Position numbers and translations under genes: made by a program. Of a stretch of 64,000 bases of DNA, positions 1-64,000 are shown piece after piece (position 1 is the first letter of the stretch; each line of letters begins with the position of its first letter). The notes below the pieces were generated by a model. The model worked only from the letters and a program-made list of their open reading frames with translations. It did no database searches and was not told where the DNA came from. The DNA is from Macrostomum lignano (lineage: Eukaryota). The stretch is from assembly GCA_002269645.1 (NCBI GenBank), contig NIVC01002444.1:109151-173150 (forward strand), given 5' to 3'.

Positions 1-370
1 TTGGCACTTCTTCCATTTGTCAAGTTGACGGTTAGAACTGAAATTGTGTTTATACCCGGGTATTTAGCCTGCGATGCTGGTTGAAAACGATAGACTTGGC
101 TAGCTAGAAAATTTTATTTTCAATTCCTACTCTGGGTCTAGCAGAAAAAGCAGCAAGAACCAAAAGAAGCACAAGACAATAACCGAATTTTCAAGCTTTA
201 TTTTCAATCCATCGTGCAACAGACGCCCAAAGACGCTGCATTTATATTTTGCCCGCTACTCAAATTTTCTTTCGCAAAACAAAAAATGAACGCTTTCAGA
301 GCACAGAAGCAGAGCAGTTGCAGTCAAAAGGGGGCAGAAAGTTTTCGCCAAACGCCGATAACGCCAATAT

Positions 371-763
<393 letters not shown>

Positions 764-825
764 CTATCAAGACTGACGATCTTTCAGACAACACATGATT
801 CCCGCGTGAGCAGCAAGCGGTTCCC

Positions 826-1466
826 TAGGGGAATAGACAGTTCCCTAATGGGGAATAGGCAGTTCTCTAATGGGGAATAGGCAGTTCTCTAATAGGGAAT
901 AGACAGTTCCATAATGGGGAATAGGCAGTACCCCCTAATGGGAAAGAGGCAATTCCCTAATGGAGAATAGGCAGTTCCCTAATGGGGAATAGGCAGTTCT
1001 CTAATAGGGAATAGGCAGTTTCCCAATGGGGAATAGGCGGTTTCCTAATGGGGAATAGGCAGTTCTCTAATAGAAAATAGGCAGTTTCCTAATGGGGAAT
1101 AGGCAGTTCTCTAATAGAAAATAGGCAGTTTCCTAATGGGGAATAGGCAGTTTCCTAATGGGGAATAGGCAGTTTCCTAATGGGGAATAGGCAGTTTCCT
1201 AATGGGGAATAGGCAGTTTCCTAATGGGGAATAGGCAGTTTCCTAATGGGGAATAGGCAGTTTCCTAATGGGGAATAGGCAGTTTCCTAATGGGGAATAG
1301 GCAGTTTCCTAATGGGGAATAGGCAGTTCCCTAATGGGGAATAGGCAGTTTCCTAATGGGGAATAGGCAGTTTCCTAATGGGGAATAGGCAGTTTCCTAA
1401 TGGGGAATAGGCAGTTTCCTAATGGGGAATAGGCAGTTCTCCAATGGGGAATAGGCGGTTTCCTAA
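826..1466. repeat. 22-nt minisatellite (GGGGAATAGGCAGTTTCCTAAT)n in RPS5 intron
   Basis: Directly visible tandem array of roughly 28 copies, more degenerate at the left end. Confidence 0.95.
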
Positions 1467-1582
1467 CTAGGTACGAGTAGTTGCTCACTATATAGGGATA
1501 ATCCATCCTTGCATATGTTCATACAAACAAGGGAAAGATGAGCCTAAATTAAGTTAATTAAAATGATAATTAAAATTCTCAC

Positions 1583-1897
1583 CTGCACGGGGTTCTCATT
1601 GGTCAGCAGGTGGATGATCTCAAGCGTGTGCTTCATGATCATCATAGCCTTGATCTTCTTGCCGTTGTTCCGGCCGTGCATCATCAGCGAGTTGGTCACC
1701 CGTTCAACAATCGGGCACAGGGCCTTGCGGAACCGCTTCACCTGGTACCTGCCGGCAGAGTGAGGCACATACCTGGCCGCCTTGTCCTTCACGGCAATGT
1801 AGTCAGCCAGAGCAATGTCGGACACCTGGACATCGTCGAGGTTCCACTTGCCGAACAGCTTGATCTGCGGCAGCTCAACCGTTGGCACTTCTTCCAT
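1583..1897 (-). CDS. RPS5: 40S ribosomal protein S5, exon 1
   Basis: [18 protein letters not shown]...[17 protein letters not shown]...NPVQ, then donor CAG|GTGAGA (phase 0). Joined protein is 199 aa. Confidence 0.97.
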
Positions 1898-2029
1898 GGT
1901 TATGCGTGGCTAGCACTGCATGCATTAAATAATACATATCACCTTCAAGCCAACAGTAAATCTTAAAGATATTATCGACGAGCGCTTTGTGCACTTTTAA
2001 ATACTCAGTAAGGGGGGGAGGGGTTAAGA

Positions 2030-2620
2030 GGGGAAAGACTTCGTGGGGGCGGTTTTAGAGCGGAAAAGACTCCGTGGGGGGCGGTTTTAGAGGGGAAAAG
2101 ACTCCATGGGGGCGGTTTTAGAGCGAAAAAGGCTCCGTGGGGGCGGTTTTAGAGCGGAAAAGACTCCGTGGGGGGCGGTTTTAGAGGGGAAAAGACTCCG
2201 TGGGGGCGGTTTTAGAGCGGAAAAGACTCCGTGGGGGCGGTTTTAGAGCGGAAAAGACTCCGTGGGGCGGTTTACAGCGGAAAAGACTCCGTGGGGGCGG
2301 TTTTAGAGCGGAAAAGACTCCGTGGGGGCGGTTTTAGAGCGGAAAAGACTCCGTGGGTGCGGTTTTAGAGCGGAAAAGACTCCGTGGGGGCGGTTTTAGA
2401 GGGGAAAAGACTCCGTGGGGCGGTTTACAGGGGAAAAGACTCCGTGGGGGCGGTTTTAGAGCGGAAAAGACTCCGTGGGGGCGGTTTTAGAGCGGAAAAG
2501 ACTCCGTGGGGGCGGTTTTAGAGGGGAAAAGACTCCGTGGGGGCGGTTTACAGGGGAAAAGACTCCGTGGGGGCGGTTTTAGACTTTTAGAGCGGAAAAG
2601 ACTCCGTGGGGTGGGGGGAT
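2030..2620. repeat. ~31-nt G-rich minisatellite (GACTCCGTGGGGGCGGTTTTAGAGCGGAAAA)n
   Basis: Visible tandem array of about 18 copies upstream of the RPS5 ATG. Confidence 0.93.
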
Positions 2621-4132
2621 TTTAGAACGGGAGTTTCTGGACGGAAAGGTTTTACAGAATGGGCAAATCCTTATTCAGGATCTTTAGTCAATTGGATAAT
2701 TTAAATTATAATCTTATGGCAGACAATAAAAAGGAAATAATGTATTCAGAAGCCTCTTAATGAAGTTAAGAGTCTTGAGTAATTGTTTCACATATCAATT
2801 TGAATTGGTCAGCAAATTGACAGCTGCTAAGCGAATGAACCTGAACAAACAAATTCTATATGCTTATGTTAAGAGCGTAAAAGTGTGGACTCCTTAAATA
2901 TAATCTATAACAGTCTCGATAAACAATGGATATAGCAGGATAAACGTGTCAGATTAAAAAAAAAACAAAAAATGTGAACAACAGAAAACTACAACAATGA
3001 CAAAGAAAAATTGTGAGAAGCAGGTGGTTAAACAGCGTAATAGGATTAATGGAAATAGCTTAAGTTATCAAATATTCGATAAGCTGTGTTGGATCAATTT
3101 TGTAGCAAGATCGAGGCCTTGCAACGTGCCAGGTCAGAATGAGACTGCCCCTGGATACAGACAGACAAAATTACTATAATATGCAGCATTTATTACTGTA
3201 ATTAATATTATGCATCAGTGGAGGCGGTTGAGAATGAAACATTCAAGAGATTTTCACTTCTATCATGGCAAAATAGTCTAATCAAAACACATTAAGTTAC
3301 TTTGTGCGAATGAACTTGCTACTCACACTAGCTACGCTTAAGTAGTATTGATAGCGTATTCTTCTTAAAATCTACACAAAAAATTAAAAACGAAAAAGAG
3401 TAACAACAATCATTAGAAAACGAATGGATTAACAAACAGGACAACAATGCTTGCAATTTGCAACATTACTTTATAGCAGAGACTATCTGGCATAACTAAT
3501 AAAACGCCTCACTACTTAATATATAGGTAACATTGATGGGCAACGCCAGTCAGTCAGTAGACACTAGCAGTTATTTTTGTATAAAATCGGCCTTCAAAAC
3601 TCATTTTAATGAATATTTTTTTCCTAAAACGAACACCTACCCCCAGTCACAGATACTAAAATAACTAGATAGGCCACTCAGCTTTCTACTTTCAGTTCAG
3701 TAGCAAAGAAGAATACATAAGCTATTTTATAAAAATAAAGGCAGCTGAAATGACTTTGATAAGTTTAGAAGCCCAAGCTTGCAGGCAGGGGCAGGGGTGT
3801 GGAAGGCGCGATTGGAGGGTTTAAGCTGGGGGGGGGTAAGAGACAATAAAAGAGCTTTGGCTTTGAAAATACATTAAAATGCTTCGGTTTAACTTGCTAC
3901 TGAACTGAAAGTAGATTAAACGCAAATTGGCAAGGGGCCCATCTAGTTATTTTAGTATCTGTGCCCCCAGCCAATGAAATTTTGAAGGCCGATTTCAACT
4001 AATGTTTGCAATCTTCTGGATAGACTAATCACGAGATTTTACGCTTGTCAGATTCCCGACAAAAGCTACGAGGAACATTATTTGAATGAGGTCAGTAAAT
4101 AGTCATCTAGACACACATTAATATTAGCCTTC

Positions 4133-4481
4133 TTAATCCATGAACTTGCGGTTGGGATTGCCGCCAAAAAGAATGTAACGCAGCTCGGGCACCATCTGCG
4201 CGCTGATCTGCTCCAGACGGCTCTCCAAGTTGTTACACACTCGAATTTTGCCAGCCCGACCGATTACATCAACGCCGCCAACTGAGTCTGGCGGCAGGAA
4301 ATTCTGCTTATCAACCTGCAGTTTCACTGGCCGGCCGGTCTCACGCTTGTACCGATCGGCTGCCGCGCCCATCACGCGCTCGACTAGGTGAACATCGGCC
4401 TGGCGACAGCGGAGCACCGCCTCGGGTTCTAGCAGTTGGAACAGGCCCTGAGTAACCAGGCCCTCCATTAGCTGGGCGTAT
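4133..4481 (-). CDS. ATP6V1E: V-type ATPase subunit E, exon 2
   Basis: Acceptor cccgcccag|A TAC GCC (completes a phase-2 codon). YAQLMEGLVTQGLFQLLEP...GGV...KIRVCNNLESRL...LFGGNPNRKFMD* matches V1E. Confidence 0.95.
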
Positions 4482-4644
4482 CTGGGCGGGCGGGTGTAGT
4501 TTATGAGTTTATAGCAAGTCATAGAACAGAGCATTTATACATTGTTATTACTATAGATAAGGGTGGATCTGAAGCTCACGCCCCCCCCCCCAAGGCACAC
4601 AGATCGTACAAGCGTGACGAAGAGAAATTCCGGGCCAAGAAACA

Positions 4645-5678
4645 TCCCAGAGTCACTTTAATCGTCCCAGAGTCACTTTAATCGTCCCAGAGTCACTTTA
4701 ATCGTCCCAGAGTCACTTTCATCGTCCCAGAGTCACTTTCATCGTCCCAGATGTCACTTTCATCGTCCCAGATGACACTTTCATCGTCCCAGAGTCACTT
4801 TCATCGTCCCAGAGTCACTTTCATCGTCCCAGAGTCACTTTCATCGTCCCAGAGTCACTTTCATCGTCCCAGATGTCACTTTCATCGTCCCAGATGTCAC
4901 TTTCATCGTCCCAGAGTCACTTTCATCGTCCCAGATTCACTTTCATCGTCCCAGAGTCACTTTCATCGTCCCAGATGTCACTTTCATCGTCCCAGAGTCA
5001 CTTTCATCGTCCCAGATGTCACTTTCATCGTCCCAGAGTCACTTTCAGCGTCCCAGAGTCACTTTCAGCGTCCCAGAGTCACTTTCATCGTCCCAGAGTC
5101 ACTTTCAGCGTCCCAGAGTCACTTTCATCGTCCCAGAGTCACTTTCATCGTCCCAGAGTCACTTTCATCGTCCCAGAGTCACTTTCATCGTCCCAGAGTC
5201 ACTTTCATCGTCCCAGATGTCACTTTCAGCGTCCCAGAGTCACTTTCATCGTCCCAGAGTCACTTTCATCGTCCCAGAGTCACTTTCATCGTCCCAGAGT
5301 CACTTTCAGCGTCCCAGAGTCACTTTCAGCGTCCCAGAGTCACTTTCATCGTCCCAGAGTCACTTTCAGCGTCCCAGAGTCACTTTCAGCGTCCCAGAGT
5401 CACTTTCATCGTCCCAGAGTCACTTTCATCGTCCCAGAGTCACTTTCATCGTCCCAGAGTCACTTTCAGCGTCCCAGAGTCACTTTCAGCGTCCCAGAGT
5501 CACTTTCATCGTCCCAGAGTCACTTTCAGCGTCCCAGAGTCACTTTCAGCGTCCCAGAGTCACTTTCATCGTCCCAGAGTCACTTTCAGCGTCCCAGAGT
5601 CACTTTCATCGTCCCAGAGTCACTTTCATCGTCCCAGAGTCACTTTCATCGTCCCAGAGTCACTGTCATCGTCCCAGA
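4645..5678. repeat. 20/21-nt minisatellite (ATCGTCCCAGAGTCACTTTC)n in ATP6V1E intron
   Basis: Visible array of about 50 copies. The overlapping + strand ORFs are translations of the repeat. Confidence 0.96.
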
Positions 5679-6016
5679 TTTCACGGTAACAAGTCGCCAA
5701 AAAGTGGCCTAAGAGTCAATTTGAGGCGTTTTATTGTCCATAGAGTCGTATCTGAGGCGTGCTGGAGTCGTTGTAGAATCACTGAGTTGCGTCTAAAGCG
5801 CCTCTCTGTTGACCGTCGCATTACAGTCGTTTGAGTCGTTAAAAAGTTGCAAGAGTTGCCCTTAGAGTCGCTAGAGAGTTGTTTGCAATGACTTTTTTGG
5901 CGATTCTTGTCACGGTAATGTTTTCAACGTATTGATTTGGGCCCAAAGTGTCAAAAACCAACTAACAGGAAAGTTCCATACCAAATTTCAAGCGCAAGCA
6001 GTTTACCCAAGCTTAC

Positions 6017-6357
6017 TTTCCCTGGTCCTTGACAATCTCCCGCAGGCGCTGCGTGGTCTCAGTCAGAACGTCGCGCAGGTGCTGATCGCGCGCCTTCAGC
6101 ACCCGCAGTCGGCCGTCGTTTTTCATATTGGAGTGCTGAATCTTCTTCTGCAACTCAGTCTGCTTCTCCTTTTTGCCATAGAATTCTAGGATCTTGACGC
6201 GTTCCTGCTGAACTAGACGCGACTTTTCAATGTTGAACTCTTCCTCGGCCTTGTTGTCAATCTCTTCTTTCTTCTCGTTGGCCTCCTGCTCGATGAAGGC
6301 CATCATCTGCTTGATCTGGCGTTCCACATCCGCGTCGCTTAAACCGCTACCGGACAT
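6017..6357 (-). CDS. ATP6V1E: V-type ATPase subunit E, exon 1
   Basis: [45 protein letters not shown]... is canonical V1E. Donor AA|GTAAGC at 6016. Confidence 0.96.
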
Positions 6358-6496
6358 TTTTCTAGCTTAGTAGATTAGATTAAATTACAACTGATTAATT
6401 ACGACAGGCCTGTGGGACTTCCCAGTCATGCAAATTGTTTGATTAGCGATGGTGTTAACACGACGGCATTAACAGACACTCTATTCACCTAGCAAT

Positions 6497-6520
6497 CTAT
6501 CTACCTACCTATATACCTAC

Positions 6521-6603
<83 letters not shown>

Positions 6604-6632
6604 CGTATCTATCAATCAATCTATCTATCTAC

Positions 6633-6731
<99 letters not shown>

Positions 6732-6838
6732 CGTATCTATCAATCTATCTATCTATCTATCTATCTATCTATACCTATCTATCTACCTATCTTACCTATC
6801 TATCTACCTATCTTACCTATCTACCTATCTTACCTATC
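6497..6838. repeat. (CTAT)n microsatellite
   Basis: Directly visible. Confidence 0.97.
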
Positions 6839-7216
6839 GATATTATATACATATTGAAATACGCAGCTTGCGGCGTAATTGAAGGCCAGCTGTCAGCTGA
6901 ATGATAAATTAAATTGAGCACCGATTCACTCTGAATAGAAACTGCGCAGTGTTCGGAGTTCCGACACCCCACAATTCAAAGGATTTACAACTAGAAAAGG
7001 CTTAAAACAGCAAATAACTAAGACATAAGCCAGTTTTTTAATCCACGTAGCAGCATCGAGCGCGCGCACGGAGCAGAGCTTGCAGGCAGAGCAGCAGAGT
7101 AAAGATTTATCAATCAACTTATCGCAATCATCTGGCCACAAGTTGAGTCAATCGGTCTCTTGGTGTAGCATATAGCTAAATTATATCTTGGCCTAGGTTC
7201 AGCCTATATTGGGACT

Positions 7217-7636
7217 TTAGCGAGGTCCCTGTGGACGGGCAGCGAATCCGCCGGCTCCCTGCGGGCCGCGGCCGCCCTGAGCGCCACCGGGGCCGCCTGC
7301 GCCCTGGTCCGGCCGGCTTGGGCCGCCAAAGCGGGGCGGCGGCGTGCGGTCCTTGCGGGCCTCGTGCGATCGGTTGCGCACCACCTTGGAGTGGATGGCG
7401 CAGCTGACGCAGTACTGCAGCTTGGCGTACAGCTTCGGCAGAGCGTAGGTGTTGGCCTCGTACACGGAGTTCTCGTTGATGTCGCGAACGGCGGCGGCTT
7501 CAACAATATTGCGGATGATGAACTTTTTAATTGATTTGTCCTTGGGCGTGCACCGGCCGCAGTTGGTGCAGCGGACAATGCGGACGTGGCCGCGGCCCTT
7601 CTTGCTCCGTCCGTGATTGCGTCGCTTAACAGTCAT
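7217..7636 (-). CDS. RPS26: 40S ribosomal protein S26 (eS26) with Gly/Pro-rich C-terminal tail
   Basis: [18 protein letters not shown]...[17 protein letters not shown]...[22 protein letters not shown] is canonical eS26. Single coding exon. Confidence 0.97.
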
Positions 7637-7865
7637 GCTGTGTACTCTGCTGGCTGAGGGGAATATAATTAATCAATTATAGGAAATTAGCTACTTAACT
7701 TAACAGCTTCTCATAATGTCGATTATTCATTTTAAGTTCTAGATTTCAGTAGATGCTCCTGCATTTATTATTCTAAAGACTGACCATATATTAAAATTTT
7801 TGTGATAATTACCATGTTTTTTATTATCAAAGCTCATCAGGCTATACAAGCTAGCATGCTTGGGT

Positions 7866-8021
7866 GCAACCTTGGGATTCACCCGGCCGTTTCTATTGGC
7901 AACACACACACACACATGTAAGTCGCTATTGGACGGAATAGTAGTCACGTGACTGCTCTCAGCCAATAGCGACTTACATGTGTGTTGCCAATAGAAACGG
8001 CCGGGTGATTCCCAAGGTTGC
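7866..8021. repeat. ~155-bp palindrome (MITE-like or promoter module)
   Basis: Arm 7866-7932 is the near-exact reverse complement of 7963-8021, apart from extra CA units and one mismatch. The centre contains the palindrome AGTCACGTGACT. Confidence 0.8.
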
Positions 8022-10029
8022 GCATGTATGCAAGCTAGAATGAGCCCTAAAAATAGATAAGCAGGCACTGTTTTATGGGGGTTCTAGTTGTAGGCTATAT
8101 ATATGTACTTCAAGCTAGAATATTCAAAGACAACTTACATTGATATTAATAAATATAATCAGATAAAAAAATGCCAAAAATTTAATTTACTTTTTTTCTT
8201 TACAATTTTTTAACCTTAATTCTTTTAAATAATTAAAAAGTTGCTAATTATACAAGTTAATTTGATTTTTTTTTCAAATTACAAGCTATGTGCCTTTAGA
8301 TTTATAATCTCCTAAATTAGATTATTAATCTCCTAAAGTAGAGATTTTAATAATCTAATAATATTTTTTTAATAAATTACATAAAATTTAATGCACTGTC
8401 TTGCTTTGGCAGTGAGAGTTAAAGGTGCTGTTTTATGGGGTCACATGCAATAGACAGTTTGATTTGATGCATTTATATATTATATAGTGGATATAATAAT
8501 TTTGGAGCCCAGTTCAAGGCAAAAAACTGAGATTCTAGCAAAGCTTATGGTGCCAATAAAGCCCAGATCAAGGCAAAAAAACTATGAGTCCAACAAAGCT
8601 AATGGTGTCAGTGGAGCCTAGTTTGAAGTTAAAAACAAGAAAAAATAGTTTTCTTAGGAAAAAAGAAAATGAATACTTTGTTGCCAATAATAGTATCAAG
8701 TTATAGTAGCAACTATAACTATAATAATCTAACTATACAACTATATATATATAATACAACTATAATAATCTAATTTTCAGTTTAGATCTATGGCATACCT
8801 GTCATAGTTTGGATCATGTATTTAGTATACACTATGTTTGTACACCGAGACCTTGTTTGTATGCCAATACAAAAAAATTGTCATTTAATACAATGTATTT
8901 ACTATGTCATGTATGCTGGGATATATCTTGATGTATGCTGAAAATGGTAGGACCTGTTATACACTAGGAAATCTAGGCATATATGTTGCTTTCCAAATTA
9001 TGGCATACCTGTGACTATATTTGTTAGGTTTTAGGATCAAAGAAGTGACTTTACATATGATAAAATATACTATATGCAACACAATAAACATGGATTCATA
9101 GAACAAAGAATAAAAGAAACAATTTTAAACTTTGTTCGCTAAAAAACTCTTTTTTTTCTTAATTTTTAGCAAAAAAGTATTTAAAGTACTTTTTAATAAT
9201 TGTTATTTCTTAGTACATATTGCAAAACTGCAACTAAAGTTTGTTATTTTGCAAAAATAATAAATTCAAGAATGAAAAAGTGTACAACTTTGATAAACAA
9301 AGTTAATAACAATTTTTTGTCTTGGGCTACAAATGTAGTTCTGTATCCCCCCCACTAGACTTGGTATATACTAATAATATATATTCAAACTATAGCCTAT
9401 AGCCTATGGTTCCTAGACACTTCGTCACCCACTTTTTGTATGAAAAACTTTGCTATATGTAACATGTATACTTGTAACATGTATACTTATACATGCAACT
9501 ATATAACTATATAAAGATAAACATTAAACATTAAACATGTATATGTATCTACATATAGTCGCCCTCCTCCTTTCACATTCTAGGCTTGGGATTGACCAGA
9601 CAATGGCAGAGTCACAACCCATAAAGATAATTGTTAAATACCATAATTTGTAGCTACATGTAGGCACAAAGATCAAAAAGTTCACAAAGCACAAAGAGAA
9701 TAGCATTAAGACCTATACATTTAATTACTGCAGAATTAATTCGATCTGTTCCTTCCAAATCCATCTAAATCTCTAATATTTGTTTGTTTGTTTGTTTGTT
9801 TGTCTATAATGCTCTAGAGCTTGCAATTCTTCACCAATTTTGATCGCATTTTTACCAAAAGATTCAAAATTGTCTGGAAAGAAGACAGTTAAAATCTCTT
9901 TAATCTGCTTCTAGTGTTGGGCACCATTAATGAAAATCTTAACTTCCATTAATGGAAAAAGCGTTAGCATTAAAACAAAAAATCCTAACTTATTAACTCT
10001 TAATTTCATTAAAGTTAACTGAAAATTAA

Positions 10030-10600
10030 CTGATAATCGGCTGGACAGCTGGCGGCTCTACTGCTGCTGGACAGCTGGCGGCTCTACTGCTGCTGGACAG
10101 CTGGTGGCTGGAAGCTCTACCTGCTGCTGGATGGCTGGCAGCTCTACCTGCTGCTGGATGGCTGGCGGCTCTATTGCTGCTAGATGGCTGGTGGCTCTAT
10201 CTGCAGCTGGGCAGCTGGCAGCTCTACCTGCATCTAGGCGGCTGGTGGCTCTACTTGCTGCTGGATGGCTGGTGGCTCTACCTGTGGCTGGCAGCTGGAC
10301 GGATGGCAGCTCTTCTGCAGCTGGATGGCTGGTGGCTCTACCTGCAGCTGGAGGCTCTACCTGCGGCTGGACAGCTGGTGGCTCTACCTGCAGCTGGATG
10401 GCTGGTGGCTCTACCTGTGGCTGGAGGCTCTACCTATGGCTGGATGGCTGGCGGCTCTACCTGTGGCTGGAGGCTCTACCTATGGCTGGATGGCTGGCGG
10501 CTCTACCTGCGGCTGGATGGCTGGCGGCTCTACCTGCGGCTGGATGGCTGGTGGCTCTACCTGCTGCTAGATGGCTGGCAACTAGACAGCTAGCGGCTCA
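10030..10600. repeat. Degenerate 24-27-nt tandem repeat, minus-strand reading (VEPPAIQPQ)n with stops
   Basis: Visible GCTGGATGGCTGGTGGCTCTACCT-type units. Confidence 0.85.
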
Positions 10601-10602
10601 CC

Positions 10603-10781
10603 TCGACAGCATGTGCAGCTCCATGGAAAGTTCCTTTGGCTAGACAGCTCTCGATATTCTTCCTTAGAAATTCCTATGCTGCAATGCAGACAACAGTGCT
10701 GCCATTGCTGACAAATGTCACATTGAAGCGTTTGCTATTTTTTGCTAACTGGCTCATGGCAAAAATGCAAATGTCTACCAT
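10603..10781 (-). pseudogene. Decayed PHD-finger coding remnant (probably transposon-derived)
   Basis: Manual translation: MVDICIF/CHEPVSKK*QTLQCDICQQWQHCCLHCSIGISKEEYRELSSQRNFPWSCTCC. This is a C4HC3-type pattern with one frameshift and a stop. Confidence 0.65.
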
Positions 10782-10999
10782 TTTTACTTATAAAGTAGCT
10801 GTTTTTTATATGTATTTGCTTCTCATATGTGATTTCATGCACTATATTTATAATAAAATTCTGGGTCGGAGTAGGCTGGCCACTTTAGTCTTGAGGGGTA
10901 AAGTGACCATCTCTACACCTGCACCTTTCTTGGATCAACCACTGTGGTTAGTTGGTTGGAGAATTGGCATGTTGCACTCATAGACACAAATGCATGTAT

Positions 11000-11362
11000 T
11001 AGAGGTCGGACGGGATTGAAATCTTCAAGTGGGATTGGGATCAGGATTCAGGAATCGGGATCAGGTCTTTTAGTGTATTGTCTATATAAAGTTAAACAAA
11101 ATTGAGAAAAGATTGTCAAGATCAAGAAGTAAAACACAACAAAATTGATATGAAGTTTTGTAACCAACAAAGTAAATAATGTAACAAGTATAAGTTAAAG
11201 CAAAATACCTTCAAGTAATCACTAATTCTATAAATTATTAATCGAAAGACCTGTTCTCTAATCTCGAATTTTTTAGGGTCAGGATTCTGGTCCCACGGGA
11301 ATTCAATTTTCCTTGGGATCTCGAGATTTCGGGATTGGGATTGGGATCCCATCCGACCTCTA
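11000..11362. mobile_element. hAT-type MITE
   Basis: TIRs TAGAGGTCGGA(C/T)GGGAT, flanked by a perfect 8-bp TSD GCATGTAT (10992-10999 and 11363-11370). Confidence 0.85.
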
Positions 11363-13183
11363 GCATGTATGGCTTAGCAGATTTAGGGGGTGAAAATGCT
11401 CTAGCTTAGACTGTATGCATATAAAGGGTTGGTTAAATCCCTGCAAGTGGAGCAAGGAGAAATCCATTATATAACATCACTCTAGCTTGGATTGTATAGG
11501 GTTGTGATTCAAGGGTTGGTTAAGTCCCTGTAGGTAGAGCAAGGAAAATCCATGGCCACATACTTTGTTGCCTCCTGGGTTATAGAAGTGATAATGCCAA
11601 TTTTAGGCTTTAGCAAGGAAGCAAAAATAATTATTAGAGCTTGGCAAGTTTGAACATATAATAAAATTACAATGAGCATTAGTATCCACATGTATGTACT
11701 TATACATTAAAGTGTGCATATGCAAATTGCATATACATTGTATATATTAGATGCCAATTATAGCAACAAGTTGAATCTCTAAGTGTGTATTTAATATATC
11801 CTATATTTTACAGACGAAATTAATTGAGTAACAATTTATAACAACAACAATCGAATATCAATTTACAGCCTTGCTAAATCTTAGGATGACAAAGTGTCCT
11901 TAAAATTTGGTCACTTTGTCATTTAGATTTAGTAACAATTTTTTGATATGACAAAGTGTCCAAAAACCATGGTCAGTTCATTAGCGAGATGACGAAGTGG
12001 TTAGATGACGAAGTGTCCAAGAGCTATAGCCTATAGGGTGCCACTGTTAGGGTCTACTTTTGTAACAATTGGGTTTATAATAAAATATCACTTTATTGCA
12101 CAAATCAAAGAGATATGCCATATTTTATGGGGTCAATGATTAAATATGGAATTATCTATTGTATTGTTATTGTTAGAAATAAAGTATTCTATAGGCCCTT
12201 TAGAATATATCATTCTTAGATTAGATACAAAACTTATAAAGAAAGCCATGAAGATAGCAAATTCCTATATGCCAATACAATGGTATGCACAAAAGACAAA
12301 ACATTTAAAAGATAATGCAAAGCATTTCTTCAAGACAAATATGGCATTGGTAGGCCCTAACTCAAAATGAAAGGCAATGATGTTGTTTTTGGTTCCAACC
12401 AAAGGTCTAAAAATTTCTGCCACATTAACATATTTATAAAAAGACTATCTGATATAGTGTTTTCATTCAAAGTACAATACTCTAGTTTATAAAATATTGT
12501 CTTTTATATCTACAATGGGGTTCAAAAAGTTTTGTCATTCAGCCATTTTAAAAACTTTTTTGATTTTCAAAGCACTGTGTAAAGACAAAAGTGCTTATAA
12601 TATGGAATATATAGGGTATGCTTATATAGTGTTTTCTTTCCATGCCTTTTAAAATATTTTTTGCACAAAGCCTAAGCACCTCTCTGGATTTTTAGCAAAA
12701 TGGATAAGTAGAAGTACTGAGCACTCAACACATTTTTTCACCTTGAAAAGGCTAAAATCAATAGCGATTGAAAAGAAGGAGAATGTTTAAGCAGTAATTA
12801 AATAAATAACTAATATGTAGGTAAAATGCTAAAAAAACTTAAGATCATATTAACATCGACAATAAATATTATTAACATTTACCAACTGTTTCTGCCCCGA
12901 CGTACAACTAGTGTTTAAGACGAAGTTAAAAATGAATACTCATTAAACTTAAATTTGCGGTAAAAAGCAGCGATAAAACAATTTTTAATAGGTAAAATCT
13001 AAATTGCAATACATATCAATGTATATTATTTGCTGTATTTTTGTAACAGCATTAAAACTTCAAAATTATAAAATTCTAATTATTTTTTTTAAATTTAAAA
13101 AATGCAAAACTACGTAAGTTTACTCTGCTTCTGCTTTCATGCCTTTCAACCTCAGTGTGCACTCTGTCGGGTCCATGAGATTT

Positions 13184-13629
13184 GCCCGCAGACGAATTGC
13201 CCGCCGAGATTTGCCTGCAGGAGATTTGCCCGCCGAGATTTGCCCGCAGTGCAATTTGTGAATTGCCCGCGAGTTAATTGCCTGCCGAGTTTTTCCCGCC
13301 GAGGTTTATTGCCCGCAATGCTCTTTTCCTGCAGCGCATTTGGCAGGTAGATTCTGTCTGCATCCCCCCCCCCGCCCCCCAAAAAATATGCCATTTGATG
13401 CAGTTACTATCGAAACGTTTTGATCGTGTAAATCTTTGTATTAAGACTTACTAACCATTGGGGTGGCATGATGCAGACAAATCTGCCTCGTGGCGGGCAA
13501 ATCACCACGGGCAATTTGCTCACGGACAAAATGCACTGCGGGCAAATCTCGGCGGGAAAAGCTCGGCGGGCTAATCTCGACGGGCAAATCTCCTGCGGGC
13601 AAATCTCGGCGGGCAATTTGTCTGCGGGC
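13184..13629. mobile_element. Foldback-like non-autonomous element with internally repetitive inverted arms
   Basis: Left GCCCGCAGACGAATTGCCCGCCGAGATTTGCCTGCAGGAGATTTGCCCG matches the reverse complement of the right end with 2 mismatches. Arms are built from TTGCCCG sub-repeats. Confidence 0.75.
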
Positions 13630-14345
13630 CGCATTCTCGTGCTCCCCACTCTGTCTGCCTTAATTTAAACAAACTCTTTTTCGGTCAATGTCTAGTTAAC
13701 TTATTTTATTTACATTTGGTTGTTTGTTTTCAGTTTAGTACTGTAACTGTTTTAAAACCGATTTTAAAATTAAAGCAAAAAATAAGAAGAACTGCTTATT
13801 ATAGGATTTTTTCCTTATTTTGTGTATTTGTTAATTCTTCAGAAATTCCCATCACGATATCTGTACATCAAATTATATAGAGTGATAGTGTCGTTTAATT
13901 TACTATCCGCAACTTATTAGAGTTCATTACATCTTTAACAACCAATCGGCGCAATATAAATTTCAACTCTTGATTTACGAGACTACATGTACTTGTAGAA
14001 TTGTACTTTGTCATATACATGTACTTGTACTTGGATTCAATTTATTGAATTGAATAATCACCAATTTACACGTAGCTATATTTTTTTCTTCTGAAATGCT
14101 ATAAAGCGAAGTTTTCGAATACTTTTCTCAAATACCTTGAAAATTATAATTAGCTCTGCCAAATAAGTCGCTGATCAAAGCACTGCACTTGGAGCTACAT
14201 ATTCTGGCAAATGAAAAAGGCATCCTTACTTACTGGTTAGTATGTACAGTAAGTGCGAGAATGCACGCGATTTTGGTGCAAAAAAACACACAACTGCAAT
14301 TACACCTCTTAGAAATAATGAAACTATACCGGTATTCTGCAGGTT

Positions 14346-15782
14346 CTAGAGCTCGGACCTAACGCCCTCAAACTTGTTAGGCCGTTTCTCGGCGTAGAAT
14401 TTCTCAGCTGCGCGAACAAACGCGCGCACCTCCGAGTTCATTAAGTCGGGCAGTTCGAAAGCGGCAAAGTGACCGCCGTAGTCGAAATCAGCGTAGTGCA
14501 ACAAGTTCGGATTGGTGACCCGGACGAAGCGTTCAGGAACACGGGAGAGCTCGTGGGCCAGGCAAGTCACTCCATACGGCACGTCGGATGGCATTGATTG
14601 ATAAGCTGAGGTAGCTTCCATGTCGCTGCCGAACGACTCCTTGTAAAGCCGCATGGACGAAGTGATGCTGCCAGTGGTCCAGTAGATCATTACATTAGTC
14701 AGAAGCTCGTTCAGGCTGAATGTCGCCTTCAAGCCGACTAGGTTGCCATTTTCGGCAAAAAGATTCTCTGGCAAAGTCCACACGCTGAATTTTTCAATGA
14801 TGTAGGCAGCCAGGCCCACTGGTGAGTCTGACAGGGCGTGGCCTACTGAGTCTGGTCGAGTCGAGTGTAGATGCATGTGCCCCGACTCTCGAATCGTGTT
14901 GCCGAAATTCTCCAGGTAAGGGAAGAGCTTGCCACAGTCCAGCCTGCTGAACAGGACACCTTCTGGCAGGAATGATCCCAGAATCGTCTGGATCATTATC
15001 GACGGCTGACGAACGGGCTGAACAGGCATATTTGTATGAAAGCCGAGCACTCGCTCCGGAAACAATCGAGGCATCACGTGACCGATGACGCTGCCGAAAT
15101 CACCGGCTTGGATGTAATACTGGCGATACCCGAGCCTGACCATCAGCTTGTCGAACACTCGAGCACAGGCAGCGGCACTGAAGCCTCGCTTCTTCGCCGC
15201 TTCGGACCACCCGTATCCCGGAATCGAGGGAGCTACAACTTCGAACGCCAACCCGTCCGTATCTGGAGTCGTCAGCAGTGGAATCAGCTTGTAAAACTCG
15301 AACACTGACCCGGGCCAACCGTGCAAAATCAACAGAGGCACTCGCTTCTTCACCCCCTGCTTCGACGGTTTCAGGTGCATAAAGTGCACTTTTAGTCCTT
15401 CGATCCGAGTGAAATAGTTCGGAAAACTGTTCAGGCGATCCTCCCAGACTCGCCAGTTGTATTTGTTGAGCCAGTGAGACACCAGCTGCTTCATGAAGGC
15501 GCCGTTGAAGCCATACTCGAAGCCGGAGTTCTCGACCGGCTCCACAAACTTGAACGCTTTCAAGCGCGACCTTAAATCGTCGAGTGTTGCATTGCTGACA
15601 GACAGTCTTGTGGCTTCCACCGCTTCGCCGTCGCTGCTTGAGTCGCTCGAGGCACCCCAGTTGAGCGTGGCTGGCAGGGCCGGCTTATCCGGAGCTGCGA
15701 GATTGTCCAGGCAGCCGAGGCCCGCAAGAAGCACGAATGCCAGACAGGCAGTGCAGGCCAGTGGGAGCAGAGTGTTGCACAT
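14346..15782 (-). CDS. EPHX1: Microsomal epoxide hydrolase-like, copy A (478 aa, variant active site)
   Basis: N-terminal hydrophobic anchor, HGWPGS, nucleophile elbow AGDFG, RLYKE, HEL and GGHFAAFE. Intronless ORF. Confidence 0.93.
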   Translation of the reverse strand: MCNTLLPLACTACLAFVLLAGLGCLDNLAAPDKPALPATLNWGASSDSSSDGEAVEATRLSVSNATLDDLRSRLKAFKFVEPVENSGFEYGFNGAFMKQLVSHWLNKYNWRVWEDRLNSFPNYFTRIEGLKVHFMHLKPSKQGVKKRVPLLILHGWPGSVFEFYKLIPLLTTPDTDGLAFEVVAPSIPGYGWSEAAKKRGFSAAACARVFDKLMVRLGYRQYYIQAGDFGSVIGHVMPRLFPERVLGFHTNMPVQPVRQPSIMIQTILGSFLPEGVLFSRLDCGKLFPYLENFGNTIRESGHMHLHSTRPDSVGHALSDSPVGLAAYIIEKFSVWTLPENLFAENGNLVGLKATFSLNELLTNVMIYWTTGSITSSMRLYKESFGSDMEATSAYQSMPSDVPYGVTCLAHELSRVPERFVRVTNPNLLHYADFDYGGHFAAFELPDLMNSEVRAFVRAAEKFYAEKRPNKFEGVRSEL

Positions 15783-17275
15783 TTTTACTCCAATGTCTCC
15801 AAAAGCGTTTCTCTGACTGAGGTTTTAAATGGAAGATTTTCGTATACAGCCTTCGTTCGTGCATTTGCATCAAACCCCCTCAACACAATTACGAGTACGA
15901 GGGTGCAGGCATGAAATCGGGGTGGGCAGATTGCCTTAGTCTGGATAGTACTGTACTTTGCTCTAGTTGTCGGCTTGTGCAGTCTAGCCTTCTATCCTTT
16001 CCTGTTCCTATTTTACAGGGGTTTTGGGAACGTGCGAGTACTTTTTAAACTCATGCTTAAAGCCAACTATCTGCCTCTTGTACGTGCGACTATCCACTGC
16101 CCAAGGCCCCTCCCAAGTTACTGTGTGCCAATAGTAGTGCTTTCGCTCAATCGAGTAAAACATCAGGATGCACTTAGCAATTGCGCAAAACTTCATTGCA
16201 TTTAGAGTCGCGGCGCATTGAGTTTTTGTGTCGTTTTTTCGTGTACTTTCTGAAACACACACATCACAATACGTTGTATATTATTGTGCAGTGAAGTAAC
16301 ACCGGTGCTATTTTACAAGTATACGTATATAAAGGAGTAAGAAGAAATTGCAGCAATGCAGGGTGAGTACACTTCTAGCGCACACAATAACTGTAAGATA
16401 GTACAGTGAGATAGCCAACCAAAAAGTAAAGCTCAGGGCCAAGTTGAGCTGTTATCTATCACTAAACAGAAAACTCTACTCACAAAAAGCAACACGCCCT
16501 ATTTTAATCAGCCAAAACAGCGATTGAAGAAAGAGTTAAACAGAAAATCTTCCATTTAAAACCTCGGTCAGAGAAACGCTTTTGGAGACATTGGAGTAAA
16601 AATGTGCAACACTCTGCTCCCACTGGCCTGCACTGCCTGTCTGGCATTCGTGCTTCTTGCGGGCCTCGGCTGCCTGGACAATCTCGCAGCTCCGGATAAG
16701 CCGGCCCTGCCAGCCACGCTCAACTGGGGTGCCTCGAGCGACTCAAGCAGCGACGGCGAAGCGGTGGAAGCCACAAGACTGTCTGTCAGCAATGCAACAC
16801 TCGACGATTTAAGGTCGCGCTTGAAAGCGTTCAAGTTTGTGGAGCCGGTCGAGAACTCCGGCTTCGAGTATGGCTTCAACGGCGCCTTCATGAAGCAGCT
16901 GGTGTCTCACTGGCTCAACAAATACAACTGGCGAGTCTGGGAGGATCGCCTGAACAGTTTTCCGAACTATTTCACTCGGATCGAAGGACTAAAAGTGCAC
17001 TTTATGCACCTGAAACCGTCGAAGCAGGGGGTGAAGAAGCGAGTGCCTCTGTTGATTTTGCACGGTTGGCCCGGGTCAGTGTTCGAGTTTTACAAGCTGA
17101 TTCCACTGCTGACGACTCCAGATACGGACGGGTTGGCGTTCGAAGTTGTAGCTCCCTCGATTCCGGGATACGGGTGGTCCGAAGCGGCGAAGAAGCGAGG
17201 CTTCAGTGCCGCTGCCTGTGCTCGAGTGTTCGACAAGCTGATGGTCAGGCTCGGGTATCGCCAGTATTACATCCA
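15109..17275. repeat. Palindrome: 733-bp arms (15109-15841, 16543-17275) around a 701-bp spacer
   Basis: The first ~225 aa of both proteins are identical and antisense shadow ORFs translate identically. One visible mismatch lies in the 5' UTR (CCTCAGTC vs CCTCGGTC). Confidence 0.92.
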
Positions 17276-18032
17276 GGGTGGCGACTGGGGAGCCGGCATT
17301 GGTCACATAATAACAAGAGAGTTTCCGGAGCGAGTGCTCGGCTTCCATACCAATATGCCGATGCAGCCATTCCGACAGCCATCAGTGATCGTACAGATGA
17401 TCGCCGGATCGTTCTTACCTGACGGTATCCTGTTTAGCAAGAAGGACGGACAAAAAATATTTCCCTACTTTGAAAAGCTGAGCGACATCATCCGTGAGAG
17501 CGGGTACATGCACATTCAAGCCACTCGGCCGGACACCATCGGGCACGCCTTGTCGGACTCGCCAGTGGGTTTGGCTGCCTACATTCTTGAGAAGTTTAGC
17601 GTTTGGACAGATCCGCAAAATAGGCTTTCCCAGACTGGCAACCTTATCGGCCCGAAGGCGGCCTTCAGCCTGGACGAGCTGCTGACCAATGTAATGATCT
17701 ACTGGACCACTGGCAGCATCACTTCGTCCGTGCGGCTGTACAAGGAAGTTTTTAGTGAGAATAGGGAAACTACGATGGCCTACTTCTCCATCCCGTCAGA
17801 TGTTCCGCACGGAGTCGCAAGCTTCTCTAACGAGCTTTCTCGGGTGCCCGAACGCATCGTACGAGTTACCCATCCCAACCTGCTACACTACGCTGACTTC
17901 GATCACGGCGGTCACTTTGCCGCTTTTGAACTGCCTGACTTGATGAACTCAGAGGTGCGCGCGTTCGTTCGCGCAGCTGAGGACTTCCACGCCAAGAAAC
18001 GGTCGCCACTGGGTGAAGGCAAAGAGCTTTGA
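16602..18032 (+). CDS. EPHX1: Microsomal epoxide hydrolase, copy B (476 aa, canonical active site)
   Basis: HGWPGS, GGDWG, ESGYMHIQ, RLYKE, NEL and GGHFAAFE all present as in the EPHX1/JHEH family. Confidence 0.95.
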   Translation: MCNTLLPLACTACLAFVLLAGLGCLDNLAAPDKPALPATLNWGASSDSSSDGEAVEATRLSVSNATLDDLRSRLKAFKFVEPVENSGFEYGFNGAFMKQLVSHWLNKYNWRVWEDRLNSFPNYFTRIEGLKVHFMHLKPSKQGVKKRVPLLILHGWPGSVFEFYKLIPLLTTPDTDGLAFEVVAPSIPGYGWSEAAKKRGFSAAACARVFDKLMVRLGYRQYYIQGGDWGAGIGHIITREFPERVLGFHTNMPMQPFRQPSVIVQMIAGSFLPDGILFSKKDGQKIFPYFEKLSDIIRESGYMHIQATRPDTIGHALSDSPVGLAAYILEKFSVWTDPQNRLSQTGNLIGPKAAFSLDELLTNVMIYWTTGSITSSVRLYKEVFSENRETTMAYFSIPSDVPHGVASFSNELSRVPERIVRVTHPNLLHYADFDHGGHFAAFELPDLMNSEVRAFVRAAEDFHAKKRSPLGEGKEL

Positions 18033-18966
18033 AAGAAATACCTACACTGACTTACATGTAACTGATAGACTTCGAAAGTGACATTAGGTCATTTATATTT
18101 CTATACAAACTAACAGTTTCAATTAGCTCGCTCGTATTTAGATTGGTATTCTTAACCAGTTTCCTCACAATTAGTCAGTTAAACAAAATTTCATAATATA
18201 TATCAAAGTCTGGACCTCCACCTATCACTTCAATCCTTTACATTATTTATTGATTTTCGCTAAAGTCACCATGCCTAGAATGAATGTCGAGGAATTTTTT
18301 GAATAATTTATTTCTGAAGTTACTTCTATAATGAGTAACAAATATTTATTCGATTGATTTGTTGTGATAATCAAATTTGGAAAAGAAAGCAGTAAAGAAA
18401 AATGAAAATCGTACATTTTCACAAAATATTCGAATCAGAAACAGAATCTGAGTTAAACATACCAAGTAAATTTATACGCTTGGATAGAAAGTACGTCATA
18501 GCTAAATGAAGGTCAGAAATGAGACGGTTTGATAAGGGTTGAAAAGCGGTTAAACAAAAAACACATGCAAGTTTTGCCATCTTATCTAGCAGTATTGTAA
18601 ATCATGCATACGCTCGTATCTTTCTCTGAGAGCTTCTTTTCTGTTTTAGCATCCCGTTATTTAACTTGAAAAACACAATATATTACTACCAAAACCCTTG
18701 AAGCCATCAGCAGAACCCTTGACGACAGCAGACATTGTTGTCAGTTGTCCAAATGTCTGCGAATAAACATGGCATGCGCTTATTTAGAGGCTTATTATAT
18801 GCGATGTTACCAGTGTCAAGGAACGCATGGTTACAAGAAGTCCCAATGAAATAATGGTGCAATAAGGGAAACGAACTATTATTTGGTCAATGATTAAATA
18901 AACCAGAGAAAGAAGTTTTAACGTTAATGCAACAAAACAAAAAACCTAAAGCAGCCGAGCTACATT

Positions 18967-21900
18967 TTAGTAAATCCCTGTAGGCCGCAGCGAGGGTCTG
19001 GGGCCTTTTGCGTCTGCCAGGAGGATCGTCAGCGCGTCCAACAGCTCTTCTCGGCTCAGCCGGTTCGCAGAGGAGCTGGATGTCCTAGTGCCGCTAGCCT
19101 CGTGACCAACATCCTCGCCCACCATTAGGCCTAAGCGGGTCCTGTCGTTGCGCAATCCGATAGCCTGGTTGATTAGGTAGTGCACCAACACATCCGGATC
19201 GAACAGGTCCATCTTGACCCGCACCGGGCTGCTCGGTGCCCAACGGCCGAGGCCGGTGACGAGAAGTTCGCGCAATACGTCCAAAATGTTGAGCGGTGGT
19301 GATAGGGCTGAGTAGTTCTCGTACTCGTTGACGAAGGCGAACCTCTCGAACTGCCACAGAGCTCGACTGTTACTATCGATCTCGTCAATTGTCTTGGAAA
19401 AGAGCGCAACAATGAGGCTTAAAAGCAAAATGGTGGTGATGATTATGTAAATCGGTAGCAGGATGTAGGGCACGACGAATACAGCATCCGGGTGCGGACA
19501 GTTGAGGCTTGTGTTTTGGCGAGCTTCAAACACCTGGGCGCATTCGCTTCCAGTCATCTGGTCTAGGTGGTACTCGCCAAACATACTGTAGAAGCAAATA
19601 TGAAGCACATGCCTGACGACTTCAGACATGCTGAGTTGGTTTGGGTTGTAGGCAAAGAAACCGTTCGGATGCATTAAAGACGTCATGAAGATGCCAAATC
19701 CAAACAGATAGATGAATAGGATGTATAGAAATGGCAGCAGGTCTTTGATGATCATAGTAGACATCATGGTGAGCTTCGGGCCAAAGTAGGCATTCACGCG
19801 TGCAATGTTGAGCAGCTTCACCCACATGAGAAGACAGGCCAGCCCGTAAAAGAAACGGGCACAGAACCATACATGATTCTCAAATAGTTCGGTAAACGTC
19901 TCCGGGGTCTCCTCCCGCAAGGCCATTGTAAGACGAAGGATGAAGGCAGTAATCATGAAGAGGCACGCAAAGCCGTCAACTATGTTCCATTTGTTTGAAC
20001 CATACTCGTGGAAGCTGTCGTGCCAAAGCGACAGACCGAGCTCTCGCAGCTCCTCGATGATGAAGCCTAACGCGATTATGTAAGCACAAACCTCCAGTGG
20101 TGAAATTGTCCAGTTGAAGTCAATCAACACAGTGTAGGACATAATTAGAATCAGCGTCACGTGACTCATTGTAAAGTAGCGAAACTTAACACTCGGGATG
20201 TGGTAGAAGCAGTACAGCAGGCCGATGAATATTTGTAGCTTCGCTTTCACAGACTTCCTCGAGCCAAATATTCGCTCTCCGCTAAAGTCGTTGTCAAACA
20301 TGGTCGTCGCCGGTCCCGTATCTTCATGCAAGGCGAAGCTCTCGTTGCTTCCCATGCTGCCCTGAATGGTTGCATCATTCTGCTTCTGCTTCTGTTTCAG
20401 CTGCGGCTGCTGTTGTTCAACCCGTGAAGAAGCGCGGCCACCGTCATAAGCGTACAAGAGAATCGCCAAGAGAGGATTCATTGGGATGATGCCCATGATG
20501 ACTGCGAATTCCCGCAGCCAAGGGTTCATATTGCAAAGAAAGCGCTGCCAGGTGATGTCCATGGCCTTCTGACAGACGTCCAAACGAAGAAAGGAGTCGC
20601 ACTGACAGTTAGCCGCTAGATGAATGCAGCTCAAATTTCCGAATTCCGGCATGCTCTGCAATAGGTATTGGTAGGTCACCCACTTGTCCTCACTCATATC
20701 AACTTGAACTGCCTTGGTGAGTGCATCACAGGCAACGCGTTCACACTGGTCGGCAAGGTCAGTAACGGCAGGCAGCTGCAAGGCATCAATTTCCAAGACA
20801 GTGTTGAGCTTCCTAAGAATTCCGGCGGACAAAACGCAAAGAGGAACGATTTCGAACTGCGTCTTTCGCAGGAAAGCAAGGGTCAGATTGAACCTGCCAG
20901 TAAGAATGCTCCAAACAGCTAGCGTCTCGACTGGATTGTTTATTTGCAGCGTATCTTTTCCAGACTCTCGAACGTCATCACCGGCTGATGGGGGGCTCAT
21001 GCCAATGCATTTGGCCACCCGCTGGTTGAGCTTGCGAAGATTAAATGCCTGCCGCTTACCTCCTATCGTACCTGTGCCCGAATCCATAAAACAGGTGTAA
21101 AACTGCTTGCTTATAATGCTGGCATCCCTGTTGGTGTTGTTATAAAGAGTAGAAATGTGGTCTTCAAGAAACCCGCTCACTCTGTCCCAGAGAACGCCAC
21201 ATTTCATTACATCATTAAGTGCAGAAATATCCTCACGAAACAGGATGTACTTGGTTGTGAAGATTGCAATTGTGTCGATGATCTCACGATTTTCCGAGTA
21301 TCTGTGAATCGCGTTGGTCTTCAGGGCAGCCATCAGAATAGTTTGGAACTCGATCACATCCTGTAGGTTCTCCTCATCAAGATCCAGCAACTCGTCGACT
21401 AGCTTCATCTCTTCAGCTGGGTCTCCGACTGTGTTGTAGTAGCAACGACGGCTCTCCGAGTCGATGAGCTGCAGCAAGCACAGGAATTCCTGAAAGCCGC
21501 GGCTCCTGTAGAGATCCTGCGGCTTGGTCACCTTAGTGTCAGAAGACACGCGATCGGTAAAATGGCGAATCAGCTCGCGCAGCGTGCCGCGATTCTTGTT
21601 GCTCATCATGACGTCGATTGCGGTACGGCCGTCCGTAGTTTCCCGATCGACTGTAGCACCATGGTCTAGCAGCAGCTTCATTAGCGTGATGTTCTGATTG
21701 GCAACTGCAATGTGCAATGGCGTCTTGCCGTCAGCATCCTGAGCATTTATGAGTTCTGGCGCTGCTCCCAGCACGAGACCTGCGTGTTCTTGTAGGTCGT
21801 TTATGCAGGCTCGGTGCAGTGGTGTCAGCTGGGCCTGATCAACCAGGCTGGCATCGGCGCCGTGGCTTAATAGTAGCTCAAGGAGCACAGTGGAGCTGTC

Positions 21901-22461
21901 AGAGCACGCTTTGTGCAGCAAATAGTCCCCGGTGGGTAGTGCAACGTTTGGATTGGCGCCCTGCTCGAGTAGGAAAGCCACTGTTCCGGCCACATCGGGT
22001 CCTGATAGCGCATAGTGTATCGGTATGAAGCCGGCCGTGTTGGGTCGATTAATCTCAGCCCCTTGATCTAGGGCAATCTCTAGCAGTTTGATCTTGCTTA
22101 GAGCAGCTGCAACGTCGCTTAGACGCATGGCTTCATGCAGTTCCAAGTCGATTACCTTGGGATTGGCAAAACGTTTCAATGCCTCGATGTCATCGTCCAT
22201 GATAGCTTGATACAGCAGTTCGGCTATGTTAGGTTGGGTCTCTACAGGTTGGATCACGGCATCGGAGTCCGCCCTCTCAGTTTCTGGCTCCCTGTCGTCT
22301 GCTTCTGGCCTGTCTTCCGTCACCTGGGGCGCGGTGGAATCGCGACGCTTTGTGGTTAGTCGGGTGCCGAAAAATCGCAGGTTGCCGAAGCCCAACTTTT
22401 TATTCGTCTTCTTTTTCGAGCCGAAGAAGCCCTTGTCTTGAGACTCCGGTGGCGACGACAT
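18967..22461 (-). CDS. TRPM-like cation channel with N-terminal canonical ankyrin repeats (1164 aa from first ATG)
   Basis: About 6-7 ANK repeats (e.g. GKTPLHIAVANQNITLMKLLLDHGA), an MHR4-like block (LAVWSILTGRFNL; FGNLSCIHLAANC), 6 TM segments, GPKLTMMSTMIIKD, pore YSMFGEY and TRP box WQFER..EY..PP. The ORF-track GTG at 22500 straddles an acceptor-like TTTCTTTGACCATCTAG. Confidence 0.88.
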   Translation of the reverse strand: MSSPPESQDKGFFGSKKKTNKKLGFGNLRFFGTRLTTKRRDSTAPQVTEDRPEADDREPETERADSDAVIQPVETQPNIAELLYQAIMDDDIEALKRFANPKVIDLELHEAMRLSDVAAALSKIKLLEIALDQGAEINRPNTAGFIPIHYALSGPDVAGTVAFLLEQGANPNVALPTGDYLLHKACSDSSTVLLELLLSHGADASLVDQAQLTPLHRACINDLQEHAGLVLGAAPELINAQDADGKTPLHIAVANQNITLMKLLLDHGATVDRETTDGRTAIDVMMSNKNRGTLRELIRHFTDRVSSDTKVTKPQDLYRSRGFQEFLCLLQLIDSESRRCYYNTVGDPAEEMKLVDELLDLDEENLQDVIEFQTILMAALKTNAIHRYSENREIIDTIAIFTTKYILFREDISALNDVMKCGVLWDRVSGFLEDHISTLYNNTNRDASIISKQFYTCFMDSGTGTIGGKRQAFNLRKLNQRVAKCIGMSPPSAGDDVRESGKDTLQINNPVETLAVWSILTGRFNLTLAFLRKTQFEIVPLCVLSAGILRKLNTVLEIDALQLPAVTDLADQCERVACDALTKAVQVDMSEDKWVTYQYLLQSMPEFGNLSCIHLAANCQCDSFLRLDVCQKAMDITWQRFLCNMNPWLREFAVIMGIIPMNPLLAILLYAYDGGRASSRVEQQQPQLKQKQKQNDATIQGSMGSNESFALHEDTGPATTMFDNDFSGERIFGSRKSVKAKLQIFIGLLYCFYHIPSVKFRYFTMSHVTLILIMSYTVLIDFNWTISPLEVCAYIIALGFIIEELRELGLSLWHDSFHEYGSNKWNIVDGFACLFMITAFILRLTMALREETPETFTELFENHVWFCARFFYGLACLLMWVKLLNIARVNAYFGPKLTMMSTMIIKDLLPFLYILFIYLFGFGIFMTSLMHPNGFFAYNPNQLSMSEVVRHVLHICFYSMFGEYHLDQMTGSECAQVFEARQNTSLNCPHPDAVFVVPYILLPIYIIITTILLLSLIVALFSKTIDEIDSNSRALWQFERFAFVNEYENYSALSPPLNILDVLRELLVTGLGRWAPSSPVRVKMDLFDPDVLVHYLINQAIGLRNDRTRLGLMVGEDVGHEASGTRTSSSSANRLSREELLDALTILLADAKGPRPSLRPTGIY

Positions 22462-25400
22462 CTTGCGGTGGACGAACTGGTGTCCGTCTTTCTTGGTCAC
22501 TAGATGGTCAAAGAAATAGATTTTTCTGTTTAAGGAACACGAGCCGCAGAGCTAGCTATTTAAAGCAATGTTAATAACTTTATAAAAACGTCGAAAACTC
22601 GCACAGCCAAGCGAACATGTGGGACCGCCTTATCGATGGTTTATGCAAGGGCTGTTCTACTCGCTCGCGTTTCTCACTATTCTGAACCAGTCACTTGCCT
22701 TTCTTACTAATTTGGCTAGATAAACTTTGCATGTCTAATTGGCACCCTCTACTGCTCAAGTGGAGCAGTTTCTACCTGTGTTTGCACTTCTTTTCTATTG
22801 AAACATTCGAGCCAAACCCCAATCTTTTTCTGTCGGACAATTTTTATCTAATCAACAGACCAGACGGCTCCAATCATCTAATTGTGTGCTCACAAATTTG
22901 ACAGCGATTAAAAATTTAACTAAGAAAATGTGAGCAAAGGTAAATTAAAGATTAACCGCAATTTAACTGGAGTTTACCTGGCGGCTGATTCTCTCGCGAA
23001 TTCGTGCGTAACAATTCTTTAATGAGCTCACCAGTGCAATGCGCAAACAATTTTGGAATGTTAAACAATCTGTTTTGTTATCTCAAAGCCCAACTTGCAT
23101 TTCATGCACCACCAATGTCACTAATTGCCCGTGACCGTATTGGACATCGTTATGTACATGTCAGCGTAATGTACGCGTTTTTTTCTATCTTTCTTGGGCC
23201 TGCTAGTGCTGGCGCAAATTCTGCGTCTGTCGATCAGAGCTCACACACACAAGTGATTAAATGCACCAGGGGTTTTACAACTGGTAGACTATGGGGTTGT
23301 ACATTAATACCATAGTCAGGTAATGTACACTAATTGGTGCCTTGGAGGGGGGGGGGGTTGGCCCTCAATAGCGCACTGCATGCACAACCCCCAGGGAAAT
23401 CCAATTAAGAAGTAGTTCAATGTTTAAGAAACTGATCATCTGACCAGCTAAGAGCTCATAAAGTTAAAATGACGCTACTCTAAGTTGGAGTCTAATCTAG
23501 CGAAGAGAAAGCTACAATAATTGTGTCTGTTTATCCACTGATTATTATAAGCATGGTGTACAGTAACATCAACAATTGCCACCCTAGACCCGAGCAAGCG
23601 GTGACAAACCATTCGTTTTACAGTGGTGCTCAACCATTCCCTAACCTCTAGGGCAGCACTTTTTATGATACTGATTTTAAAACCATTTCATACAAAGGTT
23701 GTGGTGGGTCCGTCTACCATAAATCATAGTGAAATTTTGAATGGCAAAAACGGATCAAAGTGTTTGAATCAAAAGCTCGATGCAATGACGAAGACAAAAT
23801 AGATGCATACTACTTTCAGTAACTCCTTTAACAAATACCCGATGCGCGCAGACAGCAGCTGTAAAGCTTCCTTGACAGGATGAAGAAAGTCTTACTGAGT
23901 CTTACGGCTTGCTCGCGAAATACTTTAATGATATGGGCAAAACGTACTCAGCGAGGGAACTCACGAGATGCTACAGCTTTTATTAGAAACTCATCCAGCC
24001 TGTAATATCTTTCTAGCCAGCCTAAAAATATTAATCAAGAAGCTCCACTGCGCCGGGCCCTCGATAAAAGTCCGTCTGTTGCTAACAATTATGCAGTCGT
24101 AATAACTGCAGCCATCGCATCCCTGCACCTCCCCCCCCCTGTCTCTTCGATTGCCGCCAGAATTGAATTCGCTCTCTAATCTCCTCAGAGGAGAGGAGGG
24201 GGCGAGCAGACTGCGCTCGGAATTAGAGAAAAAGCTGAATCTATCCAAAGGCCAACCTCGCCCTCGTTTTTTCTACACTTTCCGTTCGGCGAAGAAGCTG
24301 AAAGAAGAAGATTGGGGCAGCCAGAGTTTTCTATTCTTAGCCTTTAGCCCGTGGCCTCGAAAATGGCAGCCGGTTTCAAGGAGGAGGGCGATGGGGATTA
24401 AGAATGGGAGCTGGGAGAAGAGGAGAGGCGGCAAGAGAGACTGGAGAGGGGCACAGCACAGTCGCAGTTGTTAGGCGTGCAGCGCAGGCCGCCCGTGTTC
24501 AATAGATAGATAAAGATTGCCTGCCTGCTGGCTACAGGGTCTGAGGGCCGAATTGTCCTTTCCTTTTCCTGTTCCCTAATCCCCAACTTGCCGCCCCACC
24601 CCAGCTGTCCCGCCTGTCACTGACGCAGGTGATAGGATGCGCAGGGATTATTGGGGACGGCACCCCATGAATCTGGGTCGGATAGCAGAGTGCACGGATA
24701 ACTACGTTGACATTCGGATTCGTTGTGAACACACTGAACACGCCAGAGATTGTTAGAATTATCACCCCATGTTACTCTAACTATGCTTCTTATATTTTTT
24801 ACCACTTTGACCATTTTGAGTTTTGCGGCCTTTCGTTGCAGCCACCACGGATAGTTAAAAGCTTCGCTAGAAACGTGGAACAGCTGACCACCACTCTACT
24901 GAAAGTTGAACCCGCCGCCGCTCTGAACTTAGCGGAAGCAAGAAATTGATTGGCGCGAATAAAATGGCCAGCGCGCGCAACAATATCGCCGACAAACCTT
25001 GAATAGGAGCATCGGGTGTAGGCGGCACCGGAGTAATCAGCATTGGCATTTCACCCTGTTCGTGTCTCGAACTCCCTTCTATCCGACCCTTCAGCCCACT
25101 GCCTGCACCCCAGCCGCTTTCTGCCAGCTTTTAGAGGAAAGTGTAAGATTGGGAAATGTTTGCGGGGTGTCTTGTCGGTTTGGACTTTGGAAGGCTGGTG
25201 GGGGGGCAGTGCGTAATGGGAATCGCGGAAACTTGCCGGAGCTTTGGGCGATCCCAACTCGACCGATTTCAGTCTGGCTTTGGTTCTATCAGTGCATTTC
25301 TCTGGCGAGCCTCCTCTCCATCCTTTTGCTTTGCTTCTTTTCCCTGTAATTTGATCCTAGTAACCGATTCTGACGGTACGAAAAAGGGCTTAGGGATAAA

Positions 25401-26119
25401 GCGGCAGATGGGCTGCGAGGATGCCGATCCCCTTCTCTTCATCCCAGAGCCGTCCCGGCTCTAAAGCCAGCCAGTTCTGATGTCCGCGAGATTTTCCTCG
25501 CTATCGCATAATGCTGACTGATGCTTCCTAGTTTGATGAGGGATGAGAGGCAGCTGGGAAATGAGCCCGGCGAGGGGGGTTTTGCCTAGTCGATGTCTAC
25601 CAGAGATGCCAGTGTGTTGAAGCTCTTCAGACCGGGAGTCTCGTAGTAACACTTCTCTTCTCAATATTTTCGCGAAAGTAATTTTCCTCGCTAGGGCTCG
25701 GTCTCGCTCAGATCAGCAGCATGGCGCCACCAAACTGTGTTGACAAACTGTGTTCGATCTGCAGTGTAAGATTGATAGCAGCACGCACTCCTTTTCTAAT
25801 CTTATACTGTATCGCACTGACTTCCACTCGCTCTCTTGGCAATTAGGTAACTTTCGGCACCTTTTGGTTTTGGATTTCGGGAGCGCTAATCTAATTTCCG
25901 AACAAGGAACACTAGTAGAGCATGTTTCTGCTTGCCGAATTGTTCGGGTAAAGGCAAGAGAGATTTTGTATTTCTGCTTTGCCGTTAGTTTTTAGCAAAC
26001 ATAATCCAGAAATAAGAGCTATCTATTGATAAAGTTACCTTTGCATTTGCTTGCAAATATTTCTTGCTTATTTTTTTCGGTAACAAAAATAAAGGGTACA
26101 CACATGTAGAGCAGTGCAA

Positions 26120-27160
26120 GGGTAACTAGATGTGTTCAAGGGTGTCTAGATGACTGCAATGGTGTCTAAATGAGTGCAAGAGTATCAGATGAGTGCGAGG
26201 GTATCTAGATGAGTGCAAGGGTATCTAGATGAGTGCAAGGGTGTCTAGATGAGTGCGAGGGTATCTAGATGAGTGCAAGAGTATCTAGATGAGTGCAAGG
26301 GTATCTAGATGAGTGCGAGGGTATCTAGATGAGTGCAAGAGTATCTAGATGAGTGCAAGGGTATCTAGATGAGTGCAAGGGTATCTAGATGAGTGCAAGG
26401 GTGTCTAGATGAGTGCAAGGGTATCAAGATGAGTGCAAGGGTATCTAGATGAGTGCAAGGGTATCTAGATGAGTGCGAGGGTATCTAGATGAGTGCAAGA
26501 GTATCTAGATGAGTGCAAGGGTATCTAGATGAGTGCGAGGGTATCTAGATGAGTGCAAGAGTATCTAGATGAGTGCAAGGGTATCTAGATGAGTGCAAGG
26601 GTATCTAGATGAGTGCAAGGGTGTCTAGATGAGTGCAAGGGTATCAAGATGAGTGCAAGGGTATCTAGATGAGTGCAAGGGTATCTAGATGAGTGCAAGG
26701 GTGTCAAGATGAGTGGAAGGGTATCTAGATGAGTGCAAGGGTATCTAGATGAGTGAAAGAGTATCTAGATGAGTGCAAGGGTATCTAGATGAGTGCAAGG
26801 GTACCTAGATGAGTGCAAGGGTGTCTAGATGAGTGCAAGGGTATCTAGATGAGTGCAAGGGTATCTAGATGAGTGCAAGGGTATCTAGATGAGTGCAAGG
26901 GTGTCAAGATGAGTGCAAGGGTATCTAGATGAGTGCAAGGGTATCTAGATGAGTAAAAGAGTATCTAGATGAGTGAAAGAGTATCTAGATGAGTGCAAGG
27001 GTATCTAGATGAGTGCAAGGGTATCTAGATGAGTGCAAGGGTATCTAGATGAGTGCAAGGGTATCTAGATGAGTGCAAGGGTGTCTAGATGAGTGCAAGG
27101 GATCTAGATGAGTGCAAGGGTGTCTAGATGAGTGCAAGGGTATCTAGATGAGCGCAAGCA
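26120..27160. repeat. 20-nt minisatellite (GTATCTAGATGAGTGCAAGG)n
   Basis: Visible array of about 50 copies with a degenerate left edge. Confidence 0.96.
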
Positions 27161-27677
27161 AGGGTATTATTAGTCGAGGCTTCTTTACCTTGAAATTTTG
27201 CGCCCTCCAGGGTAAACGCAATGCTGGAGTCAATCCCACTTGGTTGAAGATGGCAAGTAAGATCCCATTTTGGAGTGACGTATGCTTAGGTTAGATCGAT
27301 GGTTAGATATGTCAGTTGCTCAACTCGCCTATGAAGCCAATTCAGACAATTCAATTGATTAGCGGTCACTGGGATTGCAGATAAGCGGCATTGGATTTTC
27401 TGCTGTCACAAAAATATCAATCAGTCTCCACTGGAGATGAGGAAATATGGAAATTTTTAGTCAGGGTCACAAAATTTGCCTGGAAATTCATTAACGAAAT
27501 TGATTTTTTTCAACTTTATTTTATAGTTGGCATAAATTACAGTGGGTGAAGTTTTACCCGAAACAACCTCCGCGTGGCAATTAGCCAATTTGACTAGATG
27601 GATAGAGAGAGCTGCAGCTCTGCTAGAATCAGAGGCAGGGCGAAGCCGCAACCCCAGATCGGCTGGAAAAAGTGATG

Positions 27678-28530
27678 GCGCCCCTTGCAGTAGCTTTGGC
27701 GCTTATGGAACTGGCGCCCCTTGCAGTAGCTTTGGCGCTTATGGAACTGGCGCCCCTTGAAGTAGCTTTGGCGCTTATGGAACTGGCGCCCCTTGCAGTA
27801 GCTTTGGCGCATATGGAACTGGCTCCCCTTGTAGTAGCTTTGGCGCTTATGGAACTGGCTCCCCTTGTAGTAGCTTTGGCGCTTATGGAACTGGCTCCCC
27901 TTGTAGTAGCTTTGGCGCTTATGGAACTGGCTCCCCTTGAAGTAGCTTTGGCGCTTATGAAACTGGCTCCCCTTGTAGTAGCTTTGGCGCTTATGGAACT
28001 GGCTCCCCTTGAAGTAGCTTTGGCGCATATGGAACTGGCTCCCCTTGTAGTAGCTTTGGCGCTTATGGAACTGGCGCCCCTTGAAGTAGCTTTGGCGCTT
28101 ATGAAACTGGCGCCCCTTGTAGTAGCTTTGGCGCTTATGGAACTGACGACCGTTGCAGTAGCTTTGGCGCATATGGAACTGACGACCGTTGCAGTAGCTT
28201 TGGCGCTTATGGAACTGGCGCCCCTTGAAGTAGCTTTGGCGCTCATGGAACTGGTTCCACTTGAAGTAGCTTTGGCGCTTATGGAACTGGCGCCCCTTGA
28301 AGTAGCTTTGGCGCTTATGGAACTGGTTCCACTTGAAGTAGCTTTGGAGCTTATGGAACTGGCGCCCCTTGAAGTAGCTTTGGCGCTTATGGAACTGGTT
28401 CCACTTGAAGTAGCTTTGGCGCTTATGGAACTGGCTCCCCTTGAAGTAGCTTTGGCGCTTATGGAACTGGCGCCCCTTGAAGTAGCTTTGGCGCTTATGG
28501 AACTGGCGCCCCTTGCAGTAGCTTTGGCGC
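27678..28530. repeat. 36-nt minisatellite (GCGCCCCTTGAAGTAGCTTTGGCGCTTATGGAACTG)n
   Basis: About 23 copies. Unit length is a multiple of 3, which explains the long ORFs on both strands. Confidence 0.95.
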
Positions 28531-28569
28531 CTCTGTTACTGGCGCACAGTCAAATTAAATAGCGCCATG

Positions 28570-28811
28570 GTTGTGAGGCGCGGTGCATCTGAAGGCTGCG
28601 TACGGCTGTTCAGTCCAAGGACTGGGAGGTCGCCACACACCCTCAATTACCCCAGCTAATGCTGGCACCCATTTTACAGCTGGGTGAATTGAAGCAATAC
28701 AGAGTTAAGTGTCTTGCTCAAGGAAACAAATCGTTCCAGTGGGATCGGGAATCGAACCCCCCAACCTTCAAGTCGTGAGTCCGACTCACTAACCCCTAGG
28801 CTACAACCCCC
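28570..28811 (-). mobile_element. tRNA-derived SINE with CORE/V/Meta-like central domain
   Basis: Minus strand: A box TAGCCTAGGGGTTAG, B box GGTTCGATTCC, then CCTTGAGCAAGACACTTAAC...CCCAGCTGTAAAATGGGT, resembling conserved SINE central domains from memory. Confidence 0.75.
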
Positions 28812-31383
28812 TTTAGTGTTTTAGCACTAAAATGACAATGTGTCACTTCCCTTGCTGTGATGCAAAGGTTTAAAGGTGCGAAATTGTCAAGTAAGTGCTA
28901 AAAAACTGAAAACAAAACTTCCTATGAAGTGTCTCGATAATGCGTTGTGAATAATTTGTGAAAAACCTCGCTCCAGTGAATTAATTATTGACGAATTGTG
29001 AGTTTAGCGTCTTTCAATCTTTAGTTCCCCATGCTTGAGTCTAATATAGGACGCTGAACTGCTCGATTTCTCAGTCGCACAAGTTGAATCGGCATGGCAG
29101 GGCAGAATGCACTGTCGAGAATGACGAGAACTGCCCGAGTTTGAGTGCCGCCAGCTCCCGAGTTTGGCCGGACTGCGAGAGCGATCGAGCGACCGCCTCC
29201 CCCCTTCCCCAGGCCCCTGACTTCTCCTCTTCGGCCGCCACAAACAGCCGGGCCGGCAGCAGCTAGTGGCGGCAGGCTCAGTGCCGAGCCGGGGGGGGGG
29301 GCTTTGCGATTTGGATCAAGTTCTGCATAATAATTGATGCAATGAGCTTCTCCAGGGGACGGGAATTCGATGGGAACACACACACACACACACACAGGGA
29401 GAATCGGATGAGGACGCAGAAACGGTCCGCCAGAGCTTCCCTCCGGGGCCGACCTAAATTGTCTGAAATTATCCCGACGCATAGAAAACCTCGCGCAGTC
29501 CGCCAGCAACGCCGAGCTCCGAGCGCCAGCGCGCCGTGTCGAAAAGGCCGATGGGTTCAGTGGGCTACAGCTGCTTTCATCTTTCCAGCTAGCTGCAAAA
29601 GATGCAATACGCGTCTTAGCTAAAATGGATTGCAGTTAGCTCGCGGCGGCTGCGGCTTCTTTGTGCAAATGAGACCGCTTTTTCAATTTCCGCTCTCGGT
29701 ACATAGGCGGTCCCTCCGTTTTAGGGGCCTGGATTCTAGCGATATCGCTACTCTAAAAAAGCAACAGAAAAAGAGCCAGCCGGGTCTGATCCAAATTTTT
29801 TTAGCCCAGATGAAGGCGGGGAAAGACCGGCCTGAAGGGTAGAGTGGGATGCGCAGAGAGGAAGCTGGGGGCGGCGCTGACAAATCTAGCTGAACCAACT
29901 TCGAGGTTGCACTTTGTCAGCTCTCTGCCCCTCCCTAGTAGCGCTTTGCCCCCGAACTGGCTGGCTGGCTGTGTTTCAATGCGTTTTGGCTTAACCTTAG
30001 GGGCGAATAAATTCGCCATATACCAGGCAGCTGGCAGTAGCGCTCTCAACACCCAGCCGCAGTTTCTAGTATACTCCCTCTGGGGCCTGTGCTCTTTACC
30101 CATCTCTGCATCAGTTTCGCCAGTGCTCCACTCTGCCCAGATGCTTGCCAGGATCTGACGCGCAATTTTCTTTGCCGGAGCAAACCGCGCACACAGCAGT
30201 GGCTTGGCTGCAGCGCCAATAGTCACTAATGGCTATCAGTAATAATAAAGAGTGCAAAAAATGGGGCCAGCGCCAATTCTGTGGGGTAATACGCAGATAG
30301 CTACTGAGGAAAACCGAACCCTTACATTGTGCTCCTGTTCTTCCATGCGGCCAGTCTAATTTGCATACATTTTGCTCTCTTAGCCACTTAATTGGTTTCA
30401 CTTCTGGTTTAGTAGAGAATTCTGCCCGAGCAGAATTTGCTTTCCACTTGCGCAGTTGAAGGGGTGGCCAAGGAAACTGATATTACACACACACTGCTCA
30501 AGCACCAAGCGATCAGGAACCGCTATTCGGGACTCGCAGTTCAGAATGCGACTTCCCACACAGTATGGCCATATAGAGGAAAGGGTAGAGTGCAAGCTGT
30601 TTACCCAACTCCTTAATTAGTCCGTCGTCCCCTGTCTAGTCCTGATGCCCTCTTTCCTTACTAGCTCAACAGCTCAACGCAGGACGCAGGGATCCGCAGT
30701 CAGTCTGATGAGCGCCCTGCATCCCCGCTGATGCCAATCACCCTCGTGGACTCTGGCAAACACAGCTCCCTCCGACCGGAATCGGAGTCTTACCTCCCTG
30801 CCCCGACCATCAGCTGAAAAAACTTGCCCTATTTTTTCATAGCAACGGCAACGGGAGGAGGGCGATAGCGCATTACGGGGCGAATGGCGCATCCCCAATC
30901 GCCGGAGCCCCCTCATGCGTAGACGTCGCCACCCGGCCCCATCCCTCGAATCGGGATTTATTGCACGGACAGGGGCGGACCCCCCCCCCCCCCCCCTTAC
31001 TTCCCGACTGCTGCTGCCCCGTCTCTGGCGCGGCCCCAACTAGCAACTTTGCAGCTCCCCTGACTCTGAATTCCCATTCCGTTTACACGCGCGAGCCAAC
31101 CAATTGCGCCTGCGAAAGGACCCAATACTCGCTGCTCCCCTGCCCCCCTCCCCTCCCTGTCTCTATCCAAAAATAGTCCAGCGCTGACATTTGTGCGCCA
31201 CAGTACAAATAGTTACCCGCCAGCCGCGCCTCCCCAACCTCCCTCTTCACTAGGCTGCCGCTGCAGCTCCCTCCGTACAACAAGGCGTCTGAATCCCCCC
31301 CCCCTTATTTATCAGGATCAGCTCCGCCTTAGCGCTTCAGCTGATTCCTGTCCGAGCTCCTCTGCAAGCCGTGGCCCCGACAG

Positions 31384-32313
31384 GTAGAGCGCTGCCGGAG
31401 CTCCCTGCGTCTCCGATCTAACGGTTCGCATCCGCCCAGCCGCGCCTCCTTCACTCCATTGGGAGCGACGGGTCCGCGCAGTCTCTCTGGCAGCCCTGGA
31501 TCGGGGAGTCGAACCCGGGCCAGCCGCAAGACGGGGACCCGAGCAGCGTCAGCCGCCGCAGCAGCCGCAGCAGCCGCCGCAGCCGCAGCAGCATCGGCCG
31601 TTGAAGCTGACGACGCAGCCGCTTCAGCGTCAGCAGCAGCAGCAGCTACGGTCGAGTCGCCATTATCAGCCAGGGTCGGCCTCAGCGGCGTCAGAGGAGG
31701 AGGCGTCAGCAGCAACGTCGGTAGCACCAGCAGCGTCGTCGGCGGAAGCGGCCACAGTGGCAGCGGCGGAGGTGGCAGCGTCGGCGCCGGCGACAGCGGT
31801 AGCAGCATCAACGGGCTCGCCTTTCTGGGCGAATCCACGTCGCCTGCGACTTCGTCTGCACCCCGGCCAACAGCTGCGGCAGCCGCAGCGGCCGCCGCAA
31901 TCACGTGGCAACCGTGGATGGTCCACGTGATCATCAGCGCACTGTGCCTGCTGCTCCTCGCCATCAGCTTCGCCGCCTATCACAGGAAGCGCCGAAAAGT
32001 GGCGGTCGCCAAGCAGCACCGGCTATGGAAGCGGGGCGCTAAGCTGCGCATGATGTCCAGCGCGGTTGGCATCACCCAGTCGCTCGGCCTTCACTTCACC
32101 AACGACATCAACGCCATCGCGGGCTCCGGGCAGCTCGACTTTCTCACCAGAGAGGCCTTGGACAGCTCCAACTTCAGCGGCGACTTCGGCGTCCCGTTTG
32201 GTGGAGCCGGCGGCCTGACAGCCGGAGCCCTCGATCCCGGCAAGAAAAAGGGCGGCCTGCTCATGTTCGACTTTCGCAAGCAGTCGACAAGGGCCTCAGG
32301 TGGGACCGGCTGA
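31384..32313 (+). CDS. Putative single-pass membrane protein with Ala/Ser/Gly-rich N-region; start uncertain
   Basis: Frame open 31345-32313, GC-rich, with hydrophobic VHVIISALCLLLLAISFAAY followed by basic HRKRRK. First in-frame ATG is only at 31918. No homolog recognised. Confidence 0.5.
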   Translation, partial: VERCRSSLRLRSNGSHPPSRASFTPLGATGPRSLSGSPGSGSRTRASRKTGTRAASAAAAAAAAAAAAAASAVEADDAAASASAAAAATVESPLSARVGLSGVRGGGVSSNVGSTSSVVGGSGHSGSGGGGSVGAGDSGSSINGLAFLGESTSPATSSAPRPTAAAAAAAAAITWQPWMVHVIISALCLLLLAISFAAYHRKRRKVAVAKQHRLWKRGAKLRMMSSAVGITQSLGLHFTNDINAIAGSGQLDFLTREALDSSNFSGDFGVPFGGAGGLTAGALDPGKKKGGLLMFDFRKQSTRASGGTG

Positions 32314-32999
32314 GCCCCGCAGCCGCCTCAACTCCCTGCTCGCCCGTCTGTCGAAAATTCCCCACAGTCTTGACCTGTCTGTATCCCACTTCCTTGCCTT
32401 TTCAATTCTGTTCCTTCGCATTCTTCATCGGTATTGACGCTCGTTGTTAGGGTTCGTCTTTCTGGTTCGAAGACTATTTAGAGGTCTGTGAGCTGGCTAT
32501 TAGCCATAATGTAGATCAAATGTAATGAATAAAAATGTTTAACGTCAAGTATTCGCTTGAGGGTTTTAACTTTCGTTTTTAACTTGCGGGTCCCATTTAG
32601 CCAGATTAAACGTTTTATCTTCGCTGACTCTTCTCAGCCTCTCCGGAGCTGCTCGAATCTTTTTCCTGTCTCTCGGTGCACTCACGTTGATTAATGATTA
32701 CCTGTTTTACCATGCAATATTTGAAACACTTGTTGACATGCCTTTCTTAGATTGAACACTTTTTGGCGAGCCGCTAAATTTATCTTTAATTTTGCTTTTT
32801 CCCCAACACAAAGCGTGTTTTCAATGCCCGCATTAGCCCAATCGAGCGTTGGGGTGCCTGCAGTGTGCGTTGGAGTGAGGCTGCCACCCGCCTTACATGT
32901 AGCACCACCCGCCCAGACGCTTCTCTTTGCCTCCAGAGTCCTGCAGGGTCGACAAACCTTTTTTTACCTCAAGGGCCAGATGGAGAACCTATGGGTCAG

Positions 33000-33122
33000 A
33001 GGAGGGGAGAGAGGAGAGGAGAGGAGAGGAGAGGAAAGGAAAGCAGAGGAGAGGAGAGGAGAAAGGAAAATAGGAGAGAAAAGAGAAGAGAAAAGATATA
33101 AGAGAGATGAGAGCTGAGAAGA
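33000..33122. repeat. GA-rich purine microsatellite
   Basis: (GAGAG)n-type tract. Confidence 0.85.
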
Positions 33123-34770
33123 GACACCAACCTTGAGCGAGCCGGATTGCTATTGTGAGTTTCAATGGACCCGAGGACCCGATAGAGAGAGGCTTCGCGG
33201 GCTGCACGTGTTTGGCGACCCCTGCTTTGGACCATCGCTGTCCTCAGTTTTGAATCTGTGCCAGTAGTTGAATTTGAACTACTTGAAAGGCACAAGAGAC
33301 TACTTGCAGTCTGGCATCCGAAATGGTAAGTGCGCTGTGCTCTTCATCGACCATTCTCCCTTGATTAATCCTTGCCTATTTTATTTTTACCTGGATTAAC
33401 TGTCTCTGTCTTTTTTAAAACTCATTCAAAATCTCTCTCAGTTTTGAGCATAGACTCTGCACCTCCCCTCACATCCTTAGCTGTCTCAGGCCTGCGCTGA
33501 GTGTCGATCGTTGCAGTGATTTCTATTGGCGAAGATTGACCTTATTTGCACTGAATGCATCAGTTATTCTGTTCCTGATTGTTGGATCTGTGTCTCTATT
33601 AAATAAAGTATTTATCTGCAAAAGGATCGCTTTGTGAAAAATTGCTAGTAAGAAATTTATTTTCAATTCCCGGCTATGATAGGAGAGATCAAAGGGCTTG
33701 CCGCTGTCTGCGGCCCCTCATTCTCTGATAGCGAGTCCGCTTATTTCTCAAGCAACACCGCGCCTTGCTTATCAGTGCAGCCAGCGATGCTATATATTCA
33801 TAACTTCTATTTATTATCTATAATGAATATAAATATAATTTACTTTTTCTATAACTTTCTCACTCAGTCAAGATATATATTTCTATAAATATTTTACTCC
33901 GTAAATAAAAACAGAACGACAGTGACGTGTTTCTCTCTCAAATTGAAAATCATCGAGACATGATGCATCTTGAACGATATGACGCTTATTAACCTGGCTG
34001 TCTTCTGGCTTAAAACCGTAGCTTACTGCCTGCTGGCTGCAGATGAGTGCCAAAAACCCACCTAAAGGCTTCAGCAACTTTGTTTCGCTGCTTTTATCTG
34101 CTTTCAAAATGTAGATTCGCCGGTCATACTCATACATTGAGTCAGTAACAGTAACTCTGCATTACAGCTGAGACGCTTAGCTGGCAAAGCAGAAGAGCAT
34201 GCGAATCCAGCAGCAAGTTGAGACAAGAGAAGGCTGCAGACACACTGCACTGAGCATACGGGACCAACAATCCGACACTCAGTGGGCTCAGAGCCTCAGA
34301 CTCGGGCTTCCCCGTCATTTGCAAACAGGTGGCTTTCTCGTTCGCCGGTCCACCCTGTACGACAGCTTTGGCGCCTCGCCAACCCCGATGCAGTTCGCCA
34401 AGAGTGCAGGGGCCGCCACTCGATTCGGCGGTGCCGGTGGCGTGGACTCAACCTGTGAGTAACTAGTGTCTTCAGCATAGTTTCCTGTACATTTTCCAAC
34501 TGATCTTACTTTTATCTTTGTAGAGGCTTGTTGAGCAGCTGTACGTAGTGTGCACACCGAACTATTTCAAGCCTGGTTTGTCTTTCGATACAGCCCATTG
34601 TATAGAAGTACTCTCACCTTCACTAAATTATTTGTTTTTGCTTTGGAGCTTTGCTGATGGTAAATTTAGAAATCAGATTTTTATCAATTTCAAAGCGTCA
34701 TTTGTTGATTCGTCGTTACAGTTCGTACATGTGCATAACCTTAATTATGAAAACTACGAAAGATACTTAT

Positions 34771-34774
<4 letters not shown>

Positions 34775-34861
<87 letters not shown>

Positions 34862-35012
34862 GAAAAGATAAATGGATACAGCTCACAGATACAGTTCATA
34901 GATACAGTTCATAGATACAGTTCATAGATACAGCTCACAGATACAGTTCATAGATACAGTTCATAGATACAGTTCATAGATACAGCTCACAGATACAGCT
35001 CACAGATACAGC
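34775..35012. repeat. (TAGA)n microsatellite followed by 13-nt repeat (ACAGTTCATAGAT)n
   Basis: Directly visible. Confidence 0.93.
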
Positions 35013-35591
35013 TCGCTATGACCCCGCTTAAGCCACGACCGTATTGAAGTTTGCATTATAAAAGTAGGTTATAATTTTGCCATTCAAACGGAGCATTGAC
35101 CAGCTTTGGCAGTTCGGCCTACAGCACCGACTAGGGCAGCCAACTAGCTCGCTATAAAAGAGCCGGCTGAGTTCATGCCCAGTTTTTTGAGGCCCTAATT
35201 GCCTCCGGTTGCCCCCCCCCCCAACCCCCATACAAGCTCCGCAGCTCTACAGGCTCATGATCCAAGCATCCATTGTCATTGCAGGCTGACAATTATTTTT
35301 TTTTACTGGCGGGTAATCGCGCGTGAAAGCAGTAATAAAAGCGGATCTAGCTGGTGGCTTTTTCAGCAGCCTGAGCGAGTGTCCTGCTTGACAGTAGAAT
35401 ATAGAAACTGCAGTTTCGAATGCGCTTTAATTTTACGTCATAAAACAAATCGAACGGCAGAGTAATTATTTTCTATTTAAAAAAACTTAAGAAAAACTGC
35501 GTGACACCGGCAGAAAAGTGGAGTTGAAGCAAAATTCAAGTTGCTTTTATCTCTGAAGCTATTTTTTCTACATCAGGGCCTCTCTATCCGG

Positions 35592-35852
35592 CCCTTGCTC
35601 CTCTCTCACCCTCTTGCTCCTCTCTCACCCTCTTGCTCCTCTCTCACCCTCTTGCTCCTCTCTCACCCTCTTGCTCCTCTCTCACCCTCTTGCTCCTCTC
35701 TCACCCTCTTGCTCCTCTCTCACCCTCTTGCTCCTCTCTCACCCTCTTGCTCCTCTCTCACCCTCTTGCTCCTCTCTCACCCTCTTGCTCCTCTCTCACC
35801 CTCTTGCTCCTCTCTCACCCTCTTGCTCCTCTCTCACCCTCTTGCTCCTCTC
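35592..35852. repeat. 19-nt pyrimidine minisatellite (CCCTCTTGCTCCTCTCTCA)n
   Basis: About 13 perfect copies. Confidence 0.95.
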
Positions 35853-36197
35853 CTTCAGGTCTCTTCGTTCCTCTCTCGCCTCCTCTCATCTTTTCTCTCA
35901 TCTCTCATCTCCTCTTTCCAGAGACATTATTCTAAGATGGGATTGACTGTACCAGAAAGCCACATCTTCTGCAAGCGAAGAAAGAACTGAAGGATTATTC
36001 AGTCTTGAATTTCGACATTTGAACTTCTTTATTTGGTTCTTAGCGTTAAATTACTAACTTATACTAAGCAAAAACTGTTGACAGAGAAATGAGGACTTTT
36101 TTGTATCATTCGAACAAATTCTCAGTTCAAATATGACTCTCTAAAGTGGCTACTTTGGTATCAGTAGCCATTGAATCCAGTTCAGCTACTCATAAAT

Positions 36198-36539
36198 TCA
36201 TTCGCAGTAGAATTCCAGTCCGATCGGGCCGAATTTCTCTCTAACAACGGCGTCTATAGCTTCGCTCTGGGCCACAGTCAGCTGGGTCTTCCAGTCCCCG
36301 ACGACGCCCTTTCGAATGAAGTTGAAGCCGTTCGGCGTGCTGAAGTTGACGTTCCCGTTCGCCTGCATGGCCTCAAAGCGGCAGTTGTGCGCCACGGTGT
36401 CCAGCTGGCCGGCCGTCAGGCGGACGCCGAGAAAGTCGGCCAGCTGCGTGACGCGGCGCCTCGGCTGGCGCAGCAGGTCCTCATACTTCAGGAACAGCCG
36501 GTTCGGCTTGTCCCGCTGCTGCCACCACTCCGACACCAC
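36198..36539 (-). CDS. Cytosolic sulfotransferase, exon 2
   Basis: Acceptor ctcgagcag|GTG. VVSEWWQQRDKPNRLFLKYEDL...FIRKGVVGDWK contains the RKGxxGDWK PAPS motif. Confidence 0.92.
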   Translation of the reverse strand: MVSEWWQQRDKPNRLFLKYEDLLRQPRRRVTQLADFLGVRLTAGQLDTVAHNCRFEAMQANGNVNFSTPNGFNFIRKGVVGDWKTQLTVAQSEAIDAVVREKFGPIGLEFYCE

Positions 36540-36655
36540 CTGCTCGAGAACAGTTTTTGGCTGCAGGCTTTAATCTACAATTTGCTACTAAAAGTAGATA
36601 ATTTCGAATCTGATTTAAATCAATTTTAAAAAAATTGTCTCTGTGAATCTTCAAC

Positions 36656-37210
36656 CTGAAAGTAGTCGCCGCATTTTGTACTGCCGCGCATGAAGATGTC
36701 GAAGAACTCATCCCAGCCTCCGGGCCATGGCCCGAACAGCGGCATGCCGGTGTAGAACTTGTACAGAGAGTTGCAGCAGTCCTTCGGATTGCGGGCCACG
36801 ACGATCACTTTTGGCGCGGCTTCATCCAGCCGGTTCTTGATGAACGAATACGGGCAGTGAGTCTTGATGAGGCGCACAGACTCCTGCGGCGCGCTCTCCA
36901 GCAGGTCGATGGGCATAGGCAGCTCTGCGTCGCCCTGCCAGCGCGGGTTGAACTCGAGGAACGGGAACCGCTCGTCGATGTCCGGGAACTTCTCGCCGGC
37001 GCTGATTCGCTCCCGGTTGAGAATCTCCCAGACAATCTCCTGCACCAGGGTGGTGCCGCTGCGTGGAAAAGTGCACACGCAGATGTCGCTTGGCCGGAAG
37101 CGGAAGTCCTCGCAGCGACGCACAAGCTCGGGCGTGGTGTAGTTGTTCCACACGATGCCCTTGTAGACGAACTCGCCAGTGCACTGCGTTAGATTCGTTG
37201 ATTTCTCCAT
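36656..37210 (-). CDS. Cytosolic sulfotransferase (SULT1-like), exon 1
   Basis: 5'-PSB TFPRSGTT, catalytic IKTH and 3'-PB RNPKDCCNS. Donor CAG|GTTGAA at 36655, phase 0. Confidence 0.92.
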
Positions 37211-40002
37211 CTTGTGCTGCAGCGAGGCTGGCGGCAGTTCAGAGGAATGGCTGAGGGCCCGTTGTCAGAGATGAAGTTCTTATAGGAAAAGGCCAGCCGC
37301 CTGGAAGTGACACGAAGCTGAATCTTTCTGAGCATCTGAGCAGTGCTCTTCTCCCTCTGGCTAGCCATTAACTTGACATCTTGAATTGGAAAATGCATGA
37401 GCCCGACAGCCACCACAGCTCGCTCATTCTCTCTATCTGACAAGCTAAATTCGGTGAAAATTGACTCGAAATTTCTTCGGTGCGAGAAAATCAAAATAAA
37501 CAACTCCAAAAGATAGAGACGTGAGAAAGCAAGTGCTATGGCATAGGGTTTTCTGCTTTGAGATCAAAATGTAGCATTTGAGCAGCTGCATCTGATTGCA
37601 AGAGAGCTGAAGCAGCTGAGTGCTGTTTCGAGTAAAAGAAAGCACTCATAGATAGAGGGCGGTTTGAGACGGCGCATGAGCAGGAATTCCAGAAGCGACC
37701 GAGTTACCCCCAGGCCATGCAGCCGCTGCTCTGTGATTTCTGGCCCTATAAATCTTAATTATGCACACAGCTCAGAAAGGAAAGGAGTGGCACGACTGAG
37801 CTCAGCAGCCTCCACGCTTGAGCACTGCATCTCGCTGCTTAGACATTGTGTTTAGACAAGATGGGTGTAGCTGTATTGCTACAATGAATGCATGGCAATG
37901 CGAACTGCGGCGCCCTGAGGGGCTCGCGGTCTCATTTTCTAGCATCGAACGAATCTGCGTGCACCCACTGCTGATGCGCGAGTGAGCCAGAAGCACAGCA
38001 AACTCTCTTACACTTTGCCCCGCCCAGAACTCGGGACTGCAGCTCTCCAGTGGTGGGGCGATGGAGAAGCTGGATGGAGAGTTACTCGCCGCTGCAGATG
38101 CAGATGTACTAGTGTCTGCGTGCCTCAATACCCGCCCCATTTTTGTGCGTATTTCAATGGTCTGGCTCTCCCGAAAACTAAGCAATTGGATTGGTAAGCT
38201 TATATGGACATAGCTAGTATACAAGGTGCTGACATGTAATAAATTTTAAAATAATATGCATAATAAAACGAACCAATAATAATAATAGGAATCGCGAGGA
38301 AGGACTGCGACCACCCTGGAGCAACGCCTTCGGCGACATCGTCCCGCAGCCAGCGCTGGGGCACGCACTCATGCACACGCTCACACAGGTGTACAGCAGC
38401 CCTGACGTTCTAACCGCCAGGCATGTACACCTCTGTGCCTTGGGGGTCGGCACTCATGGCTGTGAATCGAAGCATGGGTCGCGTGACTCGAGACTCAGAC
38501 GCTTTTACGGCTAAGCTGCAGCTCTGCTCCCTGATATCCACAAGTCTTACAAATCTAAACATTTGGCATCTGCAGTCACATGCTCATTTTGTTGGTTGTT
38601 CATTTTCACAAATATACTTCATTCAAGAAGAAATGAAGCAAAAAGCACCGCTATTTTACTTGCGAGAGTTTACAACTCTAGGCTTATGAAATGAGAAGAA
38701 AATGATATAAAATGAGAGACTTTCACTAATAGCTTGATACTCTATAAACTATCAATACAAAGAAGTAACATGCTTTACATGCTAAATTAATAGAATCTTC
38801 ACTGCCCCAGATCAAATGTAATCATTGATTTTGTCAATTCATCATTAATCATTAATTAATGAAGATTGTATGACACGATAGAACAGATATAATTAGACAT
38901 ATTAGCAAGTAACGGAATTGATTGAAAAGCAAAAAGTTTATGGCAAACAGAGAATTGAATGCTCTGCAGTACGTCATTTCAAGTATTTTTAGTCCTTTGA
39001 GCGAAGAATGTGTATGAATGGGTGATATGCATTTGGAAAAATTCCATTTTCTACTAGATTTTTATGCTTGGCAGGCATTCAGAAAATTTGCGAATGAATC
39101 GGTATAGTAGCGTAGCTGAGAGGTCGCTTCATCTGTTTTTATGGCCGCCATGCACCAACCCTCTGCCCCTCTCCTCTCTCTCCAGGTGACTGCGCTGGCT
39201 ATTCTCTGATCAGAAATTGTCAAACTGAAGAGGCCATCTTTGGTCACCTCTACTAGAAGACCTTTTGCGGCGTCCCTTTGAAATTTGGAAGGACCTTTCG
39301 GGGTAGGGAGTTAGTTATGCAGTGTAAAATATAAATATTTCGAGAGATGAAGTTGGCTCAACCATAGTTTGCTCGTTGCATTTATTAGTGCCACGCCCTA
39401 TTGTTTGCGGCAGGGCGGGTAGGGCTGCGGTCTAAATAAAGCTCGAGGCAAATTTGCTTTTCCCTGCTTGCAGTTTAGAGATTGCATTTTACAGCCGAGT
39501 AGTTGAGCCCACCTGCCCACTGCTCTATACTTGCTTGGTCCCAGCTGCCAGCATAGCTTACCTGGGGCAGTAAAGCCATCTTTGCCAGCCGCCAAGCGCA
39601 GGAATGAATAAGATGAATAGGCGAAGACTTGGCCTGACAATAGAGCGGAAGGAATGCAGGCTGCAGAGGCTAAAGTCTGGCTCATCAGCCAGATTGGCGC
39701 GCATGCAGCTACTCGCAGGACCGAGAGGGCTCAAAAGCTATTAGTGGATTCAAACGATGAGATTTCGAGTGCATTCATTCAACCCAATGCTTCCCAGCAC
39801 AGTGAATGTGAGGCAGTTTGTCTGCATACAGTTTAATTCATTCGGTTTTATTGAATGCACCGAAGCGAGACGAAAAATCCAAGAAAACCGACCCCCCCTC
39901 CTCCGCCCTCAGGTCTTCCTTCACTGGACCTGTTCACAGTCTAGTGCATTAGCGAGTGACGGCTGTTACACGTGTGTCTTTATTTCAAGATTTAAATTTA
40001 CT

Positions 40003-40200
<198 letters not shown>

Positions 40201-40576
40201 GAAGTACATCATCGTGGTTTTCTGCTTTTATTAATGACAAGAATTGGCGAGGTTGTCGCTCAAAAGTAGTTTTTTTCTCTTAACAAATCGAAATAAAGTA
40301 AAACTAGCTAGTATATTAATGTGGGTTCATGTGGATCTGGGTGGAAATTTAGTTTATTTAAATTGATTAGATGGTGTTTTTATTGAAAAAGGTTCCTTAT
40401 TTCTAAAATTAATAACAGCTAAAGTAATTTACGCTATCCCTAGTACCAAAAATAGCGCTTCGGGAGTCAGTAGTCAACAACAAACTGGCCACGCTGTAAT
40501 GAGAGAAAGTGCGTGTAATTATATGAGTATGAGTGTCCAGCGAGTCGGGTCGCGCGTCTGGAGCTGAACTGGCCAT

Positions 40577-40747
40577 TTAGGAGCACGGGGTCTTGAAGAT
40601 GATGAAGACCTGCTTGCCGATCTGGAACACGAACGAGTAGCCGGGCTCGTGGCCATAGTAGCACCAGAACTGGCCCTGGGCGATCACAACGTGCCACAGC
40701 TGGCTATACATCCGGTCCAGAGTGGTCTTGATGCGTTTCGGCACATC
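40577..40747 (-). CDS. TAL-like protein, exon 2 (dynein light chain-like domain)
   Basis: Acceptor ccgctcag|GAT. Manual translation DVPKRIKTTLDRMYSQLWHVVIAQGQFWCYYGHEPGYSFVFQIGKQVFIIFKTPCS* follows the DLC/LC8 pattern (W.vvi.G.f...y.hep..f.f). Confidence 0.88.
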   Translation of the reverse strand, partial: DVPKRIKTTLDRMYSQLWHVVIAQGQFWCYYGHEPGYSFVFQIGKQVFIIFKTPCS

Positions 40748-40834
40748 CTGAGCGGCGGGAGTTGGGAAGCTTTTCTAATTTAATCATCTTAGCTTGAATA
40801 AATCCAATCAAGAAGCGGTCAGGGTTTTACTTAC

Positions 40835-41179
40835 GCTCATCTTCTGGCTGTCCCTCAGAGCCTGCTTGGTGACCTCCACGACCTTGATCTGCCACTCCAG
40901 GGACATGTCGCCGCTGATGTAGATGACATCGGAAGGCAAACCAGCTGCAGCGTTGGCACGCGACTGCTCCTGGATCTCCTTGGCATTCAGGCCGAGCACG
41001 TCGCAGAAGACGCCCAGCTCGATGACGCCGGTCTTGTTCGGGTCGAACAGTTTCTGCCACTTGCTCACAAAGTTCTCGTCATAGTTCATCTTGCGGGCAT
41101 AGACCACGAGGTCATCGATGGTGACTTGACCGCGACCCTGGCGATCGATGGCGAGCCAAGCTTCCTTGAAAGCCTCCAT
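40835..41179 (-). CDS. TAL-like (tegument allergen-like) protein, exon 1: two EF-hands plus linker
   Basis: EF loops DRQGRGQVTIDD and DPNKTGVIELGV, then ISGDMSLEWQ at the start of the DLC domain. Donor AGC|GTAAGT at 40834. Total 171 aa. Confidence 0.88.
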
Positions 41180-43339
41180 TTCTACTAGAGCGATGCGAGT
41201 CTTGAGCTAGAGAATGTAGAAGAAACTACTTGCTGTTGTCGGGTGGTGACGAGCGGCCCGGCCGCCGATGCCGCTTTTTTATACCCTCGGTTGCAGGCGT
41301 CGCCCAACCCCTCCACCTTCATCTATAATGGCTACCAACCCCCTCGGATGCTGACGAAGACCCTGCGGCTCGTTGTAGGGTTGGCCAGTGAGGGGGTGGT
41401 AACTGCCGGGCCAAACCCTCATTGAATCAGTAGCTTCATTGTTCCTCCGAGTTTGGTGAGCTCACGCAGACAAATGCTGTTCTCGCCCCCTTCCCGTAGT
41501 GAGCTGGTTTACTGTCACTGGGTTGGCTGCATCGGGCAGCCCAAATTTTGCCAGCGTGTCGGGGCGCGTGCCGCCTTGACCGGCCCACTCCAGCCTGTCA
41601 GGGCTTCGTTTGTTTTTCTCTTCCTATAGCGGCCTCCATACGCATTGAAGCTATGGCGCCTGTGGCAAGAAATTGGCCCGAGTGCGAGCGACCTCACCCC
41701 ACCAACAATGCCAGTTTTTGTCACTTTATTCTGCTTCTACTTTTTAGTCTCCCGAGCATTCGATGGTACAATGGAATTGTAATCTTTTTTTGGTTTCGAC
41801 TGGCCTGTCCCTCCCTCCTCGGCTCTATATTGCTTCTTTCTGTTTGCAAGCTGCATACCGCTTTTGTCGGTTGCACCGAGTTGCCCAAAGCAGATATGAC
41901 ATTATTCTACACTATCTACGAGCGTAGTATAAGTAGGCAAGTTCTGTACTAGACTTATAGGGCTCCAATTTTCCAATGGCTATTGAGCTTTGACGATAAA
42001 TCTTCGTACCTTCTTCTCTTTTGCATGTATTTATAGACGTAATCCTCTTAAAAAATGCACGGCATCAAGTACCTAAATACGAGTTGCATTCTTAGTCTCT
42101 GCCAACCCTCGAAACACAAAACATTTTCAGCCTAGCTGTAATATATTATCTTTTGTCTGTAAATATACCACTGGAATGACTGTGCGCTGCAGCTCTGGCA
42201 CTATAGACGGTTATACTCGTAGTGATGCAATTCTTACCGCAGGAGGATGCTGGCATCTCTGTGCCGGACAAGAGGGGGCAATGGGCTTCTTATAACAGTG
42301 CTTCTTATATGTCCCCTCGAACTGTTTGATGGCTACAAAGACAGTCGAGAGTCTTGAGAAGATTCCTTCCTATATAAAATTAGGCATTCTGCAGAGCAGC
42401 AGGTGAGACAGTGCAGTCGGTGCACGAACTAACTGCTTGTGTATTATACAGGGCCACTTGCACTTGTACTTTACTCTTATGCCAGTTATTTTCTCAGAAG
42501 CGTTTTTACTGTAGCTTCATCAAATAACAAATTAACTTTAGTAGAGTAGAGGAGTCTACTAAATAGTAGAGGAGAGAGGAGAGGAGAGAAAAAGATAGGA
42601 AAGACGAGATTACAGAGAAGAGATGAGAAGAGACACAAACCTTAAGTGGGCTGGATTGCTATCGTGAAGTCTCAAAGCACCCGATGGCCGGATAGAGACT
42701 CTGTACGTGGGCCAGGAGTTTGCTGACCCCTATCACAGAGAACGCACAGCGCTAAATGAGGTTTCGCCATAGACAAATTCAATCGAGAAAAAATCGATTT
42801 CTCGAGAGCATACAAAGTGCGCCGCCGTGTACCAGATGACCCACTGAGAGGGTGTGCAGCAATATAGTAGTCACTAAGAGGCTGGTCGCCAACAAAAGCT
42901 GGTGAGAAAAAGACTGCTGCGAGTGTAAGAAATATTCCAAGCAATGAAAGTGCTTCGCGAGGAAGATGCACCCGCCATAGAGATGTCTACATCTTGGGTT
43001 GGTGTCACAAACAGCACACGGAACTGGTCAGAGACGATAAAAAAGGCGATGCAGAATTGATTAAACAAACGCAGGACGCTAGCTACGAGTACGAAAGGGG
43101 AAAATTTGAAGTAACCATCAACACGGAGGCTCACTCAGCGAGTGAAGGCGGAGAAGCGACGCGTGCAGAGCACAGTTAATTAACTTGAAGAGCAGGTGAG
43201 TAATGCTGCTCCTTGGTGGCTGAGAAAAGAGCGCTAGAACTGCATGGCTCTGAACACTCCCGACAGAGAAAACCAATTCCCAAATTAAGGAGTGAAAAAC
43301 CTCGTACCTTTTTTGCTAGTTTTGCAAGTAGGCAGTGAG

Positions 43340-44850
43340 CTCAGGTTGTTCTGAACCTTTTGGGCAAAGCTGAACTCCGATTCAAGCTAGAGAATTGCAG
43401 GTTCTTTGAGAGCGAGGTGGAGTACCTGGGCTCGCTTATTAGCAGCGAGGGGTCCGGAAAAGCCCCGAGAAGGTCGGGGCCATCAGAGCCAGCCCGAAGC
43501 CGACAGCCGTGTCTGATTTGCGGCCCCCTCGGTCTGGGAAACTACTACGCCAAGCATGTCGCCAACTTTTCAACGAATTCGAAGGCGGCCCCGCTGTACA
43601 AGCTTCTTCGCAGGGACACTGCGTGAGAGTGGACAGCGAGCCAGCAGTCACTTGGGGGCACTTGCGTCAGACACCGTGCTGACTTACTAAAACTCCGTCA
43701 CTGGCCGCGGGCGCCTCCTCCGTCGGCATTGGAGCCGTCATCTCCCACATGGTGCCTGACGGAACCGCGAGAAGCCGATCGCTTTCGCATCACGGAGCTT
43801 GAATAATGCTGCGAAGAATTACGTCAGATCGAGATTGAGGCACTGGCGATCATCTTCGGCGTGAAGAAGTTTCACAACCACATATAGGGCCAGAAGATCA
43901 CCATTATCACCGATCATCAGCCTCTGCCGGGCATCTTCCGACCGAAAAACGGCGTCTCAGCGACAGCAGTAGCACGTCTGCAACCATTGGGCGTTCACAC
44001 TGGCCGCATACGACTACAACATCCGCTACAAGAACACCAAGCAGCGCAGTAACGCTGATTTCCTATCACGGCTACCCCTGGCGACCAAGGGCAAGGGGTG
44101 TTCTGGACGGAAGAGCGCCAGGGCAGCGAAGATTAGCCGCTGCTGGCCAAAGACATTGCGAGAGCCAGTCGACGAGACACCGATCTCCTAGGAGGTTCTG
44201 GAGTACACGCGTGTGACGGATGGCCGCACGACTGGCGCGGCATGTCAAGAGCCGTACCATGCATCGAAATGAGCTCAGTTTGGCTGCCTGCTGTGGAGTG
44301 CGCGGGTCGTCATCCCTGCGGCCCTGCGATCTAGCGTTCTACAAGAGCTAGCACGCAGATCATGCTGGCATCGTCAGGAGGAAGTCGTGGCACGAAGCTT
44401 CATGTGGTGGCCTGGCCACATCGAGCGGGTAGCCGGCTCCTGCAGCCAGCAGTGCCAGATGGTCGGAGACTACGGCGCCGCTGCACCCCTGGATCTGGCC
44501 GGACCAACCGTTGGGGTGGATTCACATGGACTTCACAGGTTCCGTTGACGGCCAAAACTAAAATTCTGGTGGTGGACGCTACTCCAAGTAGCTACATGTG
44601 GAGAGCAAGTCGGGAGCCTGACAATTAGAGCTGAGGTCGTGAAACGGTTGCTATTCTCCCAGGTGGGGGCTTACCAGATCGTATCTGACAATGGGCCGGC
44701 CTGATCGCCAGTGCGGAGTTCCATGCTGACTTCTGCAAAAGCAACGGAATCCAGCCATTAGCAGCAGCCCCTACTACCACCCTAAAACCAACGACTTAAT
44801 GGAGCGCCTAGTAGACAGCTTCAAGCGGGCCATGAAGTTCAGCCCCCCCT
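43340..44850 (+). mobile_element. Decayed Ty3/Gypsy pol fragment (RT end, RNase H, integrase)
   Basis: FFESEVEYLGSLIS (RT), AFASR..QIEIEALAIIFGVKKFH..ITDHQPL (RNase H), NADFLSRLP, IHMDF and IVSDNGP (integrase), in RT-RH-INT order with many frameshifts. No LTRs found. Confidence 0.85.
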
Positions 44851-47800
44851 CCACCAGTCCCCCGATGGCGATGCCGCTGCATGCCAACATAAGTAGTTAA
44901 TCGATTCACTTTTAGAGCCTATAAAACTTAAGCAATTAAACATTAATCTTTTACATAGTAATATTTCTATGTTAAATTGGCACGGAGGGTAGCCTACATG
45001 GAGATTACCGGTATATGTATATAATAAATAGTAAAGAATTACTTACTTTTCTGGCTGGCGTCTTTTGTTGTCTTTACGGTACCCTCAGTTGTGAAGCTTA
45101 AATTGCAGTATAACAAAGTATGCCTGCTACTGAATTATACAAAATGTTACACGGTGAATTACTGGACGAAAATTGAACTGTTAGTTAATTGCATTTTTTA
45201 ATATGCACTGAATAACTCTTCACTGAAGTTTTTTGGAAAAGCGAGTAAAACTTAACTAAGTACTTTTACGTAATTTTTAGATTAAAGCTACAAATAATTA
45301 AATTTGTACCCTGTCTAATACTGCTATGTATCATTAGTGCATTTTCTTTTTTAGGCGCTAAGAAAATTAAAAAATTTCATAATGTTTTTATGACCTACCT
45401 ATAAAGCAACATAACAATAAACTTATTCCTTACAAGCTTATTTCCTATTTCATTAGTAGGCCTATTCCAGACAATACTTTCAAATACTGGTTGATTGTTA
45501 ATTTGTTTCTGTCTTTTTATTTTCAATCCTTTGTTTTTAGGAACCCTTAGTTCATAATGTAATAAATAAGGCAAGCTTTAGTATCATTGTTGTTAAGTAG
45601 GGCTAGATATATATTTGTGTTTAGAATTAAAAATCCTGACTTCTTTCTCTTCAATTGAACTACTTTAAGTTTTGTTCTAGCATTTTGCCAATGGCAATAG
45701 ATCCAGGTCTTTATTAATAAGTATCACAAATAGTAAAATATAATAAATAAATATAAAAGCTAAATAATACGAATATTTTTTGTAATATAAAAGTTTTACA
45801 TATTATATTTGATTCTTATTTGATCTATATCATCTTAATTGTTAAATTAACTTTCTATATTGATTATTGTCTTTACTATTGGCATTCATTGTTTTTTTAT
45901 CATGTCTAAAACTGTTTATATTTCTCTATTTTATTGTTAAGAAAATATTTTGACAAACTAAAGTATCTTTGTTTCTAAAAATGTCTAACCTTTAACTAAA
46001 TAATTTTAAGATAATAAAATAAATTTTGTTTGATTATGTTAGCTTTTGTTTTGATAAATTTCAATTTGTAACAATTTATACCATGCTTGTCTACTAATCA
46101 TTATATATAACTTTATTGCTAGTAACTAAACTAGTTTTTTTAGTTTTATTCTTAATAGAGCTTAGACAAATACATAGTTAGGATTTTTAAGATTTTTTAT
46201 TTTCTAACAATAATTAGAGATGTTCCAAAATTTCAATTTCAATTTAGATTTTCCACATTTTGTAATTTTTAGGAGTAATTTATTTACATAAAAGTAAATT
46301 AGGAACAAAATCATAAATTTCAAGTGTCAAGTTCCAAAGAAATCTATCTAATCTCAATATTTTTTAACTTCTTTACTGTTTCAAATCAGATTTTATTATA
46401 TTTTTAAAAACATAGATCTATATTTGTTAAAACTATTTTATATATGTCTATAGCATGTTTGTAGAACTATATATTTTCATTAGGCCTAATGTTGCAGAAC
46501 TTAAAAGCTTTTTGCTGATATATTGTGTATTTTGCACATATTACAATATATTTAAGATACATATACATGTGTAGTTTACACAATTGCAATTTTGCTATTC
46601 ATCAGTGATACATGTACATTAACCTAACATACATTGAGTGATACTATACATAGAAGATGTGAGAGAGCAAGAGAAGGTGCCATGCATAGAGAAGACTATA
46701 TGCAATGGGGGTTACATGTACATGTCTATCCTTTGCATATAGTTGTCCATTTGCTTGCATGATACTATAAAACTGCATAATACATATGTGATTCATATTT
46801 TTTTCATAACTTGATTCTTGCTAGCTGAGTCCTGGCAATATTGTTGGAATTATCCTTTCATATAGTTACCACTTAAATATCAGACTACATTATATATAAA
46901 TGTGTACCCATGCCAATAGCAGGGGGGTATAACTAGATGTTATTGTTTTCTTAGCAAAAAAGTATTTGAATTCAAAGTAGCAATGATAAGGAACTCTAAT
47001 TATCCAGTGGCTGAAATATAATATTTTATGCTACATGTATTTTGTTTTGCATGAGCAATAAATCAAAAGTTAAAAAGCAAGTCATACTAAAATTTTTTCT
47101 GAATTTAAATTTCAGAAAATTTTGATTTCAATTTTGATTTTAGAAAGTAGTAAATTTTTATTTTGACAAAAATGCACTTTTGGAAAATCTCTAAATATAA
47201 TATGCATGAGATTTAGAGATATATTAATTGTCTATAAATTTATATTGTATCTGTTTTTCAATATGGAAACATTTAGAATTAATAAGTTAAACTATAAAAC
47301 AATATAATGGATATTAGAATGATTGGATTACATTGGTTCTAGCATGATCACAATAAGTTACAGAGTTAAATATACTAGTATTTAATAGGATATAATAGGG
47401 TAAATAATTCTAGGAATCTGAAAAGATTAAGAAATTTTGCTTCTCCCAAAGATAGGAAATTATAGATATGTTAGGAGGTTTTTAGACAATAGATAGATAT
47501 ACTAGATAGTGGTTACAGGAGCACATATTTTCTATATGAAGTTTTCATATTTAGTTTATTCAATAACTTGAAATACTATTAGAACCATTGATTTGATGGG
47601 TAGGGATAAAGCAAGAGAAATAAGGTTAAGGACTCAAGTAACAGGGATTTTTGACACTATATACACATTGGGATTTGGACAGTAGGGGCCTAAGTTAAGA
47701 TGTATATTTTCACTTTCAATGCAAGTGGAGCTCTTGAAGTAAAAAAATGATTTGTTATTGCTGCACTTTTTAAAATTAAGACTAAATTGGGGTTTGATAG

Positions 47801-47951
47801 ACAAATAAAATACAATCTTGAATACTAATTGCAAGATTGAGATGTGACTCCTATTAAAAATATTATGCACATCAAAGTTTCTGTGAAAAAAACTGAGCTT
47901 TTTGATAATCCTGTATAGTTTCTATATCCACTATGCCTGGCCACACCGCAG

Positions 47952-48224
47952 ATGCTCGCTGCAAGGAATCGTGCCGCTATTCTAATCAGCAAATCGCTGA
48001 TGGGCACCAGCATGTCAGTGCGCACTAAAGTTCTCAGTTTGGACACGATGAACCCGAATGTAAAGAATATTGAGTACGCTGTTCGTGGACCAATTGTAGC
48101 CAGAGCTGCCGAGATTGAGAAAGAGCTTAAATCGGGCCAAAAGAAGCCATTTAATGAGGTCATCAAGTGCAATATTGGCGACTGTCATGCCATGGGACAG
48201 CCGCCGCTCACATTTTTGAGACAG
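47952..48224 (+). CDS. GPT: Alanine aminotransferase, exon 1
   Basis: [17 protein letters not shown]...[28 protein letters not shown], then donor CAG|GTATTT. Confidence 0.94.
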
Positions 48225-48324
48225 GTATTTTAAATGTGTGCTAATGAGTTTTGAGAATCCTGTTAAAATTGCTGGCCATTCTACTTGCTAGGTTTTATAG
48301 AGCAACACCGAATTCCACTCTTAA

Positions 48325-48737
48325 AATTTACAGAATCCCACTTGTACACCATACTGATCCCACTTTTACAGTGTAAATCATACAGAATTTCACTTGTAAA
48401 CCATACAGAATCCCACTTGTACAGTGTACATCATACAGAATCACACTTGTACAGTGTATATCATACAGAATCCCACTTGTACAGTGTACATCATACAGAA
48501 TCCCACTTGTACAGTGTACATCATACAGAATCCCTCTTGTACAGTGTACATCATACAGAATCACACTTGTACAGTGTAAATCATACAGAATTTCACTTGT
48601 AAACCATACAGAATCCCACCTGTGCAGTGTACATCATACAGAATCCCTCTTGTACAGTGTACATCATACAGAATCTCACTTGTACAGTGTACATCATACA
48701 GAATCTCACTTGTACAGTGTAAATCATACAGAATCCC
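48325..48737. repeat. 30-nt minisatellite (ACAGTGTACATCATACAGAATCCCACTTGT)n in GPT intron 1
   Basis: Visible array of about 13 copies. Confidence 0.93.
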
Positions 48738-48836
48738 GCTTCAATGTCATAAGTGCCCGAATGTCCTCCCTCTACAGTTGCATAGCTGTTTCACAAACTA
48801 CCAGCTTAAACGGAGTGATCTATCCCAATCGCCAAG

Positions 48837-49268
48837 GTGACCGCACTGCTGGCTGACTCGAGCCTATTCAAATCCAATCTGTACCCGGATGACGCCAAAC
48901 AGCGAGCGGCTCGAATTCTTGACGACTGCGGTGGTCAAAGTGTTGGCGCCTACAGCCACGCCTGCGGTGTGAGCGTCATCCGGGAGGACTGCGCCAAGTA
49001 CATTGAGTCACGCGATGGCGGGGTGCCAGCCAATAGTGACGATATTTTTCTGTCCACGGGTGCTAGCGAGGCTGTCAAATCTATCCTAGAGCTCCTATCT
49101 ACAGGTAAAGAAGGTCGCGACCAGGTTGGGATTATGATCCCTATACCGCAGTATCCTTTGTACACGGCAACTATTAGCCAGTACAATCTGCGCGCCGTGC
49201 CGTATTATCTGAATGAGGCTGACAACTGGAGTCTGAGCATTAAAGAGCTGCGCCGAGCTTACGAGGAG
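48837..49268 (+). CDS. GPT: Alanine aminotransferase, exon 2
   Basis: Acceptor gccaag|GTG. VTALL...GAYSHACG...IFLSTGASEAV...MIPIPQYPLYTAT...ELRRAYEE, then donor GAG|GTGAGT. Confidence 0.94.
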
Positions 49269-49374
49269 GTGAGTGTTTTTATACTTCTTACTGGGCCCAT
49301 TGCTGCTGTTGTCTCAGTGTCCGGCTCCGAAAGATTAAAAGAGAAAAAGCCACTATCCATGAGCCATACCTGCG

Positions 49375-49625
49375 CACCTGGAAATAGCACCTCCGTCTCT
49401 ATCTGTGCATCTGGAAATAGCGCCTCCGTCTCTATCTGTGCACCTGGAAATAGCGCCTCCGTCTCCATCTGTGCATCTGGAAATAGCGCCTCCGTCTCTA
49501 TCTGTGCACCTGGAAATAGCGCCTCCGTCTCTATCTGTGCATCTGGAAATAGCGCCTCCGTCTCCATCTGTGCATCTGGAAATAGCGCCTCCGTCTCTAT
49601 CTGTGCACCTGGAAATAGCGCCTCC
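49375..49625. repeat. 33-nt minisatellite in GPT intron 2
   Basis: (CTGGAAATAGCGCCTCCGTCTCTATCTGTGCAC)n, about 8 copies. Confidence 0.92.
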
Positions 49626-49689
49626 CTCTCTACCAGTGCACCTTTGAAAAGTTACGTGGAGATGGCGCCACCCTCTCAAGGCACCGAGT

Positions 49690-50675
49690 AGATATGGTGA
49701 CACCCTCTCAAGGGTAGATATGGTGACACCCTCTCAAGGGTAGATATGGTGACACCCTCTCAAGGGTAGATATGGTGACACCCTCTCAAGGGTAGATATG
49801 GTGACACCCTCTCAAGGGTAGATATGGTGACACCCTCTCAAGGGTAGATATGGTGACACCCTCTCAAGGGTAGATATGGTGACACCCTCTCAAGGGTAGA
49901 TATGGTGACACCCTCTCAAGGATAGATATGGTGACACCCTCTCAAGGGTAGATATGGTGACACCCTCTCAAGGGTAGATATGGTGACATCCTCTCAAGGA
50001 TAGATATGGTGACACCCTCTCAAGGGTAGATATGGTGACACCCTCTCAAGGGTAAATATGGTGACACCCTCTCAAGGATAGATATGGTGACACCCTCTCA
50101 AGGGTAGATATGGTGACACCCTCTCAAGGGTAGATATGGTGACACCCTCTCAAGGGTAGATATGGTGACATCCTCTCAAGGATAGATATGGTGACACCCT
50201 CTCAAGGGTAGATATGGTGACACCCTCTCAAGGGTAAATATGGTGACACCCTCTCAAGGATAGATATGGTGACACCCTCTCAAGGGTAGATATGGTGACA
50301 TCCTCTCAAGGATAGATATGGTGACACCCTCTCAAGGGTAGATATGGTGACACCCTCTCAAGGGTAGATATGGTGACATCCTCTCAAGGATAGATATGGT
50401 GACACCCTCTCAAGGGTAGATATGGTGACACCCTCTCAAGGGTAGATATGGTGACACCCTCTCAAGGGTAGATATGGTGACACCCTCTCAAGGGTAGATA
50501 TGGTGACACCCTCTCAAGGGTAGATATGGTGACACCCTCTCAAGGGTAGATATGGTGACACCCTCTCAAGGGTAGATATGGTGACACCCTCTCAAGGGTA
50601 GATATGGTGACACCCTCTCAAGGGTAGATATGGTGACACCCTCTCAAGGGTAGATATGGTGACACCCTCTCAAGG
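49690..50675. repeat. 26-nt minisatellite (AGATATGGTGACACCCTCTCAAGGGT)n in GPT intron 2
   Basis: About 38 near-perfect copies. Confidence 0.96.
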
Positions 50676-50728
50676 CACTGGGTAGATACAGAAACGTATA
50701 CTGTAGAAAACTCGCCACCCCGATGAAG

Positions 50729-50920
50729 GCCGCTCCCAGCTGCCGTCCGCGCGGCCTGGTGGTGATCAACCCCGGCAACCCGACTGGCCAGGTGCTGCGC
50801 CGCGAGATCATCGAGGAGGTGTTGCAATTCGCCAAGGAGAAATCGCTGTTTGTTCTCGCCGACGAAGTCTATCAGCACAATGTTTACGCTGAGGGTGCCA
50901 AGTTTTTCAGCTTCAAGCAG
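50729..50920 (+). CDS. GPT: Alanine aminotransferase, exon 3
   Basis: AAPSCRPRGLVVINPGNPTGQVL...LADEVYQHNVY...FFSFKQ, then donor CAG|GTGAGA. The acceptor (gatgaag|GCC) is the only in-frame candidate seen and is slightly uncertain. Confidence 0.9.
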
Positions 50921-51283
50921 GTGAGAGCCAACGGTTTGAACTCAAGCCAATTAGGCCAAGGTGAATGTCGCACCATCAACAATCATCTATTAGATGAAAA
51001 AACTTCAATCAAACAGTGGACAAGCAGTCGGACGCGATAATTACAACAGGTAGAAAAGAGACAAGGTATGATATGAAGCAATTAAAAGCTACGAAATTGT
51101 AGTCTGTTCGTGTGTGTGAGTGTGTCATGTGACAGTAAGTAATTGTTACACTTCTTTTTTCCAGGAAACGAAATTGCCCCGCTCTTTCTACTATTAGTAG
51201 CCACAAGAGATCTGTGCGTCTGTTTTGCACTAAAATTTGTTGGTAATGCTTTTTATATAATCAACTTCTTTTTTGAACTCCAG

Positions 51284-51810
51284 GTAATCAACAGCATGGG
51301 CCCAAAGTACGGCAAAGAGATCGAACTCGCGTCCTTCATGTCGGCCAGCAAAGGCTACATGGGCGAGTGCGGCTTCCGCGGCGGCTACTGCGAACTGGCC
51401 AATATTGACAAAGACGTCCAGGCCATGCTTTATAAGCAACTGTCGGCTCGTCTCTGCCCCTCAGTGATTGGCCAGGGCCTCATGTCGGTCATTGCTAACC
51501 CGCCAAAGCCGGGCGAGCCCTCCTACGAATCGCATGAGCGCGAGAAAGCCAAAGTACTCGGTGATTTGGCAATCAAAGCGCGCATGGCAACGGAAACCTT
51601 TAATCGCATTCCCGGCATGCAGTGCAATCCGGTGCAGGGCGCCATGTACGCCTTTCCCAGCCTGCAGCTGCCGGAGAAACTCGTTGATGAGGCCAAAGCC
51701 AAAGGCATGGAACCTGACGCGTTCTATTGTACAGCTCTGCTAGAGGAGAAGGGCATCTGCGTGGTGCCCGGCTCCGGTTTTGGACAGCGGCCCGGAACTT
51801 ACCATTTCAG
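51284..51810 (+). CDS. GPT: Alanine aminotransferase, exon 4
   Basis: Acceptor aactccag|GTA. PLP-lysine motif SASKGYMGECGFRGGY and GICVVPGSGFGQRPGTYHF. Donor AG|GTAAGC, phase 2. Confidence 0.95.
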
Positions 51811-52395
51811 GTAAGCGTTGGGGACTCCATATTGCAGTGTTGGGTTATATATGCAGTTTCTTTTAATCATATCTCGCAAATTGATAGAGTGAGCTGATAT
51901 TAAGGTATAGATGAAGCAAAATTTCAGTATCCATGCGTAGTTACTCTTGCCGGTTACTAACAGGATCACAATTTTATAGCATCCTAGGCAATTATCTACG
52001 CCTTTGAATCCAATAGAAGCCTATATATATTCTATTCTCACTACTCGTTAGTAGGCTATTCCTTATATATATATAAGTAGATTATCAAGGATTTTTAGGC
52101 CACAATTCACAACCCACGAGGGCTAACATCCAGTGCACAGGGAGTGTACATGGCGGACGATTAGAAATCCAGGAACGCTGTACACCGTGTGAGCTTGCCT
52201 GCGTACAGTATTGGCGCGCTTGTATTGTGCTCAGTAGTCAGCGGAATGGATGGAACTACCTCAGCGCTGGTTGTGAGACGGTGTCGCCGAAGATCTGCTA
52301 GAGTAGCTCGCTAGTACTATTACTTGGTAGACAGGGTAGGTAGAATTGTGACATCAGTTTAGAGCCAGTGCTTCACTTTATGCCCTCCCCTACAG

Positions 52396-52486
52396 AATGA
52401 CAATCCTGCCGACAGTGGAGAAGCTGAAGATCGTCATGCAGGCGTTCAAGGAGTTCCACGAGGACTTCATCAATCGGTACAAGTGA
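52396..52486 (+). CDS. GPT: Alanine aminotransferase, exon 5
   Basis: Acceptor cccctacag|A. Gives (R)MTILPTVEKLKIVMQAFKEFHEDFINRYK*, the expected ALT C-terminus. Not in the ORF track. Confidence 0.92.
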
Positions 52487-53209
52487 ATTTTACTTGCCAT
52501 AAAAACTTCACTTCTATATTGACCGCCCTGTCTAGAGGTTCAGCCTTATAGCGATATGCATGTAGCACTAGTGCACAGAGCACACCAAAGTTTATGGTGT
52601 GAAAAACTATTGTCGCAAACGATGCGCATTATATGAAATAAAACTCTTTCGAATTCAACAAACCGACATTTCTTAAAGAAACGTCCTGATCAAGCATAAA
52701 TGAATTCTAAATTTAAATTTCACTCAAAATTAATGTAGATTTTCATCATTATGTTAGTTTTTTCTTAGAATATTTAAATTTACTCTTCTCACCGTATAGC
52801 ACACCGGAACGCACCGCTAATTTCATCAGATAGTTGTTGATTTTTTCTTATTGCTGACAACCAAACTGTATGATCAAATTTTCTTATAGCATAAAAAACA
52901 TAAATTACACGAACATGTTTGATATTACTGGCAGTAGGGTAAAATATATAAAATCAATGATTCACATGCCGGTTAAAACTGATTTATTATGCTTTTGTCT
53001 CCATTGCCACGACAAATTATATAGATAATATAAATAATGAATTTATTTAAAATTTGACACGTACCAAAAAAGTCGTACGTCGCGAAAAATATCCAAGAAT
53101 AATCAAAGTACACAAAGCACCGCGTGATTTGAATTTAAAATCAATAAAAAGTAATTGTATAACAAATCTAACACCACTAATAATACTTGTCATTATATAA
53201 TTAGGTCCA

Positions 53210-53482
53210 CTACTCGAACACGAGAATATCTGTGCAGATTGACTGCACAAACATGAATACTCCAAAGACGTAGACGAACCAGCGACGTGAGCTGACTAAC
53301 TCGCCCATTCGCTCCAGGTGGATCAGGTAGAATTCCAGGCCAGTGAATAGGCACAGGGACAGGGCGTACATCAGATACAGGCCAGCGTTCACCGGGTTCA
53401 CCGCCGCTCGCACTATGCACAATATCAATGTGATGAGCAAGTTCACTTTGGCGGCGATAAACAGACCACGTTCGACTAGCAC
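53210..53482 (-). CDS. TMEM243: TMEM243-like small membrane protein, exon 2
   Basis: VLVERGLFIAAKVNLLITLIL...YLIHLERMGELVSSRRWFVYVF...SICTDILVFE* has three hydrophobic segments and resembles TMEM243 (LIYWYRQGDL..FRKLIY) from memory. Confidence 0.72.
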   Translation of the reverse strand: MLVERGLFIAAKVNLLITLILCIVRAAVNPVNAGLYLMYALSLCLFTGLEFYLIHLERMGELVSSRRWFVYVFGVFMFVQSICTDILVFE

Positions 53483-56400
53483 CTGTTGATTTGGTGAAGG
53501 TTAGTGAAGAAAAGTCCGACTAGCACCTGTTGATTTGGTGAAGGAGATTAGTGAAGAAAAGTCCGACTAGCACATGTTGATTTGGTGAAGGAGGTTAGTG
53601 AAGAAAAGTCCGACTAGCACCTGTTGATTTGGTGAAGGAGGTTAGTGAAGAAAAGTCCGACTAGCACCTGTTGATTTGGTGAAGGTTAGTGAAGAAAAGT
53701 CCGACTAGCACCTGTTGATTTGGTGAAGGAGGTTAGTGAAGAAAAGTCCGACTAGCACCTGTTGATTTGGTGAAGGAGGTTAGTGAAGAAAAGTCCGACT
53801 AGCACCTGTTGATTTGGTGAAGGAGATTAGTGAAGAAAAGTCCGACTAGCACCTGTTGATTTGGTGAAGGAGGTTAGTGAAGAAAAGTCCGACTAGCACC
53901 TGTTGATTTGGTGAAGGAGGTTAGTGAAGAAAAGTCCGACTAGCACCTGTTGATTTGGTGGAGGTTAGTGAAGAAAAGTCCGACTAGCACCTGTTGATTT
54001 GGTGAAGGTTAGTGAAGAAAAGTCCGACTAGCACCTGTTGATTTGGTGAAGGAGGTTAGTGAAGAAAAGTCCGACTAGCACCTGTTGATTTGGTGAAGGA
54101 GATTAGTGAAGAAAAGTCCGACTAGCACCTGTTGATTTGGTGAAGGAGGTTAGTGAAGAAAAGTCCGACTAGCACCTGTTGATTTGGTGAAGGTTAGTGA
54201 AGAAAAGTCCGACTAGCACCTGTTGATTTGGTGAAGGAGGTTAGTGAAGAAAAGTCCGACTAGCACCTGTTGATTTGGTGAAGGAGGTTAGTGAAGAAAA
54301 GTCCGACTAGCACCTGTTGATTTGGTGAAGGAGGTTAGTGAAGAAAAGTCCGACTAGCACCTGTTGATTTGGTGAAGGAGGTTAGTGAAGAAAAGTCCGA
54401 CTAGCACCTGTTGATTTGGTGAAGGAGGTTAGTGAAGAAAAGTCCGACTAGCACCTGTTGATTTGGTGAAGGAGGTTAGTGAAGAAAAGTCCGACTAGCA
54501 CCTGTTGATTTGGTGAAGGAGATTAGTGAAGAAAAGTCCGACTAGCACCTGTTGATTTGGTGAAGGAGGTTAGTGAAGAAAAGTCCGACTAGCACCTGTT
54601 GATTTGGTGAAGGAGGTTAGTGAAGAAAAGTCCGACTAGCACCTGTTGATTTGGTGAAGGAGGTTAGTGAAGAAAAGTCCGACTAGCACCTGTTGATTTG
54701 GTGAAGGAGGTTAGTGAAGAAAAGTCCGACTAGCACCTGTTGATTTGGTGAAGGAGGTTAGTGAAGAAAAGTCCGACTAGCACCTGTTGATTTGGTGAAG
54801 GAGGTTAGTGAAGAAAAGTCCGACTAGCACCTGTTGATTTGGTGAAGGAGGTTAGTGAAGAAAAGTCCGACTAGCACCTGTTGATTTGGTGAAGGAGGTT
54901 AGTGAAGAAAAGTCCGACTAGCACCTGTTGATTTGGTGAAGGAGGTTAGTGAAGAAAAGTCCGACTAGCACCTGTTGATTTGGTGAAGGAGGTTAGTGAA
55001 GAAAAGTCCGACTAGCACCTGTTGATTTGGTGAAGGAGGTTAGTGAAGAAAAGTCCGACTAGCACCTGTTGATTTGGTGAAGGAGGTTAGTGAAGAAAAG
55101 TCCGACTAGCACCTGTTGATTTGGTGAAGGAGGTTAGTGAAGAAAAGTCCGACTAGCACCTGTTGATTTGGTGAAGGAGGTTAGTGAAGAAAAGTCCGAC
55201 TAGCACCTGTTGATTTGGTGAAGGAGGTTAGTGAAGAAAAGTCCGACTAGCACCTGTTGATTTGGTGAAGGAGGTTAGTGAAGAAAAGTCCGACTAGCAC
55301 CTGTTGATTTGGTGAAGGAGGTTAGTGAAGAAAAGTCCGACTAGCACCTGTTGATTTGGTGAAGGTTAGTGAAGAAAAGTCCGACTAGCACCTGTTGATT
55401 TGGTGAAGGTTAGTGAAGAAAAGTCCGACTAGCACCTGTTGATTTGGTGAAGGAGGTTAGTGAAGAAAAGTCCGACTAGCACCTGTTGATTTGGTGAAGG
55501 AGGTTAGTGAAGAAAAGTCCGACTAGCACCTGTTGATTTGGTGAAGGTTAGTGAAGAAAAGTCCGACTAGCACCTGTTGATTTGGTGAAGGTTAGTGAAG
55601 AAAAGTCCGACTAGCACCTGTTGATTTGGTGAAGGAGGTTAGTGAAGAAAAGTCCGACTAGCACCTGTTGATTTGGTGAAGGTTAGTGAAGAAAAGTCCG
55701 ACTAGCACCTGTTGATTTGGTGAAGGTTAGTGAAGAAAAGTCCGACTAGCACCTGTTGATTTGGTGAAGGAGGTTAGTGAAGAAAAGTCCGACTAGCACC
55801 TGTTGATTTGGTGAAGGTTAGTGAAGAAAAGTCCGACTAGCACCTGTTGATTTGGTGAAGGAGGTTAGTGAAGAAAAGTCCGACTAGCACCTGTTGATTT
55901 GGTGAAGGTTAGTGAAGAAAAGTCCGACTAGCACCTGTTGATTTGGTGAAGGTTAGTGAAGAAAAGTCCGACTAGCACCTGTTGATTTGGTGAAGGAGGT
56001 TAGTGAAGAAAAGTCCGACTAGCACCTGTTGATTTGGTGAAGGAGGTTAGTGAAGAAAAGTCCGACTAGCACCTGTTGATTTGGTGAAGGAGGTTAGTGA
56101 AGAAAAGTCCGACTAGCACCTGTTGATTTGGTGAAGGAGATTAGTGAAGAAAAGTCCGACTAGCACCTGTTGATTTGGTGAAGGTTAGTGAAGAAAAGTC
56201 TGACTAGCACCTGTTGATTTGGTGAAGGAGGTTAGTGAAGAAAAGTCCGACTAGCACCTGTTGATTTGGTGAAGGAGGTTAGTGAAGAAAAGTCCGACTA
56301 GCACCTGTTGATTTGGTGAAGGAGGTTAGTGAAGAAAAGTCCGACTAGCACCTGTTGATTTGGTGAAGGAGGTTAGTGAAGAAAAGTCCGACTAGCACCT

Positions 56401-57221
56401 GTTGATTTGGTGAAGGAGGTTAGTGAAGAAAAGTCCGACTAGCACCTGTTGATTTGGTGAAGGAGGTTAGTGAAGAAAAGTCCGACTAGCACCTGTTGAT
56501 TTGGTGAAGGAGGTTAGTGAAGAAAAGTCCGACTAGCACCTGTTGATTTGGTGAAGGAGGTTAGTGAAGAAAAGTCCGACTAGCACCTGTTGATTTGGTG
56601 AAGGTTAGTGAAGAAAAGTCCGACTAGCACCTGTTGATTTGGTGAAGGAGGTTAGTGAAGAAAAGTCCGACTAGCACCTGTTGATTTGGTGAAGGTTAGT
56701 GAAGAAAAGTCCGACTAGCACCTGTTGATTTGGTGAAGGAGGTTAGTGAAGAAAAGTCCGACTAGCACCTGTTGATTTGGTGAAGGTTAGTGAAGAAAAG
56801 TCCGACTAGCACCTGTTGATTTGGTGAAGGTTAGTGAAGAAAAGTCCGACTAGCACCTGTTGATTTGGTGAAGGAGGTTAGTGAAGAAAAGTCCGACTAG
56901 CACATGTTGATTTGGTGAAGGAGGTTAGTGAAGAAAAGTCCGACTAGCACCTGTTGATTTGGTGAAGGAGGTTAGTGAAGAAAAGTCCGACTAGCACATG
57001 TTGATTTGGTGAAGGTTAGTGAAGAAAAGTCCGACTAGCACCTGTTGATTTGGTGAAGGTTAGTGAAGAAAAGTCCGACTAGCACCTGTTGATTTGGTGA
57101 AGGAGGTTAGTGAAGAAAAGTCCGACTAGCACCTGTTGATTTGGTGAAGGTTAGTGAAGAAAAGTCCGACTAGCACCTGTTGATTTGGTGAAGGTTAGTG
57201 AAGAAAAGTTGGACTTTTCAC
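53483..57221 (-). repeat. 3739-nt intron made of ~80 tandem 44/47-nt GT..CTAAC..CAG units
   Basis: Sense unit GTGCTAGTCGGACTTTTCTTCACTAAC(CTC)CTTCACCAAATCAACAG. The donor-side unit GTGAAAAGTCCAACTTTTCTTCACTAACCTTCACCAAATCAACAG is 45 nt. Confidence 0.93.
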
Positions 57222-57320
57222 CTGCTTAGCAGTCTGATCGCCGTAAATTGGACCGGACTCGCCGCCGCCACCGCTGCCTCCTACAGCGCCTTTAGCAAAT
57301 GGCGACTGCTCTTCAGACAT
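57222..57320 (-). CDS. TMEM243: TMEM243-like, exon 1
   Basis: Manual translation MSEEQSPFAKGAVGGSGGGGESGPIYGDQTAKQ, then CAG|GTGAAA, phase 0 and in frame with exon 2. PIYGDQTAK resembles TMEM243 PLFGETSAK. Confidence 0.75.
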
Positions 57321-57524
57321 GACTGGATCAAAAATCAGTAACTGCTATTTTATAGCTGGATTAAAAACTCGGCAGACAGTAAGCATGCATGAATATAGGA
57401 TCTATTGTAAAAAACGTTGCTGTTTTTACAACTGCCTCACAGAAGGCCAAGTTAACAACTAGTGGGACAACTGCAGGGGCTTCAGACGCAATTAGGTTTT
57501 CCCACAAAGCTAAAGTCATTTTAT

Positions 57525-57878
57525 TTTTATTACAGGCAGGGGGTTGTGTGCACCCTGGCGCACTTTAAGCGACATAGGCACACAACCGGCGAGAGGCATT
57601 GCTGCCCATTCCGCCGACTCCCTGAGCAGGCATACAAGCGCGCGGATACGTACGCAGGCACACACTCACACAGGAGTGTACAGCGTCCCTAACTTTATAT
57701 TATCGTTAGGCATGTACACTTCACTGCGCCTTGGGGGGTTGGCTCTCAAGGCCGTTAATTGCACGAGCAGAGCCAAGCCGAGATTCCAATTCAGCCCCAA
57801 ATTAATGTGACTGCACTTGGAATCGAGCCTGGGTCGCTGGCACACCAGAGCAGCTGCGCTACCGCTGGGCTACGGCCC
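57525..57878 (-). mobile_element. tRNA-derived SINE (second family)
   Basis: Minus-strand head GGGGCCGTAGCCCAGCGGTAGCGCAG...GGCTCGATTCC (A/B boxes) and an A-rich tail. Related fragments at ~52170-52290, 59320-59362, 60067-60170 and possibly ~38370-38400. Confidence 0.75.
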
Positions 57879-58130
57879 CTAAGCTAAAGTCCCAGTAGAT
57901 TTATCAATAATAGTCAAATGACAGTAAATAGAGTCTAAAATAACTAGCCAACATTCAATGTATATTTACTATATGAATTATTTATAGAAACAGTCGAATC
58001 GGACAACATTCGATATTTAGCTATTCGCATCTGGTTACAAGAGCGCGAACACGGTCGTCTTATTTGGTACTGCAGTCTGATACAAAGTACAGTGTTAAAA
58101 CAAAAGGCTTGGAAAATATAACCGAACAAA

Positions 58131-59211
58131 CTAGGACCTTCTAGGCGGCTGCGGCTGCACATTCACTGGGACGCAGGGTGTCACCTCAGCCGACCAGTCG
58201 TCCAGTTCAATAGCCAGGCACACCTGCAGCTGTGCGGCGTCTGTCCACTGCGGACAAGTCACCTGCAGCTGGGTGGACAGCTCGTACACTCCGTCTGAGG
58301 CGTCAATCTCCGTCCAGTGCGCGTCAGCCGGCGCCCAGACGACGCGCCGCCTGTCGGGCAGGCGGAGCCAGACGCGGACCCGGTCTGGCCTCGGGCAGTG
58401 GCGCAGACGGGCCCTGACTGGCACCGGCAGCGGCAGGCCGGCCGGGAATCGCCGATTCTCCTCTACGCCGGACAGCGTCGTCGGTTCGAGCAGCGCGGCC
58501 GAAAAGCGGCCCAGCCCGGCTGGCAGCGGGTCGGGCAGAAGCGGCGGCGTCGGCAACGTCACCCCGCTAGACGACGATGCGGCGATCTGCCGGCGCAGCC
58601 GGACCAGACAGTCAACTGTCTCGGCGTGCTGGCCGCTGTACAGCAGCTGCAGGCGGTAGGTGATAGCGACAGCGTCCGGGCACGTCGATGACGACGTTGG
58701 CGAGGCCAGCGCCGCGGCCAGTCGGCACCAGTCGTGAGCGAATGCGGCCCGACCGGCCAGAGCCGGAGTTAGTCGGGCCAGTCTGGCCAAATCAGCCAGC
58801 AGAGGCCGCAACCGACGCCGTCCGGAGGCCGCCGACTGCAGCTCGGCGCGCACCTTGGCCAGAGTGGCGGCGAAGAACTCTTCGTTGTTGACAGACACGG
58901 CGGCGGTAATGGGCGGGGCGGAGGCCAGAGCGGGCAGGGCGGGAGTGAGGCTCGGCAGGGCGGCTCTCATGTAGGCGTAGTGCCGTTTAGCGTAAGGCGG
59001 GAGCAGGGCGCGCAACTGTGGCAGCCTGGCTGTGGCATTGAGCACAGCCAGGAGCACGGCCGTGTAAGCCGGGTCCTCCTTCATCGGCTCGGCGCCCTGC
59101 AGATACGGGTGCAGACAGAGCAGGTCGGCGATCGCCAGCTGCAGTAGGCCGCTGTGACGCCGGCCAACAGCGGCTGAGCAGCGCCAGACGCAATGCCTAT
59201 CGGCGGGGTAC
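58131..59211 (-). CDS. INTS4: Integrator complex subunit 4, last exon
   Basis: Acceptor gcccag|G TAC (phase 2). YPADRHCVWRC...LHPYLQGAEPMKEDPAYTAVLL...RHYAYMRAALPSL matches INTS4 (YPTDRDSIWKC; EPDMDDPAYIAVL; RHYAYLRDSL). Confidence 0.9.
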
Positions 59212-59362
59212 CTGGGCAATGAAAGTGATGGGGGAATCGTTGGATGCTAAAAATGCCTTACTGGCGCCCTGTACTATAGACATTATATCTGCGCTGTATA
59301 TTAGTTAGTTTATAGTTAGAGCCAGGGGGCTGTGTGCAACCTCGCGCACTTTAAGTGACATT

Positions 59363-60066
59363 CGGTGCACGAAATTAGCCAGCCGAAAAGTTGCCAGTCG
59401 AGAAAAGTTGCAGCTTTGAAAATACCAGCTCAAACACCAGCTTATAATCAATTATATAAGAGCTAAAGTTATCTAATACATTTATACCTATAATAAAAAC
59501 GAAAACTGTGTTGTATCTGTGTACAAATTTGTTCGCTATGGACTCCCAAACCGCTCAACCAAATGACACCAAATAAGAGAAAATATGGAAGATAAGAGGA
59601 GAGAAGAGAGAGGAGAGAAATAGAGAGAGAGAGAAGAGAGAGGACAGAAGTAGAGAGAGAGAAGAGAGAGGAGAGAAGAGAGAGGAGAGGAGAGAAGAGA
59701 GAGAGAAGAGGAGAGAGGAGAGAAGAGAGGGGAGAGAATAGAAGAGAGAGGAGTTCCAAATGCATCAAATCCTAATTTAACACGCATTTACTCCAATTTT
59801 TTTACCTCTATCCTCTATTAACAAGCTTTTGTTTGAGTATGCCTTCAGATTTAAGAATGCATGCTAAAATACTCGTAGTTCCGGGGATTCGAATTTAGCG
59901 GGTTCGAAATCCGCGGGTTTCGACAGATTGTATAAAAAATAAATATATATGATACACTTTAGCTCTGATATATGATTATTATTGCATAACTTAGACGGCT
60001 GCTGAAATTCTGAGCTGGTACTTTCCTTGCTGCAATTTTTCTCGGCTGGCGAAGTTCGTACACTCG
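59363..60066. mobile_element. MITE-like insertion splitting a SINE in the INTS4 intron
   Basis: Imperfect TIRs GTG(C/T)ACGAA(A/C)TT(A/C)GCCAGCCGA. SINE tail on the left, SINE body on the right, GA-rich tract inside. Confidence 0.55.
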
Positions 60067-60197
60067 CATTACTGCTCATTCCGCTGACTTCCCTAAGCAG
60101 GCACACAAGAGCGCGGATACGTACGCAGTCATACGCACCGGCACACACTCACACAGGAGTGTACAGCTTAAATCAGCAGTCTTCTATTTACTCGTAC

Positions 60198-62034
60198 CTA
60201 GCCAGATTATCCAGCAGGCCGGCCAGCAAAGTCCGCAAGCAGTCGGTGTCTGCCAGGCCGCAGCCAGCCAGCAGATCGCGGAGACCGCGCCGCAGCTCGG
60301 CGTTGTCCTCTTTGAGCGCGGCCAGACACACGTGCAGCTGCGGACCGGCTAGTTGGAAGTCGGCCAGCCGGGCCAGAGCTCGGACAGCGGCCAGCCGGAC
60401 GGCATGAATGTCGTCGGCGAGCATGTCCACCAGGACGTCGGCGCACTGGTCGGCAAAGGCCGGACAGCGTTCGGCAAGTCGGCCAGCGGAGCGAACTGCT
60501 GCGGCACGGACAGCGGAGCTCTCGTCTTCGAACCCGTTGACAAAAGCGCCGGAGGAGCCCAGGCTGAGCAGCGTGACGTCCTTCAGCTCGACGTCGCCAA
60601 TGGGAGCGCCGGCGCGTCGATCTCGCTGACGCTGCTGCGCCTGCAGGTCGTTTGGCCGGCGTCGAAGGCGTAGGTCGGTCATTACCTGGCGATCGAGAGT
60701 CGCCGCCAGCTCGGCCTCGGAGACGCGGCCGGCCAGGCGGCCGAGGGCACGGGCAGCGCGGACTCGAACTAGTGGACTGGCATCTTGCATGGCGCCGGCC
60801 AGGCGACGAAACGCCGCGTCGCCAGCGTCGATAGCATCGGCATCGGCAACGCCCTCGGAGGAGACGACTGAGGTGGTGGCATCGGGGTCTTCAGCGTCGG
60901 CAGCGGCGACAGCGGCAGCCAAGGCGATGTCGACGCAGACAGCGCGAACAGCGGGATCGTCGTCAGCGTCCATGGCGTTGTGCGCCAGCTCCAGCGGCAC
61001 GGGAGAATCGCCGGCGGTGAGCGACGAGGCTCGGCGCAGCCAGGCCAGATGGCAGGCGTGGGCGGCCCAGCGCACCCGGGGATCCTCGTGGCCAGTCATG
61101 AAGCCGGCCAGCTCAGCGCTGGTGACTCGCGGCGGCAGGAGGCGATCGCGCGGCGACATCGCCCTGCCAGCGAGCACCAGGCCGTGGGCCACCAGCCGGG
61201 ATCTGGCCGGCTGACCATGGCCGCTAGCAGGCGGTGCAGCCGCTCAACCAGCGTCGATGACGCCAGGAGGCCCGGACAGTGGATGAGGAGTCGCCGGATG
61301 CAGTCGAGGCCGCACAGCGTCAAGCCAACCGACGCGGCATCTTCGCCAACGGCGACAGACGACGATGAAGTCAAAGTGCCTGATGGTCGACTGGCGGACG
61401 CGCTGGTCGATGAAGGCGCCGACAAGTCGAGCAGTATGTCCAGGAAGCAGCGAAGACACTCCTCGGCGCACGCATCGACACTGTCATCCGACTTGTCGCT
61501 GGTGCTGTTTTCGTCACTGTCGGGCATCGTTGCTGTCGTCAACATGAGCAGCGCAAGCTCCTGGCAGAGGTCTCGACCGTCGGGTGTGTCGACGCGAGCC
61601 GACAGGCGGCGCAGCAAATCGGCCAAGCTTTGGATCAATCGGTGCCGTTTCAGACGCGCCAGGACGGTTTGCGCTAGCCGATGCAGCGCAGAAATTCTTG
61701 CGCTAGGCGACATGAGTGGAACAACGTCGCCCCCGCCGCTGGTGTCCACATCGTGCTGACTGAGCAGCAGATCTGCAGTAGCTTCTAGCCTGTCATCAAG
61801 CACCGACTGCAACAGCTGCTGCTCAAACTGGACGCTGACTGACCCAAGAGAAATGTCATCGTCAATGAGCATCAATGCGGGGTTGGCCATTGACATAGAT
61901 GAAGATGCTGCAGAGGCAGCTCCAGTAGTGTTCAAGCCAGTGCTAAGCTTGAGTCGCTTAGGAGCTGGCTGCTCAAGTTCAACCACTTCAGTCTCAGTCA
62001 GGCTGAGTGTTGGCACCTCTGGACTGGCTGCCAT
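60198..62034 (-). CDS. INTS4: Integrator complex subunit 4, first coding segment with a 1-nt frameshift near 61198-61200
   Basis: PKRLKL, HEDPRVRWAA, LDRQVMTDLRLRR, GSSGAFVNGFEDESSAVRAAAV and VDMLADDIHAVRLAAV match INTS4 HEAT repeats. Donor AG|GTACGA at 60197. Confidence 0.88.
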
Positions 62035-64000
62035 AATGGGCTACTAGGCTCAGTTGAGCTTATAGAAGCAGGTTTTTTAAGCCAGTAAAATCTCAATGTT
62101 CAGAATGTGTCATGCAAGTAGATAATAATTTATAGTGGAAAATAAAATGCCCTTATGTGATTTACAATGTCATGGGCTAGCTAATCTACACCATTGACAA
62201 ATTAGAATTTTTAATGTATTCATTTTTTAAATATCTGCCCTAAAGGCATATACACTCATAAGCCTAGTTGTATAGAAATGAAGATAGGACCTTTTATGAA
62301 TTTATATTGGGTAAAACACAAAGTTCTTGCAGTTTCTGAAGTTAAGCCTACAGAAATTTCTAGAAGCTTTGATAAGGTTTTGTGTACAGAGGTATATAAA
62401 TAATATTGACTGATACAGAGCAACCCAAATTCAAGTTTCAACCACAGTGCTATAATACCATTATATATACTTTAAGTACTTCATTTCATAAATAAAGCAT
62501 TTTCACAAAACAAGAACTTTTTGTTTTAGTATCTGATTAAGATTTACAAAAAATAGGCCTAGTTAGATATAGAAATTTATTTATAAAGCCAAAGGCTTTT
62601 TGTGAAATGAAATAAAAGCAATAGCTAACCTTTTGTGGTTATATTTTATATTGATTTATTTTAATAGTTAGATAACAACTTTCTAAATGACTTTTCAGAG
62701 CATATCTTTTATAATGACAAACATTTAGTTAAGAAGCTCTATTAAATTATTAATTGAAAAGAATACTAAAATAGGATGTTTAGATCCAGCCTATAAAAGA
62801 ATATACTTAGCGGCTTGTGAAAACGAAGTAAGTTGCAAGTAAGAAAAGTAAATTTTATTAGCTTTACACGTCAGGTATAAATAAGCATGTGATCACATGG
62901 GAAGTGCGCAAAAAGGTGGCATGATTGAAGGTCGACCCCCGAATTAGCATATTGGCTGTCTATCTGAGTACACCCACCCCTAGCCTGGTGGTAGGGGGTT
63001 TCAGTGCAAATGTACTTGCAATTACTGCTGCGTGTTGATTGGGCTGCCACAATACTTAATATTGATTTTATTAGACTGTTATTCAACTAAGAAACAACTA
63101 CCTAGGCTATTTTAGATTTGTTATATCTAAAGCATTTAAAAATCAAAACCAAAAGAAAAGTACTATTAATTAAATTCAATTTTAGCATTAAACTTTTTAA
63201 AATTGCAAATACAACTAAAAGTTTAATTTATACAAATTTTTAAAATATTTATGATAAGGTAAGCCTATCCATGCTTTTTGGTGCTTGTGTTTATAGTGCC
63301 TGGCATTTTGGTGCCCCAGTTTGCTTTTTGATAGGCCTACCTGAATTATAAATTAGAATTAGAACCTAAAATATGAGGTAGGCCTTATTTTAGCATTGTT
63401 CATTTCCTAGAAAGTAGTATATTTGAAACTAGACTATTTTGTTTTAATACGTATAATATTAGTAATATTGTAAATATTTAAATATTATGAAATTTTATTT
63501 GTTTAAAAGACCAAATTGAGAGGAGTATAAATACACAAGCCGAATAAGAAGGAGAGCAACTTGTGCTTTGCTGGCTTCAAGCTTAAAACTGTTCTAGTAT
63601 ATTGCTCGATACTTACTGACTTAGTTATTTTAGAAAGCATCAGAAGCCCCAAGATTGGAGAGTTCAACCCGTTCTTAGAGAATGAGACAACCAGATCTAG
63701 GATCTGAGAAATCGTTTAGGGCAGAGATCCTACCACAAGTAGAGAAGCCCAGACTCAAGTCTAAGAAAACCGCCTCAGGGAAGAATACCCAGTGAAGTGC
63801 GCTGTGACCTTTGATCCCAGGAATGCCCAGACTGAGAATAATATCTTTAGAGGAATATAGGAAAAGGATAGACAGTGCCTAAAAAGACCACTCAGGCCAG
63901 AAGTACAATAAAAGTATATATGCTACTAATAGACGTATATATGCTACTAGTAAGCAAGGTAATAACCAGCAATATTAACAAGAAGGAATAACCCCTGTAA

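Follow-up and report, generated by a model that had tools for sequence, protein, structure and literature searches.

Animal TRPM channels are generally held to lack canonical ankyrin repeats (PMC7306681), a view shared by an initial sequence-only reading of the locus described here; flatworms are a published exception. The Schistosoma mansoni channel TRPM_MCLZ (Smp_333650), the target of meclonazepam, carries N-terminal ankyrin repeats and has no MHR1/2-SLOG region (PMC10788528, PMC11731825). It was cloned from cDNA, and HEK293 cells expressing it showed Ca2+ signals as well as inward currents (PMC10788528). Rohr et al. (2026) reported 63 orthologues in trematodes, monogeneans and cestodes and named the group "TRPM-like"; the pocket residues H831 (S1), R943 (S4) and Y1117 (TRP) are invariant or nearly so among them, a variable S4 residue is F, H or Y, and even within this group the response to (S)-meclonazepam is confined to a subset of schistosome species (PMC12861061). 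TRPM_MCLZ is a validated anthelmintic target, and the literature that we searched discusses it in parasitic flatworms only.

Here we describe a gene of Macrostomum lignano, a flatworm that is free-living, found in a stretch of 64,000 nucleotides (hereafter the window). The exchange of SLOG for ankyrin repeats in a TRPM channel is already published for TRPM_MCLZ, and the window gene is a new relative of that group. It is likely an intact, probably functional, intron-less gene for one subunit of a tetrameric cation channel in the flatworm "TRPM-like", TRPM_MCLZ-type group. Our literature search found no account of a TRPM-like, ankyrin-bearing group in free-living flatworms, and no mention of this gene's identifier.

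Domain architecture

The protein unites ankyrin repeats and a TRPM-type core, as the sequence-only reading had proposed, and does so in a single open frame and one exon (Table 1). That reading counted six to seven repeats at about 21570-22220; the AlphaFold2 model contains seven, of which five are near-consensus and two are capping repeats. The helices run from 79-88/92-98 through 281-287/291-306 with a period of about 33 residues and pLDDT of 80-92. Pfam matches to this region ranged from 1e-12 to 1e-19 (Ank_2, E=1.4e-19; Ank_4, 5e-18; Ank_3, 6e-16; also Ank and Ank_5).

Table 1. Features of the M. lignano TRPM-like gene, in window coordinates.
Feature	Residues	Position	Strand	Basis
Complete single-exon CDS, predicted TRPM-like channel subunit	1-1164	18967..22461	-	1164 codons + stop; near-identical to M. 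lignano BOX15_Mlig023207g1
Disordered, basic/acidic N-terminal segment	1-77	22231..22461	-	pLDDT <50, no secondary structure (AlphaFold2 model)
Ankyrin repeat domain, 7 helix-pair repeats	79-306	21544..22227	-	Pfam; PDB ankyrin/DARPin matches; AlphaFold2 helices
Helical linker	307-497	20971..21543	-	AlphaFold2 fold; linker+MHR4 structure search
MHR4-like domain	498-656	20494..20970	-	Pfam PF25508; family profile vs PDB; nvTRPM2 alignment
Low-complexity Q/K-rich loop, MHR4 to pre-S1	657-736	20254..20493	-	pLDDT <50 over aa 682-736
Pre-S1 helix and S1-S6 channel core	738-1020	19402..20250	-	nvTRPM2 alignment; TM-only phmmer; model helices
TRP helix and TRP box LWQFERFAFVNEYENYSALSPPLNIL, incl. 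E1046, Y1047	1025-1060	19282..19389	-	nvTRPM2 alignment
Short C-terminal tail	1061-1164	18970..19281	-	AlphaFold2 model; no Pfam match

Pfam gave no match in the window protein to SLOG (LSDAT_euk; PF18139/PF18171), NUDIX or kinase domains at E<=0.1, in agreement with the earlier statement that MHR1/2 (SLOG), NUDT9-H and kinase domains could not be recognised. Canonical flatworm TRPMs in the same kind of scan gave SLOG matches of 75-276 bits. Likewise, when the N-terminus of Lingula TRPM2 was used as a phmmer query, it was present in 80 canonical matches and in none of the ankyrin-bearing family members. Pfam and the AlphaFold2 model together bear out the proposal that the repeats stand in place of the SLOG ligand-binding N-terminus.

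Between the repeats and the channel, an MHR3/MHR4 region appears to be present, with MHR4 recognised by sequence and MHR3 by fold only. The MHR4-like part matches the Pfam "TRPM2-like domain" PF25508 (E=5e-7; 30.6 bits, cutoff 27), and the LAVWSIL (aa 514-520), ADQCERVA (aa 570-577) and GNLSCIHLAA (aa 608-617) blocks all lie within this match, as well as within the nvTRPM2 alignment described below. A family profile searched against the PDB recovered TRPM8 (2e-12), TRPM2 (9e-11) and TRPM7 (1.5e-8). By sequence, the preceding linker matched nothing in the PDB, and it matched neither canonical MHR3 nor the linker of the parasite relatives (subclade B, below). A search with the model of linker plus MHR4 returned TRPM structures only, with 280-400 aligned columns of 366 and TMq of 0.4-0.52, and the linker is probably a very divergent MHR3-like domain. 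The Q/K-rich loop that follows varies in length among paralogues and is gapped in the family alignment.

In the channel core, the Ca2+-site positions are occupied by E804/E807 in S2 and N826/D829 in S3, and S4 carries K882/N885. The S4-S5 linker GPKLTMMSTMIIKD (aa 894-907) aligned with nvTRPM2 GPKLVMIQKMMQD, the pore helix and filter read SMFGEYHLD, and S6 contains LLLSLIVALF. In the TRP domain, LWQFERF..NEY..PPL (aa 1035-1060) pairs with nvTRPM2 VWKFQRY..QEY..PPL. By the PF25508 match and the nvTRPM2 alignment, the TRPM-diagnostic blocks are located where the sequence-only reading had placed them. The C-terminal tail is modelled as two or three short helices (1058-1074, 1089-1102 and 1138-1149; low confidence, pLDDT <50, from 1113) that give way to disorder, and neither the model nor Pfam predicted a long coiled coil (pole helix), NUDT9H or kinase in it.

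Comparison with other TRP families

The transmembrane core and TRP box are closest to TRPM in a direct comparison that covered TRPM and TRPN. With the ankyrin repeats removed, all 60 of the PDB matches listed were TRPM. The alignment to nvTRPM2 (6co7) scored 127 bits over query positions 523-1074 in the numbering of the 1177-residue version, from MHR4 through the TRP helix. In phmmer, the transmembrane region alone scored 96-142 bits to canonical TRPMs and 27-36 bits to three NOMPC sequences, which upholds the earlier reading of a TRPM-type core; the core is not TRPN-like. A Foldseek search with the whole model gave TRPM for 49 of the best 50 matches, with TRPN/NOMPC (5vkq) ranked second.

Canonical TRPMs (nvTRPM2 6co7, TRPM3, TRPM7, TRPM8 and TRPM4/5) share with the window protein an alignable MHR4, pre-S1, S1-S6, S4-S5 GPKL motif and TRP helix, the five Ca2+-site positions, an FGE-type filter and the overall fold, at about 15-18% identity in structural alignments. 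They differ in that the window protein has ankyrin repeats in place of SLOG/MHR1-2, an MHR3 unrecognisable by sequence, and no NUDT9H, kinase or predicted long C-terminal coiled coil. Of the parts by which classical TRPMs are defined, the protein lacks the MHR1/2 (SLOG) N-terminus.

TRPN (NOMPC) likewise begins with canonical ankyrin repeats, ahead of a six-transmembrane TRP core and TRP helix. However, NOMPC has 29 repeats against seven here and lacks MHR4, and its high total score in the full-length PDB search arises because the ankyrin repeats supply it; together with the low transmembrane scores, the repeat number led us to reject a TRPN identity. TRPS (soromelastatin; ced-11-like, Himmel et al. 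2020) resembles the window protein in being TRPM-related, outside classical TRPM and divergent in the TRP domain. By published description, TRPS proteins combine SLOG with Nudix and lack ankyrin repeats (PMC7306681); the window protein shows the reverse and was set apart from TRPS on this domain content.

Family distribution and phylogeny

When 1.84 billion representatives were searched exhaustively, the best 150 matches showed the design with ankyrin repeats and without SLOG in flatworms and in samples of unknown origin only. The top of the representative search consisted of proteins with ankyrin repeats, PF25508 and Ion_trans, with M. lignano, Opisthorchis, Dicrocoelium, Schistocephalus and Fasciolopsis as named sources. 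Many further paralogues retain the whole architecture. The sequence-only reading had offered a lineage-specific swap or an unrecognised TRP subfamily: the restriction to flatworms and samples of unknown origin within the best 150 fits its first part, whereas the subfamily, and with it the supposedly undescribed architecture, had already been described as TRPM_MCLZ (PMC10788528, PMC11731825, PMC12861061).

The family falls into two subclades. Subclade A is a Macrostomum-specific expansion that includes the window gene, with 11 clusters at 50% identity and 18 Mlig gene identifiers. Subclade B, identified through its pocket spacing and the duplication of exon 3a/3b, is the set of TRPM_MCLZ orthologues of trematodes and cestodes. 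As a side observation, ankyrin repeats also occur ahead of SLOG in canonical TRPMs, those of M. lignano, Clonorchis and Opisthorchis.

The window protein and TRPM_MCLZ have in common ankyrin repeats instead of MHR1/2-SLOG, the lack of NUDT9H, a TRPM-type MHR4, S1-S6 and TRP helix, and few or no introns (three exons in S. mansoni, one here). Their hosts differ, a free-living macrostomid against parasites, as do protein length (1164 versus 1380 aa), the TRP box (WQFER versus WLA[DE]RY) and gene number, since the papers treat TRPM_MCLZ as one gene per parasite species. Relative to subclade B, the filter is FGEY rather than an IFEVS-type loop, and identity is 21-22% over the full length and 25-29% from MHR4 to the TRP helix.

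By HMM scores and unrooted trees, the A and B channel cores are each other's nearest relatives. The median score of B sequences was 343 bits against the A model and 239 and 263 bits against canonical TRPM models; A sequences scored 340 against the B model and 300 and 308 against the canonical ones. In neighbour-joining trees, the only kind built and from a set without TRPS, TRPC, TRPA and TRPV references or the S. mansoni sequence, the A+B split received 97-100% bootstrap support when unrooted, with the distant outgroup and two fragments left out. Rooted with NOMPC and with the two fragmentary sequences included, it received 34-56%. The simplest reading is that subclade A is co-orthologous to TRPM_MCLZ. 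If so, the design is older than parasitism, having arisen at the latest in the ancestor shared by Macrostomorpha and Neodermata, and it is therefore not an adaptation to parasitism.

The NOMPC-rooted neighbour-joining trees place A+B outside every sampled SLOG-bearing TRPM rather than within the flatworm TRPM clade (in the tree of MHR4 plus the transmembrane region, together with P0150, an unplaced fragment of 488 aa), and grouping of A+B with flatworm TRPMs received only 0-46% support. Both results would fit a surviving sister lineage of all SLOG-bearing TRPMs (perhaps including TRPS) that kept the ankyrin repeats of ancestral group-1 TRPs, with SLOG gained and ankyrin repeats lost on the other branch. 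Published work that did not sample Platyhelminthes infers a loss of ankyrin repeats before TRPM and TRPS diverged (PMC7306681; PMC13143021), and this reading, if true, would overturn that inference. We nevertheless consider it unlikely. The clade of all SLOG-bearing TRPMs had only 2-24% support, and fast-evolving flatworm sequences beside a very long outgroup branch are a classic setting for long-branch attraction. The confinement of the design to flatworms and samples of unknown origin in the best 150 would require loss in every other phylum, and MHR4, probably with an MHR3-like fold, is common to TRPMs and A+B.

The ankyrin regions and linkers of A and B showed no specific likeness (hhalign probability 2%), and generic ankyrin proteins outranked A when the B N-terminus was the query; the case for a single origin of the ankyrin fusion is therefore made by the tree of the channel core and by the common order of domains. 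Separate acquisition of the arrays, with the window gene resembling TRPM_MCLZ in design only, would account for this, and flatworm TRPMs seem apt to gain ankyrin repeats, to judge by the arrays before SLOG in the three flatworms named above. However, consensus constraint quickly erases lineage-specific signal in ankyrin repeats, the channel cores are mutually closest, SLOG and NUDT9H are missing from both subclades, and both have about six to seven repeats, then a linker of about 180-370 residues, then MHR4. Two separate fusions are, in our estimate, somewhat less probable again than the ancient lineage.

Gene structure and integrity

The gene reads from ATG to stop without internal stops; the ORF list gives 1177 residues by an upstream GTG start, and the nvTRPM2 alignment is numbered on that version. 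The product is 99.6% identical to M. lignano BOX15_Mlig023207g1, and 1120 of 1124 residues are identical to P0001. The copy in GCA_002269645.1 is likewise a single exon, of 3405 nt, with the same epoxide-hydrolase neighbours. Over 3369 nt the two assembly copies differ at seven synonymous and three non-synonymous sites, and a 1-nt indel near the 3' end alters the last ~40 residues. The closest paralogue, P0002 (51% identity), likewise lies intact on a single exon, in each of two contigs.

An assembly or annotation chimera, or a recently inactivated, unexpressed retrocopy, might be suspected from this indel and from the contrast between no introns here and at least 19 exons in a canonical TRPM of the same genome, but is highly improbable, given 1164 codons open in two independent assemblies with synonymous differences outnumbering non-synonymous ones, ankyrin repeats and channel in one continuous frame and hence no gene-model join, an intact P0002 and many paralogues of the same architecture, and a schistosome relative that came from cDNA.

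Proposed working of the channel

By homology, four subunits would form a non-selective, divalent-permeable pore, with FGE as the presumed filter where the aligned nvTRPM2 position has YGE. Gating may be controlled at the cavity that S1-S4 form with the TRP helix, which would correspond to the menthol pocket in TRPM8 and the meclonazepam pocket in TRPM_MCLZ. The five Ca2+-coordinating positions of nvTRPM2 (E893/Q896/N918/D921/E1110) correspond to E804/E807/N826/D829/E1046, and all were counted as kept. Lacking both SLOG and NUDT9H, the channel could not be under ligand control (ADP-ribose) through either domain. The ankyrin array would sit where ordinary TRPMs have the SLOG/MHR1-2 nucleotide-binding module, and its ring might serve assembly or the binding of partners and the cytoskeleton.

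The window gene and its paralogues place the ankyrin-for-SLOG design in a free-living flatworm that is tractable to genetics. M. lignano is amenable to RNAi and transgenesis, and it is a possible laboratory model in which to identify the endogenous stimulus of this orphan channel type and its role in physiology. Large TRPM/TRPS surveys without Platyhelminthes concluded that TRPMs lack ankyrin repeats; flatworms hold, besides this design, TRPMs that carry both ankyrin repeats and SLOG.

Drug-pocket residues

The published pocket of S. mansoni TRPM_MCLZ, H827/H831/Y864/E868/R943/H946/Y1117, has a spacing of 4/33/4/75/3/171 (PMC12861061). In subclade B, Dicrocoelium P0134 has H, H, Y, E, R, Y and Y at 4/33/4/75/3/167. 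At the variable S4 position, this fluke has Y, the cestode has F, and the Opisthorchis model P0128 has H in its second channel copy, so that all three published variants occur. The two channel domains of P0128 agree with the published duplication of exon 3a/3b.

The pocket residues of the window protein lie at matching spacing, with the equivalents of H831 (H767), E868 and Y1117 (Y1047, by spacing) kept and K882 replacing R943. Given the changes H827F, Y864F, R943K and H946N, meclonazepam sensitivity is not to be assumed. Lysine at the R943 position occurs in the window gene and P0002, and the other aligned M. lignano paralogues have arginine, a pattern that points to a paralogous subclade more than to strict orthology with TRPM_MCLZ. 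The S4 pair follows the same division: the window protein and P0002 carry K..N, and the remaining aligned paralogues R..Y. With 11 divergent paralogue clusters, M. lignano offers natural variation in the S1-S4 drug pocket. In S6, the Asn of the LLLNL motif is replaced by Ser in the window protein.

A free-living member of the TRPM_MCLZ channel type

Channels of the TRPM_MCLZ or "TRPM-like" type have been in print since 2023; the window gene of Macrostomum lignano adds a new member from a free-living flatworm and belongs to a sizeable paralogous expansion. No paper in the literature searched mentioned genes of the TRPM_MCLZ type from such flatworms. Platyhelminthes were not sampled in two large surveys of TRPM and TRPS channels (PMC7306681, PMC13143021); according to one of them, neither group has ankyrin repeats (PMC7306681).

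We examined the domain layout of the product by Pfam, structure prediction and alignment to Nematostella TRPM2 (nvTRPM2). The Pfam scan returned ankyrin families (E 1e-12 to 1e-19) and the "TRPM2-like domain" PF25508 at residues 512-638 (30.6 bits, cutoff 27; numbering of the 1177-aa ORF-list version, which accepts an upstream GTG as start), and no SLOG, NUDIX or kinase family. An AlphaFold2 model based on a family alignment of 21 sequences (mean pLDDT 71, pTM 0.65) predicts an ankyrin array of seven helix pairs (aa 79-306), an all-helical linker at 307-497, an MHR4-like domain and a disordered Q/K-rich loop, followed by the six TM helices together with a pore helix, the TRP helix and a short, mostly disordered tail. 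In the alignment, LAVWSIL, ADQCERVA, GNLSCIHLAA, GPKLTMMSTMIIKD and LWQFER..NEY..PPL match counterpart segments of nvTRPM2. Every sequence element listed in the sequence-only reading was recovered in its place by these three approaches.

The core of the protein is of TRPM type. When the ANK-less core was searched against the PDB, the 60 matches listed were exclusively TRPM, headed by nvTRPM2 (127 bits) and TRPM3 (115 bits) and continuing with TRPM1, TRPM7, TRPM8, TRPM5, TRPM4 and TRPM2; with the full model, TRPM structures took 49 of the 50 best places in Foldseek. The TM region alone scored 96-142 bits to canonical TRPMs versus 27-36 bits to three NOMPC sequences. A TRPN identity was rejected on this TM-only score, as the high full-length score of NOMPC comes from its ankyrin repeats.

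The linker is harder to place. No significant match was obtained between the linkers of the Macrostomum expansion (subclade A) and the parasite sequences (subclade B) with hhalign, nor between the subclade A linker and canonical MHR3 by sequence comparison, and the family profile matched PDB entries in MHR4 only, with the linker unmatched. Because a separate model of linker plus MHR4 (pLDDT 76.6) retrieved only TRPM structures (280-400 aligned columns of 366, TMq 0.4-0.52), the linker fold is probably MHR3-like, though invisible to every sequence method used. The ankyrin array is followed by this linker and by MHR4, and so occupies the position that MHR1/2 (SLOG) has in ordinary TRPMs.

Family members and phylogeny

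Word-index homologue searches were swamped by generic ankyrin proteins when the full protein was used, and returned merely three M. lignano proteins with the ANK-less core or a 10-sequence family alignment. The family was recovered when 1.84 billion representatives were scanned exhaustively with HMMER, the ANK-less core serving as query. Of the 1183 matches at E<=0.001, the best-ranked combined ANK, PF25508 and Ion_trans, and none of these carried SLOG. The M. lignano members fell into eleven clusters at 50% identity with 18 Mlig gene identifiers, part of which are surely homeologues of the polyploid genome. Further members came from Opisthorchis, Dicrocoelium, Schistocephalus and Fasciolopsis, those of the last two being annotated as "TRPM7" at source, and from sequence archives: P0136 (Logan run DRR639838), P0130 (Logan), P0149 (ENA), and P0141 and P0168 (MetaClust only). 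Both P0136 and P0130 have Phe at the TRP position, where this residue has been reported only for Gyrodactylus.

Neighbour-joining trees were built with Kimura-type or gamma distances from TM-only and MHR4+TM alignments, with and without an outgroup; TRPM and NOMPC were the reference families covered. All M. lignano sequences, including the query, formed subclade A (bootstrap 96-100%), and the parasite sequences together with archive sequences lacking a species name formed subclade B (87-99%). With NOMPC and two fragments removed, A+B was split from all SLOG-bearing TRPMs at 97-100%, versus 34-56% as a rooted clade when they were included; this instability concerns the root and the rogue fragments and leaves the A+B split unaffected. 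The groups A, B and A+B are robust in these trees, but their place relative to the TRPM subgroups is not. HMM cross-scores agree with the A+B grouping: for B sequences, the A model gave a median of 343 bits and two canonical TRPM models 239 and 263; for A sequences, the B model gave 340 bits and the canonical models 300 and 308.

Correspondence with TRPM_MCLZ

Smp_333650 of Schistosoma mansoni (UniProt A0A5K4FCC0) was identified as the target of meclonazepam and named TRPM_MCLZ; it was cloned from cDNA, and in HEK293 cells it produced Ca2+ signals as well as currents (Park et al., J Biol Chem 2024, PMC10788528). It has ankyrin-repeat modules instead of an MHR1/2 or SLOG domain (Sprague et al. 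2024, PMC11731825), and 63 orthologues have been described in trematodes, monogeneans and cestodes, for which the name "TRPM-like" was suggested (Rohr et al., IJP-DDR 2026, PMC12861061).

Judged from sequence, subclade B is the TRPM_MCLZ group, because pocket spacing, S4 variants and the tandem channel domains in Opisthorchis all agree. In the 1378-aa Dicrocoelium protein P0134, the residues H, H, Y, E, R, Y and Y lie at spacings 4/33/4/75/3/167, matching, save for the last, the 4/33/4/75/3/171 of S. mansoni H827, H831, Y864, E868, R943, H946 and Y1117. At the variable S4 position, Dicrocoelium (a fluke) has Y, the cestode has F, and an Opisthorchis model has H in its second channel copy; these are the three variants reported for TRPM_MCLZ (Rohr et al. 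2026, PMC12861061). Each of the Opisthorchis viverrini models P0128 and P0296 holds a tandem pair of MHR4+channel modules (TM domains 684-992 and 1360-1676 in P0128). This fits the probably mutually exclusive exons 3a/3b of Opisthorchis TRPM_MCLZ, a channel-exon duplication published for Clonorchis, Opisthorchis and Paragonimus (Rohr et al. 2026, PMC12861061), and the gene models therefore fuse alternative exons.

The sequence-only reading had proposed ankyrin repeats on a TRPM-type core without SLOG, which holds, and had taken it for either a lineage-specific domain swap or an unrecognised TRP subfamily. The latter must be given up, since the architecture is already a described clade, an outcome that the reading itself had named as counting against it; its interpretation is supported in part.

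Origin of the design

On the simplest reading, subclade A arose by lineage-specific expansion and is co-orthologous to TRPM_MCLZ, in which case the replacement of SLOG by ankyrin repeats is at least as old as the last ancestor shared by Macrostomorpha and Neodermata. The gene bears mainly on flatworm channel pharmacology and TRPM domain evolution. NOMPC-rooted trees placed A+B outside all SLOG-bearing TRPMs, with supporting nodes at 2-24% bootstrap and a real risk of long-branch attraction. Among the 150 best matches of the representative scan, the ANK-without-SLOG design came only from flatworms or from samples of unknown origin, and this restriction favours an event on the flatworm stem.

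Ankyrin repeats N-terminal to SLOG were observed in canonical SLOG-bearing TRPMs of M. lignano (P0139, L005:501-19647), Clonorchis (P0138) and Opisthorchis (P0316); against a cutoff of 27.3 bits, Ank_2 reached 32.9-37.3 bits in these three species. For M. lignano P0305 the same arrangement is suggested by phmmer, through a match of 48 bits to the N-terminus of P0139, the sole basis for ANK there. Since flatworm TRPMs with ANK before an intact SLOG exist, an ANK-SLOG-MHR3/4-TM intermediate followed by SLOG loss is a possible route to the TRPM_MCLZ type. The ankyrin regions of the two subclades and of the ANK-SLOG TRPMs resembled one another no more than generic ANK, and hold no lineage-specific signal that could test this route.

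Gene copies and intron content

The window product shares 1120 of 1124 residues with the GenBank "hypothetical protein BOX15_Mlig023207g1", labelled "TRPM-like domain-containing protein" in UniRef; no mention of the Mlig023207 identifier was found in the literature searched. A second copy (NIVC01002524.1, GCA_002269645.1; locus L001) is likewise one exon, of 3405 nt, with epoxide-hydrolase neighbours as in the window. Over 3369 nt, 7 synonymous and 3 non-synonymous substitutions separate the two copies, a small sample with a tilt towards purifying selection. Because of a frame-shifting 1-nt indel, the last ~40 residues differ (1164 aa in the window versus 1134 aa in L001); the indel touches only the poorly conserved C-terminal tail and may distinguish alleles or homeologues, or stem from faulty assembly.

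The family genes compared have 0-2 introns (one exon each in the window gene and its closest paralogue P0002, 51% identical, and three in P0121), and S. mansoni TRPM_MCLZ has three exons for 1380 aa (Sprague et al., Front Parasitol 2024, PMC11731825), whereas a canonical TRPM in the M. lignano genome has at least 19 exons (at least 18 introns) over 19 kb. This contrast would fit a retroposed channel module as well as massive intron loss. The single-exon P0002 gene (L002:3001-6444, L003:3001-6444) lies wholly within, and presumably in an intron of, an opposite-strand gene model of 3230-3240 aa.

Proposed channel properties

By homology, the product would form a tetrameric, non-selective, divalent-permeable cation channel; its filter region SMFGEYHLD aligns with MYGELFLDE of nvTRPM2. 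The nvTRPM2 Ca2+-site residues E893, Q896, N918, D921 and E1110 (numbering read off the PDB-search alignment) correspond to E804, E807, N826, D829 and E1046, and because these five positions are near-invariant across the family alignment, Ca2+-dependent gating is plausible. Nucleotide control through SLOG or NUDT9H would be excluded, as both domains are absent. In the S1-S4/TRP meclonazepam pocket, the equivalents of TRPM_MCLZ H831, E868 and Y1117 are kept, but F, F, K and N replace H827, Y864, R943 and H946, so that meclonazepam sensitivity cannot be assumed. The schistosome relative is a channel of nerve and muscle.

Other features of the window

Two intron-less epoxide hydrolase genes lie in a head-to-head inverted duplication. 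They are 85% identical overall; identity is complete over the first ~225 residues and much lower beyond, which suggests gene conversion of the 5' halves. In the L001 copy, the second gene model is just 346 aa. Long minisatellite arrays abound in the window; they include units of 47 bp (x81, 3.7 kb, 97% matches), 20 bp (x52 and x51), 26 bp (x38) and 36 bp (x24), and account for the strong GC-skew blocks of the composition profile.

Features located in the window
Feature	Position	Strand	Remarks
TRPM-like channel gene	18967-22461	-	single ORF, 1164 codons, first ATG to stop
Indel	~19092		codon 1124; GG in window, G in L001
Inverted duplication	14382-15841, 16543-18002
Epoxide hydrolase gene 1	14346-15782	-	478 aa
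Epoxide hydrolase gene 2	16602-18032	+	476 aa
Sulfotransferase	36626-37210	-	exon-sized ORF, E=9e-29
Class I/II aminotransferase	48837-51814	+	exon-sized ORFs, two fragments
Integrator subunit 4-like	58131-61192	-	exon-sized ORF, INTS4_C + HEAT repeats
Minisatellite arrays	53473-57209, 26113-27158, 49688-50675, 27676-28545, 828-1466, 2027-2583
Minisatellite array	4645-5678		overlaps ORF with weak, probably spurious Vma22/CCDC115 match
AT-rich stretches	8001-10000, 46001-48000, 62001-64000		27-33% GC versus 42-64% elsewhere
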